Origin: a virus
Length of the DNA: 44,622 nucleotides
Virus record (IMG/VR): IMGVR_UViG_3300028534_000007
Direction: 5' to 3' (one strand)
Shown here: in pieces, positions 1 to 44,622 of the stretch
How positions within the stretch are numbered: position 1 is the first letter of the stretch
How the letters are laid out: each line of letters begins with the position of its first letter
Translations under genes and position numbers: made by a program
The notes under the pieces: generated by a model
What the model was told of the DNA's origin: nothing
Seen by the model: only the letters and a program-made list of their open reading frames with translations
Database searches by the model: none

Positions 1-127
1 CCAACGCAAACGCCTATTTTTCGGGGGTTTACTCTATGTTGCACTAAAAAAGGTAGCCAATTTTGACACCCCCAAAATTAATATTTTATTTTTAGTGGAT
101 TTTAAGCTAAAAAAGGTAGCCAACGCA
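1..127. repeat. Left copy of the exact 127-bp terminal duplication
   Basis: Base-for-base identical to 44496-44622 on comparison by eye. Confidence 0.9.
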
Positions 128-400
128 AACGCCTATTTTTCGGGGGTTTGCTCTACTTTAAGCTATTTTTTCAAACCTTAAAAAGTAGCAAAAAGGTTGC
201 CATAATGACACTCATTATCAAACTGGCTACTTTTTTACCCAAAAAGGTAGCCACTTTTTTCAAAAAGGTAGCCAACGCAAACGCCTATTTTTCGGGGGTT
301 TCCCTCGAATTGGCTACTTTTTTACTATTTTTTCTATAAGAGCCGAGAAGTATAATATTTAAGGGGTATATAATATAGGATTTTAAAAAAAGGTAGCCAA
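1..400. repeat. Iteron field, right half: AAAA(A)GGTAGCCA 12-mers in both orientations plus 37-nt long units
   Basis: GGTAGCCA preceded by an A-run at 52-59, 115-122, 246-253, 267-274 and 392-399. Inverted copies TGGCTAC followed by a T-run at 224-236 and 311-324. Degenerate copies at 181-202, with further degenerate copies outside this span at 985-1000 and 1069-1082. Long unit AAAAAGGTAGCCAACGCAAACGCCTATTTTTCGGGGG at 110-146 and 262-298. Confidence 0.85.
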
Positions 401-1301
401 CCAATTCTTAACTTAAAAATTAATAGAGCGTAACTACCTATTTAAAACCCAAAGTCTTACCCTTTTACATGCTCTTTAGAACCTCAACAGTATTAAAAAC
501 CATTTAAAGGGGAAAAATCCCTTTGATTTCAGTTCAATATTTTCTCTAAAATCAACCTCTTTTTTTAAATTCATAACATATTTATGTATTTTGTTATGAT
601 TTTTTAGCTATTTAATACAAGATTTTATATAGAACCCCTAATACTAAAATTTTTCCTATGATATTTATATATAATTTTGTGTTTTATGGGGCTTCATATT
701 AGCATTTAAGAGGGAAAATCTTTGTATTTTTAAACAGTTCCATATATATATAGTAAAATTTCCCTATATAAAAAATCCTATTCCATAAAAAAGACGCACA
801 AAAATGGGGTAAAAATCGACGAACTCAAGCTAACCTATACCTAACTATACCCTAAGACAAAAAATGGCTTATTTTGGAGCTGGGGCAAAAAATCTGCAAA
901 ACAGAAAAAATCTAGTCGGCAGGTAAAAAAACCCGACTCCAAAGCACCTTTTTTTTTCTGCCCCAACTGTTACTACATTTTGAGTTTTAAAAAATGTAGT
1001 CAACGCAAACCACCGAAAAATAATAGTTTGCTGTGTGGTTGCAACATTTTTGAAACATACAAAACCTAAAAAACGTTGCCAATATTTTTAGAAGATTCCA
1101 AGCCTTATCCCTTTATATGCACTATAAGATCCATTAAAGCAAAAATAACGCATTTTCTCCACCACCCCTATATAATATATAGAAAACACAAAAAGTTCAA
1201 AAATAATCCAAAATAGACACCAAATCGCACCAAAATTACATAAAAAATCATTTTTCTAAAACAAAAGATAAGACTTTCATGTATAAAAAGAAATTTTTTT
1301 C

Positions 1302-1331
1302 TTGACATACATATATAACTTATGTTATAAT
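1302..1331 (+). promoter_or_regulatory. Sigma70-type early promoter (TTGACA, 18 nt, TGT-TATAAT)
   Basis: TTGACA at 1302-1307 and TATAAT at 1326-1331, with a TGn extended -10. It lies 41 nt upstream of the first rightward ORF. Confidence 0.6.
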
Positions 1332-1371
1332 TGTGCTATCCAAACAAAAATAAAAATGAAAAGGATAAAAG

Positions 1372-1587
1372 ATGTTTAGTTTCTTTAGAAAAAAAAAGAG
1401 AGAAAGACTGTTAGCAAGAGAGGCAAGAAGAATACGCTTAGAAGCTGAAATTAAGGCTATTGAGAGCGATTTAAAGGCTTTAAGAGGTAGAAATGGTAGC
1501 AAAATGAGTAAGCTTGATTTAATGCAAGAAGCTATCTTATTAGTTAGATTATCAGATTTAAAAAAACAATTAGAGGAGGTAAAGTAA
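1372..1587 (+). CDS. Hypothetical small basic coiled-coil protein (first early gene)
   Basis: 71-aa ORF with an AAAAGGA SD before the ATG. The sequence is K/R/E-rich and heptad-like. Its stop overlaps the next start (TAATG). Confidence 0.55.
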   Translation: MFSFFRKKKRERLLAREARRIRLEAEIKAIESDLKALRGRNGSKMSKLDLMQEAILLVRLSDLKKQLEEVK

Positions 1588-2579
1588 TGAAAACAGTAGA
1601 ACAAATCGTATCAGAATTATTAGAAAATCATGCACTAGACACAATAAGAAGTGTTTTAGTGTTCGCAGGAATTAATCAACCTAATACAGTAAAAGATGTT
1701 CCAAACTCTCTTGAAATAGCTATAAATAATATAGAAGAGATTTTCAAAAGAGATAATAGAGATTTCTCTTTAGATGCAATGTTAAAACTAGCAGAGGTTT
1801 ATCAAGTGATTGGATTTACATATCTTAACAATATTGATAAGAAAGAAGAGTTATTAGCCCCTAAGTTTTATGGAAAAAAATGTAACTTACCAGTTGAGGA
1901 AAAAATTAGTGTTTATTTTGTCTATAAAAACGATGAGACAATCAAAGATGTAATTAGACATGTAGATAACTATTTTTTAAGTGTCAATGATAAAGCACTT
2001 AAGTTTGTAAAAGCTTTTGGACTTCCAGTCTTTAATTTTGATAAAGATATGGTGGTTTATATTCCTAAAGATAAAGGGATTTGTTTAGATTGGAGAGGTG
2101 CAAAAGCTAATAGACCACAGCTAGAAGAGAAGATATTAGATGAGGGATTTCTCTTCTTTAGAGGGTATAGAGGTAATCCAATATCTACTAAGAGTGATTT
2201 ATTCCACTTTTTATATACATTTTATAAAGAGTTTATGGGGCAAGAACATATCGATTTAATAGATTTTATAAAGAGAGGAAACTATAAGCTAACAGCTCAT
2301 AAGCATATAGTAGGAGTAATTAACTGCACCACAGCAAAAGCGTATAGATTTAGAAACCCTCAAGTATTGGGACTAAAAGATGCGAAACCAAAAGAGCAAA
2401 TAGATGCTTTAACCGATGAATTCGGAAGAGTATTAAGTAAGTATGACTACTTAGAAAAGAATGATTTTACTAGCAAATTAAGTGAATTGGAGAGTGAATA
2501 TAGAAGATATTTAATAACTCTTGAGGCACAAGGGATAATTAGTGAGCGGGTATCAGATAGAGCCCTAAAACTTATCTAG
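1587..2579 (+). CDS. Hypothetical early protein
   Basis: 330-aa ORF, translationally coupled to the upstream ORF. I recognise no motif. Confidence 0.6.
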   Translation: MKTVEQIVSELLENHALDTIRSVLVFAGINQPNTVKDVPNSLEIAINNIEEIFKRDNRDFSLDAMLKLAEVYQVIGFTYLNNIDKKEELLAPKFYGKKCNLPVEEKISVYFVYKNDETIKDVIRHVDNYFLSVNDKALKFVKAFGLPVFNFDKDMVVYIPKDKGICLDWRGAKANRPQLEEKILDEGFLFFRGYRGNPISTKSDLFHFLYTFYKEFMGQEHIDLIDFIKRGNYKLTAHKHIVGVINCTTAKAYRFRNPQVLGLKDAKPKEQIDALTDEFGRVLSKYDYLEKNDFTSKLSELESEYRRYLITLEAQGIISERVSDRALKLI

Positions 2580-2628
2580 TTTTTCCCTTTTATATGCTAC
2601 TCTTAGAGAAAACTCTAAGGGATAGCAA

Positions 2629-4680
2629 ATGTTAAACTACAATCAAACTACACAAAGACCACTTCAAACAATCTTACCAAACTATCAACAATCAGCCGTA
2701 AATCTTGCAAACGCTTTTAATTCTATTGCTAGAGGATTAACTCAAAGAGATTTAGAAATAGAGAGACAAAAAAAACTTTCTGAAGCCAAAAGAAAAGAAG
2801 AGGAGAGAAAGGCATTACAAGAAAGAAAAAAAATGATAGATGTTTTTAGTTCAGATGTGATGCACTCTTATAAAATAGGGTTAGAGAATGTCTTAAACGA
2901 CCCAAATCTAAAAGGAAATGACAAATTAAAAGCAATTAAAGAGTTAGGAGATAAGCACCTAGAACAGCTAAAAAAAGCCTACAATGAAAAAACAACAACC
3001 TCAGCAAGAAAAACCTACCAAGCTATACAGTTAGCCAATATACAAGCGTTTAACAGGGTTAGAGAGGTAGAAGAAAAGAAGATAAAAGAGGCACAAAAGC
3101 AAGATTTGATAAACAAGATACAAAGCACATCTCTATATTATAAAGACGCCCTAAGGCTAAATAAAGAGTTAGGGCTAGGTTTAGATGAAAGAAGTATAAC
3201 CAAAGAGTATAATAGAGCTGGAACAGCAAAAGCAGAGGAATTTATACAAAAAAGCGTTATTGATGGAGTCCCAAGTGAGCTAACAAGATTTAAAAGCGTA
3301 GATGACATTTATAATGCATTTTACAAGTGGACAGGATTACCAAAAGATAAACTAGATATACCAAACTCTATAATTAACGCCATAGCAAACGCCAATAAGT
3401 GGACTATTGCACAAAGAGAAAAGGCAATTAGAGATGCACAAAGAGCAAGACAAGCACAAGCAAATCGAGCACTAAGGAGAATAGAAGAAGAGGCAAGAAG
3501 AGCCGATATGAACGGACTGCAAGTTAATCCACAAGTAGAGAACTCTCTAAGAGTATTAGACCCTTTTTTAGATGATAAAGGAAGAGAGAGAGCAAGAAGA
3601 ATCCAAAACCAAATACAAGATAATAAGACTATTATAAACCAAATAGAAAGAGGTTTTTTAAATGGCAAATCAAAACAACAGATAGAGAATGATTTAAGCC
3701 AATATACAACCATATCTACAAAGGATAAACAAGCACTTATCGGAAAGGTTTTTAATAGGTTAATTGGGGGGTTAGAGTCTAATTTAGATAAAGCCATTAA
3801 AAAGGGAGATATGCGTTTAGCTGGTGAGTATATGACAAAATTATATCAATTGGATATGAATGAGGGAAGAAAAGTAGCTAATACACAGATAAAACGTGAA
3901 CTCTCTCTTTTAAATGCCTCTAGCCTTGATAGTGCAATAAACTCTTTACAACTTTATATAAACGCTGAAAAGAACTACAATAACCCTATACCACTAGAAG
4001 AGCAAAGACTATTAAGAGATTTGGAGAGTGCAAGACTTTTAATAGCAGGTAAAGAGAGCAAACAAGATATTAGCGACTATCTAACCACTAAAAAGAGAGA
4101 GTATTTAGAGAGAAAGAGAACCAAGCATTTAAGAGAATTAACTCTAAAAGAACAGAAGATAAAAGAGGGACTAACTAGTGAATGGCTGGAGTTTGATAAC
4201 TATACCACAGATAAAGAGATAAGAGCTTTTCTTTTAGCTAATCCAGATATTCCAATTGATAGAGTTTATGATGCGTTCAAAGCCCAAACAGTGGACATAG
4301 ACACCACCAATATACCACTAGTTAAGAATTGGGGTAAGTTTGATTTAGCACCAAGCCTACAAAATGGGAAGCTATTAATTCCTGATGATAGAGAACTAGG
4401 AGATAACTCTATTTCTCCATTTCTTAAGCAGTATATCCCACAACATAGCGACGATTTTACGCAGTTTGTAATAGATAAAACCAAAGAGAACTTAAAAGCT
4501 TTAGAAGTTGCGTATGGAGGGAAATTCAGCCAAATAGATAACTTTTATTTTATATTCCAAAAGACGCCCCACGGCTTACAATTACAAGCTTATGGAACAC
4601 CAAAAGGAGCATATAAAGAGGAGTTGTTAGGGGTTATAAATCACAAAGAATTACAAGACTATTTGAATAAATTTAAGTAA
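2629..4680 (+). CDS. Hypothetical large K/E/R-rich coiled-coil early protein
   Basis: 683-aa ORF with an AAGGGA SD at 2617-2622. It has long charged helical stretches and no catalytic motif that I recognise. Confidence 0.6.
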   Translation: MLNYNQTTQRPLQTILPNYQQSAVNLANAFNSIARGLTQRDLEIERQKKLSEAKRKEEERKALQERKKMIDVFSSDVMHSYKIGLENVLNDPNLKGNDKLKAIKELGDKHLEQLKKAYNEKTTTSARKTYQAIQLANIQAFNRVREVEEKKIKEAQKQDLINKIQSTSLYYKDALRLNKELGLGLDERSITKEYNRAGTAKAEEFIQKSVIDGVPSELTRFKSVDDIYNAFYKWTGLPKDKLDIPNSIINAIANANKWTIAQREKAIRDAQRARQAQANRALRRIEEEARRADMNGLQVNPQVENSLRVLDPFLDDKGRERARRIQNQIQDNKTIINQIERGFLNGKSKQQIENDLSQYTTISTKDKQALIGKVFNRLIGGLESNLDKAIKKGDMRLAGEYMTKLYQLDMNEGRKVANTQIKRELSLLNASSLDSAINSLQLYINAEKNYNNPIPLEEQRLLRDLESARLLIAGKESKQDISDYLTTKKREYLERKRTKHLRELTLKEQKIKEGLTSEWLEFDNYTTDKEIRAFLLANPDIPIDRVYDAFKAQTVDIDTTNIPLVKNWGKFDLAPSLQNGKLLIPDDRELGDNSISPFLKQYIPQHSDDFTQFVIDKTKENLKALEVAYGGKFSQIDNFYFIFQKTPHGLQLQAYGTPKGAYKEELLGVINHKELQDYLNKFK

Positions 4681-4747
4681 AATAGTGTATAATTCTATTG
4701 CCTCACAAGAGATTTCCAACACCCTAAAACTAAAACATTATTCCCCC

Positions 4748-4773
4748 ATATTCCCTCACTCGCGAGGGAATAT
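4748..4773 (+). other. 10-bp perfect stem-loop between early operons (RNA processing site or weak terminator)
   Basis: ATATTCCCTC, loop actcgc, then GAGGGAATAT. There is no U-tract after the stem. It lies 68 nt after the stop at 4680 and just upstream of promoter 4796-4824. Confidence 0.35.
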
Positions 4774-4795
4774 AAAAACTTTACTTACATACCCC

Positions 4796-4824
4796 TTTAC
4801 AAAGCAAAAATTTTATGTTATAAT
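4796..4824 (+). promoter_or_regulatory. Sigma70-type early promoter (TTTACA, 17 nt, TGT-TATAAT)
   Basis: TTTACA at 4796-4801 and TATAAT at 4819-4824. The spacer CAAAAATTTTATGT is shared with the promoters at 8328 and 44189. Confidence 0.6.
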
Positions 4825-4860
4825 ACTCTTACCAAACTAAAATTTTCGAAAGGGTTAAAA

Positions 4861-5187
4861 ATGGTAAGAGATGTTCGCAAGATGATAGAAGAAAAAAAGC
4901 AAGAGCTAAACCAAAAATTAAAAGAGGTTAAGCAGATAAGAGAGGAAATCAAAGATTTAAAGTATAATACTCTTCCAACAAGAGAAGAATTAGAAGAGAT
5001 TTTTAAAACTATCGATTATGAGATGGAAGACGGGAAAAAATATATACAAAAACCCGTTACTAAGCTATGGAGAAAGGCTAAAGAGTTTTTTCCAGCTTTG
5101 ACTGCTCATGATGTTAGTAAAATTTTCCCTATACACACAAAAAATATATATTTAGAAAACAAGATAATTAGAGGAGTAGAATTATGA
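4861..5187 (+). CDS. Hypothetical protein
   Basis: 108-aa ORF with a GAAAGGG SD. Its stop overlaps the next start (ATGA). Confidence 0.55.
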   Translation: MVRDVRKMIEEKKQELNQKLKEVKQIREEIKDLKYNTLPTREELEEIFKTIDYEMEDGKKYIQKPVTKLWRKAKEFFPALTAHDVSKIFPIHTKNIYLENKIIRGVEL

Positions 5188-6524
5188 TGTTTAAAGAATT
5201 TAGTCAATTAGAAAATATAGAGTTGGTGGATTATATATCCACCCATTTCTTCAAGTATGGAAAAGATTATTTAATAGTTGATGGTAACAACCTGCTTGAA
5301 CTATCCAATGTAGATAATGCCATAGATATAGCTCTTATCTCCCTTAAAAGGCAAGGTTTTTATTTTCCACCTAAACAAGTAATCAAAGAATTAAAATTGT
5401 GTTTTGATATGAATAGACTAAAAGATATTGAGTATAAAAAAGACCCTCTAATAAAGAAAGATAGATATAAATTAGAGGGGGAAATTCTAACGGTGTATAA
5501 GCCGTTTTTGAAAGATTTTGTAAGAGAAGTATATAACAAAGAGGATAAATCCATACTTAAAGGGGCATTAAGACACTTTGATTTTCTTCCAAATTTCATA
5601 AGGATAGTCACTTTTGGAAGAATCACTACGCTTAAAAATTCTTTCATTCATTTGCTCATAGAGAGCAACTACGGAAAAAGTATGCTAATGAGTGCTTTTG
5701 AAAGCCTTGATTTGACTTATGAAATAGATAATATTGGAGAGATAAGAAGAGATAACTCTATTAGTGCTGACAAAGTAGCTAACTCACTTTTTATCTTTGA
5801 AGATGAGAGCAAGGGGCTAACAGACGAACACAAGAAAAATACTTTTAAGGTTGCTATTGCTGAAAAATTTAAAATGCGTAAGAGTATAGATGTAGGTGTA
5901 AAAGTCCTTATGAGTGCTAATAATCCTTATTCTAGTGCAAAAGATGAGCAGTTATATAATAGATTAGAACTCTTTGATTTAAGAGGAAAGGGAAAAATTG
6001 ATGACAAAGAGTTTTATAAGAAGTATGGCTATCATAGAGTTATAGATGCACTTAAAAAGTATATCAAAAATACTATATTAGATATACTAGAAGAGTTAAA
6101 AGAGCAAGAGGATATTAATATATATAGTAGAGATAAATACTTAAAGGCGATAGAAAATATAAGAGGTGGAGCAAGGAACAAAGATGAGACTAAAAAGCCT
6201 CTAAGAGATGAAATTTATGACACTTTATTAGAAAATATATCATCTTTGCTAGACAATAAAGAAAATATAGAAAAAGTGGGGCTATTACAGGATAGTATTA
6301 TTGATGTTGGAGATATAGTCTTCCTGAAGCGACCTAAAAAGACAATTGCACGGCTCTTAATGATGAGTTTTAGCTCTGATGAAGTAAAACACATGATGAG
6401 TTATTATAATGAGTTTATAGAAAGTGGGTATTGTATTGATTATAGAAATAAAGCAGTTAAGATGGGAAATATGAAAACAAAATCAAAGGGCGTTGCTCTA
6501 GCTGTTAAATCGTTTGATTTTTAA
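5184..6524 (+). CDS. Putative SF3-type (P4 alpha / D5-like) helicase-NTPase, candidate replication initiator
   Basis: Walker A-like LLIESNYGKSML, Walker B-like SLFIFEDES, then VLMSANNP (motif C Asn). Order and spacing match SF3 cores. Confidence 0.5.
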   Translation: MMFKEFSQLENIELVDYISTHFFKYGKDYLIVDGNNLLELSNVDNAIDIALISLKRQGFYFPPKQVIKELKLCFDMNRLKDIEYKKDPLIKKDRYKLEGEILTVYKPFLKDFVREVYNKEDKSILKGALRHFDFLPNFIRIVTFGRITTLKNSFIHLLIESNYGKSMLMSAFESLDLTYEIDNIGEIRRDNSISADKVANSLFIFEDESKGLTDEHKKNTFKVAIAEKFKMRKSIDVGVKVLMSANNPYSSAKDEQLYNRLELFDLRGKGKIDDKEFYKKYGYHRVIDALKKYIKNTILDILEELKEQEDINIYSRDKYLKAIENIRGGARNKDETKKPLRDEIYDTLLENISSLLDNKENIEKVGLLQDSIIDVGDIVFLKRPKKTIARLLMMSFSSDEVKHMMSYYNEFIESGYCIDYRNKAVKMGNMKTKSKGVALAVKSFDF

Positions 6525-6534
6525 GGGGAAAATT

Positions 6535-8331
6535 ATGAGATGTGAGACACTAGACACTATAAAAGTGCTTATACCAAATCAAAAACCCCTAAGAGAGCAT
6601 CAAGAGCTTATAATTAAACAATTAAATAAACTAGATAGTTTACCAAAGATAACAGTCTCTCTCTTGACAGGTGCAGGAAAGACTGTGTTATTTTTCTCTT
6701 ATATGCACCAACCACACACTATAAATAAAAGAGCTTTATTTATAGTTCCTCAAATTAATTTAGCTCAGCAGACATCAAAAAATAGAGAGGTTGGATATAT
6801 ACAGGGGAAAACAGTTAGAGGGGTAAATAAGCGTATAGTTGTAGCTAATATTCATAAGTTAATGCTACTATTAAAAGCAAACCAGATAGAGCTAAATAGA
6901 TTCGATTATATCTTTATAGATGAGGCACACAAACAAGAACCGAGAATAAAAAAACTTATAGAACGGACTAATAAGAAAGTAAGGTTTTTGACTGCTACCC
7001 CTTTTGATGGGAATGGCTATTATAAGCCCTATCTAATGGATAGGATAATCGGAGAGGAATTTAATTTTAAGTATATGATTTCTAAGGGCTATTTAGTTCC
7101 TTATAGATTTTATCAAGTAGGGGACTTAGATACTTCAGGAATAAGCAGAAATAAAGAGGGGGAATACAATGATAAAGAACTGTATGAGAGAATAAAAAAC
7201 TCTAATATAGATATAGTCAAAACCTCTCTAAAGAAGATTGACAAAAGGTTTCCAACCTTAATAACAGCACAAAACATAGCACACGCTGAAGAGCTACACA
7301 AGGAATTTAATAAGGCTGGATTTAAGTGTGGCATAATCCACTCCAAGGTGGAAGAGGATAAAGAGTGGCTACTAAAGGCTTTAGAAGATAGATACTATGA
7401 CGCCCTAATAAGCGTTAAAATGCTTATAACAGGTGTAGATATTCCCTCCATAGGTAATATAGTTTTAGCTACTAGATTTGGCTCCGTGGCTGAACTGTGG
7501 CAACAGTTAGGGAGAGGGGCAAGAGTAGCACCAAATAAGACACATTGTAACGTTATAGATTTATTTGGGAATATAAAAGAGCATGGTCACCCATACGATT
7601 TTAAACCACAGATACCAAAGAAAAAAGAGAAGAGGGCAAAAAAGTTTAATTGTCCTGAGTGTGGGAGTGGTAATCTTAAAACCTATCATACAGAAGAGAC
7701 ACAAGAAGAAATACACAGATTTAAAAAGTGTAGCGTGTGTGAGTTTGAAGATGTAGAGATAATAGCAAAAGACACTATTAAGTGTAATAAGTGTTCTTTT
7801 ATTGGAGCAGATTACAAACTACAAAAAAAAGGAATTTATTTATGGGCTGTATGTCCTGAATGTAATAACAATATAGAGGTAGTAGATACTGTATTACCTA
7901 AAAAACTTATCCAGTATTCTAGCCTTGAACATGTAATGTTTGATATTAAAACTATAAATAATAGAGTAGGAAGCCTGTTAAACAATTCTCTTTTAGAGGA
8001 GTTTTTGAGAGTTGCAGATGTTGAGCATGTAGCGTTTATATATGATGTTCTAAGCAACTATGAAAGATACACTCCTAACAGCATTAAAAAGATTGAGAAT
8101 AGAATGAAATCTTATATCTCCTCTTTTAGTAAGCAAGATAAAAAGATATTAGAAGAGTTAAACGGAGATAAAGAGGCTTTTAGATTGGCTCAAGAGTGCA
8201 TAAAAATTACTGGATATAGTCGAGTGTTTGCTAGAATCAGACAAATTAAAAGCAGAAAACTAAAAAGCAAAATGACTACAAACCTTAAAAAATATCTTAC
8301 TTATCTTAAAAACATCTCTCAAGCCTCTTGA
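6535..8331 (+). CDS. SF2 DEAD/DEAH-box helicase with two C-terminal zinc ribbons
   Basis: Motif I LLTGAGKT, II IFIDEAHK, III LTATPF, VI QQLGRGAR. CxxC pairs CPECG..CSVCE and CNKCS..CPECN. The ORF track opens at TTG 6514, but ATG 6535 has an AAGGGG SD and is preferred. Confidence 0.85.
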   Translation: MRCETLDTIKVLIPNQKPLREHQELIIKQLNKLDSLPKITVSLLTGAGKTVLFFSYMHQPHTINKRALFIVPQINLAQQTSKNREVGYIQGKTVRGVNKRIVVANIHKLMLLLKANQIELNRFDYIFIDEAHKQEPRIKKLIERTNKKVRFLTATPFDGNGYYKPYLMDRIIGEEFNFKYMISKGYLVPYRFYQVGDLDTSGISRNKEGEYNDKELYERIKNSNIDIVKTSLKKIDKRFPTLITAQNIAHAEELHKEFNKAGFKCGIIHSKVEEDKEWLLKALEDRYYDALISVKMLITGVDIPSIGNIVLATRFGSVAELWQQLGRGARVAPNKTHCNVIDLFGNIKEHGHPYDFKPQIPKKKEKRAKKFNCPECGSGNLKTYHTEETQEEIHRFKKCSVCEFEDVEIIAKDTIKCNKCSFIGADYKLQKKGIYLWAVCPECNNNIEVVDTVLPKKLIQYSSLEHVMFDIKTINNRVGSLLNNSLLEEFLRVADVEHVAFIYDVLSNYERYTPNSIKKIENRMKSYISSFSKQDKKILEELNGDKEAFRLAQECIKITGYSRVFARIRQIKSRKLKSKMTTNLKKYLTYLKNISQAS

Positions 8332-8356
8332 CATAAACAAAAATTTTAGATACAAT
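8328..8356 (+). promoter_or_regulatory. Sigma70-type promoter (TTGACA, 17 nt, TACAAT)
   Basis: TTGACA at 8328-8333 overlaps the helicase stop codon, and TACAAT is at 8351-8356. The spacer CAAAAATTTTAGA is related to the one at 4802-4818. Confidence 0.55.
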
Positions 8357-8395
8357 ATCCCTATCAAAATAAAATTTTTTTGAAAGGGATACGAA

Positions 8396-9178
8396 ATGAT
8401 TTATCAATCTGAAAAAACAACTTCAGTTATGAGAGCTTTAAGTAAGTTTAGAGCTAAAGGGGTAACAGTTTACGCAGAGGCAACAAGAGCAATAACTAAA
8501 ACAGATACTATCCAATATGCGGATAGAAATGCTTTGATACAAGCAATTCAAGAGCCATTAATTGAGTGTAAGTTAGAGGTAACATATAGCACAGAATACC
8601 ATGAGGGGCAAGAATTTGCAGTTGTTACCATTACACACACAACATCAGGGCAGTTTATTAAATCTTATCAAAAGCTTTTTAATGTCGAGGTAGAAAAAAA
8701 ATCTACTAAATACAGCGAGTATTTGGATTATCAAGGGGCAGTAGAGAATATCCAAAAACAGAAAACTTACTTTTTTAGAACTATGACTTTAGATATTTTA
8801 ATGATTAGCGTTATAGAAAAAGGCGAGGAGTTAAAAGCACCTCAAGACTTATCTAAAAAAGTGGAGGCAAAAGCAGAACCACAAGAGCCAACAGCACAAG
8901 AATCAGATACACAAGCAGAGCCAACAGAGCCAAAAGCAGAGCCAAGAGACATAAGAGCAAGAGCAATATTAGAGTTATATATTAGAAGTGCAAACCACGC
9001 CAATAAAACAAAGGCGAAAAAATATGCCGAAATTGTCGGTGGTAAGGAATGGGAAGAGGGGTATGTAAAACATTTAGAAAAAATAGAAAAGCTAGAGAGG
9101 GTTCTTATCAAAAATGGACTTATTTGCGATATAAAAGCGAAACAACTAAAAGGGGGTAGAAATGGTAACAGCAAGTAA
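8396..9178 (+). CDS. erf: ERF-family single-strand annealing protein
   Basis: IQYADRNALIQAIQEPLIECKLEV, then ...VVTITHTTSGQ..., then YQGAVENIQKQKTYFFRTMTLDIL. This follows the P22 Erf pattern: Y-x-Y/ADL, a beta hairpin, then G..tYarrY. A P/E/A-rich linker follows. The gene sits next to an exonuclease gene. Confidence 0.7.
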   Translation: MIYQSEKTTSVMRALSKFRAKGVTVYAEATRAITKTDTIQYADRNALIQAIQEPLIECKLEVTYSTEYHEGQEFAVVTITHTTSGQFIKSYQKLFNVEVEKKSTKYSEYLDYQGAVENIQKQKTYFFRTMTLDILMISVIEKGEELKAPQDLSKKVEAKAEPQEPTAQESDTQAEPTEPKAEPRDIRARAILELYIRSANHANKTKAKKYAEIVGGKEWEEGYVKHLEKIEKLERVLIKNGLICDIKAKQLKGGRNGNSK

Positions 9179-10043
9179 AAAGAGAGGTTATAGAGTAATC
9201 TCTAAAGATTTAGAGGTGTATCCTCTAACACTTCCTTTGATTGTAGATGATATAGATAATTTAGAGTTCCACTATAAGAAAGAGAAAGAAATTAAATCTC
9301 TCTTAGAGGCTAGTTTAAAAGACTTAAGAGATTATAAGGCTTTAGAAGAGATTAAAAGCCTTACTTTTAAAGTTTTGAACCTTGAACAAGGTGGTAATGA
9401 TTGGTTAGAGGTTAGACAAGGTTTAGCTACTGGTAGTAACTTGCCAATAGATAACAAAGGTAATCTTATTCCTACTATTAATAAGTATGTGGCAAAAAAG
9501 GCATTAGAGGTATTTCAAAATGAAATAGAGTGTGTGGAGTTGAAGCAAGAGATTAAACAAGCTCTACACATACCATACACTAAAGCGATGGAGAGAGGGC
9601 ATGTTTTAGAGCCACTTGCTAAAGAGGAATACGTTAAGTATAGAGAGGCACAAGGCGACTTGGTAGAGATTGAGCATATCGGCTTTATAAAGTCTGATAA
9701 TTTGCCATTTGGTGCAAGTCCTGACGGTGTAGCAGTGGATTTATTAACATTTGAAAGAGTGAATTTAGAGATTAAAACCACCAATATAGCAAATTTTACT
9801 AACTATATTATTGACCCTCAAAGCTTTGTAGATAATCACTATAAGCAAGTTCAAATAGAAATGTTGGTAACCCAAACAGACAAAACGCATCTCATTTGTT
9901 ATTATCCTGATTTTGATTTGATAGTTCAAGAGGTATCAATTGATTATGAATTTATTGGGAATTTTATTGAATCAATGAAAGAATACAGCGAGTTGCTAAA
10001 AATAGCTTTAAACGGTTTAAGAAAAGCATATAAAGGAAAATAA
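9162..10043 (+). CDS. YqaJ/lambda-exonuclease-like recombination exonuclease (PD-(D/E)XK)
   Basis: GGNDWLEVRQGLATGSN, ERGHVLEP, ASPDGV and LEIKT motifs in canonical order. There is an N-terminal extension of about 75 aa of unknown function. Confidence 0.8.
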   Translation: MVTASKKRGYRVISKDLEVYPLTLPLIVDDIDNLEFHYKKEKEIKSLLEASLKDLRDYKALEEIKSLTFKVLNLEQGGNDWLEVRQGLATGSNLPIDNKGNLIPTINKYVAKKALEVFQNEIECVELKQEIKQALHIPYTKAMERGHVLEPLAKEEYVKYREAQGDLVEIEHIGFIKSDNLPFGASPDGVAVDLLTFERVNLEIKTTNIANFTNYIIDPQSFVDNHYKQVQIEMLVTQTDKTHLICYYPDFDLIVQEVSIDYEFIGNFIESMKEYSELLKIALNGLRKAYKGK

Positions 10044-10844
10044 ATGTTACAACAAACTCTATTTTATAGCCCAATCAAAAGCCCACTTATTTATAGTGGC
10101 TTAAAATTTAGAATTATGAGAGAATTAGCAGACGCTTTTAAACCTGCTGATAATTTTTATGATTTGTTTGGAGGTAGTGGAACAGTAGCTATAAACGCCC
10201 TCGAAATGGGGATATATAAGAGCGTTTATATATATGAATTTAAATATGAGGTATTTGAATTATACCACCTTTTAGCAAAAGAAACAACCCAAGAGAAACT
10301 AAAAGAGGTTATAAGAGTGTTTAAGCCAACTACTAAAAAGGGTTATTTAGCACTTAGAGAGGCATATAACCAAAATAAAAACCCTCTCTTTTTACTTGCT
10401 CTACATTATCACTCTTTTAGCAATATCATTAGTTTTAATAAAAGTGGTAAATTCAATGCTCCAATAGGAAACAGAGGGTTATCAAAAGAGAAAGAGTTTT
10501 TATTGAGACATTCCGTGCCATACTTCAAGAAACTTATAAAGAGTAATAAAAGTTTTGATGAGGTAGAAATAAAAGATAATTCCTTTGTATATTTAGACCC
10601 CCATATTTTGGAACAGATGCAAGGTATAACAAAGTGGGATATGGAGTTAGAAAAAAGGCTACATATATTTATGGATAATCTACTAGATAGGGGTATTCCA
10701 TTTGTTCTTAGTAATACAGAAAGCAATTGCCCACTTATGGAGTGGATAGATAAAAGAGGATTGGAGGTAAGTTATCCAAAAATAACTTACTCTTTGGGTA
10801 AACACACAACTAAAACAAAAGAAATCTTAGTAAAGGGGTATTAA
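10044..10844 (+). CDS. dam: T4-Dam-like N6-adenine DNA methyltransferase with a non-canonical motif IV (DPHI instead of DPPY)
   Basis: Motif I FYDLFGGSGTV; LREAYNQNKNPLFLLALHYHSFSNIISFNKSGKFNAPIGNR; C-terminal LLDRGIPFVLSN. Motif IV reads FVYLDPHIL (see finding). Confidence 0.85.
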   Translation: MLQQTLFYSPIKSPLIYSGLKFRIMRELADAFKPADNFYDLFGGSGTVAINALEMGIYKSVYIYEFKYEVFELYHLLAKETTQEKLKEVIRVFKPTTKKGYLALREAYNQNKNPLFLLALHYHSFSNIISFNKSGKFNAPIGNRGLSKEKEFLLRHSVPYFKKLIKSNKSFDEVEIKDNSFVYLDPHILEQMQGITKWDMELEKRLHIFMDNLLDRGIPFVLSNTESNCPLMEWIDKRGLEVSYPKITYSLGKHTTKTKEILVKGY

Positions 10845-10863
10845 CTCTTCACTAATTTTAAAT

Positions 10864-10883
10864 GGGGCGAAATTGCCCCTTTT
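10864..10883 (+). terminator. Rho-independent terminator after the methyltransferase gene
   Basis: GGGGC, loop gaaatt, GCCCC, then TTTT. It lies 20 nt after the stop codon. Confidence 0.6.
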
Positions 10884-10953
10884 AAAAACACCCACACCCA
10901 CAATATTTAAATATCTAAAATCTAAATATTTAAGCCATTTAATTACTTGATTA

Positions 10954-10962
10954 TGATACAAT
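10954..10962 (+). promoter_or_regulatory. Possible extended -10 promoter (TGaTACAAT)
   Basis: TG-n-TACAAT lies 37 nt upstream of ATG 10999 and follows the terminator. There is no good -35. Confidence 0.3.
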
Positions 10963-10998
10963 TATGATGTAAAAACAATAAATGAAAAGGATTAAACT

Positions 10999-11841
10999 AT
11001 GCAAATTATTGCAAACAACCCATTAAAACTAAGTGATAAGCTATTAGAGGTATCTTTTGAAGATATAAATATTAAGATTGATTTAGTTTCTATTTTTGCT
11101 AACGCTAAACTATCGTTAGATAGTAAAGATTTGTATGTAGAGGTAACGGACATTTTTAAATCTAAGTATTGTAGATATAACAAATTAGATAAATGGACTA
11201 GAGGCGAGAGAACACAAAAATATCTAAATATTATGAATAATAGATTTTTTAAACACCCCAAAAGTGGGGTATTTAAAAATATAGAAAAAAGGTATCCAAA
11301 AAAGAGTTGGTTTAATGCTGAATGGTTAGACCAACCGACACCGTTAATTATTGTAAAAAGAGGGCGTTATGGTGGCACATGGTTTCATCACTCTATTTTG
11401 TTGGAGTTTTTATCTAATGTTGATATTGAAATAAGAATTGAGATTAACGAAAAAATGAGTGAGATTATATCACAAGTCCAAAGACTAACAGTATTAAGAG
11501 AGGATACTAAAACTCTATTCCACCCCTTAACAGATACAATTAAGAATATTTGGATACCAAACCAAAAGAGCGAGAACGCTAAGAAGTGGGCTTATAAACA
11601 TATACTAGATTTAGCTAACAAAAAAGCAATTGGAATGACTTCGACCCAATATAAGAAAGCATTTAATATCACAGATGAAAAAATAAAAGAAGACGGGAGA
11701 ATATCCATAAGAGACTATATGAGTGATATTGAATTGGATAGAATCAAGAGAGTTGAGGAAGATATAAACGGCTTGATTAAATATGGTGGGATTATGGATA
11801 TAGAGACTTTAACTAAAAAAATAATGGAAATGGGAGTATAA
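10999..11841 (+). CDS. KilA-N domain DNA-binding protein (Bro/antirepressor-like)
   Basis: The core RGRYGGTWFHHSILLEFLSNV resembles the conserved KilA-N block (GTWvH..la..fa.W). The C-terminal half is unknown. Confidence 0.5.
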   Translation: MQIIANNPLKLSDKLLEVSFEDINIKIDLVSIFANAKLSLDSKDLYVEVTDIFKSKYCRYNKLDKWTRGERTQKYLNIMNNRFFKHPKSGVFKNIEKRYPKKSWFNAEWLDQPTPLIIVKRGRYGGTWFHHSILLEFLSNVDIEIRIEINEKMSEIISQVQRLTVLREDTKTLFHPLTDTIKNIWIPNQKSENAKKWAYKHILDLANKKAIGMTSTQYKKAFNITDEKIKEDGRISIRDYMSDIELDRIKRVEEDINGLIKYGGIMDIETLTKKIMEMGV

Positions 11842-11844
11842 AAA

Positions 11845-12822
11845 ATGAGTGAGACAAAAAGCAAAAAGTTTAAAACAGTTATAGAACCACTAACACAAAG
11901 AGCAAAGAGTTATCTCTTTAAAAGAGGTGTAAAAGACATAGATAACCTAGAAGTTAAGAGTAGTTTCGTAGTTAAGATTGATACCAACTTCAAGATTATG
12001 GATAGCGAGAGGGTAGCATTTCCCATATATACACCAAACTTAAAGCTAGTTGGATATAGTGCAAGGGCTATAATAGATAATCCTGATTATCCCAAGTATT
12101 TTATAGATGAGGGGATAGATAAGAATTATCACTTATTTGGTGCAGAACAATTAAAAGATAATCCAGAAAAGATTATATTAGTTGAGGGGCAAATTGATAG
12201 TATTTTAGCTAGACAAAATCTAAAAGTTCCCTCTTTAGCTGTATTAGGGAGTGATTTATCAGAAGAACATGCTAAGCTACTCAAAAAGCACGGAGTAAAA
12301 AAGGTTCTCATCATTGGAGATAATGACAAAGCAGGGCGAAAATTCATGTTAGAGAGTGGAAAAGTCTTAATAGAAAACGATATATACCCTCAAATGGGGT
12401 TTTTAAGAGATAAGAGTAAAAACGATTTAGGAGACTTAAAAAGCTTTAAGTGGAAAGATATAGAGGTTAAGAATTATTGGCAATATATAGCAGACACTTT
12501 TTTAAATAGAGAGAGATTTAATATCCACCAAATAGAAAAAAACTTAAAGAGATTAGAAAAAGTTAATTGGTATGGAATGGATATAAACACCTTTTTAAAA
12601 AACAAATACTTTTTGTATTCAGTTAAAATTATTGATGATGTGATGCGTAGAATAGAGGATATTTTAGTTAATATTAAAACTTCTAAAGAAAACAGAAACC
12701 CAAAACTTAGCAATATATATCTACAAACAGAACCAAAAGACATAAAAGATAATCATTTGGACTTTTTACTACAACTAATGGAAACCTTAGAGATTAGAAA
12801 GGAAATTTTAAATGGAAAATAA
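11845..12822 (+). CDS. DnaG-type DNA primase (catalytic core + TOPRIM, no zinc-binding domain)
   Basis: FPIYTPNLKLVGYSARAI, YPKYFIDEG..YHLFG, TOPRIM ILVEGQIDS and IIGDNDKAGRK. There is no N-terminal CxxC/CxxH motif. Confidence 0.85.
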   Translation: MSETKSKKFKTVIEPLTQRAKSYLFKRGVKDIDNLEVKSSFVVKIDTNFKIMDSERVAFPIYTPNLKLVGYSARAIIDNPDYPKYFIDEGIDKNYHLFGAEQLKDNPEKIILVEGQIDSILARQNLKVPSLAVLGSDLSEEHAKLLKKHGVKKVLIIGDNDKAGRKFMLESGKVLIENDIYPQMGFLRDKSKNDLGDLKSFKWKDIEVKNYWQYIADTFLNRERFNIHQIEKNLKRLEKVNWYGMDINTFLKNKYFLYSVKIIDDVMRRIEDILVNIKTSKENRNPKLSNIYLQTEPKDIKDNHLDFLLQLMETLEIRKEILNGK

Positions 12823-13330
12823 AAGTTGTTATATTGGAATAGATGCAGGTAAGAAGGGAGTAATAGCTAAACTATATCAAGATAATACAATAGAAGTTTT
12901 CAAAATTCCTCTATTGCAAAATGAGAGAATAGATATAGAGCAATTTCTAAACATTATACAAGGAGATAGTGTAGTCGTTGCAATAGAGAAACAATTTATA
13001 AAAAAAGAGCAAGGGCATGGATTTACCATAGGGCGAAACTACGGAGAGTTATATGCCCTATGCCACATTAATTTTAAATCACCTCGCGATTTTAACCGTG
13101 TAATAGAAGTTCAGCCAACAGTGTGGCAAAGAGCGTTTCCCTTAGCTCCAAGAGGAGTTAAGAGAACAAAGCTACACCACATTAACCATGTGCTTAACCT
13201 CTACCCACAACTAAAGGGGCTACTCTTAAATAAGAAAGGAGATATCGTTGAGAGTCGCCATGACTACGCAGATGCTATCTTGATAGCCACATGGCTCAAA
13301 AAGCGACTATCTATCCCGAGTAAGAAATAA
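12812..13330 (+). CDS. RuvC-like Holliday junction resolvase
   Basis: YIGIDAGKKG, VAIEKQF and HDYADAILIATW fit the acidic catalytic pattern of the RNase H-fold resolvases. It is the last gene of the rightward arm. Confidence 0.65.
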   Translation: MENKSCYIGIDAGKKGVIAKLYQDNTIEVFKIPLLQNERIDIEQFLNIIQGDSVVVAIEKQFIKKEQGHGFTIGRNYGELYALCHINFKSPRDFNRVIEVQPTVWQRAFPLAPRGVKRTKLHHINHVLNLYPQLKGLLLNKKGDIVESRHDYADAILIATWLKKRLSIPSKK

Positions 13331-13414
13331 TTTTCTGAAAAGGATTAAATCTGATGTCATCTCTACCCTATATCCCTTTAGTTGCACTAGAATTATAACC
13401 AACAACTAATAATA

Positions 13415-13433
13415 GTTACCTTTTAAAGGTAAC
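13415..13433. terminator. Palindrome at the convergence point of the two arms (candidate bidirectional terminator)
   Basis: GTTACCTTT-T-AAAGGTAAC overlaps the terL stop codon. No clear U-tract. Confidence 0.25.
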
Positions 13434-15092
13434 ACCCCTATATCCAATATTAGCCCCTTTTTCTTTACCTTGTTTTATTATTTCTCTATCCATAATTGCA
13501 ACTTCTGCTTTTTGTGTTGCTCTGTTTGCAAATTCAGATAGATAATTAACTCCAATCTCTAAAGAGTCCAAACAATCATCGTGTTCTAACTCTCCACCAT
13601 TCTCTATATAAGATAACTGATAAATAAGACTATGTTCTGCTCCAATCTCATCATAAATCCTATTGCTATCTTTGATAACTCTCTCATGAAAAATAATTCT
13701 GTGCTGATTAAAGAGAGGCTCAAGAGTGGTAATGATTCTTTCTATTTTGTTTTTAGTATTTTTAATTCCTATTACTCTAACTCTATATCCTATTAAGTCC
13801 ATTATCTTAGTTAGCAAAGCTCCAACTATCCCATCTCCAAAGTTATCCTCAATAACTACCTCTCTAACTCTAAACTTCTTACAGTCTCTTATTATCTGTG
13901 TTAAGTTCTCATCAGAATAGCCACCCTCTAAGCCGTCCACCTTGTGTATAAAAAATCTTCCTCCAACAGTAGAAACAATAGAGTAAGCAAACAAATCCTT
14001 TCCACGCCCCGATGGGTCAATAGAGAGTATTGTATATTCGCTTGTTGCACCAAACCCAACATCTCTATAATAATTATAATTGTCTTCAGGTCTCATGCCT
14101 TTAATAGATATAGAACTCCCTCTTTTGTTTCCAATAACTATATTAACAAGCCCATATCCCAACTTAAAGTTAGTGATTAGTATATCGTCCATACTAAGAG
14201 GGAAACGCTCTTTATCTGTTGGAACTCTTAACATAAACTGCATCTCAAACGCAGTTTTTCCCATTCCTAATCTTTTCTTTTCTATCTCTTCTAGTGGGAA
14301 ACGTTCATCTGTTGGCTTACCATATAAAGAGGGGTCTTGTTCTAGCCTTTGGTAGATATGAGGAGATAATAACCCTCTATATGCCTCTACTTCTTGCTTA
14401 TTGCGTGGAAATAATACAGGAGTAATAATATGTTTGTATTTCCTCTCCTCTCTTATTCTGTGATATATGCTATCCATGTGGTGGCGTGTTCCAAGGTAAC
14501 ATATAAATTGTTTTGCTCCTGCTGTAAGTAGAGCTTCAAATTCTGTTGTAATCTCTAATAAATTTTGTCTTTGGTTTGCTGTCCTAGCGTTTTTCTTTGT
14601 CTCTATATCATCGGCAATGATAATATTAGCCCTTGCACTGGTAATTGTCCCAGTTATCCCTAAGCTTCTAAGAGAGGGGTCTTGTGCTGGTTTTGCACCT
14701 CTAACATCAAAGCTTTGTGTTGATGTCCTTGCTCCTCCTCTTCTATCAGGTGCAAGAAACTTAAAAAGATATGTTCTGCTCATTACCATAAAACAAAATC
14801 TTACAAAGTTTTTTGCTTTAGTATCTGTTCCACTTACAACAAGCACCTTTAAATCTCTATTCTTAGCAAGTATCCAAAGAACAAAAATAGAGGTTATTAG
14901 AGACTTTCCTAATCCTCTAAACTGTTCTATAATTAGATACTCTTCTTTTTCGTATGCTCTTTGTAAATCTTGGGCTAAATATTTCTGTGCTGTTGTAATC
15001 TCACCTAAGCTAATCTCCTTGAATACGTAATTAACACACTTAGGAAAATCACTTAGTAACTCTATAACCTCATTACTATTTAAATCTCTCAT
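13416..15092 (-). CDS. terL: Terminase large subunit
   Basis: Walker A EQFRGLGKS and Walker B IIIADDIE, with a C-terminal nuclease-like half. It is the last gene of the late arm, as in T7 gp19. Confidence 0.9.
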   Translation of the reverse strand: MRDLNSNEVIELLSDFPKCVNYVFKEISLGEITTAQKYLAQDLQRAYEKEEYLIIEQFRGLGKSLITSIFVLWILAKNRDLKVLVVSGTDTKAKNFVRFCFMVMSRTYLFKFLAPDRRGGARTSTQSFDVRGAKPAQDPSLRSLGITGTITSARANIIIADDIETKKNARTANQRQNLLEITTEFEALLTAGAKQFICYLGTRHHMDSIYHRIREERKYKHIITPVLFPRNKQEVEAYRGLLSPHIYQRLEQDPSLYGKPTDERFPLEEIEKKRLGMGKTAFEMQFMLRVPTDKERFPLSMDDILITNFKLGYGLVNIVIGNKRGSSISIKGMRPEDNYNYYRDVGFGATSEYTILSIDPSGRGKDLFAYSIVSTVGGRFFIHKVDGLEGGYSDENLTQIIRDCKKFRVREVVIEDNFGDGIVGALLTKIMDLIGYRVRVIGIKNTKNKIERIITTLEPLFNQHRIIFHERVIKDSNRIYDEIGAEHSLIYQLSYIENGGELEHDDCLDSLEIGVNYLSEFANRATQKAEVAIMDREIIKQGKEKGANIGYRGVTFKR

Positions 15093-15496
15093 TTACTACT
15101 TTTTAAAGCCTCTAAAATGGGGTCTGTGTGCCGGGCTGTTCCTGTTCTCTCTTCTAGTTCTATAATCTTAATAGCGTATTCTATTGCTATTACTATACTA
15201 GAGTTCTCTATTGTATCCCCCTTTAGTAGCTGATTATAAACTAACTCTACACTTCTTTTAGCAATTAAAAAGACTATCTCACCTATTTTGAATCCATAAT
15301 CATCTATTACCCCTTTTATATCCCTACTATTCCAAACCCTATTTTTCCTATTTTCTCCTACTATCTCCATTCTGTTTAGCACCCTCTTAACTCTTTGGTA
15401 AGATTGGCTAACCAATATATCATCTAAAATAGGGGTTCTAATAAGCTTTTCAAGCCCTTTTACTAACACAGCCTTTAAGAAGTCCCTCTCTATCAT
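15089..15496 (-). CDS. Hypothetical protein, positional candidate for terminase small subunit
   Basis: 135-aa ORF overlapping the terL start (ATGA). The call rests on position only. Confidence 0.35.
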   Translation of the reverse strand: MIERDFLKAVLVKGLEKLIRTPILDDILVSQSYQRVKRVLNRMEIVGENRKNRVWNSRDIKGVIDDYGFKIGEIVFLIAKRSVELVYNQLLKGDTIENSSIVIAIEYAIKIIELEERTGTARHTDPILEALKSSK

Positions 15497-18400
15497 TTAA
15501 GCCCTCCTATTGTCGCATTTAATGCTTCAATTCGTTCTTGTTCGCTTTGTGGTTCTTTTGCGTATTCTGTTATTAGTTTCCCCATAAAGAGTGGAACACT
15601 CATAACTTGTAGCAAGTTCTTATACTCTCCTCCCAGTGCCTCGTGTGGTGCATTAACTAAGTTTTCTAACACTCCTAAAACGGGGAATACATTACCAATT
15701 TTAGTCTCTCTATTAGGGTTAAAAATATCATTAGCCATCTGCAGTAATGCAATATGTGGCAACCCCTCAATAACACGCTCAATAAACACCTCGTCTTTTT
15801 TTTCCTCTCTTTGGTTTACAAAATCTCTAATAGTTAAAGCTATTGATGTGGAGACAAACATCATTTGAAATTTAAAAATGCTCTCACTATCAAAAGAGTA
15901 TAAATCCCTTAACAGAAGATTATCAAAGGATTGGACAGGAAAACTTAAAAGGGTCATTAGGCTTTTTAAAAGTGGGTTTCTGATTATAAAGAGTGGCATA
16001 TCTCCAATATTAGGCTTCCCAACCCATGAAGTTTGAAAACTCCTCATTGTGGCTCTAAAAACTTCTCTCTCTTCCTTAGTCCACTTATCAAAATTCATAG
16101 AGTTATCATCTATCTTTTTAAAAGCTCCTCTTAAAATCTTCTCTTTATCAGGTGTAAGCCCTAAAGTCTCAAGTCTCCTTTTGTTTAATCTATTTCCTTT
16201 GAAATGGTCTTTTAACCTGTTTAGGTTTGGCTCAAGGTTAAAGAGGTTTGCTAAATCGTCCAACGCTGGTAGCTGATTAAAGAAGAAAGTTATTCTTTGC
16301 TGTGCTGTTAGTATTCTATCTAGTGTGTCTATAACTTTCCCACCTATTGTAAAATCTTCCATATAATAAAGAGGGTTTTTAAGATGCTCGTCTGCTAATA
16401 CTCTATGATACCCATAACCTAATTCTTGAGCCATTTCACGAACTCTATTAGGCATTTTGCTAAACTCTCCCTTTGCTAACTCTCTAAAAGCCTTAAAACT
16501 CTTTCCAAAACTTCCATTCATTAAGGCTCTTGCACTAGCAGGGATTAGCTCTTGTAATGCACTAATACCTGATAAGTGGAGTAATTGGGCTACTGTTGCC
16601 TGACGTAGTAAATTGAAAAAGTCCCATAACCTTTTATTTTCTATATCTGTTACGGGTTTTCCTAAAATCATATTAGCATAATCTTTTATATCTCTTAGTA
16701 AGTCAATATCTCCACCATGCTCTTTGAATTCATTTTCTACCCTCTTAAGATAGTTTGTGATATTTGTTATCCCTTTAATTCCAAAAGCATAGTGTCCTAG
16801 TGCGATATTAGAATACCTATTCATAACGCTAAAAGCGTTAGTATCTACAAAGTCCACCATTTCCAATCTCTTACCACCAACTACAAGGGGTTTAATATTA
16901 AAGTCTATTGGTATCCTAAACTTAGCCCTATTAAAAAAGTCATCAACATTTTCCACCTCGTTAGGAGTAAATAGTTCATCCTCTTTCATAGCCTTGATAA
17001 ATTTATCACTCTTACCATAGGCTAACAATTGCTTAGCATATTTTTCTGCATCTTTTATATCTATATCTTTCCCAAACTCTCTTTTAAATCCCCTCTTAAT
17101 TGCTTCCCCATACCACTTAACAACCCTTTCTCTATCTGCTTTTGATAATTGTGCTACAAGGTCGTATGTGTGTGGGTTGTGAAACCTTGGGAAATAATCT
17201 TTTATCTTTCTAATACTTTTCATTCCATCAACATTGGCATCCACCATAGCTTTATATATATCATCATAAAATTTGTCAAAGGCTTTCTTAGCTTTTAGAT
17301 GATGTTCTGATAGTTGGCTAAAATCTCCTTTAGTGTATGCTCTCCCAATAGTATTATAAAACTCCTCTCTAAACTTCATGTGTTTTAGGGGGTTAAGACT
17401 TTTAAACCCTACAACCTTTTTATAGTCCTCTATGATAGGTGCTAGTTTTGAAAATAGTTCAGCCTGAAATCTTGCCTTAATGGTCTCTTTTATGTCTCCT
17501 GCTCCCTCTTCTGCTCCTCTTTCCATTAGAGAGTGCAAGTTATCGGTTAATATTTTCCCTAAAGTTTTTGTGTGCTTAAACGCCTCATCACTAAGGCTAT
17601 TTAATTTTTCAAAATAACCCTTAGTTCCCCCAACAATTCCGAAAGTTTCCCTTATTAAATTCTTTGGGCTTTTTGCTTTTTCTTTGGCTCTTTGCAGTAT
17701 GTCGCTTATTCCTTTTCTATATTTTATGCCTAATACACCAATAGCTAAAACAGCTAATACATCCAAAGGGCTCTCCCTGTCTGCTCCATCCCCTGCAAAT
17801 AAATCCTCATTGCTCCCAATCAATACGGCTGTTACTGCTCCAAGCCCACCCTTTTTAAATAGTTCTCTTACTTCGTCCTCTGTAAGCTCTCTTCCTTCGT
17901 ATTTTTTAAGTTCTTCTTTCGTCATAAATAGCCCATCATCAGACGCTATAATGCCCCCTGATTGATAGCTCTTAATGTTCTTATACCTTGGTTTGTAGTC
18001 TTGGGGTGCAAATTCCATCATTGATTCTAGCACAATTATATTACCTATATATTCCTCTATATCTTTATTTGTTGGCTTATGTTCCATAATTCTTAGTATA
18101 GAAGATTTAGACATTTTAATGTCTTCTCCTTCTAGCCCCATTATTTTTAACTGATTATTTCTTTCTTTTTTGCTCATTAGGGACAAGTCTATTACTAGGT
18201 CTCTTAGTGGGTGTTCTTTGTAGTTTTCGTAGTCCTTATATAGGGAAGGTTTCTTATATTTCTCTTTTTTAGATGCTTTATTTTTCTTACTGTATCCAAT
18301 CAATTTTCTTGTTGTTCCTTCTACAATTTCTACATCTATATAGTCACTTTTGCTAAAGTCTGCTAATCTCTTATAGTCTTTTCCTTCTAACCTATCCCCT

Positions 18401-19275
18401 ACTAAATCTTTTAATGTTTGTCTCCAAGTCTCATCACTAAACATTCTTCTTATAATGTCGGTTCTATTTGCTTTTAAATCAGTAGAAAACCTCATGGGTT
18501 TTCCTACTATCGACGAAACCACAATATCGTGAGGCTTGCTATTTGGGAGTTCAAATCTTCTCGTAGTCCAATCAATTAAATTATCTTTTGTCTCTTTAAC
18601 TGCTCTTACATCTTTAAAGTCAATTAGACTTGTAGCCCCACCTAAAAAGCCACTTAACAATAACTCTCCTATTGTATCACCTATATCTTTTTGTTTTTGT
18701 GTGGCTAAAAAGCTAAGGCTATCAAAAGCACCATATAAACCCATATCAATAGTAGCACCAACACCAAAACGCCCCATCGTTCCAATAGCGTTAAATCTAC
18801 TTAGTGCAAGCTCAGGAAGTATTATAGATGGGATAAGTAGGGGGTCGGTTAAGATATTAGTAGCAATGTTCACACTAGCCCAAAGTGTAGAGCCTTCACT
18901 AACTAACCCCGCTTCTCTCTCTCGTTTTTCTCTCTCCTTAATTGCTTCTAGTCTTCTATTAAAATCCTCTTGATTTTTTGCAACCCTTAAAGCAGGAATA
19001 TTATTTATATTTATCTGGTGTTCTCTTGCTAATTCTAAGTTACCTTTGTTTCCTAACTCTCTTTTAAATGCTCTATCTTCTACCTCATCGGAAAATAGTT
19101 CTTCAACACCTTGTGTTACATCTCTCCAACTATTAAGGGAATTATCTAAAATAATACTTGCTTTATCAAGAGCGTTCAAATCTTCATATTTTCCTACATC
19201 TAAAATCTGTCTTAGGCTGTCTTGTTGGTTTATCTCTGTTCCTGTGGAGTCGTAAAAGGGGTTTGTAAATGCCAT
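15493..19275 (-). CDS. Large internal virion (ejection/core) protein, T7 gp16-like, without a recognisable transglycosylase domain
   Basis: 1260 aa. REAGLVSEGS...TDPLLIPS and Gly-rich hydrophobic segments resemble gp16 AEAGLGAKLS...VDPLSYVP. Later blocks (FSVMNRYSNIALGHYAF) also resemble gp16. Size and position next to the terminase genes fit. Confidence 0.55.
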   Translation of the reverse strand: MAFTNPFYDSTGTEINQQDSLRQILDVGKYEDLNALDKASIILDNSLNSWRDVTQGVEELFSDEVEDRAFKRELGNKGNLELAREHQININNIPALRVAKNQEDFNRRLEAIKEREKREREAGLVSEGSTLWASVNIATNILTDPLLIPSIILPELALSRFNAIGTMGRFGVGATIDMGLYGAFDSLSFLATQKQKDIGDTIGELLLSGFLGGATSLIDFKDVRAVKETKDNLIDWTTRRFELPNSKPHDIVVSSIVGKPMRFSTDLKANRTDIIRRMFSDETWRQTLKDLVGDRLEGKDYKRLADFSKSDYIDVEIVEGTTRKLIGYSKKNKASKKEKYKKPSLYKDYENYKEHPLRDLVIDLSLMSKKERNNQLKIMGLEGEDIKMSKSSILRIMEHKPTNKDIEEYIGNIIVLESMMEFAPQDYKPRYKNIKSYQSGGIIASDDGLFMTKEELKKYEGRELTEDEVRELFKKGGLGAVTAVLIGSNEDLFAGDGADRESPLDVLAVLAIGVLGIKYRKGISDILQRAKEKAKSPKNLIRETFGIVGGTKGYFEKLNSLSDEAFKHTKTLGKILTDNLHSLMERGAEEGAGDIKETIKARFQAELFSKLAPIIEDYKKVVGFKSLNPLKHMKFREEFYNTIGRAYTKGDFSQLSEHHLKAKKAFDKFYDDIYKAMVDANVDGMKSIRKIKDYFPRFHNPHTYDLVAQLSKADRERVVKWYGEAIKRGFKREFGKDIDIKDAEKYAKQLLAYGKSDKFIKAMKEDELFTPNEVENVDDFFNRAKFRIPIDFNIKPLVVGGKRLEMVDFVDTNAFSVMNRYSNIALGHYAFGIKGITNITNYLKRVENEFKEHGGDIDLLRDIKDYANMILGKPVTDIENKRLWDFFNLLRQATVAQLLHLSGISALQELIPASARALMNGSFGKSFKAFRELAKGEFSKMPNRVREMAQELGYGYHRVLADEHLKNPLYYMEDFTIGGKVIDTLDRILTAQQRITFFFNQLPALDDLANLFNLEPNLNRLKDHFKGNRLNKRRLETLGLTPDKEKILRGAFKKIDDNSMNFDKWTKEEREVFRATMRSFQTSWVGKPNIGDMPLFIIRNPLLKSLMTLLSFPVQSFDNLLLRDLYSFDSESIFKFQMMFVSTSIALTIRDFVNQREEKKDEVFIERVIEGLPHIALLQMANDIFNPNRETKIGNVFPVLGVLENLVNAPHEALGGEYKNLLQVMSVPLFMGKLITEYAKEPQSEQERIEALNATIGGLK

Positions 19276-19314
19276 GCTATAACCTTTTTGTATAGATTAT
19301 AGCATATAAAGAAG

Positions 19315-19473
19315 TTATGAAAGGTTGTGTTTTTTAAGAAACCTTGTAAGGGTAGAATAAGAAACTTTTAAGCCTCTAGCTATCACAGCCTTTGGCACTC
19401 CTAAAGAGAGGAGTTTTTTTATCTCCTCTAAGTCTTTATCTTTTAATTTTGTGCTTTCTTTTGGTCTTGCCAT
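19315..19473 (-). CDS. Small helix-turn-helix protein (Hin/resolvase-type HTH), not in the ORF track
   Basis: My translation: MARPKESTKLKDKDLEEIKKLLSLGVPKAVIARGLKVSYSTLTRFLKKHNLS (52 aa). It has the G-x-s...IA..lgvS..TL.R.L pattern. Its start overlaps the upstream small ORF stop (TAATG). Confidence 0.45.
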   Translation of the reverse strand: MARPKESTKLKDKDLEEIKKLLSLGVPKAVIARGLKVSYSTLTRFLKKHNLS

Positions 19474-19580
19474 TATAGAGCCTTTAATGTCAAACCTAAG
19501 AATATATTTTCTACTGCAAAGAAAATCAAACTTGCTATAAATGCAATCCCTATTACCTTAATTATTAGTTCCATTTTCAT
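19473..19580 (-). CDS. Possible 35-aa single-pass membrane peptide, not in the ORF track
   Basis: My translation: MKMELIIKVIGIAFIASLIFFAVENIFLGLTLKAL. It fills the gap between 19558 and 19473 and is coupled at both ends. Confidence 0.3.
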   Translation of the reverse strand: MKMELIIKVIGIAFIASLIFFAVENIFLGLTLKAL

Positions 19581-20208
19581 TCTTTATGTCTCCTCTTTTA
19601 TTTTGCAATATTTGTCTAGCTTTATCTCTAGTAACTAAAGCTACTCTTTGGCTCTTTGGTTTTGTGGTTAATATTTCCCACTCCTCGAACATAGAGAGCC
19701 AATATCTAATCTCTCTAAAGTATTTCTTCCTGTTGACTGTTTGAAACTCCTCTAATGGAGTAAGTATTCCGAATCTATTTACCTTGCCACCATTATACAA
19801 GTCCTCTAAAAGCATATAAGGGGAAAAATCTCCATATAATGCATTGCTATTTTTTATATACTCTTTTAACTCTTTAATCTTGTCTTCTTGTCTTTTTACC
19901 TCCTTTTTTAATTGGTGTTGCTTTTGTCTTAAGTCTTTTATCATCTTACCAGCTTTTAAAAGTAGCTTTCCTATCTTATCTATCTCCTCGCCTTTTATAT
20001 GCTCTGTGAGTTCTAAGAGTTTTTGTAGAAACACTTTTAAAACTGTGGACTCTACAACGCTAACCTCACTTACACTACCTTGTAGCTTGTAAGATGGTAA
20101 ATCTACTTTTATTTTATCCTCTTCTACAACAATAGCCTTTGTGAGGTCTGCTGTGCGATAAAACGCCTTTATGTTGGCGTTTATATTATCTATAAACTTC
20201 TTCACCAT
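19558..20208 (-). CDS. Hypothetical coiled-coil protein
   Basis: 216-aa ORF overlapping the upstream gene by 23 nt. It has a K/E-rich central helix. Confidence 0.55.
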   Translation of the reverse strand: MVKKFIDNINANIKAFYRTADLTKAIVVEEDKIKVDLPSYKLQGSVSEVSVVESTVLKVFLQKLLELTEHIKGEEIDKIGKLLLKAGKMIKDLRQKQHQLKKEVKRQEDKIKELKEYIKNSNALYGDFSPYMLLEDLYNGGKVNRFGILTPLEEFQTVNRKKYFREIRYWLSMFEEWEILTTKPKSQRVALVTRDKARQILQNKRGDIKNENGTNN

Positions 20209-21676
20209 CTATCCACCCTCTAAATTGTCTTTCATAAGCTTCACGCTTTTTCTTTTCGATAGCTAACGCTACACTATCGCCGATTTGTTTGGTTGCGATG
20301 TCTGCTAGTTCGGACATTTGATGTTGTATTCTACCGTATGTCTCTGCTTGTTGTGACATCTGATTTAAAGCTACTTGAGTATCTATCTCGCTTCTATATC
20401 TTAATACCTCTAGTTCTTGGTTTGTTGCTTCCATTTGGTCGCCGTAGAAACTATATAGCCTACGCTTAGCCCCTCTCATTTTGCCTAGCATTGCCTCAAG
20501 CGTATTTATTTCGCTCTCTATTTTATCCCATTCATCTACACCCATTTTGACGGCGTTCACATGCAATAGGAAATTTCCTAACAACTTCCCGTAACTAGCC
20601 ACCTCTAAAATAACAATAAAGCCAAATATCAAGAGATAATCGTTATGGGCATTTTTCTTAAACTCACTATCTAATTCTTTCAACTCTTTTTTGAGTGCTA
20701 TGGTTTTCATAGCTATCTTTTCATCTATCTTACTTACTTCGTTTTGATACCGTTCTATAACTTCTAACTTGCCTTTTTCTCTAACCTCTAATTTTTTAAT
20801 TTGGTTCATAGCGTTATAGAAGTTTCTTGTTTCAGCTCTAGGGTGTCTCTTTCTGCTGTTATAGGTATCTATTACGTCTTGGTTTAGTGTTTTTGAGTTC
20901 TGTATAGACTGTAAATCCATTTGGAATTGTGCTATAGATTCTTCTAATTGTTTCTTTTGTCTTTCTAGCCCATCTATTTGCTTTTGTAATCTTTGGGCTA
21001 TAATTGAGTTTGTGTGTGTGTTGTCTTTTAATGCCTCGGCTTTCTTGACTTTTTGGTTCGCTTTTGTCATATAGGTTACTGCTCTGCTTTCAAAATAAAG
21101 CCCAGCCCCGACAAATAAAAAGAATAAAGTGATTAATACCATTTTAGCCTTAATACTGTTATCCTTATTGAACCACCCAATAGAGAATAGATGTCCTCCT
21201 CCAATAATTATAACAGCAATAAAGAAAGCAATAGAGTATCTTACGCCATCGCCCCATGTCGCATAGGACTCTTTAAACTGGTTGCTAAAATCTAGCTCTA
21301 CTCCCCACATAGCAACTAATACTGTTAGAATACTAGCAACCCAGCCGACAATGCCAAGCCATCTAACTATCACTCTAATATTTCTAATAGAGTGCATCTC
21401 TTTAGCCTCTTTTACAACCTCACGCCACTGATGGGCTTCAGGGTCATCAGCACTAAGCCCCAACCTTTTGGTTATTGGGTCATCTTCGTTACTGCTTCTT
21501 AGTTTGTTCACTTTATTTTTATATTTATACTTCAATGAATCCACCACACTAGTGTAATCTTGATTATAGTATGCACTACTAGTAGCCCCTGCTTGGCTAT
21601 ATCCTTGGTGATGTCCTTGATTATTATTGTTTTGATTGTTTTGTGTGTTACTCATATTTAAACTCCTTGTAAACAA
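20186..21676 (-). CDS. Multi-pass membrane protein with N/Q-rich N-terminus and long coiled coils (candidate ejection or membrane-remodelling protein)
   Basis: 496 aa with an AAGGAG SD. Hydrophobic helices IVGWVASILTVLVAMWGV, IAFFIAVIIIGGGHLFSIGWF, MVLITLFFLFVGAGLYF and LLIFGFIVILEVASYGKLLGNFLL. Confidence 0.6.
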   Translation of the reverse strand: MFTRSLNMSNTQNNQNNNNQGHHQGYSQAGATSSAYYNQDYTSVVDSLKYKYKNKVNKLRSSNEDDPITKRLGLSADDPEAHQWREVVKEAKEMHSIRNIRVIVRWLGIVGWVASILTVLVAMWGVELDFSNQFKESYATWGDGVRYSIAFFIAVIIIGGGHLFSIGWFNKDNSIKAKMVLITLFFLFVGAGLYFESRAVTYMTKANQKVKKAEALKDNTHTNSIIAQRLQKQIDGLERQKKQLEESIAQFQMDLQSIQNSKTLNQDVIDTYNSRKRHPRAETRNFYNAMNQIKKLEVREKGKLEVIERYQNEVSKIDEKIAMKTIALKKELKELDSEFKKNAHNDYLLIFGFIVILEVASYGKLLGNFLLHVNAVKMGVDEWDKIESEINTLEAMLGKMRGAKRRLYSFYGDQMEATNQELEVLRYRSEIDTQVALNQMSQQAETYGRIQHQMSELADIATKQIGDSVALAIEKKKREAYERQFRGWIDGEEVYR

Positions 21677-21710
21677 AAAAAGCCCCTACCCTAACTAAAG
21701 GATAGAGGCT
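21674..21710 (-). terminator. Rho-independent terminator closing the 22868-21734 cassette
   Basis: On the minus strand: AGCCTCTATCC, loop tttagtta, GGGTAGGGGCT, then TTTTTTT. The stem is 11 bp including two G-U pairs. It lies 24 nt after the stop at 21734. Confidence 0.65.
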
Positions 21711-21733
21711 TAAAGATTGGAAGAGAAAAAGAA

Positions 21734-22279
21734 CTATTTTAAAAGTTCGACTAACTTTTTCGCACCCTCTAAAGAGAGAGATGCAACGCTATCTTTAAGA
21801 GATTTTACCCCTAAGTCTGATGGGTTTGGTAGCCCCTTTTTCTTTTCAAAAGCTATAATATCGAACACATTAAAAATTTTAGTAGTGCTTGGAGTTATCC
21901 TCTTTAATTTTTTAGCGTCATCAATCCCTAAGTAACTTTGAGAGTATGTTTTAAACGCTAGTGCTATACTGTTTTGATAATCTTTAACACTCTCTCCTAA
22001 CTCTACCCCTTTTACCAGTGGCTCAATCGCCTTTAAAACTTCTTTATCCCAATTAGAAGCCGTTTTAGAAAAATCAATCTTTAAAGCGTAAGTATTAAAT
22101 ATTTGCTGAAAAGACTTGTCGTTATTTGCTAACTCCTGAAACTCTCTAGCCCCAATGTCTGCTTTTTGTATAGAGCTACCTTTGTTAAACTTATCGTTCC
22201 ATATCTTAGCTAGTTTTCTAGCGATTATCTTTGCCTCTACTGTTGAAAGCTCTACGCCTCTTCTTTCTTCTTTTGCCAT
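21734..22279 (-). CDS. Hypothetical protein (second gene of the autonomous cassette)
   Basis: 181-aa ORF with an AAAAGGA SD. I recognise no motif. Confidence 0.6.
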   Translation of the reverse strand: MAKEERRGVELSTVEAKIIARKLAKIWNDKFNKGSSIQKADIGAREFQELANNDKSFQQIFNTYALKIDFSKTASNWDKEVLKAIEPLVKGVELGESVKDYQNSIALAFKTYSQSYLGIDDAKKLKRITPSTTKIFNVFDIIAFEKKKGLPNPSDLGVKSLKDSVASLSLEGAKKLVELLK

Positions 22280-22355
22280 AATTTAATCCTTTTCAGTTTA
22301 TTTAATTTTAGGGTTAATACCCATTCAAACACCCCTTAGGGTGCTTTGATAGATA

Positions 22356-22868
22356 TTAAAACTCTTCTAACTCTTCTAAAAGGTTATCTAATTCCTCAAC
22401 GTTATCTTCAATATTTGTTACTTCTATCATATTGTCAAGATAATCAATCGCAAGATAATCCCAAAGTAATGGGAAAAACTCGCTTAGGCTATTCTCTGCT
22501 TTATCAGCTAAAACGAATTTAAGTCCTCTCTCTTCTGGAACAACTACAACCATGATATTCTTATTCTCTTTAACTGTAAATATAGTTGGAATGATTGGAA
22601 TATCTTTTATTATAATTCCTCTCGTCTCTGTATCTTTAATCTTACTATATTCAATATTTCTTCTTTCTAACTCTTCTACTAGCATAGCCTTAAGCTCACC
22701 CATAGTATCACACTTAATTACTTCTATTTCATCATCTTCATCTACTACACCTGTTATAGCTACACAGTTTCCATTGAAACAAAGTCTTTCTATTGCCCCT
22801 ACTGTATGAAGATACATAAAGCCTATCTTTTCGGTAAACATAGTTTCTATTTTGTTACTCTCTATCAT
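22356..22868 (-). CDS. Strongly acidic hypothetical protein (first gene of the autonomous cassette; DNA-mimic candidate)
   Basis: 170 aa. By eye there are far more D/E than K/R residues, with an acidic tail EDNVEELDNLLEELEEF. It has a GAAAAGGA SD and its own consensus promoter. Confidence 0.6.
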   Translation of the reverse strand: MIESNKIETMFTEKIGFMYLHTVGAIERLCFNGNCVAITGVVDEDDEIEVIKCDTMGELKAMLVEELERRNIEYSKIKDTETRGIIIKDIPIIPTIFTVKENKNIMVVVVPEERGLKFVLADKAENSLSEFFPLLWDYLAIDYLDNMIEVTNIEDNVEELDNLLEELEEF

Positions 22869-22902
22869 CTTAAGAAATCCTTTTCATGTTTTTGATTAAG
22901 AA

Positions 22903-22931
22903 TATTATAGCGGTTTTTGCACTAAATGTCA
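22903..22931 (-). promoter_or_regulatory. Consensus sigma70 promoter (TTGACA, 17 nt, TATAAT) for the acidic-protein cassette
   Basis: On the minus strand, TTGACA at 22931-22926 and TATAAT at 22908-22903. Confidence 0.65.
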
Positions 22932-22950
22932 ATCAAAAACCATGTTTTTG
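22932..22950. promoter_or_regulatory. Operator-like palindrome abutting the -35, with further half-sites
   Basis: TCAAAAAC-CATG-TTTTTGA at 22932-22950. Additional half-sites are CATGTTTTTGATT at 22884-22896 (between the -10 and the start codon) and TCAAAAA at 22963-22969. Confidence 0.45.
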
Positions 22951-23036
22951 ACATACTTTTTTATCAAAAATCCACACTCCCAAAAATACAAATTAGAAAC
23001 TTTTTTTAAAAATAAAGTTAGTTGGATTTTTTTTAT

Positions 23037-23114
23037 TTTTACACTGTGAAAGCTCCACACTTTTACGCTGTGAAAGCTCTACACTTTTACACTATAAAAG
23101 CTCCACACTTTTAC
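23037..23114. repeat. Tandem array, 24-bp unit TTTTACRCTRTRAAAGCTCYACAC, 3.3 copies
   Basis: Units at 23037-23060, 23061-23084 and 23085-23108, with a partial unit at 23109-23114. Confidence 0.85.
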
Positions 23115-23216
23115 ATTTTTTTATCTGTCTTTTTCGCTGATTTTTTCCAACAATTTACCTCGTTCTAGCTTAGCTAAAATGGGGCTTTTATAAATTTTAT
23201 TTTGAGTCAAAAAGAA

Positions 23217-23304
23217 GTGCACATTTTATACTAAAAATGTGCGAACATTTTATACTAAAATTGTGCGAACATTTTATACTAAAATTGTGCGAACATTTTA
23301 TACT
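23217..23304. repeat. Tandem array, 24-bp unit GTGCGAACATTTTATACTAAAATT, about 3.7 copies
   Basis: Units at 23217-23238 (22-nt variant), 23239-23262 and 23263-23286, with a partial unit at 23287-23304. Confidence 0.85.
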
Positions 23305-23546
23305 TTTTTAACTGTTTTTTTTATCATCTAAAAAGTATATATTTTGTCTTTTTTACCTGATTAAAAGAGAAATTTAAGGGAGTAAATAGTTATTGAAAGC
23401 AATTTAAATCAAAAACGCTCATATTAAGCCATAAATAGCCTTTTATCATTACGAATACTAACCCCTTAGTTACCTTAAGTTTGTGGATTTATGGCTAATT
23501 ATAGAGGCTGTTTTTTTAAGGTTAAATAAAGAAATAACGCATATTG

Positions 23547-23999
23547 TTATATTAATAACATTGCCCCTTGTGTTACGCTGGAAACTATACCACTTATCAC
23601 ACTGGCTCGTGTAGTTTTAGCAGTAGCTTTAAATTGTCTCCTTGTAGTCTCGTTCAAATACTCTTGTTTTTCTAACAAGTCATTAATATTATTATCTCTT
23701 AGTTGGAGTAGCTGGATTTGCTGTGTTCTTACTGGATTTGTTTTTAGTCCATAGTTTACTATCCCGCTATTAGACTCTAAAGATAATTTTTGCCCCAGTA
23801 GATAACTACCTTGTAGTTGTAATTCTGCGTTACTTGCTCCATAGTCTATTAATACTTTGTTATAGTCTGATTGATACTGACTAGAAAGAAAATCATAATT
23901 ATACTGTATCTCTTTTAATTGCCTTTTTCCTTGGCTGTAAGCATTCCAAGTATTAACTATTGTATTGGCTAGGTTTGCATATCCTCCATAATCTACCAT
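23547..23999 (-). CDS. Hypothetical protein, possibly a small internal virion protein (gp14-like)
   Basis: 150 aa, Q/N/S-rich with a hydrophobic C-terminus (ISGIVSSVTQGAMLLI). The assignment rests on composition and position only. Confidence 0.45.
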   Translation of the reverse strand: MVDYGGYANLANTIVNTWNAYSQGKRQLKEIQYNYDFLSSQYQSDYNKVLIDYGASNAELQLQGSYLLGQKLSLESNSGIVNYGLKTNPVRTQQIQLLQLRDNNINDLLEKQEYLNETTRRQFKATAKTTRASVISGIVSSVTQGAMLLI

Positions 24000-24426
24000 T
24001 ATCTAATTCCTTTAAATCTCCATAAATATACTTATCTTTCCAAATCCCTTTTTTATCTGCATAAAATACCCTTGCTTTTGGATAGTGCTTGATTATCTCT
24101 CTAAATGCCCTTATAAGCCTTTTTTTGTTTCCCTCAACCCAATATATATATAAACCCTCGTTTGTCTCTCCTTGTTGCTTTATGAGGCATGGGAAGACTA
24201 TTAATTTATAATCTTCCCCTACTACTATATTCTTTATTATGTCTTTACACAAAGAGATGTTACACATATAGATATTATAACAATAAAAAAGTTCCAACAA
24301 TCTTTTATATAGAAGATAAACAATTTTATAACCTATATAATATCTTAAGGAAAACTTTCTATCTCTAGCAAATAGACATAAAAATATACCTAAAAGAAAT
24401 AGCAAAAAGATAAACAATATATACAA
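23953..24426 (-). CDS. Hypothetical protein; true start probably ATG 24267 (104 aa)
   Basis: The first 53 codons of the tracked ORF lie in promoter-like, very AT-rich DNA and encode an implausible F/L/Y-rich peptide. TGT-TATAAT at 24282-24274 sits 6 nt upstream of ATG 24267. Confidence 0.4.
   Translation of the reverse strand: MYILFIFLLFLLGIFLCLFARDRKFSLRYYIGYKIVYLLYKRLLELFYCYNIYMCNISLCKDIIKNIVVGEDYKLIVFPCLIKQQGETNEGLYIYWVEGNKKRLIRAFREIIKHYPKARVFYADKKGIWKDKYIYGDLKELDNGRLWRICKPSQYNS
24274..24282 (-). promoter_or_regulatory. Possible extended -10 promoter (TGtTATAAT)
   Basis: The minus strand reads TTGTTGGAACTTTTTTATTGTTATAAT-atctat-ATG. If this is real, the mRNA would be nearly leaderless. 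Confidence 0.3.
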
Positions 24427-24650
24427 AATACTTGTATTTATTTATATACATATATATATTCACTATATAATATATATAGTCACTTATCACGGTTTTTTTG
24501 GGTAAATTCAGCATATACCCATACTTATATACTTTCTTTATTACTTGTTAGTGCTGGAGTGGTATAGGTGCTATCTATACCCCCAACACATAAATAATAA
24601 AAGATAAGATGATTATATAAAGCAATATCTCAAAACTCATATTCTTTTTT

Positions 24651-26414
24651 TTACAAATCAAGCTGAACTCTTGCCATTATTTCAGCTCTAAACCATACGC
24701 CGTCAATATCTCTTGGGTTGCCATAGGTTACATTTTTGCTCTCTGGAACTTCAAAGATTAAGAAATCAACATCTTTGTTATTCTCTATTTTAGAGAAAGT
24801 AGGATAAAAAGGAATAGCGTTTGGGTTTGCTGGAATAGTGTAATAGGCTACCCCAACAAACCAAGTATCTAGTAATGTTGTAATTGGGGTAAAGTCCCCT
24901 AATATCCCTTTTAAATCTAAATTTACTTTTGTTAAATCTGTGCTTGGTATTTGCTCGTTTAGATTTTTTACTCTAAATTGTAAGTTAATAAAAGCCATCT
25001 CCCCTTGCACATCTACGATAAGGCTGAATGGGTCTATATTTCCCCCACCTTTATAGTCTCCTCCTACTATGGTTACATCGTTTTCAAATGCACTAGGTAA
25101 AGGAGTGTAGTCTTTTACATATCTACTTATCCCCTGAATTATCTTCTTTCTGTCGTCTGTCCCTGCTTTGTGTGCAAATCCTTTTAATTCTGCTATTAAA
25201 TTATTATCTCTATATACTTCAAAAAAGGTTGAAGAATTGTTGAAAGTTATACAATCATCAGTATCAGTCCCTAGATTGATACACTTTTTAAAATGTGCTT
25301 TCTCTTCAAAAGTTGATGTGGCTTTCACTGTTAGAGTGTCACTATCTGCATCACCTAGTGTGGTATTTCCCTGAACCTCTAAATCTTTTTCAAAAGTCCC
25401 TTTTTCTTTAGCTTGCAGGGTTCCGTTTATCAGCGTGTTATCTGTTGGGCTATCACCTAAAGTTGTATTCCCATCAGCAGTTAAAGCACCCTCTATATAT
25501 ACATTCTTTTTAGCTGTTACATTTTCATTAAAAGTAGATACGCCTTTTACAATAATAGAGTCTGTGTTATCACTTCCAAGATTCACATTTCCTTGTAAGT
25601 CTGTATCCCCTTGAACTTCAAGCCCTTTTTCTGCTGTCATATCCTCTTTAAAAGTAGAGGTAGCTTTTACGGTTAGTGTATCTGTGCTATCTTCTCCAAG
25701 TGTTGTATTATCTGCAACACTTAGGTTATTCCCAACACTTAACCCTTTTTCTGCTGTCATATCCTCTTTAAAAGTAGAGGTAGCTTTTACGGTTAGTGTA
25801 TCTGTGCTATCTTCTCCAAGTGTTGTATTGTCTTTTATAGTTAGGTTTTGGGCTTCAATATCTTTAAATTGTGGAGTTCCATTGAAAATTATTTTATCGC
25901 TTGTTTCATTTCCTAATACAACATCACCATTTACATATAAATCTTTTTTTAGTTCTGTGTCCTCTTCAGCAACTAAAACCCCTTTTACTCTGATTGTGTC
26001 GGCGTCTGTATCTCCTAAAAAAGTATCGCCATTTAGTTTAGTTACTCCATCAACTGTTAAGTTTTTATCTGCTTGAATATCCTCTTTAAAGGCTGAAGTC
26101 CCTTTTATTTCTATGGTGTCGGATGAGTCGTCACCTAGTGTAGTGTTACCATTGACTAGCAAATTACTATCTGCTGTTAAATTCCCTTTAACTGTTGCAT
26201 TGCCATCTAAAGATGTATCATTAGTAACCTTTAAAGTGTCAAGTGTAGTTAATTTAGTAGCCTCATCAAAACTAGCTATAATCTCTCCATCTTGTGTGAG
26301 TATTTGAGTTTGCTTATTGTCTCCTGCTTTTATTGTTACATTACAATCTGCACACTCTAAAGAACTACTACCTTTCCCTATTAATTGCTCATAATCTCTA
26401 TTTTCTAGACTCAT
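24651..26414 (-). CDS. Repeat-rich fibre/spike-like protein (about nine 40-aa beta-rich repeats plus a C-terminal globular domain)
   Basis: 587 aa. The repeat consensus is GNTTLGDDSxDTLTVKGTSTFKEDxTAxKNLxV. Its start overlaps the holin stop (ATGA). Confidence 0.65.
   Translation of the reverse strand: MSLENRDYEQLIGKGSSSLECADCNVTIKAGDNKQTQILTQDGEIIASFDEATKLTTLDTLKVTNDTSLDGNATVKGNLTADSNLLVNGNTTLGDDSSDTIEIKGTSAFKEDIQADKNLTVDGVTKLNGDTFLGDTDADTIRVKGVLVAEEDTELKKDLYVNGDVVLGNETSDKIIFNGTPQFKDIEAQNLTIKDNTTLGEDSTDTLTVKATSTFKEDMTAEKGLSVGNNLSVADNTTLGEDSTDTLTVKATSTFKEDMTAEKGLEVQGDTDLQGNVNLGSDNTDSIIVKGVSTFNENVTAKKNVYIEGALTADGNTTLGDSPTDNTLINGTLQAKEKGTFEKDLEVQGNTTLGDADSDTLTVKATSTFEEKAHFKKCINLGTDTDDCITFNNSSTFFEVYRDNNLIAELKGFAHKAGTDDRKKIIQGISRYVKDYTPLPSAFENDVTIVGGDYKGGGNIDPFSLIVDVQGEMAFINLQFRVKNLNEQIPSTDLTKVNLDLKGILGDFTPITTLLDTWFVGVAYYTIPANPNAIPFYPTFSKIENNKDVDFLIFEVPESKNVTYGNPRDIDGVWFRAEIMARVQLDL
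25623..25829. repeat. Exact 87-bp direct repeat with a 120-bp period inside the fibre gene
   Basis: 25623-25709 is identical to 25743-25829. Both copies encode NTTLGEDSTDTLTVKATSTFKEDMTAEKGL. Confidence 0.9.
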
Positions 26415-26791
26415 TTTATTTTTATCTCCTTAGTATCTATATTTTTATTTTTTTCGTATGTTCTCATGGTCGCTATCCCCAACACCCCAGCAACCATCGC
26501 AATAATAGCCTCTGTATCGATTGGCTTTATATCCAATCCAAAACTATTTAATATTGGAACCACAACAGAATTAAAACCAATCCCAATAGCTCCAATCCAA
26601 CCGATAAGAGGACGCCAACCTGCAACATATATATCCCCCTCCTTATCTGTTAAAGGTGGTAAATCTTGTTTACCCTCTTCTCGTCCTACCTCTCCCCTTA
26701 TTTCTGTATCTGCTGGAACCACCTCTCTATTAGAGGTTGTATTATAATATTGCTCCATATCTGCTTTTATTTTGTTTTCTTCTTTTTCCAT
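26411..26791 (-). CDS. Putative holin
   Basis: 126 aa with a charged N-terminus, then AGWRPLIGWIGAIGIGFNSVVVPIL and AIIAMVAGVLGIATM hydrophobic helices and a basic C-terminus. It lies adjacent to the endolysin gene. The WRP-hydrophobic block is reminiscent of GTA-type holins. Confidence 0.55.
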   Translation of the reverse strand: MEKEENKIKADMEQYYNTTSNREVVPADTEIRGEVGREEGKQDLPPLTDKEGDIYVAGWRPLIGWIGAIGIGFNSVVVPILNSFGLDIKPIDTEAIIAMVAGVLGIATMRTYEKNKNIDTKEIKIK

Positions 26792-26804
26792 TATGTTCCT
26801 TTCT

Positions 26805-27260
26805 TTATTGTTTTATTTTTAATTCTCTTCTAATGGATAAAATTTCTCTAATTTTACCAACATCAAAACAAGGACACATTTTATTACCTGCTATTTCCCT
26901 ATGCCCCAAAATCTTATCTATTCCAATTCCATATCTTTTTCTTAAATCCTCTAAAAGAGATATCAGGGATTTAAATTGTTTCTCATGAAACTTTGACTTA
27001 ACATCCCCTATCATACATATAGATATTTGTCCTTTATTATGCCCTTTAATACTTGCTGGGTCTAGCTTTAAGTCCCTTCCTACCTCTATTTGCCCAACAA
27101 GAGGTTCAATAAAAGTATCCTTGTTTATCCACCCATTTAAGATAACAAAGTGATATCCTATATCTTTAAAACCCCTCTTTAAATGCCACTCTCTTATAAG
27201 TGAAGCACTCCCAAAGCTAGACGCTGAACAATGGATATTTATTCCCTTAATTGTTCTCAT
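26805..27260 (-). CDS. Endolysin, N-acetylmuramoyl-L-alanine amidase (T7 lysozyme gp3.5-like, Amidase_2/PGRP)
   Basis: 151 aa. INIHCSAS, IREWHLKRGFKDIGYHFVI, GHNKGQISICMIG and ILGHREI..NKMCPCFDV are colinear with T7 lysozyme. Confidence 0.92.
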   Translation of the reverse strand: MRTIKGINIHCSASSFGSASLIREWHLKRGFKDIGYHFVILNGWINKDTFIEPLVGQIEVGRDLKLDPASIKGHNKGQISICMIGDVKSKFHEKQFKSLISLLEDLRKRYGIGIDKILGHREIAGNKMCPCFDVGKIREILSIRRELKIKQ

Positions 27261-27550
27261 AGTTTAACAACTCCTAAAAGTATTCCTAATAGCGTTGTAA
27301 TCGCCACGCTAGATACGCCTATTATTATTTTTAGAGTTAAATCTTTACTCTTTATAACTTCGCTCTCTAATCTATCTATCCTCTTATGTATAACTTTTCT
27401 CGCTTCATCTGCAAAAGTCTTATTGTATTCTATTTCTTTTTGTATTGCTTCAAAATGGGATAGAATCTTAGCCATTTTGGAAACAGCATCTTTTAAGTCT
27501 TTTATATCTTGTTGTATCTTATCTAACGTCTCGTTCATCGCAACAGCCAC
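27257..27550 (-). CDS. Tail-anchored coiled-coil membrane protein of the lysis cassette (function unclear)
   Basis: 93-97 aa, starting at GTG 27550 or ATG 27538. It has an N-terminal amphipathic coiled coil and a single C-terminal TM helix, IIIGVSSVAITTLLGILLGVV. Its stop overlaps the endolysin start (ATGA). Confidence 0.5.
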   Translation of the reverse strand: MAVAMNETLDKIQQDIKDLKDAVSKMAKILSHFEAIQKEIEYNKTFADEARKVIHKRIDRLESEVIKSKDLTLKIIIGVSSVAITTLLGILLGVVKL

Positions 27551-27815
27551 CCCAACCTTTTAAACTGTCCTCTATCCTAAGGTTCAATCTTCTAATAAGC
27601 TCATAAGTCTTTTTTATTTCACAATTTATAGTTTTTCCCCCGTCCCAACAACTACCAGTGTAGTAACTATAAGGTTGCGGAGTTATGTATATCTCTTTTG
27701 CCTTGTTTGGAGCTACTGTTTTTGGTTTGGAGTCTATCTTTATTTGTTTTGGTTCGGGCTCTACGCACCCTATAAAAACAAAACTTATAATTAAAAGATA
27801 AAACAATATTCGCAC
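27519..27815 (-). CDS. Lipoprotein, o-spanin-like (Pro-rich, Cys-rich)
   Basis: GTG start with an AAAGGA SD. Signal peptide MRILFYLLIISFVFIG|C with a lipobox-like FIGC. The mature N-terminus is proline-rich (VEPEPKQIKIDSKPKTVAPNK), and there are five further Cys residues. Confidence 0.6.
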   Translation of the reverse strand: MRILFYLLIISFVFIGCVEPEPKQIKIDSKPKTVAPNKAKEIYITPQPYSYYTGSCWDGGKTINCEIKKTYELIRRLNLRIEDSLKGWGGCCDERDVR

Positions 27816-27879
27816 TTTTAAATCCTTTCAGGAGATATCTATATTATAACTAAGGGATATTTTAAAAAAGATTTTACCC

Positions 27880-27912
27880 CCCTCTCTACCAAATTAACAA
27901 AAATAGAGAGGG
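27880..27912 (-). terminator. Possible terminator hairpin after the 862-aa fibre gene
   Basis: CCCTCTCTA, 15-nt loop, TAGAGAGGG. On the minus strand a T-run follows after about 10 nt. Confidence 0.3.
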
Positions 27913-28075
27913 ATAGGAAATTTTGAGAAGTCTTTAAAAAGTGGAGCTTTCTTAATACCCACTTTACTACAAAGGAGGAAAAAGGAAAAGGCTATATATA
28001 AACCTCTTAGGAAAACTTAACAATTATAGCCCCTAATCTCCAACCCTACCACCCACCCCAATATCACTATTTGTT

Positions 28076-30664
28076 TTAAATTCCTAACAATGCTCTATCG
28101 AAATTATAATATGCCTCTGCGTGTGCTTCCTTATCGTTGTAATTTGTATCTATATTACATCTTAATAATGTAGCTTCTATTGCACATTTTACAGTAGATG
28201 CGTTAGTGCTAAAAATCCTATCAAAATTAGACAAATAGTTAGCAGAATGGATTAATTCTCCTATAAAGGTATTATCTATATATAAAGAGGTTTGCTTTGT
28301 AGATGCGTTATGGCTTATAAAGATATGGTGTAGAGTGTCTGTAAAGTCTGATTGATTTAACCCATCAAAGTTTACATCAGCCCCATAAAAAGCAACTGTA
28401 AATGTGTCGCTATCTCTCCAACCAATATGAATTGATTTTTGAGTTTCTCTATTCTGCGAGTTTCCAATTAGGTAGTTATTATTTCTTACAACTGCTACTC
28501 TATGCCAAAAGCTAAATTCAAAATTTCTAGTATTTAGGTCTATACCTCCACCACCTAAAGCTATATCTCTACTACCAAAGTTATAAGTGGACGCCCAGTT
28601 AATCCCCTCGATAATGGTGCAATCTACATCATTAACAGCGTATATCCCAGTTACAGAAGTTAAGGCGTTATCTTTAAAACATGAGTGGATTTTATCTCCT
28701 CTCATCATAAAAGCCTCGGTGTTGTTATCAAGAACTTTAAATATAGAGTTGGTTGTTATATTTCTAGTGGCAATATTAACTGTTAAATCTCCACCCCCCA
28801 TAGCTTGGGCTACATTGATATAACCTTTCTTTCTATCCTCTATAACAGCATTAGACACAGTGTCTAATTCTTTTCCTACTGGTAAATCCACCTTAAATCT
28901 ATAAGCATGAACCCCCTCTAAGATAGTGCGTGAAGTCTCTCCGTTATCCACTGTTGCACCATTGAATGTAACAGTCACAGCAGTAGCAATAGTTGAATCT
29001 CTGTCAAGTTTAATGTAACTAGTCCCTATAATACAGAGCGTTGCAGTTCTCCCGTAAACCCTTGTATATAGTCCGCCATAAGTAGTGGTATTTCTCCAAT
29101 ACCCAGCATGAGAACCCTCAATTGGATAGCCACTCCCTGACGCATCATCATCACTAGCCATTTTAATAGCGTGAGTGTGTTCTTGTAAGTCTTGTTCTAC
29201 AAGTTCGCCTATTTCCTCTGGTAGCCCTCTACCACCAGCCCCATACAAGATATCTCCTCTCCAATCGGGAAGAGTTACATCATACCCATTTACACTAAAT
29301 CCTACATATTTAGAGGCATTAGCATTAATATGTTCTGCTAGTAGCTTATCTTTTACAGTCTGTCCGTTTAAGGCGTATATTCCTTTTTGGTGGTCTTCTA
29401 CTTGGAATACAAAACGCCCAACTGCGGAATAATCTACATTTAAAGGTTGTGGATCAAAATCACTTAAAACTCTAACACTATCTTCTGTATAGATTAATTC
29501 TACACTCTGCTTAGTAGTCCCAACAGTATATAATACATCTCCATTCTCATTTTCAATAATTACTTCATTATCATTTTCATCAACCTTAGTAACGGAGATA
29601 TATTTACCCTTTGTTGTAGTGTCTGGATTTGGAATGGTTGCAACAATATCACCGTTAGTGCTATCTACTAGATATTGCTTTCCTGCTTCGGCTGTAAAAT
29701 CTGTATTTATATTTACAGTGTCAAGCTTTCCCCCACCTTCTAATTTATTCCAGTAGCCCTGACTCCCATCAGTTGGAGCAATACCATCTGTTGCATCTTT
29801 GTTAAAAGTATATAAAACAATATCTGGCAAATAAGAGGTAAGCTGTCTAGTTTCTCCCTCTTTAGGTGCTTCTATATCTGCTAAGGTAGATTCATCTTGG
29901 GTTGGAGTCTCCAAAAGGGAGAAATAGCTTCCACCACTTCCAATGTGTGCCTCACCTAATTTGGATGCGTAAATTTGTCTAACATTTTTACTCCCCAAAT
30001 CTACGGTATCTTTTCTAATTAATAGCCCACCAATAAAGTATAACCCTTTTTCTTGTAGGTCTGGTATTGGTTCGTCTATATGCTGGTAACTAGCAGTATT
30101 CAAAGATGTATACTTTCTATCCCCTCTTACTATCTTTAAATCTCCATTCTTAGAGAGATATAGCTTTTGAAAGGTGGTGTTATAGCTTTTGTTTAACTCT
30201 TTAACCGTTCCCCCATCTACATAGTGGAGAGGGTCTATCTCGGTTTGATTAGCATCTGTAATATTTCCATCTGTGTCTATATAGTCAAAAGTTTTGCTTA
30301 GCTGTTCTGGGATATCGTATATATCAAATGCGATTCTTTCAGGGTCAAATATTGTTAGTCTCCCTTGTCTAATTCCAATATCCAAACCACTACCCAAGAC
30401 TAAATCAAAGCCATTCTTAACAGCTCCTATATTCGTATTAAACTCTTTCTGTTTATGGACTAAATCGACTTTTAACCATTTAGAAGGGTCATTCAGCGGG
30501 GAATCCGCCATTATATCGACGGATTCCAGTGCCCTATAAATATCGCCAGTGTTTGGATCTATTGCAAATAAAACGCCATCAGTCCCAAAAACTCTTAGTT
30601 TGCTATCGTATCTTAGCATTAGGTGGTTATCTTTTATATCTGTTTGATTATATGTCTTTATCAT
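28076..30664 (-). CDS. Tail fibre/spike protein with a tail-collar domain and a C-terminal LamG/concanavalin-like domain
   Basis: 862 aa. YALNGQTV..LLAEHI....VTLPDWRGDILYGAGGRG fits the Phage_tail_collar pattern (cdGq..L...f.LPDlRG). The C-terminus FEFSFWHRV...HHIFISHNASTKQTSLYIDNTFIGE fits the LamG jelly-roll pattern. Confidence 0.7.
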   Translation of the reverse strand: MIKTYNQTDIKDNHLMLRYDSKLRVFGTDGVLFAIDPNTGDIYRALESVDIMADSPLNDPSKWLKVDLVHKQKEFNTNIGAVKNGFDLVLGSGLDIGIRQGRLTIFDPERIAFDIYDIPEQLSKTFDYIDTDGNITDANQTEIDPLHYVDGGTVKELNKSYNTTFQKLYLSKNGDLKIVRGDRKYTSLNTASYQHIDEPIPDLQEKGLYFIGGLLIRKDTVDLGSKNVRQIYASKLGEAHIGSGGSYFSLLETPTQDESTLADIEAPKEGETRQLTSYLPDIVLYTFNKDATDGIAPTDGSQGYWNKLEGGGKLDTVNINTDFTAEAGKQYLVDSTNGDIVATIPNPDTTTKGKYISVTKVDENDNEVIIENENGDVLYTVGTTKQSVELIYTEDSVRVLSDFDPQPLNVDYSAVGRFVFQVEDHQKGIYALNGQTVKDKLLAEHINANASKYVGFSVNGYDVTLPDWRGDILYGAGGRGLPEEIGELVEQDLQEHTHAIKMASDDDASGSGYPIEGSHAGYWRNTTTYGGLYTRVYGRTATLCIIGTSYIKLDRDSTIATAVTVTFNGATVDNGETSRTILEGVHAYRFKVDLPVGKELDTVSNAVIEDRKKGYINVAQAMGGGDLTVNIATRNITTNSIFKVLDNNTEAFMMRGDKIHSCFKDNALTSVTGIYAVNDVDCTIIEGINWASTYNFGSRDIALGGGGIDLNTRNFEFSFWHRVAVVRNNNYLIGNSQNRETQKSIHIGWRDSDTFTVAFYGADVNFDGLNQSDFTDTLHHIFISHNASTKQTSLYIDNTFIGELIHSANYLSNFDRIFSTNASTVKCAIEATLLRCNIDTNYNDKEAHAEAYYNFDRALLGI

Positions 30665-31647
30665 TATTTAACCCCTTGTAGTGTTATGAAGTCCCCTTGA
30701 TAAATAAAATTAGTTGCAATCGTAGTAGATAAATCTAACTTTATTTGATTAACTCCATTTACCTTTACTTTACTTGGTGGAACTAAAACGCCATTATATG
30801 TGATATTAGCCCCCGCAACCTCAAAGAGTGTTTTATTTATATCTGAAGTTAAAAAGCTTACATTCTCTAATTGTCCTATTGTAAAGTCTAACGCGTTTCC
30901 ATCGCTATCTGTTAAAGTAGTGTTCGTGCTATCTACTCCTACATTAACCAATACAACTCTATCATCTTTTATAGCTTGGTCACTGTTGCTAGTAGCCTCT
31001 ACATAAAAAGGGAGTGGTTCTTGTAGGTCTAGTAATTCATCTTCAGCAAAACCACCCAATCTATAATTTTCTAAAACTTTGCCCTCTTTTTGAGCTACTG
31101 CTAAAGTTCCCTTGTTATATGCTTCATTCCAATATACTTTATAATCTCCACTTGGAATTTCGACAGCTTCTAAAATGTGGTTCTCATCGTCCCACGCTAC
31201 AAAAGATAATTGGATTCTATTATCTGAAAGGTGTTCACCGTCTGAATGGTCGCTACTCCATAAGGCATGAACTAATCTTCTTTTTAAAACCTTTCCTGTG
31301 TCATCTTTTATAAGGTCTATAACTTCATCATCTTCGCTGTTATAAACTATTGAGAGGTTTCCAACTCTTCCACCTACTTCATTCTGCTTTAGTGAGTGGT
31401 TGCCTATTGTGTCACTAGCACAAATTAAACCACCATTTACAGACTCATAATATGTTCCATCTATATAGCAGTCTTTATCTGGTGCATTCTCAATTGTATA
31501 TCTGTTTGTATCAGCAGATAAAGAGAACTCTAAACTATCGCCTAATACTGGAACTTTAGGCGTAATAGTCTCTGTCATGTTAGCATAATGTGGGACTCCT
31601 GACTTATCAACCCCTAGCTTAATCTCTATTTGTGCATCTTGTATCAT
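30664..31647 (-). CDS. Hypothetical virion/tail-associated protein
   Basis: 327-aa beta-rich ORF between two fibre genes. Its stop codon overlaps the downstream start by 1 nt (shared base 30664). Confidence 0.5.
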   Translation of the reverse strand: MIQDAQIEIKLGVDKSGVPHYANMTETITPKVPVLGDSLEFSLSADTNRYTIENAPDKDCYIDGTYYESVNGGLICASDTIGNHSLKQNEVGGRVGNLSIVYNSEDDEVIDLIKDDTGKVLKRRLVHALWSSDHSDGEHLSDNRIQLSFVAWDDENHILEAVEIPSGDYKVYWNEAYNKGTLAVAQKEGKVLENYRLGGFAEDELLDLQEPLPFYVEATSNSDQAIKDDRVVLVNVGVDSTNTTLTDSDGNALDFTIGQLENVSFLTSDINKTLFEVAGANITYNGVLVPPSKVKVNGVNQIKLDLSTTIATNFIYQGDFITLQGVK

Positions 31648-31658
31648 TGTTTAGCTCC

Positions 31659-33746
31659 TTATTTTTTAAATTCTATCCATGCATTATCATATAAAACGCC
31701 ATTCGGCAAAACTCTATCAGTGTTAATTATTACATCATTTCCACTTTGTGTAATATCCTTGTAAGGGATAACCTGCCCGTTTAAGGTAACTATTAATTTT
31801 CCTGAACCGTTGGATATATCATCTGTTGCATCAGTCTCTTTGATATTTAGAGTTGCACCATCTCCATTTTTTATAGTTATATTTCCTTTTGTAATGGTGG
31901 CTCTTAACTGTCCTTTTGTCTCTTGTTCCCCATCTGATACAGCAAAAGCGTGGGCTTGTTTTAGTTCATTAGCGTAAATTAGAACAGCTTTCCCATCGCT
32001 ATCTATACTATAAGCCCATTGTGTGGATATTCCCTCATCATTTGTAAAGTTACCCCACACAATACAATCTGTATAAGCCTTAGACGCTGAATAGCTTTCT
32101 ACCTCACTTCTTGTTGGTATTTTGTCAGCCTTGTTTATTTCGTCCTCTGGTGCGAAATGGTGGACTACTTTCGGAGTTCCTAATGTTTCAAATCTATTTG
32201 TTCCATTATCCCATTTTTTTAATACGTTCGTATCATCTACTAGATAGATAAAATCTTCATCTCTTGGAGCGTTGGTTTGTAAATCCAAATCGTTAGCCAT
32301 TCTCCATAGTTCTTTATTTGCTCTTTTTTGTTTACCATCTTCATAGTAATATAGTTTCCCGTAGTGGTCTTTATCTACAAAAAGAGTGTTCTCTTGATTT
32401 GCATCATTTTCATTCTCTATAAACTCAACACTACCAGCACCAGCCGACTTTATATCTACAAATTCAGTTCCATTCCAATAGTAAGCATGGTCGTTTGAAG
32501 TATTTACAAATAGTTTTCTACCATTTAAAGGGGCGAAATCATCGCTATCATTTGCTATTTGTATCTCTTCTTCTTGGGCGTCTGCTAATACCTGATAGCT
32601 CGTGCCGTCCCAATATCTCAATACTCCCTTATCATCTAAGTATAAAACTCCATCTGTTCCCTTAGTTGGTAGTTGATTATATAATATTCCATGTGGGATA
32701 TACTCAGAACCATCAAACATATAAGGGGTTTTAGTGCTTCTATCTATATAGATTTTGTCTAGTGTTGCTGTGGTCTTATCGGGGAAATCCTCTTTTTTGT
32801 CATAGAACTCAATAGTCCCCTCTTCTCTTTTACCAATCCACGCCCCATCTGTTGCACTGTAATAGAAGAACATATCACGGCTTCTATCCCACGCAATAGC
32901 TCCATTTACTGCTGGATTTGGTGCATTTTCTATTTTATCTACTTCGGTTACTATTGGAGTAGTTCTATCATCTAAAACAAGATAATAACCACTTACAACA
33001 TCATTTACATTTAGAGGTAACTTAAATCTTATAATTTTCCCGTCTGGTGCTTCATAGTCATCAAGACTCATCCTGATTCCATTTAGATATACAGCCAATC
33101 CGTGGAGCTGATATCCCTCTGGTATTGCAATCTCTGTTGCACCACTCGTAAGGTTTTCAACATCAAAGTTCCTTAAGTCTCCGTCCCATGTGCTAAACCC
33201 ACTTACAACATCATCATACTCTAATGGCTCGGTAAAAGTTATAGTTTGTCCATCGATGGCAATAAAGTCATCAAGAGACATCTTGACACCATTTAAATAC
33301 ACTTGAACAGTATCAGGGTTATAGCCCTCAGGGATTGCAACTGTTGAGGTTGTGCCATCAACATTGACATCAAAACTCTTAAAGTGTGTTCTCTCCTGAA
33401 CACTAAACGGAACAGTAGATAAACTCTTTTGCCACACCTTGCCATCATAGACATACAGAACTTTATCAACAGTGTTCCAATACATTAAGCCAACCGATAG
33501 CCCCTTGCCGTCTATATCCATTTTAGGATGGCTACTTCTATATCCTAAATACATGTGGTCAAAAGAGTTTAAACACTCACATAAATTATCAGGATATTTT
33601 ACTTTTTCTAATTCAGTAGCTAATAATTTTTCTGATGGTATTCTGTCTTCTGTGGGGGTATCACTTAAAACAGTTACAACAGAAGTTTTATCTACTTTTT
33701 TATCACACTCTAAATTTAATTGCTCTTGGGTTACATAACTAGCCAT
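31659..33746 (-). CDS. Tail fibre-like protein with tandem approximately 65-aa domains and repeated hairpin motifs
   Basis: 695 aa. Duplicated blocks VNVDGTTSTVAIPEGYNPDTVQVYLNGVKMSLDDFIAIDGQTITF and VENLTSGATEIAIPEGYQLHGLAVYLNGIRMSLDDYEAPDGKIIRF resemble the T7 gp17 N-terminal fold pattern. A hydrophobic-Y-W-D/N-G-T motif recurs about six times. Confidence 0.55.
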   Translation of the reverse strand: MASYVTQEQLNLECDKKVDKTSVVTVLSDTPTEDRIPSEKLLATELEKVKYPDNLCECLNSFDHMYLGYRSSHPKMDIDGKGLSVGLMYWNTVDKVLYVYDGKVWQKSLSTVPFSVQERTHFKSFDVNVDGTTSTVAIPEGYNPDTVQVYLNGVKMSLDDFIAIDGQTITFTEPLEYDDVVSGFSTWDGDLRNFDVENLTSGATEIAIPEGYQLHGLAVYLNGIRMSLDDYEAPDGKIIRFKLPLNVNDVVSGYYLVLDDRTTPIVTEVDKIENAPNPAVNGAIAWDRSRDMFFYYSATDGAWIGKREEGTIEFYDKKEDFPDKTTATLDKIYIDRSTKTPYMFDGSEYIPHGILYNQLPTKGTDGVLYLDDKGVLRYWDGTSYQVLADAQEEEIQIANDSDDFAPLNGRKLFVNTSNDHAYYWNGTEFVDIKSAGAGSVEFIENENDANQENTLFVDKDHYGKLYYYEDGKQKRANKELWRMANDLDLQTNAPRDEDFIYLVDDTNVLKKWDNGTNRFETLGTPKVVHHFAPEDEINKADKIPTRSEVESYSASKAYTDCIVWGNFTNDEGISTQWAYSIDSDGKAVLIYANELKQAHAFAVSDGEQETKGQLRATITKGNITIKNGDGATLNIKETDATDDISNGSGKLIVTLNGQVIPYKDITQSGNDVIINTDRVLPNGVLYDNAWIEFKK

Positions 33747-33756
33747 ATTTTAACTC

Positions 33757-34590
33757 CTATTCAACATTTATTAAGCCATCATCTATATATAGTTTCTTAG
33801 GTCTATTAGTGGCTTTATCTATCAATATAATTTCATCTCTTTTAATCATGTTATCTAATTCCTCTATCTTCTTATCTGCAAATTCTTGCACCTTGGATAT
33901 AGATAGATTTGTTTTAGAGAAAAGAAGAGTTTTTAACTCTGAATAGGTGTTATTTAACTGCCCTTTCCCTCTTTCTATAATCTTATCAATATCCAAAGCT
34001 TTTTTATTTATTTTTTCTAATATCTTGTTTACTCTTTCTATATCCAAACTCTTAAATTTAAGGTCTATCTCTTTTAACGCTCTCTCTTTTAAATCGTTTA
34101 TCTTACTAGAATACTCTTTAAGCTGATTAAGAGAGGAGTTAGCAAGGGCTTTGAAAGTTTTAGTTTGGTGCTGTATCTCTGATTTAAAATCCTCTATATT
34201 TTTATAAAACGTGTTCCTCTCATTCTCAAGGCTATAAATTTGTTGCTGTAGATTTGCCTTTGCTCTTTCTATATCTTTTTGGATTTGTTCGATATTCTCT
34301 ATATTTTTTATAACTGCTTTGGCTTGTTCTAGTAATAGTTTTGTCTCTTCTAAATCGTCTTGTTTTATCCTATTAGTAAGTTTGTAGCTCTCTAACTCTA
34401 AGATATTAGCCTTTTCGGTGCTAGTAGAATAGTTATATATAGTTACTATATCTTTTGGCTCAAACTCCAAAACTATATCATTTCCAACTATGTAAAAGGG
34501 AGTTATCTTGTGTCCTATAAAAACAAGATACTTACTACCCTTTCCAAATTTCCTAAAACTCCTACTTGGTTTAAATTGTCTAACTGTCAT
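33757..34590 (-). CDS. Coiled-coil virion protein (fibre shaft/adaptor-like)
   Basis: 277 aa with a short beta-rich N-terminus followed by about 200 aa of uninterrupted heptad-like sequence. It lies directly after tail tubular B. Confidence 0.45.
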   Translation of the reverse strand: MTVRQFKPSRSFRKFGKGSKYLVFIGHKITPFYIVGNDIVLEFEPKDIVTIYNYSTSTEKANILELESYKLTNRIKQDDLEETKLLLEQAKAVIKNIENIEQIQKDIERAKANLQQQIYSLENERNTFYKNIEDFKSEIQHQTKTFKALANSSLNQLKEYSSKINDLKERALKEIDLKFKSLDIERVNKILEKINKKALDIDKIIERGKGQLNNTYSELKTLLFSKTNLSISKVQEFADKKIEELDNMIKRDEIILIDKATNRPKKLYIDDGLINVE

Positions 34591-34592
34591 AC

Positions 34593-36722
34593 TTATCCTC
34601 TCTTTGGCTGTGGTTCAACTTCTAAAGTTAGGTTTATTAATTCAATATCTAGTGGCTTATCCTCTACGCTCTCTATTATTATATCGGTGTTAAAATTATG
34701 CCCGTTTAATACATGTTGCTTGTTTGGATATGGATTTGGAAGAGAATTTATAATATAACTGTCTGTTTCTCTTTCTACTTCTATCTTGTAATCCCCATTA
34801 GTTACAAATAATTCTATTCTCTTATACCAAAATTTAAGCCACGTCTTACCCTCTCCTAATAGGTTTTTAGGTAGGTAAGCCCTTGATATAAAGTTCCTAT
34901 CATCATCTCTATAATTATTTGTATCCTCATTTATTAGGTCAATAGCATATATTCCATCTGCTCCGACTAATATTAATTTACCCTCTTGCACTTCTATATT
35001 ATATATCTGTGTGCCAATGTTCCAAAGATAACAATCTCCATCTTTGATAACCACTACATTGTTAGAGGTGCTATCTAAGAGAAATAAATAATTTCTTTCT
35101 GGATATACTGCTATATCCTTAGCCCCTTTTATTAAGCCTCTGAAACTCTGTGATATTTCCCTACTTGCTCCATCTGGACTAGTGGCGTAAAGCCTATTAT
35201 CTGCAAGGTAGTAAACTATATTTTGACTAACTATCGCATGAGATATATTTAGCTCTGACACCTTAACAATATAATTTGTGTCCTCTCCTGTGTCTCCTAC
35301 TAGCCTATTAATATAAATCCCATTAGTAGTAAAGATATAAAGCCCATATTGAAAAGTTCCAACCTTTAATATTTTCTCTCTCTTAGATAGGCTCATTCCA
35401 TAAAATTTAGGATCGTTAGATAACTCTGCTCTTGCTGTGGTATAAAAGAAGTTAATAGCCCTATCCTCTATTATAGCACTTAAAGAGATACTATCAGAGG
35501 TAACAAACCCTAAACGCCCATTATAATAAACTGCATCTTGTATATAATTATTTATAAATGGTGGGTGTGGTGCTGTGGCGTGTTTTCTCTTTAGCTCCAT
35601 AAAAGATAAACTAAAATCATCTAAAGAGGTGCGATATAGAGTTAGTGGCATAGTTCTATTGTCTATCTCTCTATCTTCTGAAGGGTCGGCACACTCTATC
35701 CACTTTCCTCTTTCATGTTCTACAAAGTATCCAGTCCCGTTTTCTTTAACTTTAACTATGGCGTAACTAGAAGGCTGGGGGTTTGGGCTAGGTGGAGGCA
35801 ATTTATTAGGCTCTACAAGCTTAACCCCTCCTAATTGCGTATCTGGTTCGTCTCTAGTGACTTCTGCTAAATAGTAATCATTGTATCTGTGCGACCATTC
35901 CCAAACCTCATAATAGGGCTCTCCGTCATTTTTTTCATAATAAAACCATTCATAGGAGGTGTTATCAAAATTTTGTGGTAAATCCTCCATTCTTTCCACT
36001 TCTCTATAAATAAGCTTTAAAGCCTTATTCCCAAAAGTATCAGATACCCTAGTTTCAGTATCTGCCCCTTTTAGCATAGATAAAACGCTTCCAAATTTAG
36101 AGGTGTTTGGAATTAGTGCAAAGTCCTCAATAACCTTTATTGTATCATCTCTTTTAGTCCAATATGTAGTCCCGCCAACAGTTAGAAAATAAGTGTAGCC
36201 ACCGTTTAGAGTAGTTGATTCTTTAGCCCACACTAAACGCTTACGCTTATAAAATACTGCGGGGCTGTGTTCTATGGGTTTCATTTTTACCTGTTTTGTG
36301 CGGTTGATAATAAAAGTAGTATCCCTTATTGTTACGCACTTAAATACCTCTTGTGGTGTCATATCTGCTGGAAATTGTAGATAGTTATCTAAATCTACAT
36401 CACTATTTCCAAACGCCCTATAATTTAAATTCTTTTGGTTTCCTTGGTTATCTAATATATATATAACCCCTTGGCGTGTTTGTGCATCTATGTCTTTATA
36501 TGTAATTGCTATGAGGTAAGTCTCTTTATTATCTCCTCTATCATACGTATATATACAACTATCCTCTCTAAGGGAGAGATTAGAATATTTTTTAGCTCCG
36601 TTTCTCCTCTTTAATAGAAAATCCTCTACTAACATATTCTCTATTAGCTTACTCTCATTCTGCCCTTGTCTGCTAATTGGTAGTGTGCTTGTAGAGGCAG
36701 GAAAAACATTTTTTACTATCAT
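34593..36722 (-). CDS. Tail tubular protein B (T7 gp12-like nozzle)
   Basis: 709 aa. VFKCVTIRDTTFIINRTKQV matches gp12 LRMVTVADYTFIVNRNVV, and FINNYIQDAVYYNGRLGFVTSDSISLS matches gp12 SSINDVFFFRNRLGFLSGENIILS. Confidence 0.85.
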   Translation of the reverse strand: MIVKNVFPASTSTLPISRQGQNESKLIENMLVEDFLLKRRNGAKKYSNLSLREDSCIYTYDRGDNKETYLIAITYKDIDAQTRQGVIYILDNQGNQKNLNYRAFGNSDVDLDNYLQFPADMTPQEVFKCVTIRDTTFIINRTKQVKMKPIEHSPAVFYKRKRLVWAKESTTLNGGYTYFLTVGGTTYWTKRDDTIKVIEDFALIPNTSKFGSVLSMLKGADTETRVSDTFGNKALKLIYREVERMEDLPQNFDNTSYEWFYYEKNDGEPYYEVWEWSHRYNDYYLAEVTRDEPDTQLGGVKLVEPNKLPPPSPNPQPSSYAIVKVKENGTGYFVEHERGKWIECADPSEDREIDNRTMPLTLYRTSLDDFSLSFMELKRKHATAPHPPFINNYIQDAVYYNGRLGFVTSDSISLSAIIEDRAINFFYTTARAELSNDPKFYGMSLSKREKILKVGTFQYGLYIFTTNGIYINRLVGDTGEDTNYIVKVSELNISHAIVSQNIVYYLADNRLYATSPDGASREISQSFRGLIKGAKDIAVYPERNYLFLLDSTSNNVVVIKDGDCYLWNIGTQIYNIEVQEGKLILVGADGIYAIDLINEDTNNYRDDDRNFISRAYLPKNLLGEGKTWLKFWYKRIELFVTNGDYKIEVERETDSYIINSLPNPYPNKQHVLNGHNFNTDIIIESVEDKPLDIELINLTLEVEPQPKRG

Positions 36723-37300
36723 CTATCTAGCCCCCAAAAAGAACGCCATGAATAGTTACAATTTTTCTTAGAACCTAGAAAGTTAAGCCCTTGCTCATCT
36801 ATGTTTCTTTGTATTGCATTAGCTTTTTTTCTAATCCAATTATCTTGTAAGCTAGATAAGGTATCTTGGATATTACCACCTAAAGTAGCCCTAAGTTCCC
36901 ACGCTGTTTGAGCTGTCACTAACTCTATAAAATATGGTGGTGCAAGGTCTAAGGGCAAATCCTCAATGAGTATCAATCTTGTTCCACTATCAAACTTAAA
37001 ACTTTGTTTTTTAATGTCATAGAGTTTATTATCTATGTTCCTATATTGTAGTTCTCTTCTTAGAGGGTTTCTGAAACTTAAAATACCGTCAAGATGTATT
37101 TCTCCATTGATGTCTGGTTCTAATACCCTATTAGAGGTATTCCAGCCCCAGCCATTAGCTTCTAGTTCTAGCCTTACTTCATCTATCTTATTAACTACCC
37201 TCTGGGCGTCTCTATCTGTGTTTATAGTTATGTCATCTACCAAAGGTAAGCTAAGAAGTTCTAAAACCTTATTTACCTCTCTAAGAAGATTAAAAGCCAT
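36719..37300 (-). CDS. Tail tubular protein A (T7 gp11-like adaptor)
   Basis: 193 aa. VNKVLELLSLPLVDD...AQRVVNKIDEVRLELEANGWGWN matches gp11 VNDILASIGEPPVS...[20 protein letters not shown]. Confidence 0.85.
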   Translation of the reverse strand: MAFNLLREVNKVLELLSLPLVDDITINTDRDAQRVVNKIDEVRLELEANGWGWNTSNRVLEPDINGEIHLDGILSFRNPLRRELQYRNIDNKLYDIKKQSFKFDSGTRLILIEDLPLDLAPPYFIELVTAQTAWELRATLGGNIQDTLSSLQDNWIRKKANAIQRNIDEQGLNFLGSKKNCNYSWRSFWGLDR

Positions 37301-37303
37301 AAT

Positions 37304-38194
37304 CTACACTGCACTTCTTATCTCTGTTAATTGGCTTGGAACTAGCACACCTAAACCAATAAAAAACTTACCTAGTAGTAAATTCCCTAAATAGTCTGGA
37401 AGATAATCTATACTAGTTCTAATCCCATTATACAAGTCTAGTCTTCCTGCTACATCTTCCCCATAAAGGAAAGCTACTGTTTTCTCTGACTCTCTCTGCT
37501 GGTTAAAGGTATTAGAAACAATAATTTGCTTAATTCCAAATCTTGCAAGAACATCTACATAATCTCTATTTGCAAAATATTTACTTAGTAAAATGTGGGA
37601 GTAATTAGTTGCATTTGTCACAATAGTTACATTATCCCAAATATATCTATCATGCCTATTGTCCATTGCCTCAATAATAGCTAATACTATCTGATTTCCT
37701 CTCTCCTCTTCGTCTGTTGCTGTTGCGATTTGGGGTCTTACTACTACTTGAGCGTTACCCATTCCAACTTTTCCGTTTGTGGACATTGCTGTTTGGATTG
37801 TGTCTAAAATCCTCATATCATACTTTTGTGCTAGAATATATCCAATTTTTTGTGAGTATTTATCTAGTATGTTGAAGTCATTTAAGTTTGTTTGGTTCTC
37901 ATCTGCAAAGATAGAGAAGTATGTAACATTATCATCATAATTTAAAAACACATGGTCGGTTTCAATTGTGCTTGTATCTACTTGTGTTCCTGCTGTGTGT
38001 TGTTGAATATCTGCTAAGTTAGGATTTCCAACTAAAGGGAAACTATAACCTAACCCACTAACAGAGGGGCTTCTGTTAATTGTCTCTACTAGTTTCAATC
38101 TATCCTCGTAAGCTACAATAGTTCTATTTCTAAAATAGAGCAGTATGTCCTCATTAGAGAGGGTCTTATTGTTGTTTTGGGTATCAAATGCCAT
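37304..38194 (-). CDS. Major capsid protein (T7 gp10-like)
   Basis: 296 aa. SGLGYSFPLVGNPNLADIQQHTAGTQV...YSQKIGYILAQKYDMRILDTI is colinear with gp10 SGKSAQFPVLGRTQAAYLAPGENL...YTSQLGESLAMAADGAVLAEI. Confidence 0.82.
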   Translation of the reverse strand: MAFDTQNNNKTLSNEDILLYFRNRTIVAYEDRLKLVETINRSPSVSGLGYSFPLVGNPNLADIQQHTAGTQVDTSTIETDHVFLNYDDNVTYFSIFADENQTNLNDFNILDKYSQKIGYILAQKYDMRILDTIQTAMSTNGKVGMGNAQVVVRPQIATATDEEERGNQIVLAIIEAMDNRHDRYIWDNVTIVTNATNYSHILLSKYFANRDYVDVLARFGIKQIIVSNTFNQQRESEKTVAFLYGEDVAGRLDLYNGIRTSIDYLPDYLGNLLLGKFFIGLGVLVPSQLTEIRSAV

Positions 38195-38353
38195 TTTAAG
38201 TTCCTTTCTGAAAAATATAACATTGGTAAATAGATAATGGAAAAATAAAAGCGAGGTTACCCTATAGGCTCTACAATGCTATATTATAGAACCTATTATC
38301 TTAATCTTTTATTGTTGGGTAGTGGGCTTTGGATTACTATCTTTTGGTTCTAA

Positions 38354-38806
38354 CTAAAAGGATTCAACCAACTCATCATATAATTTGGTATATTCCTCTA
38401 TTAGCAAATTCCTGTTATGGCACTCTAACGATTCATAACGACTTTTTATGGATTCAAACTCCCTCTCTTGTAGGTAAACAATAACCTCTTTCTTATCTGT
38501 ATCAACCTTAAAATATACACCATCCATATCATTATTCATCACTTTTTTTAGATTTATTGTATCGCTAAACTCATACATAACATCTAGTAGGGATATAAAT
38601 AATTTCAAATCAGACACAAGCCATCTTCTAAATGCTTCGGGGAGATATATGCCACCTACCTTACTATTAGCAATTGCTATTTTAACCAGCGATATTAAAT
38701 TATTATCATCATCTACACTATCAATATCAACGCCAAGCGAGGCAAACCCCGCCCTTAAAGCGGACAATTCCAGTGTTTTAATTTCTGTTTCTTTTTTTTT
38801 GTTCAC
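38354..38806 (-). CDS. Hypothetical protein between scaffold and capsid genes
   Basis: 150-aa ORF, coupled to the upstream ORF (ATGA). No motif recognised. Confidence 0.55.
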   Translation of the reverse strand: MNKKKETEIKTLELSALRAGFASLGVDIDSVDDDNNLISLVKIAIANSKVGGIYLPEAFRRWLVSDLKLFISLLDVMYEFSDTINLKKVMNNDMDGVYFKVDTDKKEVIVYLQEREFESIKSRYESLECHNRNLLIEEYTKLYDELVESF

Positions 38807-39558
38807 TTCTTTTTTCCCTCCTTTTTAACTTTATCTCTCTTGTGTTGTTCTTCTGCTCCAAACACCAATGAACCATAAACTACTTTACCATCACTTTTTG
38901 CAATCCTATCTTTTTCATTTAGCTTACAAATATTATTAATACCTCTCTCTAATAGGTATTCAAAAGTGTGTGGCTCTACTAAGTAATTATTTTGTGGGTT
39001 GTCTTTAATTTCCCCGATAACTGCATTCCCTGTTAGCACCTGATTATCCCTTAGGACTACAATAGATACATTTAGGGAATTTATAAAATTGTATCTCCTT
39101 AAAAAAGGTAATGTCCCATCTATTTTTGGTCTCATATATGTAACATATATAGTTTCTTTTCTCCTGTCTAACATATTTTCCTTAAAATATTCCTCTCTTA
39201 TATTTTTATATTTCCACTTACCTTCTAAAAGGATAGGGCTAGAGAATTCTATTAGTTTCTTTCTATCATCACTTAGCTTACGCCCTAGCTTAAGAGGGTC
39301 TTTTATTGCTGGAGTTTTGATTGGTGCATAAAATAGAGATGGGCAAAGGGGGTTCCGCTTATACCATCTTCCATTTATAAACACATCTACTAGATAAACT
39401 TCTGCATAGTTTGTAATTAGTTTTCCTATCAGCCTTACAAATCCAATATCTCCCTCTTTTACACAGTCTGGAAAGATTGGATTATTTGGTGTAAAATCAT
39501 ACACTACTGCGTAAGGTGTGCTAGAGTATCTAAATCTTAATTCTGTTTGAAGTTTCAT
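38803..39558 (-). CDS. Hypothetical protein between scaffold and capsid genes
   Basis: 251-aa ORF with a basic C-terminal tail (KRDKVKKEGKKK). No motif recognised. Confidence 0.55.
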   Translation of the reverse strand: MKLQTELRFRYSSTPYAVVYDFTPNNPIFPDCVKEGDIGFVRLIGKLITNYAEVYLVDVFINGRWYKRNPLCPSLFYAPIKTPAIKDPLKLGRKLSDDRKKLIEFSSPILLEGKWKYKNIREEYFKENMLDRRKETIYVTYMRPKIDGTLPFLRRYNFINSLNVSIVVLRDNQVLTGNAVIGEIKDNPQNNYLVEPHTFEYLLERGINNICKLNEKDRIAKSDGKVVYGSLVFGAEEQHKRDKVKKEGKKK

Positions 39559-39562
39559 CTAA

Positions 39563-40345
39563 TCAATATTTCTTCCCTGTAAAACTTCTTCTAGCCTTTG
39601 CCATTACTGCATCTCTAAAGGCTCTATCACTGCTAAATCGTGGATCCCTCATTGCTTGTTGTAACTCTTTCTCGCTCGTAAATTTGTCTTGACTGCTTCC
39701 CATTCTTTGAGTATATGGATTGAATAATTGTGAGTTTGGTTGTGCTTGGTAACCCTCATACAACATCTTGGATATTTTAGCAAGTAAAGAGGGATTATTT
39801 TCATTTAGATTCTGTATCATGGCTTTTTCTTGTTCGGAGAAATAATCCCCACTAAACAACTCATTAGTAAACTCTACTATCTCGTTTCTTTGTTCTCCTA
39901 GTATCTCCAAAGCCTCTAATGTTTTCTGTTTTGCCTCTAACTCTTTTAGTGCCTTAGAACTCTCTATATTGGATTTAACTATGTCTATAACCTCATCAGT
40001 ATAACCTAACTCTTTTAACTGCTGTCTATCATTATCATCTAAATATGACTTCTGGGATAACTTCTCTTCTAATATCTCACTCAAACTCTTCTTTGGGTTT
40101 TCTAGCTGTTCTACTTTTTGCTTTAGTTGGTGGAACTCGTTTAATTTTTGATAGTGAGTTTTCTCTAACTCCTCATAAGACTTTTTAAGGTCTTCAACAC
40201 TTTTAAAATTACGGAAATTAAACCCCCCATCACTTTTGATATCTGTTTGGTTATCTCTATTAGTTGGTTCATTGATTGGTTCTTGTTGAGGTTGAGTTTG
40301 TTGTTGTGCTGTTTGTGTAGTTGTTGGTGTCCCTTGTTTATCCAT
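39563..40345 (-). CDS. Putative scaffolding protein
   Basis: 260 aa with a Q/T-rich N-terminus and a long acidic coiled coil. It lies between the portal and capsid genes, as T7 gp9 does. Confidence 0.6.
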   Translation of the reverse strand: MDKQGTPTTTQTAQQQTQPQQEPINEPTNRDNQTDIKSDGGFNFRNFKSVEDLKKSYEELEKTHYQKLNEFHQLKQKVEQLENPKKSLSEILEEKLSQKSYLDDNDRQQLKELGYTDEVIDIVKSNIESSKALKELEAKQKTLEALEILGEQRNEIVEFTNELFSGDYFSEQEKAMIQNLNENNPSLLAKISKMLYEGYQAQPNSQLFNPYTQRMGSSQDKFTSEKELQQAMRDPRFSSDRAFRDAVMAKARRSFTGKKY

Positions 40346-40539
40346 TAAAATCTCCCTTTCAATACTCTATTTACATCATCTCTACTAGCTCCAAGCTCTA
40401 TCGCTATTTGTTCTACCTCTTTTCCTGATTTTCTTAGTCTATTAACCATAATTACAAAGCTTTTTTTGTCCATAAATTTAGCTGTGCTTCTATATTTTTT
40501 GCCTCGCTCTTGATATACCTCTTCACTGTCTAAAATCAT
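40345..40539 (-). CDS. Small helix-turn-helix protein (sigma region 4 / LuxR-like HTH)
   Basis: 64 aa. KSGKEVEQIAIELGASRDDVNRVLKG fits the G-x-s..eIA..lg.s...V.r.l pattern. Confidence 0.45.
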   Translation of the reverse strand: MILDSEEVYQERGKKYRSTAKFMDKKSFVIMVNRLRKSGKEVEQIAIELGASRDDVNRVLKGRF

Positions 40540-40754
40540 TATCTATCGTCCCTATATAATCTAACATTACATTTATCATCTCTATTTACTTTCCTACAAC
40601 CATTTAATTCGAATTTTACACCTTGTGGCTCTAGGTTAGAGTAATCTACACCATCAGTTTGTGTGCCATCGCATGGGTAACATGGACGCCCTATTCTATT
40701 ATCAACATAGACTATTAAACAGGAATCTTTCACTATTGTATTAATCATTTCCAT
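40539..40754 (-). CDS. Hypothetical Cys-rich small protein
   Basis: 71-aa ORF, coupled at both ends, with five Cys residues (CYPCDG..C..C). Confidence 0.45.
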   Translation of the reverse strand: MEMINTIVKDSCLIVYVDNRIGRPCYPCDGTQTDGVDYSNLEPQGVKFELNGCRKVNRDDKCNVRLYRDDR

Positions 40755-40951
40755 TTCTCCTTTTCTTCATTTTTTAATTTTGCTCCATACTTACCATGGC
40801 TTGGGTCTATTTTTCTATCCTTATAAACCTTAGACGCGTCATAGACTTCACTAGATAGAGCAATGGGGATATTAGTATCTTTTTTCTTTTTAGTTATCTC
40901 TTTTATATAGTCTATCAGCTCTTTCTTAGTCATCTTTTCTAGTTCTTTCAT
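40745..40951 (-). CDS. Hypothetical small lysine-rich protein
   Basis: 68-aa ORF whose start overlaps the portal stop (ATGA). Confidence 0.45.
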   Translation of the reverse strand: MKELEKMTKKELIDYIKEITKKKKDTNIPIALSSEVYDASKVYKDRKIDPSHGKYGAKLKNEEKEKWK

Positions 40952-42417
40952 TGTCTAGCTCCTTGTTGTGGTTGATTTTCTAATTGTTGTTGTATCATCG
41001 CTTTTTGTATTTGGGTTTGCTCTTCTGCTTGTATCTCCTCTTTATCTTTTAATACCTCATCAGTATTAACGCCTATAACATCAGCATAAGCCCTAAACAC
41101 CTTTTCACTAGATATAAATTGTTGTGCCTCTCCTAATTGATATATAGCCTCTAAAGGGACTAAAGCAGAGAGTTTATTTAATTTATCAAGGTTTCGGACA
41201 TCACCGATACCATTAATAAATTCTACCTTAACATCTTTTAGCTTTTTGTCTATCTTCATTTTAGATAGTAGCCAATCAAAAACGGGATTTTGTAGAGAGT
41301 GGGCTATTGTAATATAAAAGCCTCCAAATTTTTCACTCATCTCTTGTATTAGGGTTTGTATCTCGTATGCTGTGGTTTGTCTCTCTCTGATTACTCCAAC
41401 ACCTCTTAAAAAAGACGCTGATAATCTTCTCTCCACATTCTCTAAGTTTTGATACACCACATTCATATTAACTTGTTGAGGGCTATATGCTACTAAATCA
41501 CCCTCCATACCTACTATAAAATCTCCACTTTTGGAGTTCTTAACCTCTTCCAAATTATCAGCGATAACAGATGCAGGATTTACAAGATGTAATACTTTAG
41601 CCCCTTGCTCTGCACTGTCTCCCATTCCAACAGCTAACTTATCATATAGTTGTAAATCTCCTAAATGTCTATAACAGTATCCATATGAGTAGTTAAACCC
41701 TATCTCTTCGTATAGTTGGATAGGATATAATAAAATCTCTTTTACGGTTCTAGTCTTCTCTACTACCTCAAAATCTTCTATATACTCTTTTATTTGGTAG
41801 CCTTTATCTACTTTTGTTATCTCTATATAGAATGGATAAACATCTGGGACGCTGGTAGGATCGTATCTATTGCTTAATCCCTCTATATATTTTACATACG
41901 GTGTGTTATCATCTGGAAGTATAATTATCTGTTTTTCTATTATTATCTTATACCATTCACCATTTTCACGCCTCATAACTACATATTCATCTAGCCTATA
42001 AAAAGAGGGGTTGTTACTAGTAAAATCAAGCAACACGTTACCAGTAATAAGCAAATGCTCTATTACTTGAACCATATAACCCCTAATATTATTTTCCTCT
42101 GCAAACAGTCGTATTTGCTCTTCTAGTGCTATTAATAGGTTTGTAGCTGTTTCGTCTTTAACCTCTGAGTTGAGCTTAAAAAAGTTTGTTCCAAAAGGGA
42201 AGATTGATTTAACCAATTTACTAGCTAAGGTTGAGACTAAATCAGCTCCTAATGCTTGGTTTCTTATAATAATATCATCTTCGGTTAGTGTATCATATAG
42301 AGTAGATAGTGTATATTTTTCAATCTCTTCTGCTACATCTATATATCTCTCTCTATCTATCTTATATCTTTCTAAGTCTTTTAAGAACCCAGATTGTATA
42401 TATATGCTCTCTTTCAT
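40948..42417 (-). CDS. Portal (head-tail connector) protein, T7 gp8-like
   Basis: 489 aa. LERYKIDRERYIDVAEEIEKYTLSTLY...LGADLVSTLASKLVKSIFPFGTNFFKL matches gp8 YERLKNDRAPYETRAQNCAQYTIPSLF...GARGLNNLASKLMLALFPMQTWMRL. ITGNVLL, YGYCY..LGDL and SGDFIVG blocks are also shared. Confidence 0.9.
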   Translation of the reverse strand: MKESIYIQSGFLKDLERYKIDRERYIDVAEEIEKYTLSTLYDTLTEDDIIIRNQALGADLVSTLASKLVKSIFPFGTNFFKLNSEVKDETATNLLIALEEQIRLFAEENNIRGYMVQVIEHLLITGNVLLDFTSNNPSFYRLDEYVVMRRENGEWYKIIIEKQIIILPDDNTPYVKYIEGLSNRYDPTSVPDVYPFYIEITKVDKGYQIKEYIEDFEVVEKTRTVKEILLYPIQLYEEIGFNYSYGYCYRHLGDLQLYDKLAVGMGDSAEQGAKVLHLVNPASVIADNLEEVKNSKSGDFIVGMEGDLVAYSPQQVNMNVVYQNLENVERRLSASFLRGVGVIRERQTTAYEIQTLIQEMSEKFGGFYITIAHSLQNPVFDWLLSKMKIDKKLKDVKVEFINGIGDVRNLDKLNKLSALVPLEAIYQLGEAQQFISSEKVFRAYADVIGVNTDEVLKDKEEIQAEEQTQIQKAMIQQQLENQPQQGARQ

Positions 42418-42572
42418 CTATTACTATCCAAATCTATAACAAATATTTGGCTCTGATAACTCTTTTTTTTCTTCTTCTTGGTTTGATAAGTGTTTACACT
42501 CTGTAAACCTTGCTCTGTGCTAGTTTTAATCGTAGTAGTATTTGGCTGTGGTGCTGAAAATATGCCACCCAT
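42414..42572 (-). CDS. Possible 52-aa protein coupled to the portal gene, not in the ORF track
   Basis: My translation: MGGIFSAPQPNTTTIKTSTEQGLQSVNTYQTKKKKKKSYQSQIFVIDLDSNR. Its stop overlaps the portal ATG (ATGA), and its start follows the upstream stop (TAAAATG). Confidence 0.35.
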   Translation of the reverse strand: MGGIFSAPQPNTTTIKTSTEQGLQSVNTYQTKKKKKKSYQSQIFVIDLDSNR

Positions 42573-42573
42573 T

Positions 42574-42747
42574 TTATACCCTCTCTTTCTCTAATTTTGC
42601 GATTAGTAGTCTTATATATAATATAACTTCTTGATTTCCTTGTAATCTCACAAACTCACTCTTTTTAGTTCCCTTTTTTAGTGGTATGTGGTCAGGAAAT
42701 TTTTTTAATAGCTCTTTTTCTAGTTTTTTTAGTGTTCCATAATCCAT
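42574..42747 (-). CDS. Possible 57-aa protein, not in the ORF track
   Basis: My translation: MDYGTLKKLEKELLKKFPDHIPLKKGTKKSEFVRLQGNQEVILYIRLLIAKLEKERV. It fills an otherwise empty gap, but no SD is visible. Confidence 0.3.
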   Translation of the reverse strand: MDYGTLKKLEKELLKKFPDHIPLKKGTKKSEFVRLQGNQEVILYIRLLIAKLEKERV

Positions 42748-42831
42748 ATAGTTATTATATAGTGTGAAGTTTAAGAAAGTAGGAGAGGAGAAAATTAAGA
42801 AGATACCCCTCTAAAAGGGATATTTAAGGAT

Positions 42832-44127
42832 TTAGAATAATTGTTTAGTGGTTTTAAATCCTGCTGTGTTTCCGTTGGGGTGTCCGCCACCTTGATAGCT
42901 CTCTGCTAATGCTGTGGCTTTTCCTTGAATGCTTCTAACTCCATAAAACCAAATATCTTTTTCAGGGTGCTTGTTTTGATTTATAGCTATCTCTATGTTT
43001 GGATTTGCTTTAAGTGCTACATTTAAAGTATCACTTAGATATATCTTTGGGACATCTCTAAAAAACAGTGCAGATACTCCGTCAATGATTCCAACAGTAA
43101 ACTCTTTTGATAGCTCCTCTACTTTTTCTATATACTCCTCATATAAAGGCTTTCCCAACCCTATAAGGGTATTAACTCTATTTTCTTTTATTGCTGTTAG
43201 AATTGTGTTATCTGACGCTATATCAGCAGATTTAACGGCATGATATATAATATCTGTATCAGGGTTATACTTCTTTATAAATAGGTCTCTATCTTTTATA
43301 TATTTTACTAGCTCCTCCCCATGTCTGAGAGAGTTATTTTTATATCTATCTAACCAAAATAAAGAAGTTCCACATTCCTTTTCACTATAATAATACTCTT
43401 TTCCCTTCGGAGTATATGTTAGTCTGTGGTGGTCATATATCTCTATTTTACCTCTTTGACTTACTAGAACATTATTATACTGCTCCTCTGTTGGTGCTAT
43501 ATCTATAAAGATTATGCTATCGCCTCTAAAAGAGTTAATCATCTCTACCAGTTTGCTAGACGGTGGATTAAGTTTGCTGTCTGATTCTACCCATAAAGGG
43601 AATTTTATAACATCTTTGTTCCTGTCTAAGAAGACATATTGTGTTGTGCTATCATCGAATAAAGCTTTAGCCAAACTATACCCACCTCTCCCATCATTAT
43701 CAGCACCATCTACAACAACCATTGTAGAGTGTGGAGTTATAGTCAATGTTTCGTTTTGTGCCTCTATTAGCTCTTTCGCAGTAACTGGCTCTATATCTAT
43801 CTTGCTGTGTGATGTGATACTAATAGTAACCTTATCGTAGTCGAACTTAAAAGAAACAGTAAACATAACCTTAAATTCCCCATCTACAAAGATTTTAGTT
43901 CCAACTATTGGGTTAAAGATCTCTTTCTTTAGGTCAAGAATATCATTATAGAAGTTCTCCAATTGATTGTGTATCTCTCTATCTGTATAAAGAGAAATAT
44001 CCAAAGCATTATCATACTCATTTAATTTGCTAATCACTTGGTATTTAGCTCTTAAAAAAAGCTCATCATTTCCAACAAACTGGTTTTCTCTTTTAATTAC
44101 AAACTCATGTTTTCTGCTCTTTGCCAT
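42832..44127 (-). CDS. DHH/DHHA1-family phosphoesterase (NrnA/RecJ/GdpP-type catalytic core) with a unique 130-aa N-terminal domain
   Basis: 431 aa. Motif I/II-like HSTMVVVDGADNDGRGGYS, IIFIDIAP, motif III IEIYDHHR, DHHA1 motif QGGGHPNGNTAGF. AAAAGGA SD. It is the first gene downstream of promoter 44189-44161. Confidence 0.8.
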   Translation of the reverse strand: MAKSRKHEFVIKRENQFVGNDELFLRAKYQVISKLNEYDNALDISLYTDREIHNQLENFYNDILDLKKEIFNPIVGTKIFVDGEFKVMFTVSFKFDYDKVTISITSHSKIDIEPVTAKELIEAQNETLTITPHSTMVVVDGADNDGRGGYSLAKALFDDSTTQYVFLDRNKDVIKFPLWVESDSKLNPPSSKLVEMINSFRGDSIIFIDIAPTEEQYNNVLVSQRGKIEIYDHHRLTYTPKGKEYYYSEKECGTSLFWLDRYKNNSLRHGEELVKYIKDRDLFIKKYNPDTDIIYHAVKSADIASDNTILTAIKENRVNTLIGLGKPLYEEYIEKVEELSKEFTVGIIDGVSALFFRDVPKIYLSDTLNVALKANPNIEIAINQNKHPEKDIWFYGVRSIQGKATALAESYQGGGHPNGNTAGFKTTKQLF

Positions 44128-44160
44128 TTTTAATCCTTTTCAAGTTTATTTTATAACCGT

Positions 44161-44189
44161 ATTATACATAAAAAATTTTTGTTTGTCAA
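44161..44189 (-). promoter_or_regulatory. Consensus sigma70 promoter (TTGACA, 17 nt, TATAAT) driving the leftward arm
   Basis: On the minus strand, TTGACA at 44189-44184 and TATAAT at 44166-44161. The spacer AACAAAAATTTTTTATG is related to those of the promoters at 4796 and 8328. Confidence 0.65.
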
Positions 44190-44220
44190 TAGGAGTTTAT
44201 CTTTTATTTTGTTTTTTTTT

Positions 44221-44622
44221 GAAAAAGTAGCCAGAGAACCCAAAAAGGTAGCCACTTTTTTCAAAAAGGTAGCCAACGCAAACGCCTATTTTTCGGGGGG
44301 CTTAATGGGGTAGCTACTTTTTTGAGCTAAAAAAAGGTAACCAGAGAACCAAAAAAAGTAGCCACGGCACAAAAAAAAGGTAGCCAATTCCAAATCTTAA
44401 ACGAAATAATTAATTTTTAGCCACTTTTCTTAAACTTTTAAACTAATTTGCCCCTTAGCTACCTTTTTGGCTACTTTTCTGAAAAAAAAAGGTAGCCAAC
44501 GCAAACGCCTATTTTTCGGGGGTTTACTCTATGTTGCACTAAAAAAGGTAGCCAATTTTGACACCCCCAAAATTAATATTTTATTTTTAGTGGATTTTAA
44601 GCTAAAAAAGGTAGCCAACGCA
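44221..44622. repeat. Iteron field, left half: AAAA(A)GGTAGCCA 12-mers in both orientations plus 37-nt long units
   Basis: Forward copies near 44222, 44242, 44263, 44329 (GGTAACCA variant), 44351, 44371 and 44482. Inverted copies near 44311, 44457 and 44469. Long units at 44263-44300 and 44486-44522. The 45-nt block 44242-44286 is identical to 241-285. Confidence 0.85.
44496..44622. repeat. Right copy of the exact 127-bp terminal duplication
   Basis: Identical to 1-127. Confidence 0.9.

Follow-up and report, generated by a model that had tools for sequence, protein, structure and literature searches.

Does the Dam-like open reading frame at 10044..10844 (+) of the viral record IMGVR_UViG_3300028534_000007 encode a methyltransferase, and if not, how has its reading frame remained open? 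The whole of this 44,622-nt stretch is referred to here as the window, and L001, L002 and L006 denote contigs of its relatives. The ORF reads as a full-length homologue of the T4-Dam/D12 class of N6-adenine DNA methyltransferases, and has DPHILEQMQGITKW at the position where 171 of 182 aligned sequences carry DPPY. The original prediction held that motif IV had been swapped by a compensated double frameshift, and offered paired homopolymer sequencing errors, a genuinely dead enzyme and slipped-strand on/off switching as explanations. From the comparisons described below, the gene very likely descends from a T4-Dam-type adenine methyltransferase and has become catalytically inactive.

Gene, family and fold

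The ORF is open over 266 codons, as had been predicted, and its ATG directly abuts the stop codon of an upstream YqaJ-like exonuclease gene (9162–10043). Together with an unknown ORF of 260 aa, these two genes make up the block 8396–10844, upstream of which lies a promoter-like site (TTGACA, 17-nt spacer, TACAAT; 8328..8356, +) recognized from its consensus match alone (11/12). On the 3′ side of the Dam-like gene, a terminator-like hairpin (GGGGCG-AAAU-UGCCCC followed by UUUU; 10856..10887, +) has a minimum free energy of −14.9 kcal/mol and a z-score of −4.9; it was missed by a simple terminator scan.

The product matches Pfam PF02086 (MethyltransfD12) with 68.4 bits, against a gathering cut-off of 22, over residues 17–236 and profile positions 1–240 of 253, and the score rises to 84.0 bits when the frame is repaired as originally proposed. 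Motif I, the AdoMet-binding FxGxG, is intact as DLFGGSG (residues 40–46; 10161..10181, +), its F42 and G44 being invariant in a 32-sequence alignment of the family. The AF2 model of the window protein (pLDDT 91.7, pTM 0.89), which leans towards the family fold because this same alignment was its input, displays a Rossmann-like catalytic domain with an inserted DNA-recognition domain, as expected of a Dam fold. A Foldseek comparison of the model placed the T4Dam structures 1yf3 and 1yfl first (TM ~0.8; 0.81, E 1e-20), with EcoDam and DpnM ranking next.

The lesion in motif IV

Around the site in question the ORF reads FVYLD-PHILEQMQGITK-WDMELEK, with codons 185–198 encoding D-P-H-I-L-E-Q-M-Q-G-I-T-K-W. 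The alternative frame pointed out in the original prediction does read P-Y-F-G-T-D-A-R-Y-N-K from 10601, and the two runs that it named are present, C5 at 10598–10602 and AAA at 10631–10633 followed by G10634. Two relatives, L002 (JGI 3300037333, also in IMG/VR) and L006 (JGI 3300005095), carry an intact allele at this site, GAC CCC CCA TAT TTT GGA ACA GAT GCA AAG TAT AAC AAA GAG TGG, which corresponds to DPPYFGTDAKYNKEW. Both encode ten of the 11 hidden residues in frame, in nearly identical DNA, and the hidden-frame match thus lies far beyond chance. The T4 Dam context given in the original prediction is also correct, since T4 Dam has DPPYLITVADYNKFW and aligns without gaps to the intact allele.

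Polarized by L002 and L006, the window allele differs from the ancestral one by two deletions located 36 nt apart, each at a micro-repeat. The first is a 1-nt deletion in the C run (10598..10602, +; gene column 555), which is C6 in L002 and L006, C5 in the window and CCACC in L001. The second is a 2-nt deletion at 10634/10635 (junction at 10633..10636, +; gap columns 593–594 of the gene alignment), where the ancestral AAAGAGTGG has become AAAGTGG through the loss of one unit of an (AG)2 repeat (AGAG to AG). Neither indel is a multiple of three, and together they amount to a net loss of 3 nt, by which the frame is regained and the product, relative to the intact protein of 267 aa, is shortened by one residue. 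Set directly beside the intact sister alleles, the window thus bears out the predicted swap of motif IV by a compensated double frameshift, while the detail of its second half has to be corrected: what had been taken for a base gained in the A run is the loss of 2 nt from AGAG, and the pair is −1/−2, not −1/+1.

Between the two lesions, a 33-nt segment (10602..10634, +) is read out of the ancestral frame, so that HILEQMQGITK (residues 187–197) replaces PYFGTDA(K/R)YNKE. Of the 12 ancestral residues ten are changed and one, the Glu, is deleted; a Lys persists by coincidence. Immediately before this segment, D185 and P186 (GAC CCC; 10596..10601, +) persist as the remnant of motif IV, both in columns that are invariant in the 32-sequence alignment. 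The rewritten segment corresponds to the active-site loop between strand 180–184 and helix 200–215, and in the AF2 model the ten-residue block 191–200, which falls within the rewritten loop, shows the clearest dip in confidence besides the chain termini (average pLDDT of 65, with most other blocks above 90).

The third relative, L001 (JGI 3300048635), which shares 96% identity with the window along 10.7 kb, shows the lesion in its uncompensated state. It carries the −1 deletion alone, in the context GA-CCACC-ATAT, and has AGAGAT at the second site, where the ancestral length is kept. The reading frame of its gene ends at codon 203, and the gene caller divided the gene into ORFs of 202 and 67 aa. 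As a separate observation on gene calling, the JGI call of the intact L002 allele (6266–7069; P0001, 243 aa) starts at Met25, and the ORF extends a further 72 nt upstream to an ATG common to the window, L001 and L006, giving 267 aa.

The clade comprises four known members after the searches undertaken here. Only two close protein clusters were found by protein search, and the three relatives with DNA were obtained from the cluster listing and contig look-ups. Scanning for the exact DNA pattern returned only the L002 contig again from viral_contigs and nothing from metagenome_contigs, and protein-guided scans of viral_contigs, metagenome_contigs and genome_contigs yielded no new relatives. Megablast of positions 9000–12000 against GenBank phages gave no match, and tblastn against GenBank phages gave only Dam genes of <36% identity.

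The significance of the lesion depends on how strictly motif IV is conserved. In the first alignment, of 32 sequences, DPPY is kept in all 31 homologues aligned with the window protein. A HMMER search of 1.84 billion cluster representatives contributed 148 further proteins, and in the resulting set of 182 aligned sequences DPPY occurs in 171, a single substitution in eight (the variants being DPPC, DLPY, DSPY, DPPR, DCPY and DIPY), and one is a fragment without the region. The second Pro and the aromatic residue are both lost in the window and in L001 only, which have DPHI and DHHI, respectively, in place of the consensus (D/N/S)PP(Y/F/W). Homologues that naturally carry DPHI, which had been proposed as a finding that would speak for an unimpaired enzyme, are thus absent from the 182 sequences outside the window, and the alignments offer no evidence to suggest that motif IV is dispensable in this family.

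Translation of the window allele still yields motif I, the DNA-recognition hairpin region and the C-terminal portion of the catalytic domain and, judging from the model, the product probably still folds. However, motif IV has lost its second Pro and its aromatic residue, and the conserved Tyr-Asn of the loop that follows is gone as well, from which we infer that the protein would be unable to transfer methyl groups. An importance of the Pro and the Tyr of DPPY for catalysis is indicated by their conservation, and the published mutants change the Asp, which is retained in the window. Replacement of this Asp by Ala serves as the catalytically dead control for EcoDam and CcrM (PMC9895073), and the same change in the motif abolishes the activity of Hia5, Nme1821 and Hin1523 (PMC3299994).

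The window protein therefore resembles T4 Dam (PDB entries 1yfj, 1yfl and 1q0s) and the PF02086 class, including EcoDam and DpnM, in length, domain order and fold. It shares the motif I signature FGGSG with T4 Dam, to which the intact sister allele is ~35% identical and gap-free across DPPY-x5-YNK-x-W. In contrast to T4 Dam and EcoDam, the window has DPHI, an unrelated loop and a Ser in place of the GATC-reading Arg. The protein would accordingly be a T4-Dam homologue by descent that is not expected to be an enzyme, and of the three explanations initially offered that of a genuinely dead enzyme gains support from the rewriting of the DPPY loop relative to intact sisters and the family at large.

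Origin of the compensated allele

Both lesions may have arisen by replication slippage at micro-repeats, and the −1 deletion is likely to have preceded the −2 deletion, since L001 shows exactly the −1 uncompensated state with its 202-aa truncation. Within the gene, the window and L001 differ at 42 positions, 38 of which are concentrated at gene nt 339–594, with a single difference at nt 595–801. The cluster includes synonymous switches between AGY and TCN serine codons, and upstream of the lesion the changes are mostly at third positions; it looks like patches imported by recombination from diverged functional alleles, as far as the substitution pattern allows one to judge, rather than decay in place. 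Given such recombination-like patches at nt 339–594, the −1 deletion in the window and in L001 may reflect either common descent or two origins at the same Pro-Pro codons. The dN/dS of 0.19 for the N-terminal part, window versus L001, was also considered as a sign of constraint after inactivation and was rejected as such, given that 38 of the 42 differences are clustered in imported patches.

We think that the ORF is most likely to be a recently dead gene whose frame was repaired by chance or by weakly selected repair, and that a new functional protein is less likely. On the latter reading, selection would have restored the frame because the dead full-length protein was itself useful, for example as a sequence-specific DNA-binding or an AdoMet-binding protein, in which case it might mask sites, regulate transcription or form part of a complex. 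The frame entered after the −1 deletion stays open for 18 codons, and upstream of the deletion the alternative frames run into a stop within ≤21 nt, which leaves ~70 nt in which a compensating indel would be tolerated. With an intergenic indel density of 2 per ~1 kb between the window and L001, and assuming that one third of indels fall in the right phase, the neutral chance of such compensation is ~0.02–0.05, a crude estimate that rests on two intergenic indels. This low value hints at selection for a full-length product. The retention of motif I and of the overall fold is also in keeping with an exapted protein, as is the state of the window branch, which shows no change in the loop segment beyond the deletion and no further decay of the C-terminus, in contrast to six loop substitutions on the L001 branch (gene nt 558–590), which include YNK to YCR in the ancestral frame. 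For EcoDam, a role as a repressor that does not depend on methylation has been proposed (PMC4417163).

Other observations weigh against exaptation, which we consider to be an unlikely outcome on the sequence evidence. L001 is uncompensated and altered at conserved residues, not only in YNK but also at the position of T4 Pro126, where it has a Ser, and the protein is thus dispensable in a 96%-identical phage. The compensated allele occurs in one genome only, and the C-terminal 200 nt differ from L001 by 1 nt, which implies that essentially no time has elapsed. The low N-terminal dN/dS is accounted for by the imported patches, and restoration of the frame may have been favoured for other reasons, such as the avoidance of a misfolded fragment or of transcriptional polarity. 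If exaptation were nonetheless true, the pseudoenzyme might have a part in regulation or in protecting those few target sites that are left, and L001 would represent a costly intermediate. At the Pro126 position, the dam-h mutation of T4 is P126S.

It is far less probable that both indels are sequencing or assembly errors and that the real phage has an intact DPPY enzyme. The positions of the lesions, the first inside a C run and the second adjoining an A run, are what such errors at homopolymers would produce, and this was the reading put first in the original prediction. The window sequence is, however, supported at the level of independent assemblies and of a relative. A contig in the Logan assembly of SRR8439170 is 100% identical over the 3,521 nt fetched and encodes an identical 266-aa protein, and the −1 deletion recurs in L001, from another JGI sample, in the non-homopolymer context CCACC. 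The 2 nt missing at the second lesion come from AGAG and do not amount to an error in homopolymer length, and two independent errors that jointly preserve the frame would be an improbable coincidence. Furthermore, the window and L001 differ over 10.7 kb by six indels, of which two are intergenic, three are in-frame 3-nt coding indels and one is the 2-nt indel of the Dam-like gene, the sole out-of-frame coding indel between the two. The identical Logan assembly, the −1 deletion of L001 and the 3-nt length of all other coding indels together render sequencing error unlikely.

Least probable of all is a phase-variable or recoded gene in which slippage at the C run, at the level of DNA, RNA or the ribosome, toggles or partly restores an active methylase: some bacteria are known to use homopolymer tracts within their methylase genes as switches and the lesion sits exactly in a C run, but the tract is only 5 nt long and is interrupted by an A in L001 (CCACC), the zero frame GAC CCC CAT offers no X XXY YYZ slippery heptamer, and although a +C or −1 slip in the window would restore DPPYFGTDARYNK, the net change would then be −2 and a stop would follow ~27 codons on. 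A regained C6 would break the frame again, such that the 2-nt deletion locks the window in its present state. Phase variation and programmed frameshifting were rejected on these grounds of tract length, missing heptamer and truncation after a single shift, and with them the on/off switching of the original prediction. The gene resembles the methyltransferase genes of phasevarions in that a change in the length of a short repeat disrupts a methylase ORF, and differs from them in that its tract is C5, is locked by a second deletion and shows no sign of reversible switching; a change in tract length alone would not toggle between an intact active ORF and a broken one.

Inactivation by paired frameshifts thus remains the preferred reading, and as such the lesion is a tidy and ordinary case that calls for no new mechanism. 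As in the compensatory frameshift pairs that have been surveyed, a short segment of protein is replaced while the DNA stays nearly wild type. The surveyed pairs are found mostly where conservation is poor and towards the ends of genes (Biba et al., 2022, PMC8935012; Park & Hahn, 2021, PMC8127213), whereas the pair in the window spans the most conserved catalytic motif of its family, with loss of function as the consequence. Unlike in the surveyed pairs, the uncompensated intermediate is preserved in a sister genome, L001.

Genome context, target specificity and significance

The first and last 127 nt of the window (1–127 and 44496–44622) are 100% identical, an overlap that marks a circularly closed assembly (k-mer overlap) and hence the complete 44,495-bp genome of a T7-like podovirus, which encodes a T7-type terminase, connector, scaffold, capsid and tail tube. 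Four copies of a repeat of ~62 nt, with the core AAAAAGGTAGCCAACGCAAACGCCTATTTTTCGGGGG, flank the assembly junction (85–146, 237–298, 44238–44299 and 44461–44522), two of them being 100% identical, and may serve the T7-like genome as terminal repeats, origins or promoters. Elsewhere, a 105-nt direct repeat occurs three times (100%, 94% and 60% identity; 25623–26165) within the ORF 24651–26414 (−), whose product of 587 aa has a bactofilin-like (β-helix) Pfam match and probably functions as a tail fibre or spike of repetitive structure. Divergence from L001 is uneven along the genome: the KilA-N-domain ORF at 10999–11841 is 17.6% diverged, its neighbouring genes 0–5%, and the stretches 1010–2579 and 4861–5187 show no substitutions, which indicates strong mosaicism between the two phages.

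The Dam-like gene is the single methylase gene detected in this genome. No other real ORF of the window contains a (D/N/S)PP(Y/F/W/H) motif, and no second methylase domain was found in the 30 ORFs scanned against Pfam, a set that leaves out the four largest structural ORFs and the small ones. The genome is at the same time poor in GATC, with seven sites observed and ~132 expected. Other palindromes are likewise depleted (observed/expected: GTAC, 0/72; GGCC, 0/42; GCGC, 0/32; CCGG, 1/11; ACGT, 15/58), while CATG, TGCA, AATT and TTAA are near expectation. L001 and L002 share this pattern of avoidance, L002 having no GATC in 14 kb. GATC depletion is a classical observation in T7-type phages, and the window, a T7-like podovirus with seven GATC in 44.5 kb, is like them in this respect; it is unlike them in that depletion extends to GTAC, GGCC, GCGC and CCGG and in that its clade carries, or carried, a Dam-type gene of its own. 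Such avoidance is indicative of a host rich in Type II restriction systems. The sample that yielded L006 (IMG 3300005095) is a metagenome from a deep-sea hydrothermal vent sulfide chimney (PMC7329443), which, together with a GC content of 33.5%, tentatively suggests a low-GC vent-dwelling host, for example a member of the Campylobacterota.

In a genome that is almost free of GATC, the loss of the methylase is plausibly tolerated, as a GATC methylase would have almost nothing to protect; the phage would evade restriction by purging target sites rather than by methylating them. This argument is weakened by the residue that reads the target. The codon for S130 (10431..10433, +) lies at the position of EcoDam R124 and T4Dam R116, where Arg is found in 156 of the 182 aligned sequences; the window has Ser, L002 and L006 have Asn and L001 has Asp, so that the GATC-reading Arg is missing across the clade, intact alleles included. 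In EcoDam, no contact with the G:C pair of GATC is more discriminating than that of R124, and specificity is relaxed when this Arg is changed to Ala (PMC4417163). Specificity may consequently be relaxed or altered in the intact sister enzymes as well, with a target perhaps broader than GATC.

For the annotation of such genomes the locus carries a lesson, since a full-length, Dam-scoring ORF that would be counted as an active methyltransferase is almost certainly inactive, and a compensated frameshift conceals the loss of function from ORF-based and HMM-based pipelines alike. The four genomes form a natural series, from the intact allele (two contigs) through the −1 deletion alone (one contig) to −1 plus −2 (the window), and as such illustrate well, for teaching purposes, how a segment of a protein is rewritten by paired frameshifts. 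For the phages themselves, the finding suggests that self-methylation becomes dispensable, or even costly, in a lineage that purges restriction sites from its genome.

What the first reader, a model, noticed from the sequence alone, without database searches (positions are those of the whole stretch)
21674..22969. Autonomous promoter-operator-terminator cassette encoding a highly acidic 170-aa protein, embedded in the late structural arm
A perfect TTGACA-17-TATAAT promoter (22931-22903) is bracketed by TCAAAAA/TTTTTGA half-sites. These comprise the palindrome at 22932-22950, CATGTTTTTGATT at 22884-22896 between the -10 and the ATG, and TCAAAAA at 22963-22969. The promoter drives two genes (22868-22356 and 22279-21734), which end at a strong intrinsic terminator (21710-21674). 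The first product is extremely acidic, with a run of D/E at both the centre and the C-terminus. That is the signature of DNA-mimic anti-restriction or anti-defence proteins such as Ocr and ArdA. The unit looks like a regulated moron inserted between candidate internal-virion genes. A consensus host promoter implies expression immediately on DNA entry, or independently of late control.
Basis: partly seen in the sequence, partly recalled or inferred. Interest (0 to 1): 0.65.

Follow-up and report, generated by a model that had tools for sequence, protein, structure and literature searches.

The report
Self-regulated orphan-gene cassette in podophage
A strong host-type promoter with a conserved operator, a two-gene message and a terminator really are there, at the head of a 4.3-kb block of orphan genes that this uncultured T7-like phage lineage gained, but nothing tested supports the idea that the acidic protein is a DNA-mimic anti-restriction factor.

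Summary
The perfect TTGACA-17-TATAAT, the dyad TCAAAAAC-ATG-GTTTTTGA beside the -35 and the 13-bp terminator are conserved in a sister lineage. However, this promoter is one of three perfect and five near-perfect sigma70 promoters in a complete 44.5-kb phage genome with no recognisable phage RNA polymerase. One of the others heads the portal-capsid-tail genes, so a consensus promoter does not by itself imply early expression. Two relatives (TerL 55-58% identical) have gp14-like, gp15-like and gp16-like genes in direct succession. Here the gp15-like gene sits at 2629-4680(+), and its old slot holds a 678-bp spacer and six orphan ORFs. The last ORF is a 52-aa invertase-type HTH protein. The operator half-sites match the Hin half-site GGTTTTTGATAA at 9-11 of 12 positions, which suggests autorepression. 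The acidic (pI 4.2) and basic (pI 9.5) proteins have no homologues outside this lineage, structure prediction failed, and no Ocr or ArdA signal was found. The net charge of the acidic protein drifts between -22 and -15. The unit is moron-like, and the function of its proteins remains unknown.

The parts
23406..23417 (-). Distal isolated half-site CGTTTTTGATTT, 9/12 to the Hin half-site
   Evidence: The GTTTTTGA core is kept in L001/L003.
23221..23304 (.). Tandem array B: 3.5 copies of a 24-bp unit (AGTATAAAATGTTCGCACAATTTT on the minus strand)
   Evidence: TRF score 154 with 98% matches. Found nowhere else in the genome. Copy number and period are kept in L001/L003, with the same A-to-G change in every copy.
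23116..23220 (.). Spacer between the arrays, holding a roughly 54-nt stretch identical in all four loci, followed by an A-rich tract
   Evidence: alignment columns 357-410.
23037..23115 (.). Tandem array A: 3.3 copies of a 24-bp unit (GTAAAAGTGTGGAGCTTTCACAG), each with an internal dyad TGTG-N7-CACA
   Evidence: TRF score 130. Unique in the genome. Kept in L001/L003 with the same two changes in the dyad spacer of every copy.
22973..23036 (.). Tract of roughly 83% A+T between array A and the operators
   Evidence: Read directly.
22961..22972 (-). Upstream half-site GATTTTTGATAA, 11/12 to the Hin half-site
   Evidence: the only match with 1 mismatch or fewer in the genome. It reads GATTTTTGGTAA in L001/L003.
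22933..22951 (.). Dyad operator TCAAAAAC-ATG-GTTTTTGA abutting the -35
   Evidence: The core TCAAAAA-N5-TTTTTGA is kept in L001/L003. Arms match the hix half-site 9/12 and 10/12 (PMC3241671 Table 3).
22904..22932 (-). Sigma70-type promoter TTGACA-17-TATAAT (12/12)
   Evidence: Both hexamers and the spacer length are identical in all four loci.
22887..22898 (+). Downstream half-site TGTTTTTGATTA (10/12) over the expected transcription start
   Evidence: Its core is changed (TGA to TAA) in L001/L003.
22356..22868 (-). Gene for the acidic 170-aa orphan protein, with RBS GAAAAGGAT at 22877-22885
22314..22359 (-). Conserved 19-bp interrupted RNA hairpin covering the acidic gene's stop codon; a candidate processing or stabilising site
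   Evidence: -23.6 kcal/mol, z -3.4. The spacer is 92-93% identical to the sister lineage. All 19 pairs are kept, with one U-A to C-G double change.
21734..22279 (-). Gene for the basic (pI 9.5) 181-aa orphan protein, predicted all-helical, with the same GAAAAGGAT RBS
21672..21711 (-). Intrinsic terminator: 13-bp stem plus T-run
   Evidence: Two 3'-arm changes in L001/L003 keep pairing, and 100% of cells are paired.
20186..21655 (-). 489-aa orphan protein with four hydrophobic segments and long coiled coils. The ATG at 21655 has RBS AAGGAG and starts about 12 nt after the terminator's T-run
   Evidence: No homologue in L004/L009.
19558..20208 (-). 216-aa basic coiled-coil orphan protein
19473..19580 (-). 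35-aa hydrophobic ORF whose stop codon overlaps the next ATG (TAATG)
   Evidence: Also called as a gene in L002.
19315..19473 (-). 52-aa stand-alone invertase-type HTH protein; candidate operator-binding protein
   Evidence: Pfam HTH_7 E 5.7e-5. NCBIfam Mpi invertase C-terminus E 3.4e-5. 37% identical to Mu Gin residues 142-179. Identical between the two lineages apart from a one-residue insertion.

Best explanation
The finding is the head of a lineage-specific accessory block (19315-23546) that sits where relatives keep their gp15-like gene. Shown: a consensus host promoter with a conserved dyad next to its -35 transcribes a two-gene message, with the acidic 170-aa gene first and the basic 181-aa gene second. 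A conserved long hairpin lies between the genes, and a strong intrinsic terminator follows them. Inferred: the block's own last gene, a 52-aa Hin/Gin-type HTH domain without a recombinase domain, binds the hix-like dyad and shuts the promoter off. Resolvases are known to repress their own promoters at res sites in a similar way. Because the HTH gene lies beyond the terminator, it would accumulate only slowly by read-through or from upstream late transcription. The two promoter-proximal proteins would then be made in a strong burst that is later damped. The hairpin would stabilise or process the message, and the terminator would act as an attenuator. The two proteins are orphans. My best guess is that they are non-virion host-interaction proteins, and the faster-evolving acidic one may bind a basic host or phage target. 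DNA mimicry is only one unproven version of that guess.
For: The promoter, dyad, hairpin and terminator are real and beyond chance. All are kept in the sister lineage L001/L003, whose flanking genes have dS of 0.9-1.4, while the proximal spacer is 91% identical. The block is absent from L004 and L009, which go gp14-like, gp15-like, gp16-like as T7 does. L004 has no consensus promoter or strong terminator in that arm. The gp15-like gene survives at 2629-4680(+), so the block adds to virion functions rather than replacing one. The HTH is of invertase type. The operator half-sites match the hix half-site GGTTTTTGATAA at 9-11/12, and three of the 15 genome-wide matches with 2 mismatches or fewer cluster in 86 bp (PMC3241671). 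The HTH is invariant between lineages, as is the dyad core. The acidic gene has dN/dS 0.39 against 0.06-0.11 for its neighbours. No promoter-like site lies between the 181-aa gene's start and the next gene's ATG.
Against: No binding, transcript or protein data exist. The HTH scores just under Pfam's cut-off (23.6 against 23.8 bits), and phmmer did not retrieve the Hin DNA-binding domain from the PDB at E of 1 or less. Specificity cannot be safely transferred at 31-37% identity. The dyad spacing is 1 bp shorter than in hix. Hin-like 12-mers are not enriched genome-wide (15 against 11.6 expected). The two flanking half-sites are degraded in the sister lineage although its HTH is identical. The two 24-bp arrays are not explained by this model. 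With only two effective lineages, the covariation evidence is one pair (153 of 500 shuffles reach it). Position among the ejection-protein genes fits a virion role equally well.
Confidence: 0.45

Rival explanations
1. One reading: the acidic protein is an Ocr/ArdA-like DNA mimic made immediately on DNA entry, and it blocks type I restriction, BREX or similar defences.
For: pI 4.24 and net charge -22, the highest acidic fraction in the genome. A strong host-type promoter. Orphan status and raised dN/dS, as expected for arms-race genes. The gene lies in inserted DNA.
Against: No similarity to any anti-restriction or DNA-mimic family. No usable structure (pLDDT 39). Beta-prone sequence, unlike Ocr. 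Net charge and the central acidic run are not conserved (-22, -18, -15). Equally perfect promoters drive structural genes. Genome ends are unknown, so 'first to enter' cannot be claimed.
Confidence: 0.12
2. Both proteins are abundant internal-virion, ejection or assembly proteins. The promoter boosts this part of the late operon, as T7 phi13 does before genes 13-16. The terminator sets stoichiometry, as T-phi does after T7 gene 10.
For: The unit lies between the gp14-like (23547-23999) and gp16-like (15493-19275) genes. T7 itself has promoter phi13 ahead of its internal-virion genes. Downstream genes lack their own promoter, so the unit is co-transcribed with them. The 181-aa protein matches T7 gp14 in size and pI (196 aa, pI 9.55). 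The 489- and 216-aa proteins are membrane or coiled-coil proteins with weak structural-type PHROG hits.
Against: No homology to T7 gp13, gp14 or gp15. Relatives build virions without any of these genes. The gp15-like gene is retained elsewhere, so no gap needs filling. A repressible operator is unusual for a plain late booster.
Confidence: 0.25
3. The 678-bp spacer is a replication origin or another protein-loading site. The two iteron-like arrays and the A+T-rich tract would be activated by transcription from the adjacent promoter, and the basic 181-aa protein would bind the repeats.
For: Two unique 24-bp arrays with conserved copy number, array A units with internal dyads, and an adjacent tract of about 83% A+T. 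The spacer is 91% conserved although it is non-coding. No origin or initiator has been identified elsewhere. From my own knowledge, T7 origins are promoter-associated.
Against: GC skew only follows the coding strand and shows no change near 23 kb. No DnaA boxes or initiator homologue were found. The 2-kb repeat-rich divergent control region at 44190-1586 is at least as good a candidate. Concerted change within tandem arrays can come from homogenisation alone. Relatives lack this spacer.
Confidence: 0.12

Closest known systems
Morons of lambdoid phages (Juhala et al. 2000; Hendrix et al. 2000; from my own knowledge)
   Same: The unit has its own sigma70 promoter and a factor-independent terminator. 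It lies between genes that are adjacent in relatives and inside a late structural operon.
   Different: The host phage looks lytic, with no integrase seen. Base composition does not differ from the neighbours. The insertion is a 4.3-kb, six-ORF block with its own putative regulator and a 678-bp repeat-bearing spacer. The terminator cannot be tight, because downstream genes depend on read-through.
T7 gene 0.3 (Ocr) early unit
   Same: A small acidic protein is encoded first after strong host-RNAP promoters. A hairpin follows the gene, much as RNase III sites flank the 0.3 message (own knowledge).
   Different: No sequence similarity, and probably a mixed or beta-rich fold. The charge is less dense and not conserved. 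The gene is not at a known genome end and lies in the structural arm.
T7 late signals phi13 and T-phi
   Same: An internal promoter lies just ahead of internal-virion genes, and a terminator acts as an attenuator inside a long operon.
   Different: The promoter here is a host sigma70 type with an operator. Relatives L004 and L009 have no such signals at this place.
Hin/Gin DNA invertases with hix/gix sites, and Tn3/gamma-delta resolvase autorepression at res
   Same: The 52-aa protein is an HTH_7 domain with the RP arm and an STLxR(F/Y) recognition helix. The operator half-sites match GGTTTTTGATAA at 9-11/12. Resolvases repress promoters by binding such sites (own knowledge).
   Different: There is no catalytic domain. 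Only one full dyad is present, with spacing 1 bp shorter than the 12-2-12 of hix. Nothing suggests an invertible segment.

Membership tests
Ocr (T7 gp0.3) DNA mimics | Sequence membership in the Ocr family | tested here: not met
   No Pfam, PHROG or NCBIfam hit and no tblastn hit in 50,697 phage records. That Pfam carries an Ocr model is from my own knowledge and was not verified.
Ocr (T7 gp0.3) DNA mimics | All-helical fold displaying a DNA-like array of carboxylates | tested here: inconclusive
   The AF2 model has pLDDT 39, and fold searches returned nothing. The sequence has long beta-prone I/V/T/F runs, which argues against an all-helical fold.
Ocr (T7 gp0.3) DNA mimics | Very high, conserved negative charge | tested here: inconclusive
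   Net charge is -22 over 170 aa here, but -15 and -18 in L001/L003. The central run changes from VVDEDD to KKDEDF.
Ocr (T7 gp0.3) DNA mimics | Inhibits type I R-M or BREX | not testable with these tools
   Needs expression and plating assays.
ArdA anti-restriction proteins | Sequence membership in the ArdA family | tested here: not met
   No hit at E of 0.1 or less. No PDB sequence hit. That Pfam carries an ArdA model is from my own knowledge and was not verified.
Moron | Own sigma70 promoter and own intrinsic terminator | tested here: met
   Both are conserved in the sister lineage.
Moron | Lies between genes that are adjacent in related phages | tested here: met
   L004 and L009 have gp14-like, gp15-like and gp16-like genes in succession with no such genes between them. 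Qualification: the inserted block is larger than the promoter-terminator unit, and the gp15-like gene was relocated.
Moron | Base composition distinct from neighbours | tested here: not met
   GC is 0.32-0.36, like the rest of the arm.
Moron | Expressed independently of the surrounding operon | not testable with these tools
   Needs transcript mapping.
Hin/Gin-type site-specific invertase system | C-terminal HTH_7 DNA-binding domain | tested here: met
   Pfam HTH_7 at 23.6 bits against a 23.8 cut-off, so borderline. Mpi invertase C-terminus E 3.4e-5. Mu Gin 37% identity. Not retrieved from the PDB by phmmer.
Hin/Gin-type site-specific invertase system | Serine-recombinase catalytic domain | tested here: not met
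   The protein is only 52 aa and aligns only to residues 142-179 of Gin.
Hin/Gin-type site-specific invertase system | Two inverted 26-bp (12-2-12) sites flanking an invertible segment | tested here: not met
   There is one full dyad with 12-1-12 geometry plus isolated half-sites (PMC3241671 Table 3).
T7 internal virion proteins gp13/gp14/gp15 | Sequence similarity | tested here: not met
   BLASTP against T7 gp13-15 gives nothing below E 0.3. No PHROG hit.
T7 internal virion proteins gp13/gp14/gp15 | Presence in the virion | not testable with these tools
   Needs proteomics of an isolate.
Iteron-type replication origin | Three or more direct repeats next to an A+T-rich tract | tested here: met
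   The A+T-rich tract was read.
Iteron-type replication origin | Cognate initiator, or a skew switch at the site | tested here: not met
   No initiator family was found. Skew follows the coding strand only.

The most novel reading that the evidence does not exclude
A DNA-invertase binding domain has been domesticated as a free-standing 52-aa repressor. Acting on hix-like operators, it times a burst of two orphan proteins from a consensus host promoter in a T7-like phage that lacks its own RNA polymerase. The acidic protein would be a new-fold inhibitor of a host defence or DNA-binding target, and the iteron arrays would add a second layer of control.
Probability: 0.12. Interest if true: 0.7.

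Novelty: new variant of a known kind. Interest (0 to 1): 0.45.

Why it matters
If the circuit works as proposed, it shows how T7-like phages without their own RNA polymerase time gene expression using only host-type promoters. Each control region would be gated by its own DNA-binding protein. The proposal also gives a small, easily synthesised test system: a 52-aa protein and a 19-bp dyad. The two orphan proteins are candidates for new host-interaction functions, and the slot upstream of gp16 appears to be a hot spot where related phages carry different cargo. As it stands, the proteins' function is unknown and the unit is a variant of the familiar moron layout.

Tried and rejected
1. P0005, a 1794-aa repetitive fibre-like protein, was the only remote hit for the acidic protein (E 1.5e-7). 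I rejected it. The score is summed over six near-identical repeats, a profile-profile test gives 0.9% probability, and P0005 also 'hits' unrelated Pfam families.

2. Structure route. Both AF2 models were poor (pLDDT 39 and 44). Foldseek against the PDB and BFVD gave no match below E 0.05, and full-length alignments had TM-scores of 0.3 or less.

3. SSB idea, prompted by the beta-beta-beta-alpha-beta pattern and the acidic tail ending in F. No SSB or gp2.5 family hit was found, and the tail ends in I in the sister lineage. I dropped it.

4. 'The block replaces a lost gp15.' This is refuted, because the gp15-like gene is at 2629-4680(+).

5. PADLOC gave no hit.

6. Rfam gave only sub-threshold PyrR and PyrG-leader matches over the terminator.

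7. A metagenome scan for the array A unit gave 0 hits, and IMG/VR scans with the 181- and 489-aa proteins gave no relatives.

8. Host inference from the amidase failed. The best genomic relatives are only 31-39% identical, and there are no tRNAs.

9. Recent recombination as the cause of spacer conservation. Identity along the region is patchy, without clear mosaic borders, so this stays unresolved.
Full report
CONTEXT. The window's two ends overlap by exactly 127 bp, so it is a complete circular assembly of 44,495 bp at 33.5% GC. It encodes a T7-type structural module on the minus strand:
- portal at 40948-42417 and major capsid protein at 37304-38194;
- tail tubular proteins A and B at 36719-37300 and 34593-36722;
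- a gp16-like internal virion protein at 15493-19275;
- TerL at 13416-15092, at most 38% identical to any isolated phage.

Replication genes lie on the plus strand. No phage RNA polymerase was recognised. DNA of the region has no match among 50,697 phage records.

OBSERVATION.
- The promoter is TTGACA (22932-22927), a 17-nt spacer, and TATAAT (22909-22904) on the minus strand.
- A perfect match occurs three times in the genome. Markov-1 simulations give a mean of 0.07, and 0 of 1000 reach three.
- The dyad TCAAAAAC-ATG-GTTTTTGA (22951-22933) abuts the -35.
- Single half-sites lie at 22964-22970 and at 22885-22895.
- TCAAAAAC occurs 10 times against 3.3 expected. Three copies fall within 64 bp here and a fourth at 23409 in the same spacer.
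- The two ORFs (170 aa, pI 4.24, net charge -22; 181 aa, pI 9.46) are confirmed.
- The 13-bp-stem terminator is confirmed at -20.5 kcal/mol, z -3.4.

1. The promoter is not unique. Equally perfect promoters sit at +1302 and -44189, and 11/12 promoters at +4796 and +8328. Each lies in a spacer about 25-30 nt ahead of a GAAAAGGAT-type ribosome-binding site. The promoter at -44189 heads the portal-capsid-tail arm. A consensus promoter is therefore this phage's general way of making transcripts, not a mark of early expression.

2. The 678-bp spacer upstream is the largest inside the coding arms. It holds two different 24-bp tandem arrays, at 23037-23115 and 23221-23304. Both are unique in the genome.

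3. Between the two genes lies a 19-bp interrupted hairpin that covers the acidic gene's stop codon (-23.6 kcal/mol, z -3.4).

4. The next gene's AAGGAG and ATG (21655) begin about 12 nt after the terminator's T-run. No promoter-like site of 9/12 or better lies between the 181-aa gene's start and that ATG. The following genes (489 aa, 216 aa, 35 aa, 52 aa) must therefore be reached by read-through. A possible extended -10 (TGcTATAAT) just before the gp16-like gene may serve the rest of the arm.

RELATIVES. The two proteins have relatives only in three JGI contigs. L002 is nearly identical to the window. L001 and L003 form a sister lineage, with the acidic protein 78-80% and the 181-aa protein 87% identical.

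An exhaustive HMMER search of 1.84 billion representatives added only P0005. I reject that hit as a repeat-inflated artefact.

Against the sister lineage:
- Flanking genes have dS of 0.9-1.4 and dN/dS of 0.06-0.11.
- The proximal spacer is 91% identical and the inter-gene spacer 92-93% identical.
- The acidic gene has dS 0.33 and dN/dS 0.39.
- Both promoter hexamers, the spacer length, both arrays (with the same changes in every copy) and the dyad core TCAAAAA-N5-TTTTTGA are kept.
- The two flanking half-sites each carry a core substitution.
- The hairpin keeps all 19 pairs, with one U-A to C-G double change.
- The terminator keeps all 13 pairs through two wobble changes.

With only two effective lineages this covariation is suggestive, not significant (153 of 500 shuffles reach the observed value).

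SYNTENY. Two more distant relatives were recovered: L004 (TerL 55%, gp16-like 41-45% identical) and L009 (TerL 58%, gp16-like about 48-54% identical).
- Both carry a gp14-like gene (155 and 161 aa; 34% and 32% identical to window 23547-23999).
- It is followed directly by a 687- or 661-aa gene and then the gp16-like gene, as in T7.
- L004 has no consensus promoter or strong terminator anywhere from tail fibre to TerL.
- L009 has a different insertion just before its gp16-like gene: a 79-aa membrane ORF plus a reverse-strand 214-aa ORF.

In the window, the homologue of the 687/661-aa gene is at 2629-4680 on the plus strand (43-46% identity), behind the promoter at +1302. Segment 19315-23546 is therefore a lineage-specific 4.3-kb block sitting in the old gp15 slot. 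None of its genes has a homologue in L004 or L009. This supports the 'moron-like insertion' reading. It also shows that the unit is bigger than the promoter-terminator pair, and that it does not replace a lost virion function.

A CANDIDATE OPERATOR-BINDING PROTEIN. The last gene of the block (19315-19473) encodes a 52-aa HTH_7 protein. The evidence for its type is:
- Pfam E 5.7e-5, at 23.6 bits against a 23.8 cut-off;
- the NCBIfam Mpi-invertase C-terminus, E 3.4e-5;
- 37% identity to residues 142-179 of Mu Gin;

It is identical in the two lineages apart from a one-residue insertion.

PMC3241671 (Table 3) gives hixL as TTCTTGAAAACC AA GGTTTTTGATAA. The window's half-sites compare as follows:
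- GATTTTTGATAA, 11/12;
- GGTTTTTGATTG, 10/12;
- TGTTTTTGATTA, 10/12;
- TGTTTTTGACAT, 9/12;
- CGTTTTTGATTT, 9/12.

Three of the 15 genome-wide matches with 2 mismatches or fewer cluster in 86 bp around the promoter. That cluster includes the only match with 1 mismatch or fewer.

I infer that this 'mini-Hin' binds the dyad and represses the promoter. The caveats are:
- phmmer did not retrieve the Hin DNA-binding domain from the PDB;
- the dyad is 1 bp tighter than hix;
- such 12-mers are not enriched genome-wide;
- specificity cannot be transferred with confidence at this level of identity.

THE PROTEINS. Neither protein hits Pfam, PHROGs, NCBIfam, PADLOC or PDB sequences. AF2 models were poor (pLDDT 39 and 44), and fold searches were empty.

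The acidic protein has long beta-prone stretches and an acidic, amphipathic C-terminal helix. Its net charge is -22, -18 or -15 depending on lineage. The central acidic run is partly replaced in the sister lineage. Several structural proteins of this phage have pI 4.3-4.5.

The DNA-mimic idea thus rests on composition only. It is neither excluded nor supported.

VERDICT. It is not supported for protein function or for the inference of timing.

My best explanation (0.45) is a self-regulated accessory module. Its promoter-proximal pair would be made in a burst and then damped by the module's own HTH. The rivals are virion or ejection proteins with a booster promoter (0.25), an Ocr-like DNA mimic (0.12), and an origin-linked module (0.12). 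The two arrays remain unexplained.

Noticed in passing
window 1-127 and 44496-44622: An exact 127-bp terminal overlap shows that the window is a complete circular assembly with a unique length of 44,495 bp. The physical genome ends are unknown.
   Followed up: partly
window 2629-4680 (+): The gene that sits between gp14-like and gp16-like in relatives L004 and L009 (gp15 position) has been moved to the opposite strand. It now lies behind the perfect promoter at 1302-1331 (43-46% identity).
   Followed up: yes
window 1302-1331, 4796-4824, 8328-8356 (+); 44189-44161 (-): Four further consensus or near-consensus sigma70 promoters each lie about 25-30 nt ahead of a GAAAAGGAT-type RBS. No phage RNA polymerase or DNA polymerase was recognised, although the structural module is T7-type.
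   Followed up: partly
window 44190-44622 plus 1-1586: A roughly 2-kb non-coding divergent control region carries at least five GGCTACC(T)5 boxes (tandem at 44329-44386, an inverted pair at 224-253). This is a different repeat from the one at the finding's promoter, which suggests a separate regulator.
   Followed up: no
window 26411-27815 (-): A lysis cassette (amidase 26805-27260, holin-like 26411-26791, and two small ORFs) sits between tail genes. It is absent from that position in L004 and present upstream of the fibre gene in L009.
   Followed up: partly
L009 4798-5684: This relative has a different insertion immediately upstream of its gp16-like gene: a 79-aa membrane ORF and a reverse-strand 214-aa basic ORF flanked by a bidirectional hairpin. 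The slot before gp16 looks like a hot spot for cargo.
   Followed up: partly
window 19473-19580 (-) and 19297-19305: A 35-aa hydrophobic ORF ends in TAATG, overlapping the HTH start, which suggests translational coupling. A possible extended -10 (TGcTATAAT) lies just before the gp16-like gene.
   Followed up: no
window 22335-22635 and 19259-19455: Synonymous divergence from the sister lineage is unusually low in the C-terminal two-thirds of the acidic gene (90-97% nucleotide identity; gene-wide dS 0.33 against 0.9-1.4 in neighbours) and in the HTH gene. The cause is unresolved; it could be recombination or a constraint at the nucleotide level.
   Followed up: partly
window 24235-25400 compared with L003: The C-terminal part of the 587-aa fibre-like protein is not alignable between otherwise close lineages. 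This is the usual pattern for receptor-binding domains.
   Followed up: no
window 8864-8964 (+): A 21-bp tandem repeat of 4.8 copies lies inside the 260-aa ORF, which has its own near-consensus promoter and sits just upstream of the RecE-like exonuclease gene.
   Followed up: no

Follow-up and report, generated by a model that had tools for sequence, protein, structure and literature searches.

A lineage-specific N-terminal domain fused to a predicted DHH-DHHA1 phosphoesterase in a T7-like phage

NrnB proteins (COG2404), such as B. subtilis YngD and the NrnB proteins of H. pylori and C. jejuni, are built on a two-lobe plan of ~300 aa, in which a DHH lobe is joined to a DHHA1 lobe carrying the GGGH motif (PMC12709177, PMC10570053). 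They are 3′-5′ exonucleases, and all of them process RNAs of 2-4 nt (PMC12709177). Activity on long RNA needs a long basic C-terminal tail, an extension of >100 aa being diagnostic of clade A; NrnB proteins lacking the C-terminal extension favour short substrates (PMC12709177). According to the NrnB authors, the substrate range of DHH superfamily members cannot be read from the sequence (PMC12709177).

The same fold and motifs occur in NrnA, CnpB (Rv2837c), PggH and GdpP, which hydrolyse nanoRNA, pApA or pGpG, and pAp, and in some cases c-di-AMP. Viral DHH-DHHA1 proteins (PHROG 4771) are encoded by the jumbo phages PaBG, AR9 and RP12, by Erwinia phages and by giant viruses, among them mimivirus with R106 (Profeta et al. 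2026 preprint). Viral carriage of DHH enzymes is already known, and the protein described here represents no new type of system but an unusual variant within the well-known DHH/DHHA1 family.

The window (the whole 44,622-nucleotide stretch of DNA that was analysed) comes from a T7-like phage, a podovirus of 44.6 kb. The open reading frame list contains, at 42832..44127 on the minus strand, a coding sequence with an ATG start, which specifies 431 aa followed by a stop codon. Its product joins an orphan N-terminal domain to a DHH-DHHA1 phosphoesterase. In the translation and in alignments, motif I lies at D140-G-A-D143-N-D145-G146, motif II at I206-F-I-D209, motif III at D232-H233-H234, and the DHHA1 motifs at R398-S399 and G413-G-G-H416. 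An earlier note on this DNA had reported the DHH/DHHA1 hallmark motifs, and all catalytic motifs are indeed intact and in the correct order in the 431-aa frame; motif IV (D279-R-D281) was absent from its list. The last motif of that list was correct in having GGGH and AG, but not in the spacing: five residues, not four, separate the His from AG (GGGH-PNGNT-AG).

The DHH lobe, delimited by motifs I-IV, comprises residues 131-317 (43177..43737, minus strand) and the DHHA1 lobe, with R398-S399 and GGGH, residues 340-431 (42835..43110, minus strand; pLDDT 92-97). Between them AlphaFold predicted an ordered long helix, residues 318-339 (43111..43176, minus strand; pLDDT > 90). Motifs I-IV, RS and GGGH appear as invariant columns in the family alignments of 41 and 11 sequences. 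In the 41-sequence alignment D145, G146, D209, D232-H233-H234 and D281 are invariant, as are D140, D143 and D145 among the 11 closest sequences. Motif I reads D-x-x-D-x-D in the subgroup of the query, and H-x-x-x-C-x-D in most of the wider family. Comparison of the window with the variant L001 yielded a dN/dS of ~0.2 along the entire gene. Judged from its sequence, the protein belongs to the DHH/DHHA1 phosphoesterases, its active site is intact, and it is apparently an active enzyme.

Family membership was examined with sequence and fold searches. The query matched PHROG 4771 ('DHH phosphoesterase') with E = 6.4e-22 over residues 131-428. Pfam gave no DHH (PF01368) or DHHA1 (PF02272) match to the query even at E <= 1, and NCBIfam and PADLOC returned nothing useful. 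Pfam DHH was matched by 27 of 41 relatives and DHHA1 (PF02272) by 28. Since the query itself lies below the Pfam threshold, membership rests on PHROG 4771, on transitive homology and on the fold. The full-length AlphaFold model (pLDDT 80.9; core mostly > 90, DHH lobe mostly 86-97) has a two-lobe α/β fold, which Foldseek matched with probability 1.0 to ~40 DHH-family PDB chains and to 40 viral models. The PDB chains include 6mtz, PAP phosphatase, NrnA, PggH, Rv2837c and RecJ cores. The viral DHH proteins, which are the best structural matches, include those of Klosneuvirus (TM 0.74) and phage PaBG (TM 0.72), and also the 'oligoribonuclease NrnB' of phage AR9 (TM 0.64), all at probability 1.0. 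The alignments to the viral proteins reach TM 0.74 with an rmsd of about 4 Å over about 315 columns, whereas the identity is 15-20%. The ordered inter-lobe helix of viral DHH groups 4 and 5 (10.64898/2026.07.21.739742) is also present in the phage model. The gene described here differs from the viral ones in residing in a 44.6-kb T7-like podovirus, not in a jumbo phage or giant virus, and in specifying an N-terminal domain that is confined to its own lineage. All significant matches of the protein, by sequence or by fold, belong to the DHH family. By sequence and model, the core (residues 131-431) represents a stand-alone DHH-DHHA1 enzyme that has diverged from the rest of the family.

The branch of the superfamily was assessed with profiles. 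The best PDB match of the 41-sequence family profile was 6mtz (5e-20), an H. pylori protein that may or may not be the NrnB of that species; the profile of the 11 closest sequences matched the same entry with 2.5e-9. Proteins of the NrnA and GdpP types followed, matched full length or across the DHHA1 lobe, and the family profile matched other stand-alone enzymes with 1e-10 to 1e-14. For NrnA, CnpB, PggH and GdpP the DHHA1 lobe was matched at 1e-8 to 1e-11, and with most NrnA entries the sequence alignment to the family was limited to this lobe. These enzymes have a flexible linker between the lobes (10.64898/2026.07.21.739742), whereas the phage model has the long helix instead. The phage protein also lacks the transmembrane helices, the PAS domain and the degenerate GGDEF domain that precede DHH-DHHA1 in GdpP. 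Two distant relatives, P0014 and P0068, carry the IMG name 'oligoribonuclease NrnB/cAMP/cGMP phosphodiesterase' (COG2404); the COG2404 placement consists of these two names at 25-32% identity, not of a phylogeny. The earlier note had proposed profile and structure searches for placing the protein among the NrnA, GdpP and RecJ clades. These put it nearest to the NrnB-like, stand-alone nanoRNase side, with RecJ far weaker.

The same searches bear on the RecJ analogue that had been offered as an alternative, a 5′-3′ ssDNA exonuclease that would work with a YqaJ-type recombination module or in replication, e.g. in end resection or in flap or primer removal. RecJ has the same superfamily core and motifs, and RecJ cores are among the Foldseek matches. 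The long ordered inter-lobe helix of the model is shared too, as RecJ also has such a helix. Ten of the 41 relatives gave weak, sub-threshold matches to the recJ model TIGR00644 and eight to NF053576 (the NrnA model was matched by 15), but the query had no match to either recJ model. The family profile matched RecJ with 5e-5 to 4e-3, over parts of the protein only, as opposed to 5e-20 for 6mtz; stand-alone nanoRNase-type proteins were matched 10^4 to 10^15 times more strongly than RecJ. With the profile of the 11 closest sequences there was no RecJ match at E <= 0.01. The phage protein is also much smaller: its core of ~300 aa has the size of NrnA and NrnB, whereas the matched solved RecJ chains have 424-757 aa, and Foldseek detected no OB-fold-like domain in its N-terminal part. 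RecJ has an OB-fold or other domains on the C-terminal side, whereas the sole additional domain of the phage protein is at its N-terminus. The genomic setting is more favourable to RecJ, as a YqaJ-type exonuclease is encoded at 9162-10043 and relatives adjoin YqaJ and SSB (L009) or PolA and primase (L002). Of the Erf/YqaJ pathway invoked by the earlier note, YqaJ was confirmed, whereas Erf was recognised neither by PHROG nor by Pfam. Taken together, a RecJ-like function appears improbable and has less support than the other activity originally suggested.

Another DHH-type small-molecule phosphatase, acting on pAp (3′-phosphoadenosine 5′-phosphate), polyphosphate or pyrophosphate, was also considered. 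Foldseek ranked the archaeal PAP phosphatase 8a8k second, NrnA enzymes are bifunctional pAp phosphatases, and the only direct PDB sequence matches of the query (phmmer) were marginal ones to family II pyrophosphatase (E = 0.023). However, alignments to the pyrophosphatase structures are poor (TM 0.22-0.34, rmsd about 14 Å), the C-terminal lobe carries the DHHA1 GGGH signature, and 28 of 41 relatives match Pfam DHHA1. Pyrophosphatases and exopolyphosphatases have DHHA2 in place of DHHA1. For a pAp phosphatase there is no obvious reason for carriage by a phage. We consider this class of activities very improbable.

The reading we favour, at roughly even confidence, is that of a stand-alone two-lobe NrnB-like (COG2404) DHH-DHHA1 phosphodiesterase for very short oligonucleotides, extended by a lineage-specific N-domain. 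By analogy with the family, two Mn2+ ions would be bound in the DHH lobe by Asp and His residues of motifs I-IV, and the DHHA1 lobe (R398-S399, GGGH) would hold the nucleotide substrate. The lobes would shut on a very short substrate and nucleoside monophosphates would be released. Only 15 residues extend from GGGH to the end of the protein, so the C-terminal extension of the >100-aa type is absent. Since the long basic tail is missing, dinucleotides and oligonucleotides of ~2-5 nt are the expected substrates; in this respect the protein resembles the short-substrate NrnB clades B and C, which are also without the long tail (Myers et al. 2025). It differs from NrnB in showing remote sequence similarity only, with no NCBIfam or Pfam match to the query, in being phage-encoded, and in having a 130-aa N-terminal domain that is missing in relatives outside its own lineage. 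In the infected cell such an enzyme would complete the breakdown of nucleic-acid fragments to reusable mononucleotides and clear short oligonucleotides. Should it prove to be a nanoRNase, it would show that the final step of nucleotide recycling can be supplied by small phages themselves.

The N-terminal domain comprises residues 1-130 (43738..44127, minus strand). The earlier note had described ~130 aa with no recognisable relatives, and this was borne out: phmmer, run exhaustively on 1.84 billion representative proteins, found 63 matches, all of which, except P0002, cover only residues ~131-431. P0002 (431 aa, 89% identical) is the sole match that covers the N-domain, and no relatives of the domain were found outside four near-identical phage variants, i.e. 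the window, L001, L007 and L008. The predicted order of elements is a strand, two helices and three strands, after which comes a linker of low confidence (residues 113-126). Modelled alone, the domain had a pLDDT of 71.5 and a pTM of 0.63. No Foldseek match of its fold in the PDB was better than E = 0.03 or TM 0.3, and Pfam gave no meaningful match to the N-terminal 130 aa. Vague resemblances to the BlaR1 sensor, PsbP, PAS and START were not significant (the best PAS-domain fold match had a probability of 0.13) and were treated as noise. The NrnB-like reading leaves the N-domain unexplained. Its role could lie in targeting, regulation or oligomerisation.

A wrongly chosen start codon was ruled out as the origin of the extension. 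There is no Shine-Dalgarno sequence before M137, and the 136 upstream codons are open despite the 33.5% G+C content of the genome. Between the window and L001, codons 1-53 differ by five synonymous and no non-synonymous changes, and dN/dS over codons 1-130 is 0.2; this bias indicates that the N-terminal extension is translated. As far as codon changes can tell, the N-domain is clearly under purifying selection. Within it, comparison of dN/dS among the variants delimited a variable cassette, residues 54-100 (43828..43968, minus strand). Between the window and L001/L007 the cassette has dN = 0.35 with saturated synonymous sites, whereas dN is 0 in the flanking codons 1-53 and 101-136. Between the window and L008 the cassette is nearly identical (dS = 0.04), whereas the catalytic core has dS = 0.8-0.9. 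On these substitution patterns, the cassette is present as two old alleles and forms a module that phage variants exchange with one another.

Upstream of the gene there is a perfect sigma-70-type promoter, TTGACA-17 nt-TATAAT (44161..44189, minus strand; 12/12 hexamer positions match), and the sequence shows a Shine-Dalgarno element, AAGGA, 6 nt ahead of the ATG (44134..44138, minus strand). Perfect TTGACA-17-TATAAT sites occur three times in the 44.6-kb window, as compared with 0.05 expected, and the site at 44161..44189 is identical in L007. The consensus promoter claimed by the earlier note is thus real. Two further statements fared less well. The gene had been called immediate-early on account of this promoter alone; an equally perfect promoter, the third in the window (22904-22932, minus strand), lies ahead of late-type genes running to the internal virion protein and terminase. 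It had also been described as separated from the structural genes, but the portal gene (40948-42417), which is on the same strand, begins 415 nt downstream, and the interval consists of no more than a gap of 84 nt and two very small ORFs (57 and 52 aa). In this gap a terminator scan found a weak candidate 9 nt past the stop codon, a hairpin at 42803..42823 (minus strand) with 9 pairs, 3 of them G-C. Its stability (-9.6 kcal/mol, z = -1.2) is no greater than that of shuffled sequence. L008 keeps a hairpin, with no T-run behind it. A conserved element that precedes the 57-aa ORF, sought as a repeated phage-specific promoter, had a single occurrence.

The promoter is one of the arguments for a role in counter-defence, in which an enzyme made early would hydrolyse nucleotide immune signals before effector activation. 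The signals in question could be the cyclic di- and trinucleotides of CBASS, the cyclic oligoadenylates of type III CRISPR or SAM-AMP; for the orphan N-domain, adjustment of specificity or binding to a host factor would be conceivable. The perfect sigma-70 site adjoins the non-coding control region of the genome. The closest relatives, L004, L005 and L006, have small ORFs without annotation as neighbours and are near divergent control regions, where transcription units begin, a setting also typical of host-takeover and counter-defence genes. The exchange of the N-domain cassette between variants points in the same direction, as module swapping is frequent in genes of the host-virus interface. 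In SAM-AMP type III CRISPR loci the DHH-family nuclease NrN adjoins the CorA effector, and mutation of its DHH motif abolished immunity. Acb1 (2H), Apyc1 (metallo-β-lactamase) and the AcrIII-1 ring nuclease (DUF1874) have unrelated folds and share with the phage protein only the hypothetical role.

According to the earlier note, the destruction of such signals had been described only for those other folds, a statement that is outdated. Cellular DHH enzymes acting in type III CRISPR signalling are known, and phage DHH phosphodiesterases were predicted in 2021 to counter cyclic-nucleotide signals (PMC7824862). Nine phage DHH enzymes were tested in a preprint of July 2026: one of them, Ph_DHH_3B, and mimivirus R106 block or degrade 3′3′-cGAMP, and nucleotide messengers of many kinds are degraded by R106 (10.64898/2026.07.21.739742). 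These are precedents with the same fold, and the anti-signal idea is no longer new. On the other hand, the text of the preprint highlights only one of the nine phage enzymes as a blocker of cGAMP signalling, and the catalytic mutant of that enzyme inhibited the pathway non-specifically (10.64898/2026.07.21.739742). The tested NrnB proteins, that of H. pylori included, left c-di-AMP uncleaved (PMC12709177). Early timing is also weakened by the equally perfect promoter of the late-type genes and by the weak hairpin, and distant family members reside in replication and recombination modules. We regard counter-defence as a rather unlikely explanation. In its most specific form, the core would destroy cGAMP, cyclic oligoadenylates or SAM-AMP, and the recombining N-domain would be a new targeting or sensing module, docking e.g. 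on a host complex that produces or receives the signal; this version we think unlikely.

Viral DHH-DHHA1 enzymes are common and their role in infection is essentially obscure; the sole reported knockout, that of R106, caused no fitness defect (10.64898/2026.07.21.739742). The gene described here offers a compact study case, with a small T7-like genome, an intact active site and, in P0003, a natural comparison free of the N-domain. Were the protein a signal degrader, counter-defence would extend to a fold already suspected of it; either this outcome or that of a nanoRNase would be useful yet incremental. If the counter-defence reading is true, the protein would be the first DHH-family anti-defence enzyme shown in the natural setting of its phage, with a new accessory domain.

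The nearest relatives are phage and metagenome proteins of ~270-330 aa, and P0003 is a short natural relative without the N-domain. Searches of genome contigs and metagenome contigs gave no relatives, nor did the viral-contig search with P0003. A word-indexed protein search returned the query and P0002 only, and 7 proteins only with the family profile. The viral-contig search with alignment A3 and the portal-protein search each found L007 and L008 only. Megablast of half of the window against phages gave no match, and tblastn against GenBank phages gave one weak match, gp6 of EBPR siphovirus 1, the neighbours of which are all hypothetical proteins. No tRNA genes, sought for host inference, were found in the window. 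Bacteroides was considered as host because the amidase relatives are mostly in Bacteroides genomes. It was rejected on account of their low identity (31-39%) and of the consensus sigma-70 promoters and Shine-Dalgarno sites, which are atypical of Bacteroidota.

Among the distant relatives, that of L002 follows PolA and primase, that of L009 follows YqaJ and SSB, and that of L010 follows a helicase and Rep_O. Their position inside replication and recombination modules fits a role in nucleic-acid metabolism. The relative L003 has diverged to 39-44% protein identity and keeps the DHH gene, which favours a stable function over a sporadic insert. Its short homologue has the same AAAGGATT-AAAA context ahead of the start as the gene described here.

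The DHH gene (42832..44127, minus strand, ATG start) encodes 431 amino acids and has the Shine-Dalgarno sequence AAGGA 6 nt upstream of its start. In the translation the catalytic motifs D140-G-A-D143-N-D145-G146, I-F-I-D209, D232-H-H234 and D279-R-D281 and the C-terminal motifs R398-S399 and G413-G-G-H416-PNGNT-AG appear in canonical order. The motifs listed in the earlier note (DGADNDG, IFID, DHH and DHHA1) were all present, with one correction: GGGH and AG, which it had placed four residues apart (GGGHxxxxAG), are separated by five.

The protein alone had no match in Pfam or NCBIfam, and its PDB matches were only marginal. PHROG 4771 ('DHH phosphoesterase') matched residues 131-428 with E = 6.4e-22. 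When 1.84 billion representative proteins were searched exhaustively with phmmer, 63 relatives came up, with lengths of 270-340 aa in nearly all cases; for every relative but the near-identical P0002, encoded by a close phage variant, the alignment was confined to residues ~131-431. Among the aligned family members Pfam DHH was detected in 27 of 41 and DHHA1 in 28 of 41, and the catalytic columns were invariant. The profile of these 41 sequences matched the H. pylori structure 6mtz best (5e-20), followed by 9r7o ('DHH family', 5e-14), NrnA and a c-di-AMP phosphodiesterase (both 3e-11) and SH1221 (1e-10). The AlphaFold model (mean pLDDT 80.9, core mostly >90) matched 6mtz, an archaeal PAP phosphatase, NrnA, Rv2837c, PggH and RecJ cores with Foldseek probability 1.0; viral models fitted better than PDB entries, among them those from Klosneuvirus (TM 0.74), phage PaBG (0.72) and phage AR9 ('oligoribonuclease NrnB', 0.64). 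Because the PHROG match, the transitive relatives, the profile matches to PDB and the predicted fold agree, we place the protein among the DHH/DHHA1 phosphoesterases, as had been proposed from the sequence.

The profile search suggested at that time ranked 6mtz first, with NrnA- and GdpP-type proteins below it and RecJ far lower. A RecJ-like ssDNA exonuclease shares the core fold, but RecJ structures reached 5e-5 at best with the family profile, and the profile of the 11 closest sequences, again led by 6mtz (2.5e-9), did not match RecJ; we regard this function as improbable. Another phosphatase, an activity represented among the fold matches by the archaeal enzyme, is more improbable still.

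Two relatives carry the IMG name 'oligoribonuclease NrnB/cAMP/cGMP phosphodiesterase (DHH superfamily)', i.e. COG2404. The NrnB family, as defined in 2025, comprises COG2404 proteins that contain DHH and GGGH; the members assayed, the H. pylori enzyme among them, digested RNA in the 3'-5' direction, all processed RNAs of 2-4 nt, none cleaved c-di-AMP, and degradation of long RNA required a C-terminal tail of >100 aa (PMC12709177). Unlike the enzymes acting on long RNA, the phage protein stops 15 residues past GGGH and lacks such a tail. Because of this early end and the COG2404 names, we provisionally assign the core (residues 131-431) to the short-substrate type of NrnB-like enzymes. That the whole protein is an Mn-dependent NrnB-like exonuclease for dinucleotides and very short oligonucleotides, carrying a lineage-specific N-domain, is the likeliest reading and has in our estimate an even chance of being correct. 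During infection such an enzyme would serve nucleotide recycling and oligonucleotide clearance.

The gene neighbourhoods gave mixed evidence. Distant relatives lie after PolA and a primase-like protein (L002), after YqaJ and SSB (L009) or after a helicase and Rep_O (L010), replication and recombination settings which suggest nucleic-acid metabolism. The closest relatives (L004, L005 and L006) have small ORFs with no annotation as neighbours and lie close to divergent junctions or the ends of contigs, a setting also typical of host-takeover genes. Degradation of nucleotide immune signals as counter-defence, the role favoured by the earlier note, is reasonable, but we found nothing specific to this gene in its favour and consider it possible though doubtful. 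Nor is the idea new: a 2021 prediction had phage DHH phosphodiesterases opposing cyclic-nucleotide defence signals (PMC7824862), and a July 2026 preprint reported DHH phosphodiesterases across the viruses of bacteria, archaea and eukaryotes, assaying nine phage enzymes. Ph_DHH_3B and mimivirus R106 were highlighted there for blocking 3'3'-cGAMP signalling; the purified R106 protein broke down many nucleotide messengers, although knocking it out produced no phenotype (10.64898/2026.07.21.739742). A DHH-family nuclease also adjoins the CorA effector in type III CRISPR loci signalling via SAM-AMP, and its active site is required for immunity (PMC10600005). The earlier observation is confirmed and its interpretation partly supported; novelty is limited to the architecture, an N-domain joined to a DHH-DHHA1 core.

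The N-terminal ~130 aa had been described as lacking recognisable relatives, and phmmer and locus searches indeed confined residues 1-130 to the window and three close variants (L001, L007, L008). The closest relative outside these four, P0003, has 44% core identity and begins right at the DHH lobe, after a similar ribosome-binding site. Because of this restricted occurrence and the start of P0003, we conclude that the N-domain was added within this phage lineage. It is translated and constrained, judging from a dN/dS of 0.2 over codons 1-130 and five synonymous and no non-synonymous differences in codons 1-53. A cassette of residues 54-100 (43828-43968, minus strand) exists in two versions that have diverged deeply (dN = 0.35, with saturation at synonymous sites): the window and L008 carry one, L001 and L007 the other, and the flanks on either side are nearly identical. 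Between the window and L008, dS is 0.04-0.2 in the N-domain versus 0.8-0.9 in the catalytic cores. Both patterns indicate that cassette and N-domain were exchanged by recent recombination. Modelled alone (pLDDT 71.5), the N-domain forms a strand, two helices and three strands, with no significant fold match (best E = 0.03, TM <0.3).

Bases 1-127 of the window exactly repeat 44496-44622, and L007 runs uninterrupted across the end junction, so the window is a complete phage genome in closed assembly. A length of 127 is a frequent maximum assembler k-mer. With the genome closed, the description 'first leftward gene' can be understood only with reference to the control region, a non-coding stretch of about 1.5 kb separating the DHH gene from the plus-strand arm, which runs in the opposite direction. 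This arm (1587-13330) encodes a helicase, YqaJ-type exonuclease, DNA methyltransferase, KilA-N protein, primase and RuvC-like resolvase. The control region (44190-44622 plus 1-1301, continuous across the ends, kept in L007) is bordered on each side by a perfect sigma-70 promoter; the pair, 44189-44161 (minus strand, TTGACA-17-TATAAT) and 1302-1331 (plus strand), is divergent. Of the 20 matches to AAAGGTAGCCA in the window, 19 fall in this region, against an expectation of 1.3; they occupy both strands, frequently at a spacing of 21 nt. The 37-nt unit AAAAAGGTAGCCAACGCAAACGCCTATTTTTCGGGGG is also present there in several copies, exact or nearly so. These repeats could be replication-origin iterons or regulator binding sites.

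Scanning the whole 44.6-kb window for TTGACA-N16-18-TATAAT revealed three perfect promoters (0.05 expected). That of the DHH gene fits strong transcription by host RNA polymerase. The third (22904-22932, minus strand), upstream of ORF 22356-22868, leads a gene run terminating in the internal virion protein and terminase; as an equally perfect promoter heads virion genes, the promoter does not prove the immediate-early expression claimed before. The claimed separation from the structural genes is weak: the portal gene (40948-42417, minus strand) starts just 415 nt downstream on the same strand. The stability of the hairpin 3' of the DHH stop codon (-9.6 kcal/mol, z = -1.2) does not exceed that of shuffled sequence, and the L008 version of this hairpin has no T-run behind it.

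The structural genes are T7-like: besides portal, they encode a scaffold-like protein (39563-40345), major capsid protein (37304-38194), tail tube proteins (36719-37300 and 34593-36722), the internal virion protein (15493-19275) and the large terminase (13416-15092; 34-38% identity to Autographiviridae-type terminases). Neither a DNA polymerase nor a phage RNA polymerase was detected among window ORFs of at least 90 aa on both strands; ORFs 1587-2579, 2629-4680, 5184-6524 and 8396-9178 obtained no assignment. ORF 2629-4680 (plus strand, 683 aa), unmatched in PHROG, Pfam and PADLOC, shares 39% identity with a homologue in L003 (249-2270, minus strand) that lies head-to-head with the P0003 gene at about 107 bp; this ORF is a conserved orphan partner gene within this phage group. 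Relatives of the amidase-type endolysin (26805-27260, minus strand) are 31-39% identical, 28 of 30 loci being in Bacteroides/Bacteroidaceae genomes. Consensus sigma-70 promoters and Shine-Dalgarno sites as in this phage are unlike Bacteroidota signals.

Two tiny ORFs lie between the DHH and portal genes (both minus strand): 42574-42747 (57 aa) and 42414-42572 (52 aa, with a run of six lysines). They match no family, and their lengths are identical in L001 and L007. Directly upstream of the former is TTCTTAAACTTCACAYTATATAATA (42748-42790, minus strand), which occurs once in the genome and is near-invariant in the window, L001, L007 and L008, with variable sequence immediately before it. It contains TATAAT, lacks a good -35 element and may serve the structural operon as a promoter or regulatory element.

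Follow-up and report, generated by a model that had tools for sequence, protein, structure and literature searches.

A dense field of A-run repeats between divergent promoters of a rare T7-like phage lineage: candidate replication origin or concatemer-junction array

Introduction

The ori/crr sequences of satellite phage P4 hold about 16 copies of an octamer, direct and inverted, in two clusters. These octamers are bound by the C-terminal origin-binding winged-helix domain of the P4 alpha protein, in which a primase is combined with an SF3 helicase. Iteron plasmids and the lambda origin rely on another class of initiator, a Rep or O protein that acts on direct repeats of 17–22 bp with intrinsic bends; they carry 3–8 iterons, and the lambda origin lies inside the initiator gene. 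Phage T7 has about 30 copies of CCTAAAG at its concatemer junction, in arrays (SRL/SRR) around a 160-bp terminal repeat. To our knowledge the function of these T7 arrays is not established, and our search of the open literature for a function of the T7 short repeats returned nothing usable. In SaPI origins, the iterons form two opposed groups around an AT-rich centre and are read by an SF3-clade self-loading Rep helicase via its C-terminal winged helix, with an iteron specificity that differs between SaPIs (PMC9371898).

Here we analyse a repeat field in the window, by which we mean the whole stretch of 44,622 nucleotides of viral DNA, and its counterparts in related phages. The field resembles SaPI origins in three respects: convergent sites around an AT-rich spacer, a candidate binder with a variable C-terminal domain, and a switch of motif between sister lineages. 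SaPIs, however, carry 6–12 penta- or hexanucleotide iterons directly downstream of rep, whereas this lineage carries 19–28 A-tract sites of about 12 bp. With P4 ori/crr it shares a multicopy word in direct and inverted orientation, although the motifs are unrelated and the candidate NTPase of the window is not fused to a primase. Repeats about two helical turns apart, A-tract bending, inverted copies and an AT-rich neighbour recall iteron plasmids and lambda. The likeness to T7 lies in the terminase type, the structural module and dozens of copies of a short word in about 0.5–0.8 kb of non-coding DNA beside early promoters. The exact T7 copies, in contrast, are all plus-strand 7-mers without A-tracts or an 11-bp lattice, where the orientation here is mixed, and the T7 junction lies just beyond the terminase gene, which is 13 kb away here. 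Whether iterons or a packaging array, the element is of an already known kind. What stands out is how cleanly the motif turns over from one sister lineage to the other, with protein divergence concentrated in two small domains.

Results

Genome content and rarity of the lineage

The structural module runs on the minus strand (44127→13416) in T7 gene order: portal, scaffold, capsid, tail tube A and B, fibre, gp16-like internal protein, a 135-aa ORF and the large terminase. The large terminase (13416–15092) is of T7 type. It matched 2,752 phage records, at 38% identity at best, and the matches listed were to Autographiviridae and other T7-like podoviruses (DNA maturase B). The plus-strand module (1372–13330) encodes an SF2 helicase, a YqaJ exonuclease, a Dam-type methylase, a KilA-N protein, a DnaG-like primase (11845–12822), a resolvase and several proteins without assigned function. 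No RNA or DNA polymerase was recognised among the phage's proteins. Six perfect or near-perfect sigma-70 promoters stand in sense orientation ahead of gene blocks.

The lineage is rare, with seven portal clusters in 5.8 billion proteins and four IMG/VR contigs. Homologue searches with the DHH protein and with the NTPase returned two clusters each. A nucleotide search with 43000–44622 against about 50,000 phage records gave no match, Rfam (gathering and E-value thresholds) and tRNA searches gave nothing credible, and neither the NTPase profile nor a conserved 28-mer matched anything in a genome collection, so that no host emerged. When viral contigs were scanned with the 14-mer AAAAAGGTAGCCAA, nearly all matches were single and attributable to chance. 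Three occurrences of AAAGGTAG with gaps were also sought in metagenome and viral contigs. Among the loci listed there was no portal or NTPase homologue and there were two isolated weak matches to other window proteins; these loci look like unrelated tandem repeats in one orientation.

A phased repeat field at the contig junction

The exact 8-mer GGTAGCCA occurred 11 times in the window, always on the plus strand and within 44247..399, against an expectation of 0.78 and a maximum of 4 in 100 dinucleotide-preserving shuffles. The window ends in an exact 127-bp direct repeat (1–127 = 44496–44622), and 127 is the usual largest k of de Bruijn assemblers. Two independently assembled close relatives (L001/L125 and L126) ran on through the junction and carried the repeated stretch once, which rules out a real direct terminal repeat of 127 bp. 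Because the relatives show one copy, the genome unit, circular or concatemeric, measures 44,495 bp. It follows that the copies at 52 and 115 are identical with those at 44547 and 44610, and nine unique exact cores are left once the duplicate is removed.

Using a relaxed pattern, AAA-G?GT[AT][AG][CT][CTA]A, we counted 19 unique sites in which an A-run is followed by a GGTAGCCA-like core (44224..399, 671 bp), 14 of them forward and five inverted. The remaining 43.8 kb held eight loose matches. An earlier note, made from the sequence of the window alone, had proposed at least 15 copies, at least 12 forward and three to five inverted; our counts bear these figures out, the forward one when one-mismatch variants are included, and confirm that the repeat array is real. 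The same note had given the field about 800 bp, which we correct to about 670–673 bp, and had joined the contig ends for counting, so that the 127-bp overlap was counted twice and two copies were duplicated. Its degenerate copies are present (180–202, 985–1000 and 1068–1081), as is its ORF at 148–339, which encodes 63 aa from a TTG start and overlaps the repeat copies at 180–323. All sites are given in table 1.

Adjacent forward copies are often spaced by 21–22 bp, and an 11.0-bp lattice fitted the forward sites of the window (coherence 0.65, P = 0.0006, four periods tested). Three pairs of inverted and forward sites form palindromes with their A/T runs facing inward. The field itself has an AT content of 64.6%, and local duplication has spread copies within it, for instance as 62-bp blocks of 95–100% identity. 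Directly 3′ of four forward copies lies a 27-nt element, hereafter ext, of the form GCAAAC-GCCTATTTTTCGGGG-GTTTGC. We folded nine ext copies (five from the window, one from L126/L001, two from L136 and one from L128); one of the nine folded better than shuffles, and we rejected the idea of a conserved hairpin.

Table 1. Positions of the repeat field and of associated features in the window.
Feature	Position	Strand	Remark
Repeat field, left part	44222..44495	.	Unique coordinates
Forward sites, left part	Ends at 44233, 44254, 44275, 44343, 44364, 44386		
Inverted sites, left part	44311–44323, 44456–44468, 44468–44478		
Junction-crossing forward site	Starts at 44482		Runs across the contig junction
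Duplicate of 1–127	44496..44622	.	Assembler overlap, not extra copies
Repeat field, right part	1..399	.	
Forward sites, right part	46–59, 109–122, 241–253, 262–274, 385–399		
Degenerate forward sites, right part	180–191, 190–202		
Inverted sites, right part	224–236, 311–323		
Ext element GCAAACGCCTATTTTTCGGGG..	44276..44302	+	3′ of forward 12-mer
Other ext copies	4–30 (=44499–44525), 123–149, 275–301		
Degenerate 12-mer AAAAAATGTAGTCA plus ext element with inverted inner part (GCAAACCACCGAAAAATAATAGTTTGC)	985..1031	+	
Further degenerate 12-mer	1068–1081		
Site-free spacer, 69 bp	44387..44455	.	75% AT; candidate melting region
60-bp stretch, at least 85% AT	563..622	.	Only such stretch in the non-coding region
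Sigma-70 promoter TTGACA-17-TATAAT, structural operon	44161..44189	-	Perfect, 12/12 match
Sigma-70 promoter TTGACA-18-TATAAT, early/replication operon	1302..1331	+	Perfect, 12/12 match
P-loop (SF3-like) NTPase, 446 aa	5184..6524	+	Candidate binder; Walker A G164-K165, Walker B D207-E208
Putative small terminase, 135 aa	15089..15496	-	Overlaps start of large terminase gene
24-bp tandem repeat, 3.3 copies	23037–23115		
24-bp tandem repeat, 3.5 copies	23221–23304		Each unit an internal palindrome
Third perfect sigma-70 promoter	22932→22904		105–370 bp downstream of the 24-bp arrays

AT-rich stretches and flanking promoters

A site-free spacer of 69 bp interrupts the left part of the field and is bordered by convergent sites, a forward one on its left (44371–44386) and inverted ones on its right (44456–44478), with their cores facing each other. 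The 81%-identity relative L136 has the same convergent layout, and its spacer is 78% identical to that of the window despite the changed flanking word. The 60-bp AT-rich stretch on the right side of the field includes an inverted repeat, TCATAACA-N13-TGTTATGA, and is 91% conserved in the 81%-identity lineage; it is possible that it serves as an alternative unwinding element or as a promoter. The roughly 900 bp of ORF-free DNA next to the field had been called very AT-rich and cast as a DNA-unwinding element. That description is overstated, as 400–1301 has 71.5% AT compared with 66.5% for the genome, which places it in the top 2% of 900-bp windows. The region is only modestly AT-rich as a whole; the 69-bp spacer and the 60-bp stretch are better candidates for unwinding.

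The divergent promoters that had been reported on either side of the field, at 44189 and 1302, both proved to be perfect sigma-70 matches (table 1). The repeat copy nearest to the structural promoter lies 33 bp upstream of its −35 hexamer, while the early promoter is about 900 bp from the last strong copy. Neither promoter core is overlapped or abutted by repeat sites. Cumulative GC skew was lowest at the field and highest at 13 kb; as it follows gene orientation exactly, we discarded it as uninformative about the origin.

The array keeps its place while its word changes

Among close relatives, L125 is 96.6% identical to the window at the nucleotide level over 13.7 kb aligned, and the DHH-phosphoesterase beside the field is 89% identical as a protein. 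The non-coding region is about 99% identical, with one difference in the 889 bp to the right of the field. Compared with the 96.6% of the aligned genome, this indicates a constraint at least equal to that on coding DNA, or recent exchange.

In a lineage about 81% identical to the window (L136, with L124, L378 and L379), an array stands in the same place with its word changed to GGTAGTAA. L136 carries at least 28 copies of the AAAGGTAGTAA type (AAAGGTAG-TAA) across the whole 1.4 kb, often as 11-bp tandems. Most of them (20 of 28) are in the orientation opposite to the majority in the window, and the inverted sites also fall on an 11-bp lattice (P = 0.011).

Distant relatives, at 55–56% portal identity, carry arrays of their own words, GGTGTACCC and GGTTACC. 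In L128, three copies of AAAAAGGTGTACCC are spaced by exactly 21 bp and accompanied by related and inverted copies, and GGGTACA occurs seven times in the array region and nowhere else; two copies of a 64-nt promoter/leader bracket the field. The GGTTACC array of L127 is weaker. An A-run followed by GGT starts the words of all lineages, and the ext element is found again as one copy in L128 and as several in L136, there with its inner 15 nt inverted. The position of the array is not universal, as in L132 and L134 another gene follows only about 90–100 bp upstream of the portal. As to the conservation of the 12-mer in related phages, which had been raised earlier, an array is kept and the word itself changes by lineage. 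An array kept in place with a lineage-specific word implies a phage-encoded binder that would have co-evolved with its sites.

Two proteins diverge together with the word

The earlier note had named the SF3-like NTPase, the KilA-N protein and two small HTH proteins as possible binders. Between the lineages with the GCCA and the GTAA word, the 446-aa NTPase is 85% identical over residues 1–285 and 49% identical over residues 286–446; taken as a whole, it ranks lowest in conservation among the six early proteins that L136 encodes. This C-terminal divergence, together with the adjacency of related genes to arrays in relatives and the primase-helicase character of the family, lends the NTPase further support as the binder. 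KilA-N, by comparison, is weakened as a candidate, being 81% conserved across the motif switch.

An exhaustive search recovered 102 representatives of the NTPase family, with invariant Walker A and B residues, and many members are the C-terminal halves of proteins of 750–1140 aa. Among 41 members scanned (the window protein and 40 others), we detected Prim-Pol domains in two, PriCT_2 in three, DUF5906 in three, RepB_primase in one and Toprim in one. These domains point to the window NTPase as the helicase part of a replication protein of the primase-helicase type; its own Pfam match to DUF5906 (E = 0.009) is below threshold. In both the window and L136, 4.8 kb separate the gene from the field. 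In L127, the array is bordered directly by the start of a homologous gene (30% identity, E = 1e-21), which matches the C-terminal part of a PHROG 'DNA primase' (E = 2e-27). L128 has a genuine DUF5906 gene whose start is about 700 bp away from the array, and the product of this gene has no detectable homology to the window NTPase.

Modelled alone, the C-terminal ~120 residues of the NTPase are predicted to form three helices and a beta-hairpin (pLDDT 81). The top structural neighbours of this model are the winged-helix binders CRP/CprK, the oriT-binding TcpK, HSF and Cdt1, none of them significant; the search of PDB and BFVD gave no significant fold match (best E = 0.2, TM 0.2–0.45). The full-length AlphaFold model had a pLDDT of 45, and we disregarded its fold matches as meaningless. 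A sequence search of solved structures with the NTPase returned nothing, P4 alpha included, and sequence homology to SaPI Rep was likewise not detected.

The 135-aa protein encoded just upstream of the large terminase, a putative small terminase, was absent from the binders proposed earlier. It is 56% identical between the motif lineages, with its N-terminal half the most divergent, where the large terminase is 87% and the gp16-like protein 83–85% identical in the same comparison. We obtained no terminase family match and no solved-structure match for it. Since it co-diverges like the NTPase domain, covariation gives two candidates and not one; the other early proteins, at 76–94% identity, are less divergent than both.

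Discussion

Of the two interpretations offered earlier, origin iterons and a T7-like junction array, both still stand, and the interpretation as a whole is partly supported. We conclude that the array has a function and is most likely the target of a phage protein. Our leading reading, held tentatively and at a little under even chances, is that the field is a replication origin of the iteron type. The words of an A-run plus GGTAGCCA would be binding sites of a phage-encoded initiator, most likely the 446-aa primase-associated NTPase, which would contact them with its variable C-terminal helix-plus-wing domain. The lattice of about 11 bp, the 21-bp spacing and the phased A-tracts would allow cooperative binding along one face of bent DNA. 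Duplex opening and helicase loading would follow at the 69-bp AT-rich spacer, possibly assisted by the strong flanking promoters. The phage DnaG-like primase and a host polymerase could then take over, the latter being needed in this scheme because the phage has no recognisable DNA polymerase of its own. We infer that the NTPase binds the sites, that its binding starts replication and that melting occurs at the spacer. Convergent sites around a conserved AT-rich spacer are the layout of SaPI origins, and we counted this in favour of an origin. Against an origin, 19–28 sites over 0.7–1.4 kb are more than most origins carry, the distance of 4.8 kb between NTPase gene and field in the window is large, and the concatemer junction of T7, a phage with the same type of terminase, bears a closely similar dense array.

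That array is the model for the main alternative, which we regard as a serious though less likely rival: a T7-style concatemer-junction or packaging array. Virion DNA would on this reading be linear, with its direct terminal repeat inside or beside the field, and the repeated word would be a target of the small terminase or play some other part in concatemer processing and the initiation of packaging. We found both a T7-type large terminase, which makes it probable that this phage genome is packaged with direct terminal repeats, and a T7-like structural order. The density of sites is similar to that in T7, where the first 500 bp contain about 25 CCTAAAG-like copies and further copies lie within and beside the terminal repeat at the right end. 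The succession from the field through a leader of about 900 bp with a host promoter to the early genes mirrors the T7 left end, and the field region is the sole large non-coding region adjoining early genes. The divergence of the 135-aa protein, with its variable N-terminal half, would also fit, yet that protein resembles no known terminase family or solved structure. A directional signal is hard to reconcile with five inverted sites out of 19 in the window and a flipped majority in L136. The terminase genes, moreover, are 13–15 kb away, with the field adjoining the early leader and the start of the structural operon, and the 127-bp repeat of the contig, as an assembler overlap, is uninformative about the real ends. 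It is improbable that one array combines the roles of origin and of concatemer-junction or packaging signal; the T7-like lineage would on this view have given up its own RNA and DNA polymerases.

An architectural or regulatory role appears unlikely. Here the array would be coated by a phage DNA-binding protein, KilA-N or another early product, so as to time or insulate the divergent promoters or to introduce a bend ahead of the structural-operon promoter. Promoters are known to be activated by phased A-tracts upstream of them, the field starts 33 bp from the −35 hexamer of a perfect promoter, and a phage without its own RNA polymerase must somehow delay that promoter; the 64-nt promoter/leader copies that bracket the L128 field point the same way. 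However, both promoter cores are free of sites and the rightward one is 900 bp away from the field, operators need far fewer than 19–28 sites, KilA-N is conserved across the motif switch, and a separate array of 24-bp palindromes upstream of a third promoter is far more operator-like. Repeat expansion without function is very improbable: copies have clearly been duplicated locally, as in the 62-bp blocks, but arrays persist at the equivalent place down to 55% portal identity, with their own words and preserved phasing, and the non-coding DNA of close relatives is more conserved than the coding DNA. The least credible reading, which we scarcely entertain, is a partition centromere like parC/ParR of plasmid R1, for an element that persists as a plasmid. 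Centromeres of the parC type do resemble the 11-bp lattice of the window and the 11-bp tandems of L136, but Pfam and PHROG scans revealed no ParA, ParM, ParR-like protein, integrase or repressor among the proteins scanned, and the genes are those of a lytic podovirus.

If the origin reading is correct, the field marks where replication starts in a lineage with a T7-like virion module and without recognisable RNA or DNA polymerases. Sister phages with about 81% identity, one with GGTAGCCA and one with GGTAGTAA, would then provide a natural test of co-evolution between an initiator or terminase and its sites. The field could also shed light on the unexplained short-repeat arrays of the T7 concatemer junction. 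Were the dual role true, the array would be the functional counterpart of the T7 CCTAAAG arrays, and the GCCA/GTAA/GTACCC/TTACC series with its two co-diverging domains would offer a handle on junction arrays.

A second ORF-free region (22869–23546) contains the two best tandem repeats of the genome, both with 24-bp units, near a third perfect promoter (table 1). We found no relatives covering it. This region could be an alternative site for an origin, although its 24-bp palindromic units look more like an operator array.

Conserved elements in and beside the repeat field

Some forward copies of the A-run repeat carry a 27-nt extension, GCAAAC-N15-GTTTGC, which we call 'ext'. The element is kept across lineages and every copy stands after a forward repeat copy (table). 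L136, from a lineage with a changed repeat word, has the inner 15 nt of the element inverted, as does the degenerate window copy. In the close relatives L001 and L126, two 'ext' copies share an identical change, CGGGGG to CGGTAG, which suggests concerted evolution of the copies.

Coordinates of repeat elements, promoter and early protein
Feature	Genome	Position	Strand	Remarks
'ext' element (GCAAAC-N15-GTTTGC)	window	44276-44302, 4-30, 123-149, 275-301, 1003-1031		1003-1031 degenerate
'ext' element	L136	~300-340, 427-459, 570-600		
'ext' element	L128	2186-2207		
24-bp tandem repeat array	window	23037-23115		3.3 copies
24-bp tandem repeat array	window	23221-23304		3.5 copies, 98% identity, palindromic units
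Third perfect sigma-70 promoter	window	22932->22904	minus	both 24-bp arrays upstream
683-aa protein	window	2629-4680		no family match

To the right of the field, a 175-bp block (window 786-960, L136 1068-1240) has 88% identity between the two lineages and is surrounded by non-coding DNA that aligns poorly between them. The ORFs across it are not kept: a 20-aa plus-strand ORF is broken in L136, and a 41-aa minus-strand ORF has 69% identity. The block terminates in a T9 run, and searches of it against Rfam and against bacterial genomes gave no match. Possibly the block represents a small RNA or some other cis element. An AT-rich block at 563-612 (L136 842-887) is also conserved and contains the inverted repeat TCATAACA-N13-TGTTATGA, overlapping an extended -10-like TGTTATGAT; this block may serve as a promoter, operator or unwinding element.

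To the left of the field, identity to the close relatives changes sharply between 42832-44127 and 44128..1290. The DHH-phosphoesterase gene (42832-44127) has 89% protein identity, whereas in the 1.3 kb of non-coding DNA next to it identity is about 99%; 41851–44622 as a whole has about 91% nucleotide identity. A step of this kind suggests that segments were exchanged in mosaic fashion or that the non-coding DNA is strongly constrained.

In the more distant relative L128, a 64-nt promoter-plus-leader segment is duplicated with 92% identity (1058-1121 and 2414-2477), the copies bracketing a 161-aa gene and the repeat array. With a copy on either side, the array there would be transcribed from the upstream one.

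A second repeat-rich region

A second region without ORFs and rich in repeats lies at 22869-23546. Its two 24-bp arrays have the highest tandem-repeat scores genome-wide. The region has the appearance of an operator array, but is also an alternative origin candidate.

Other features of the genome

No DNA or RNA polymerase was recognisable in the whole genome, despite its T7-like virion module. The 683-aa protein, 94% conserved between lineages (the highest among the early proteins), is possibly a polymerase or primase-polymerase of a new type.

The contig ends carry an exact 127-bp direct repeat (1-127 and 44496-44622). This is what a circular or concatemeric assembly leaves when it closes at k=127, and not a biological terminal repeat; with the repeat counted once, the genome is 44,495 bp long.

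Finally, 38354-39558 appears to be a variable island within the head module. Between the genes for scaffold and capsid it contains two that are hypervariable from one lineage to another (29% and 54% identity), and the more distant relatives L127 and L128 have other genes in their place, including FtsK-like or DUF87-type ATPases.
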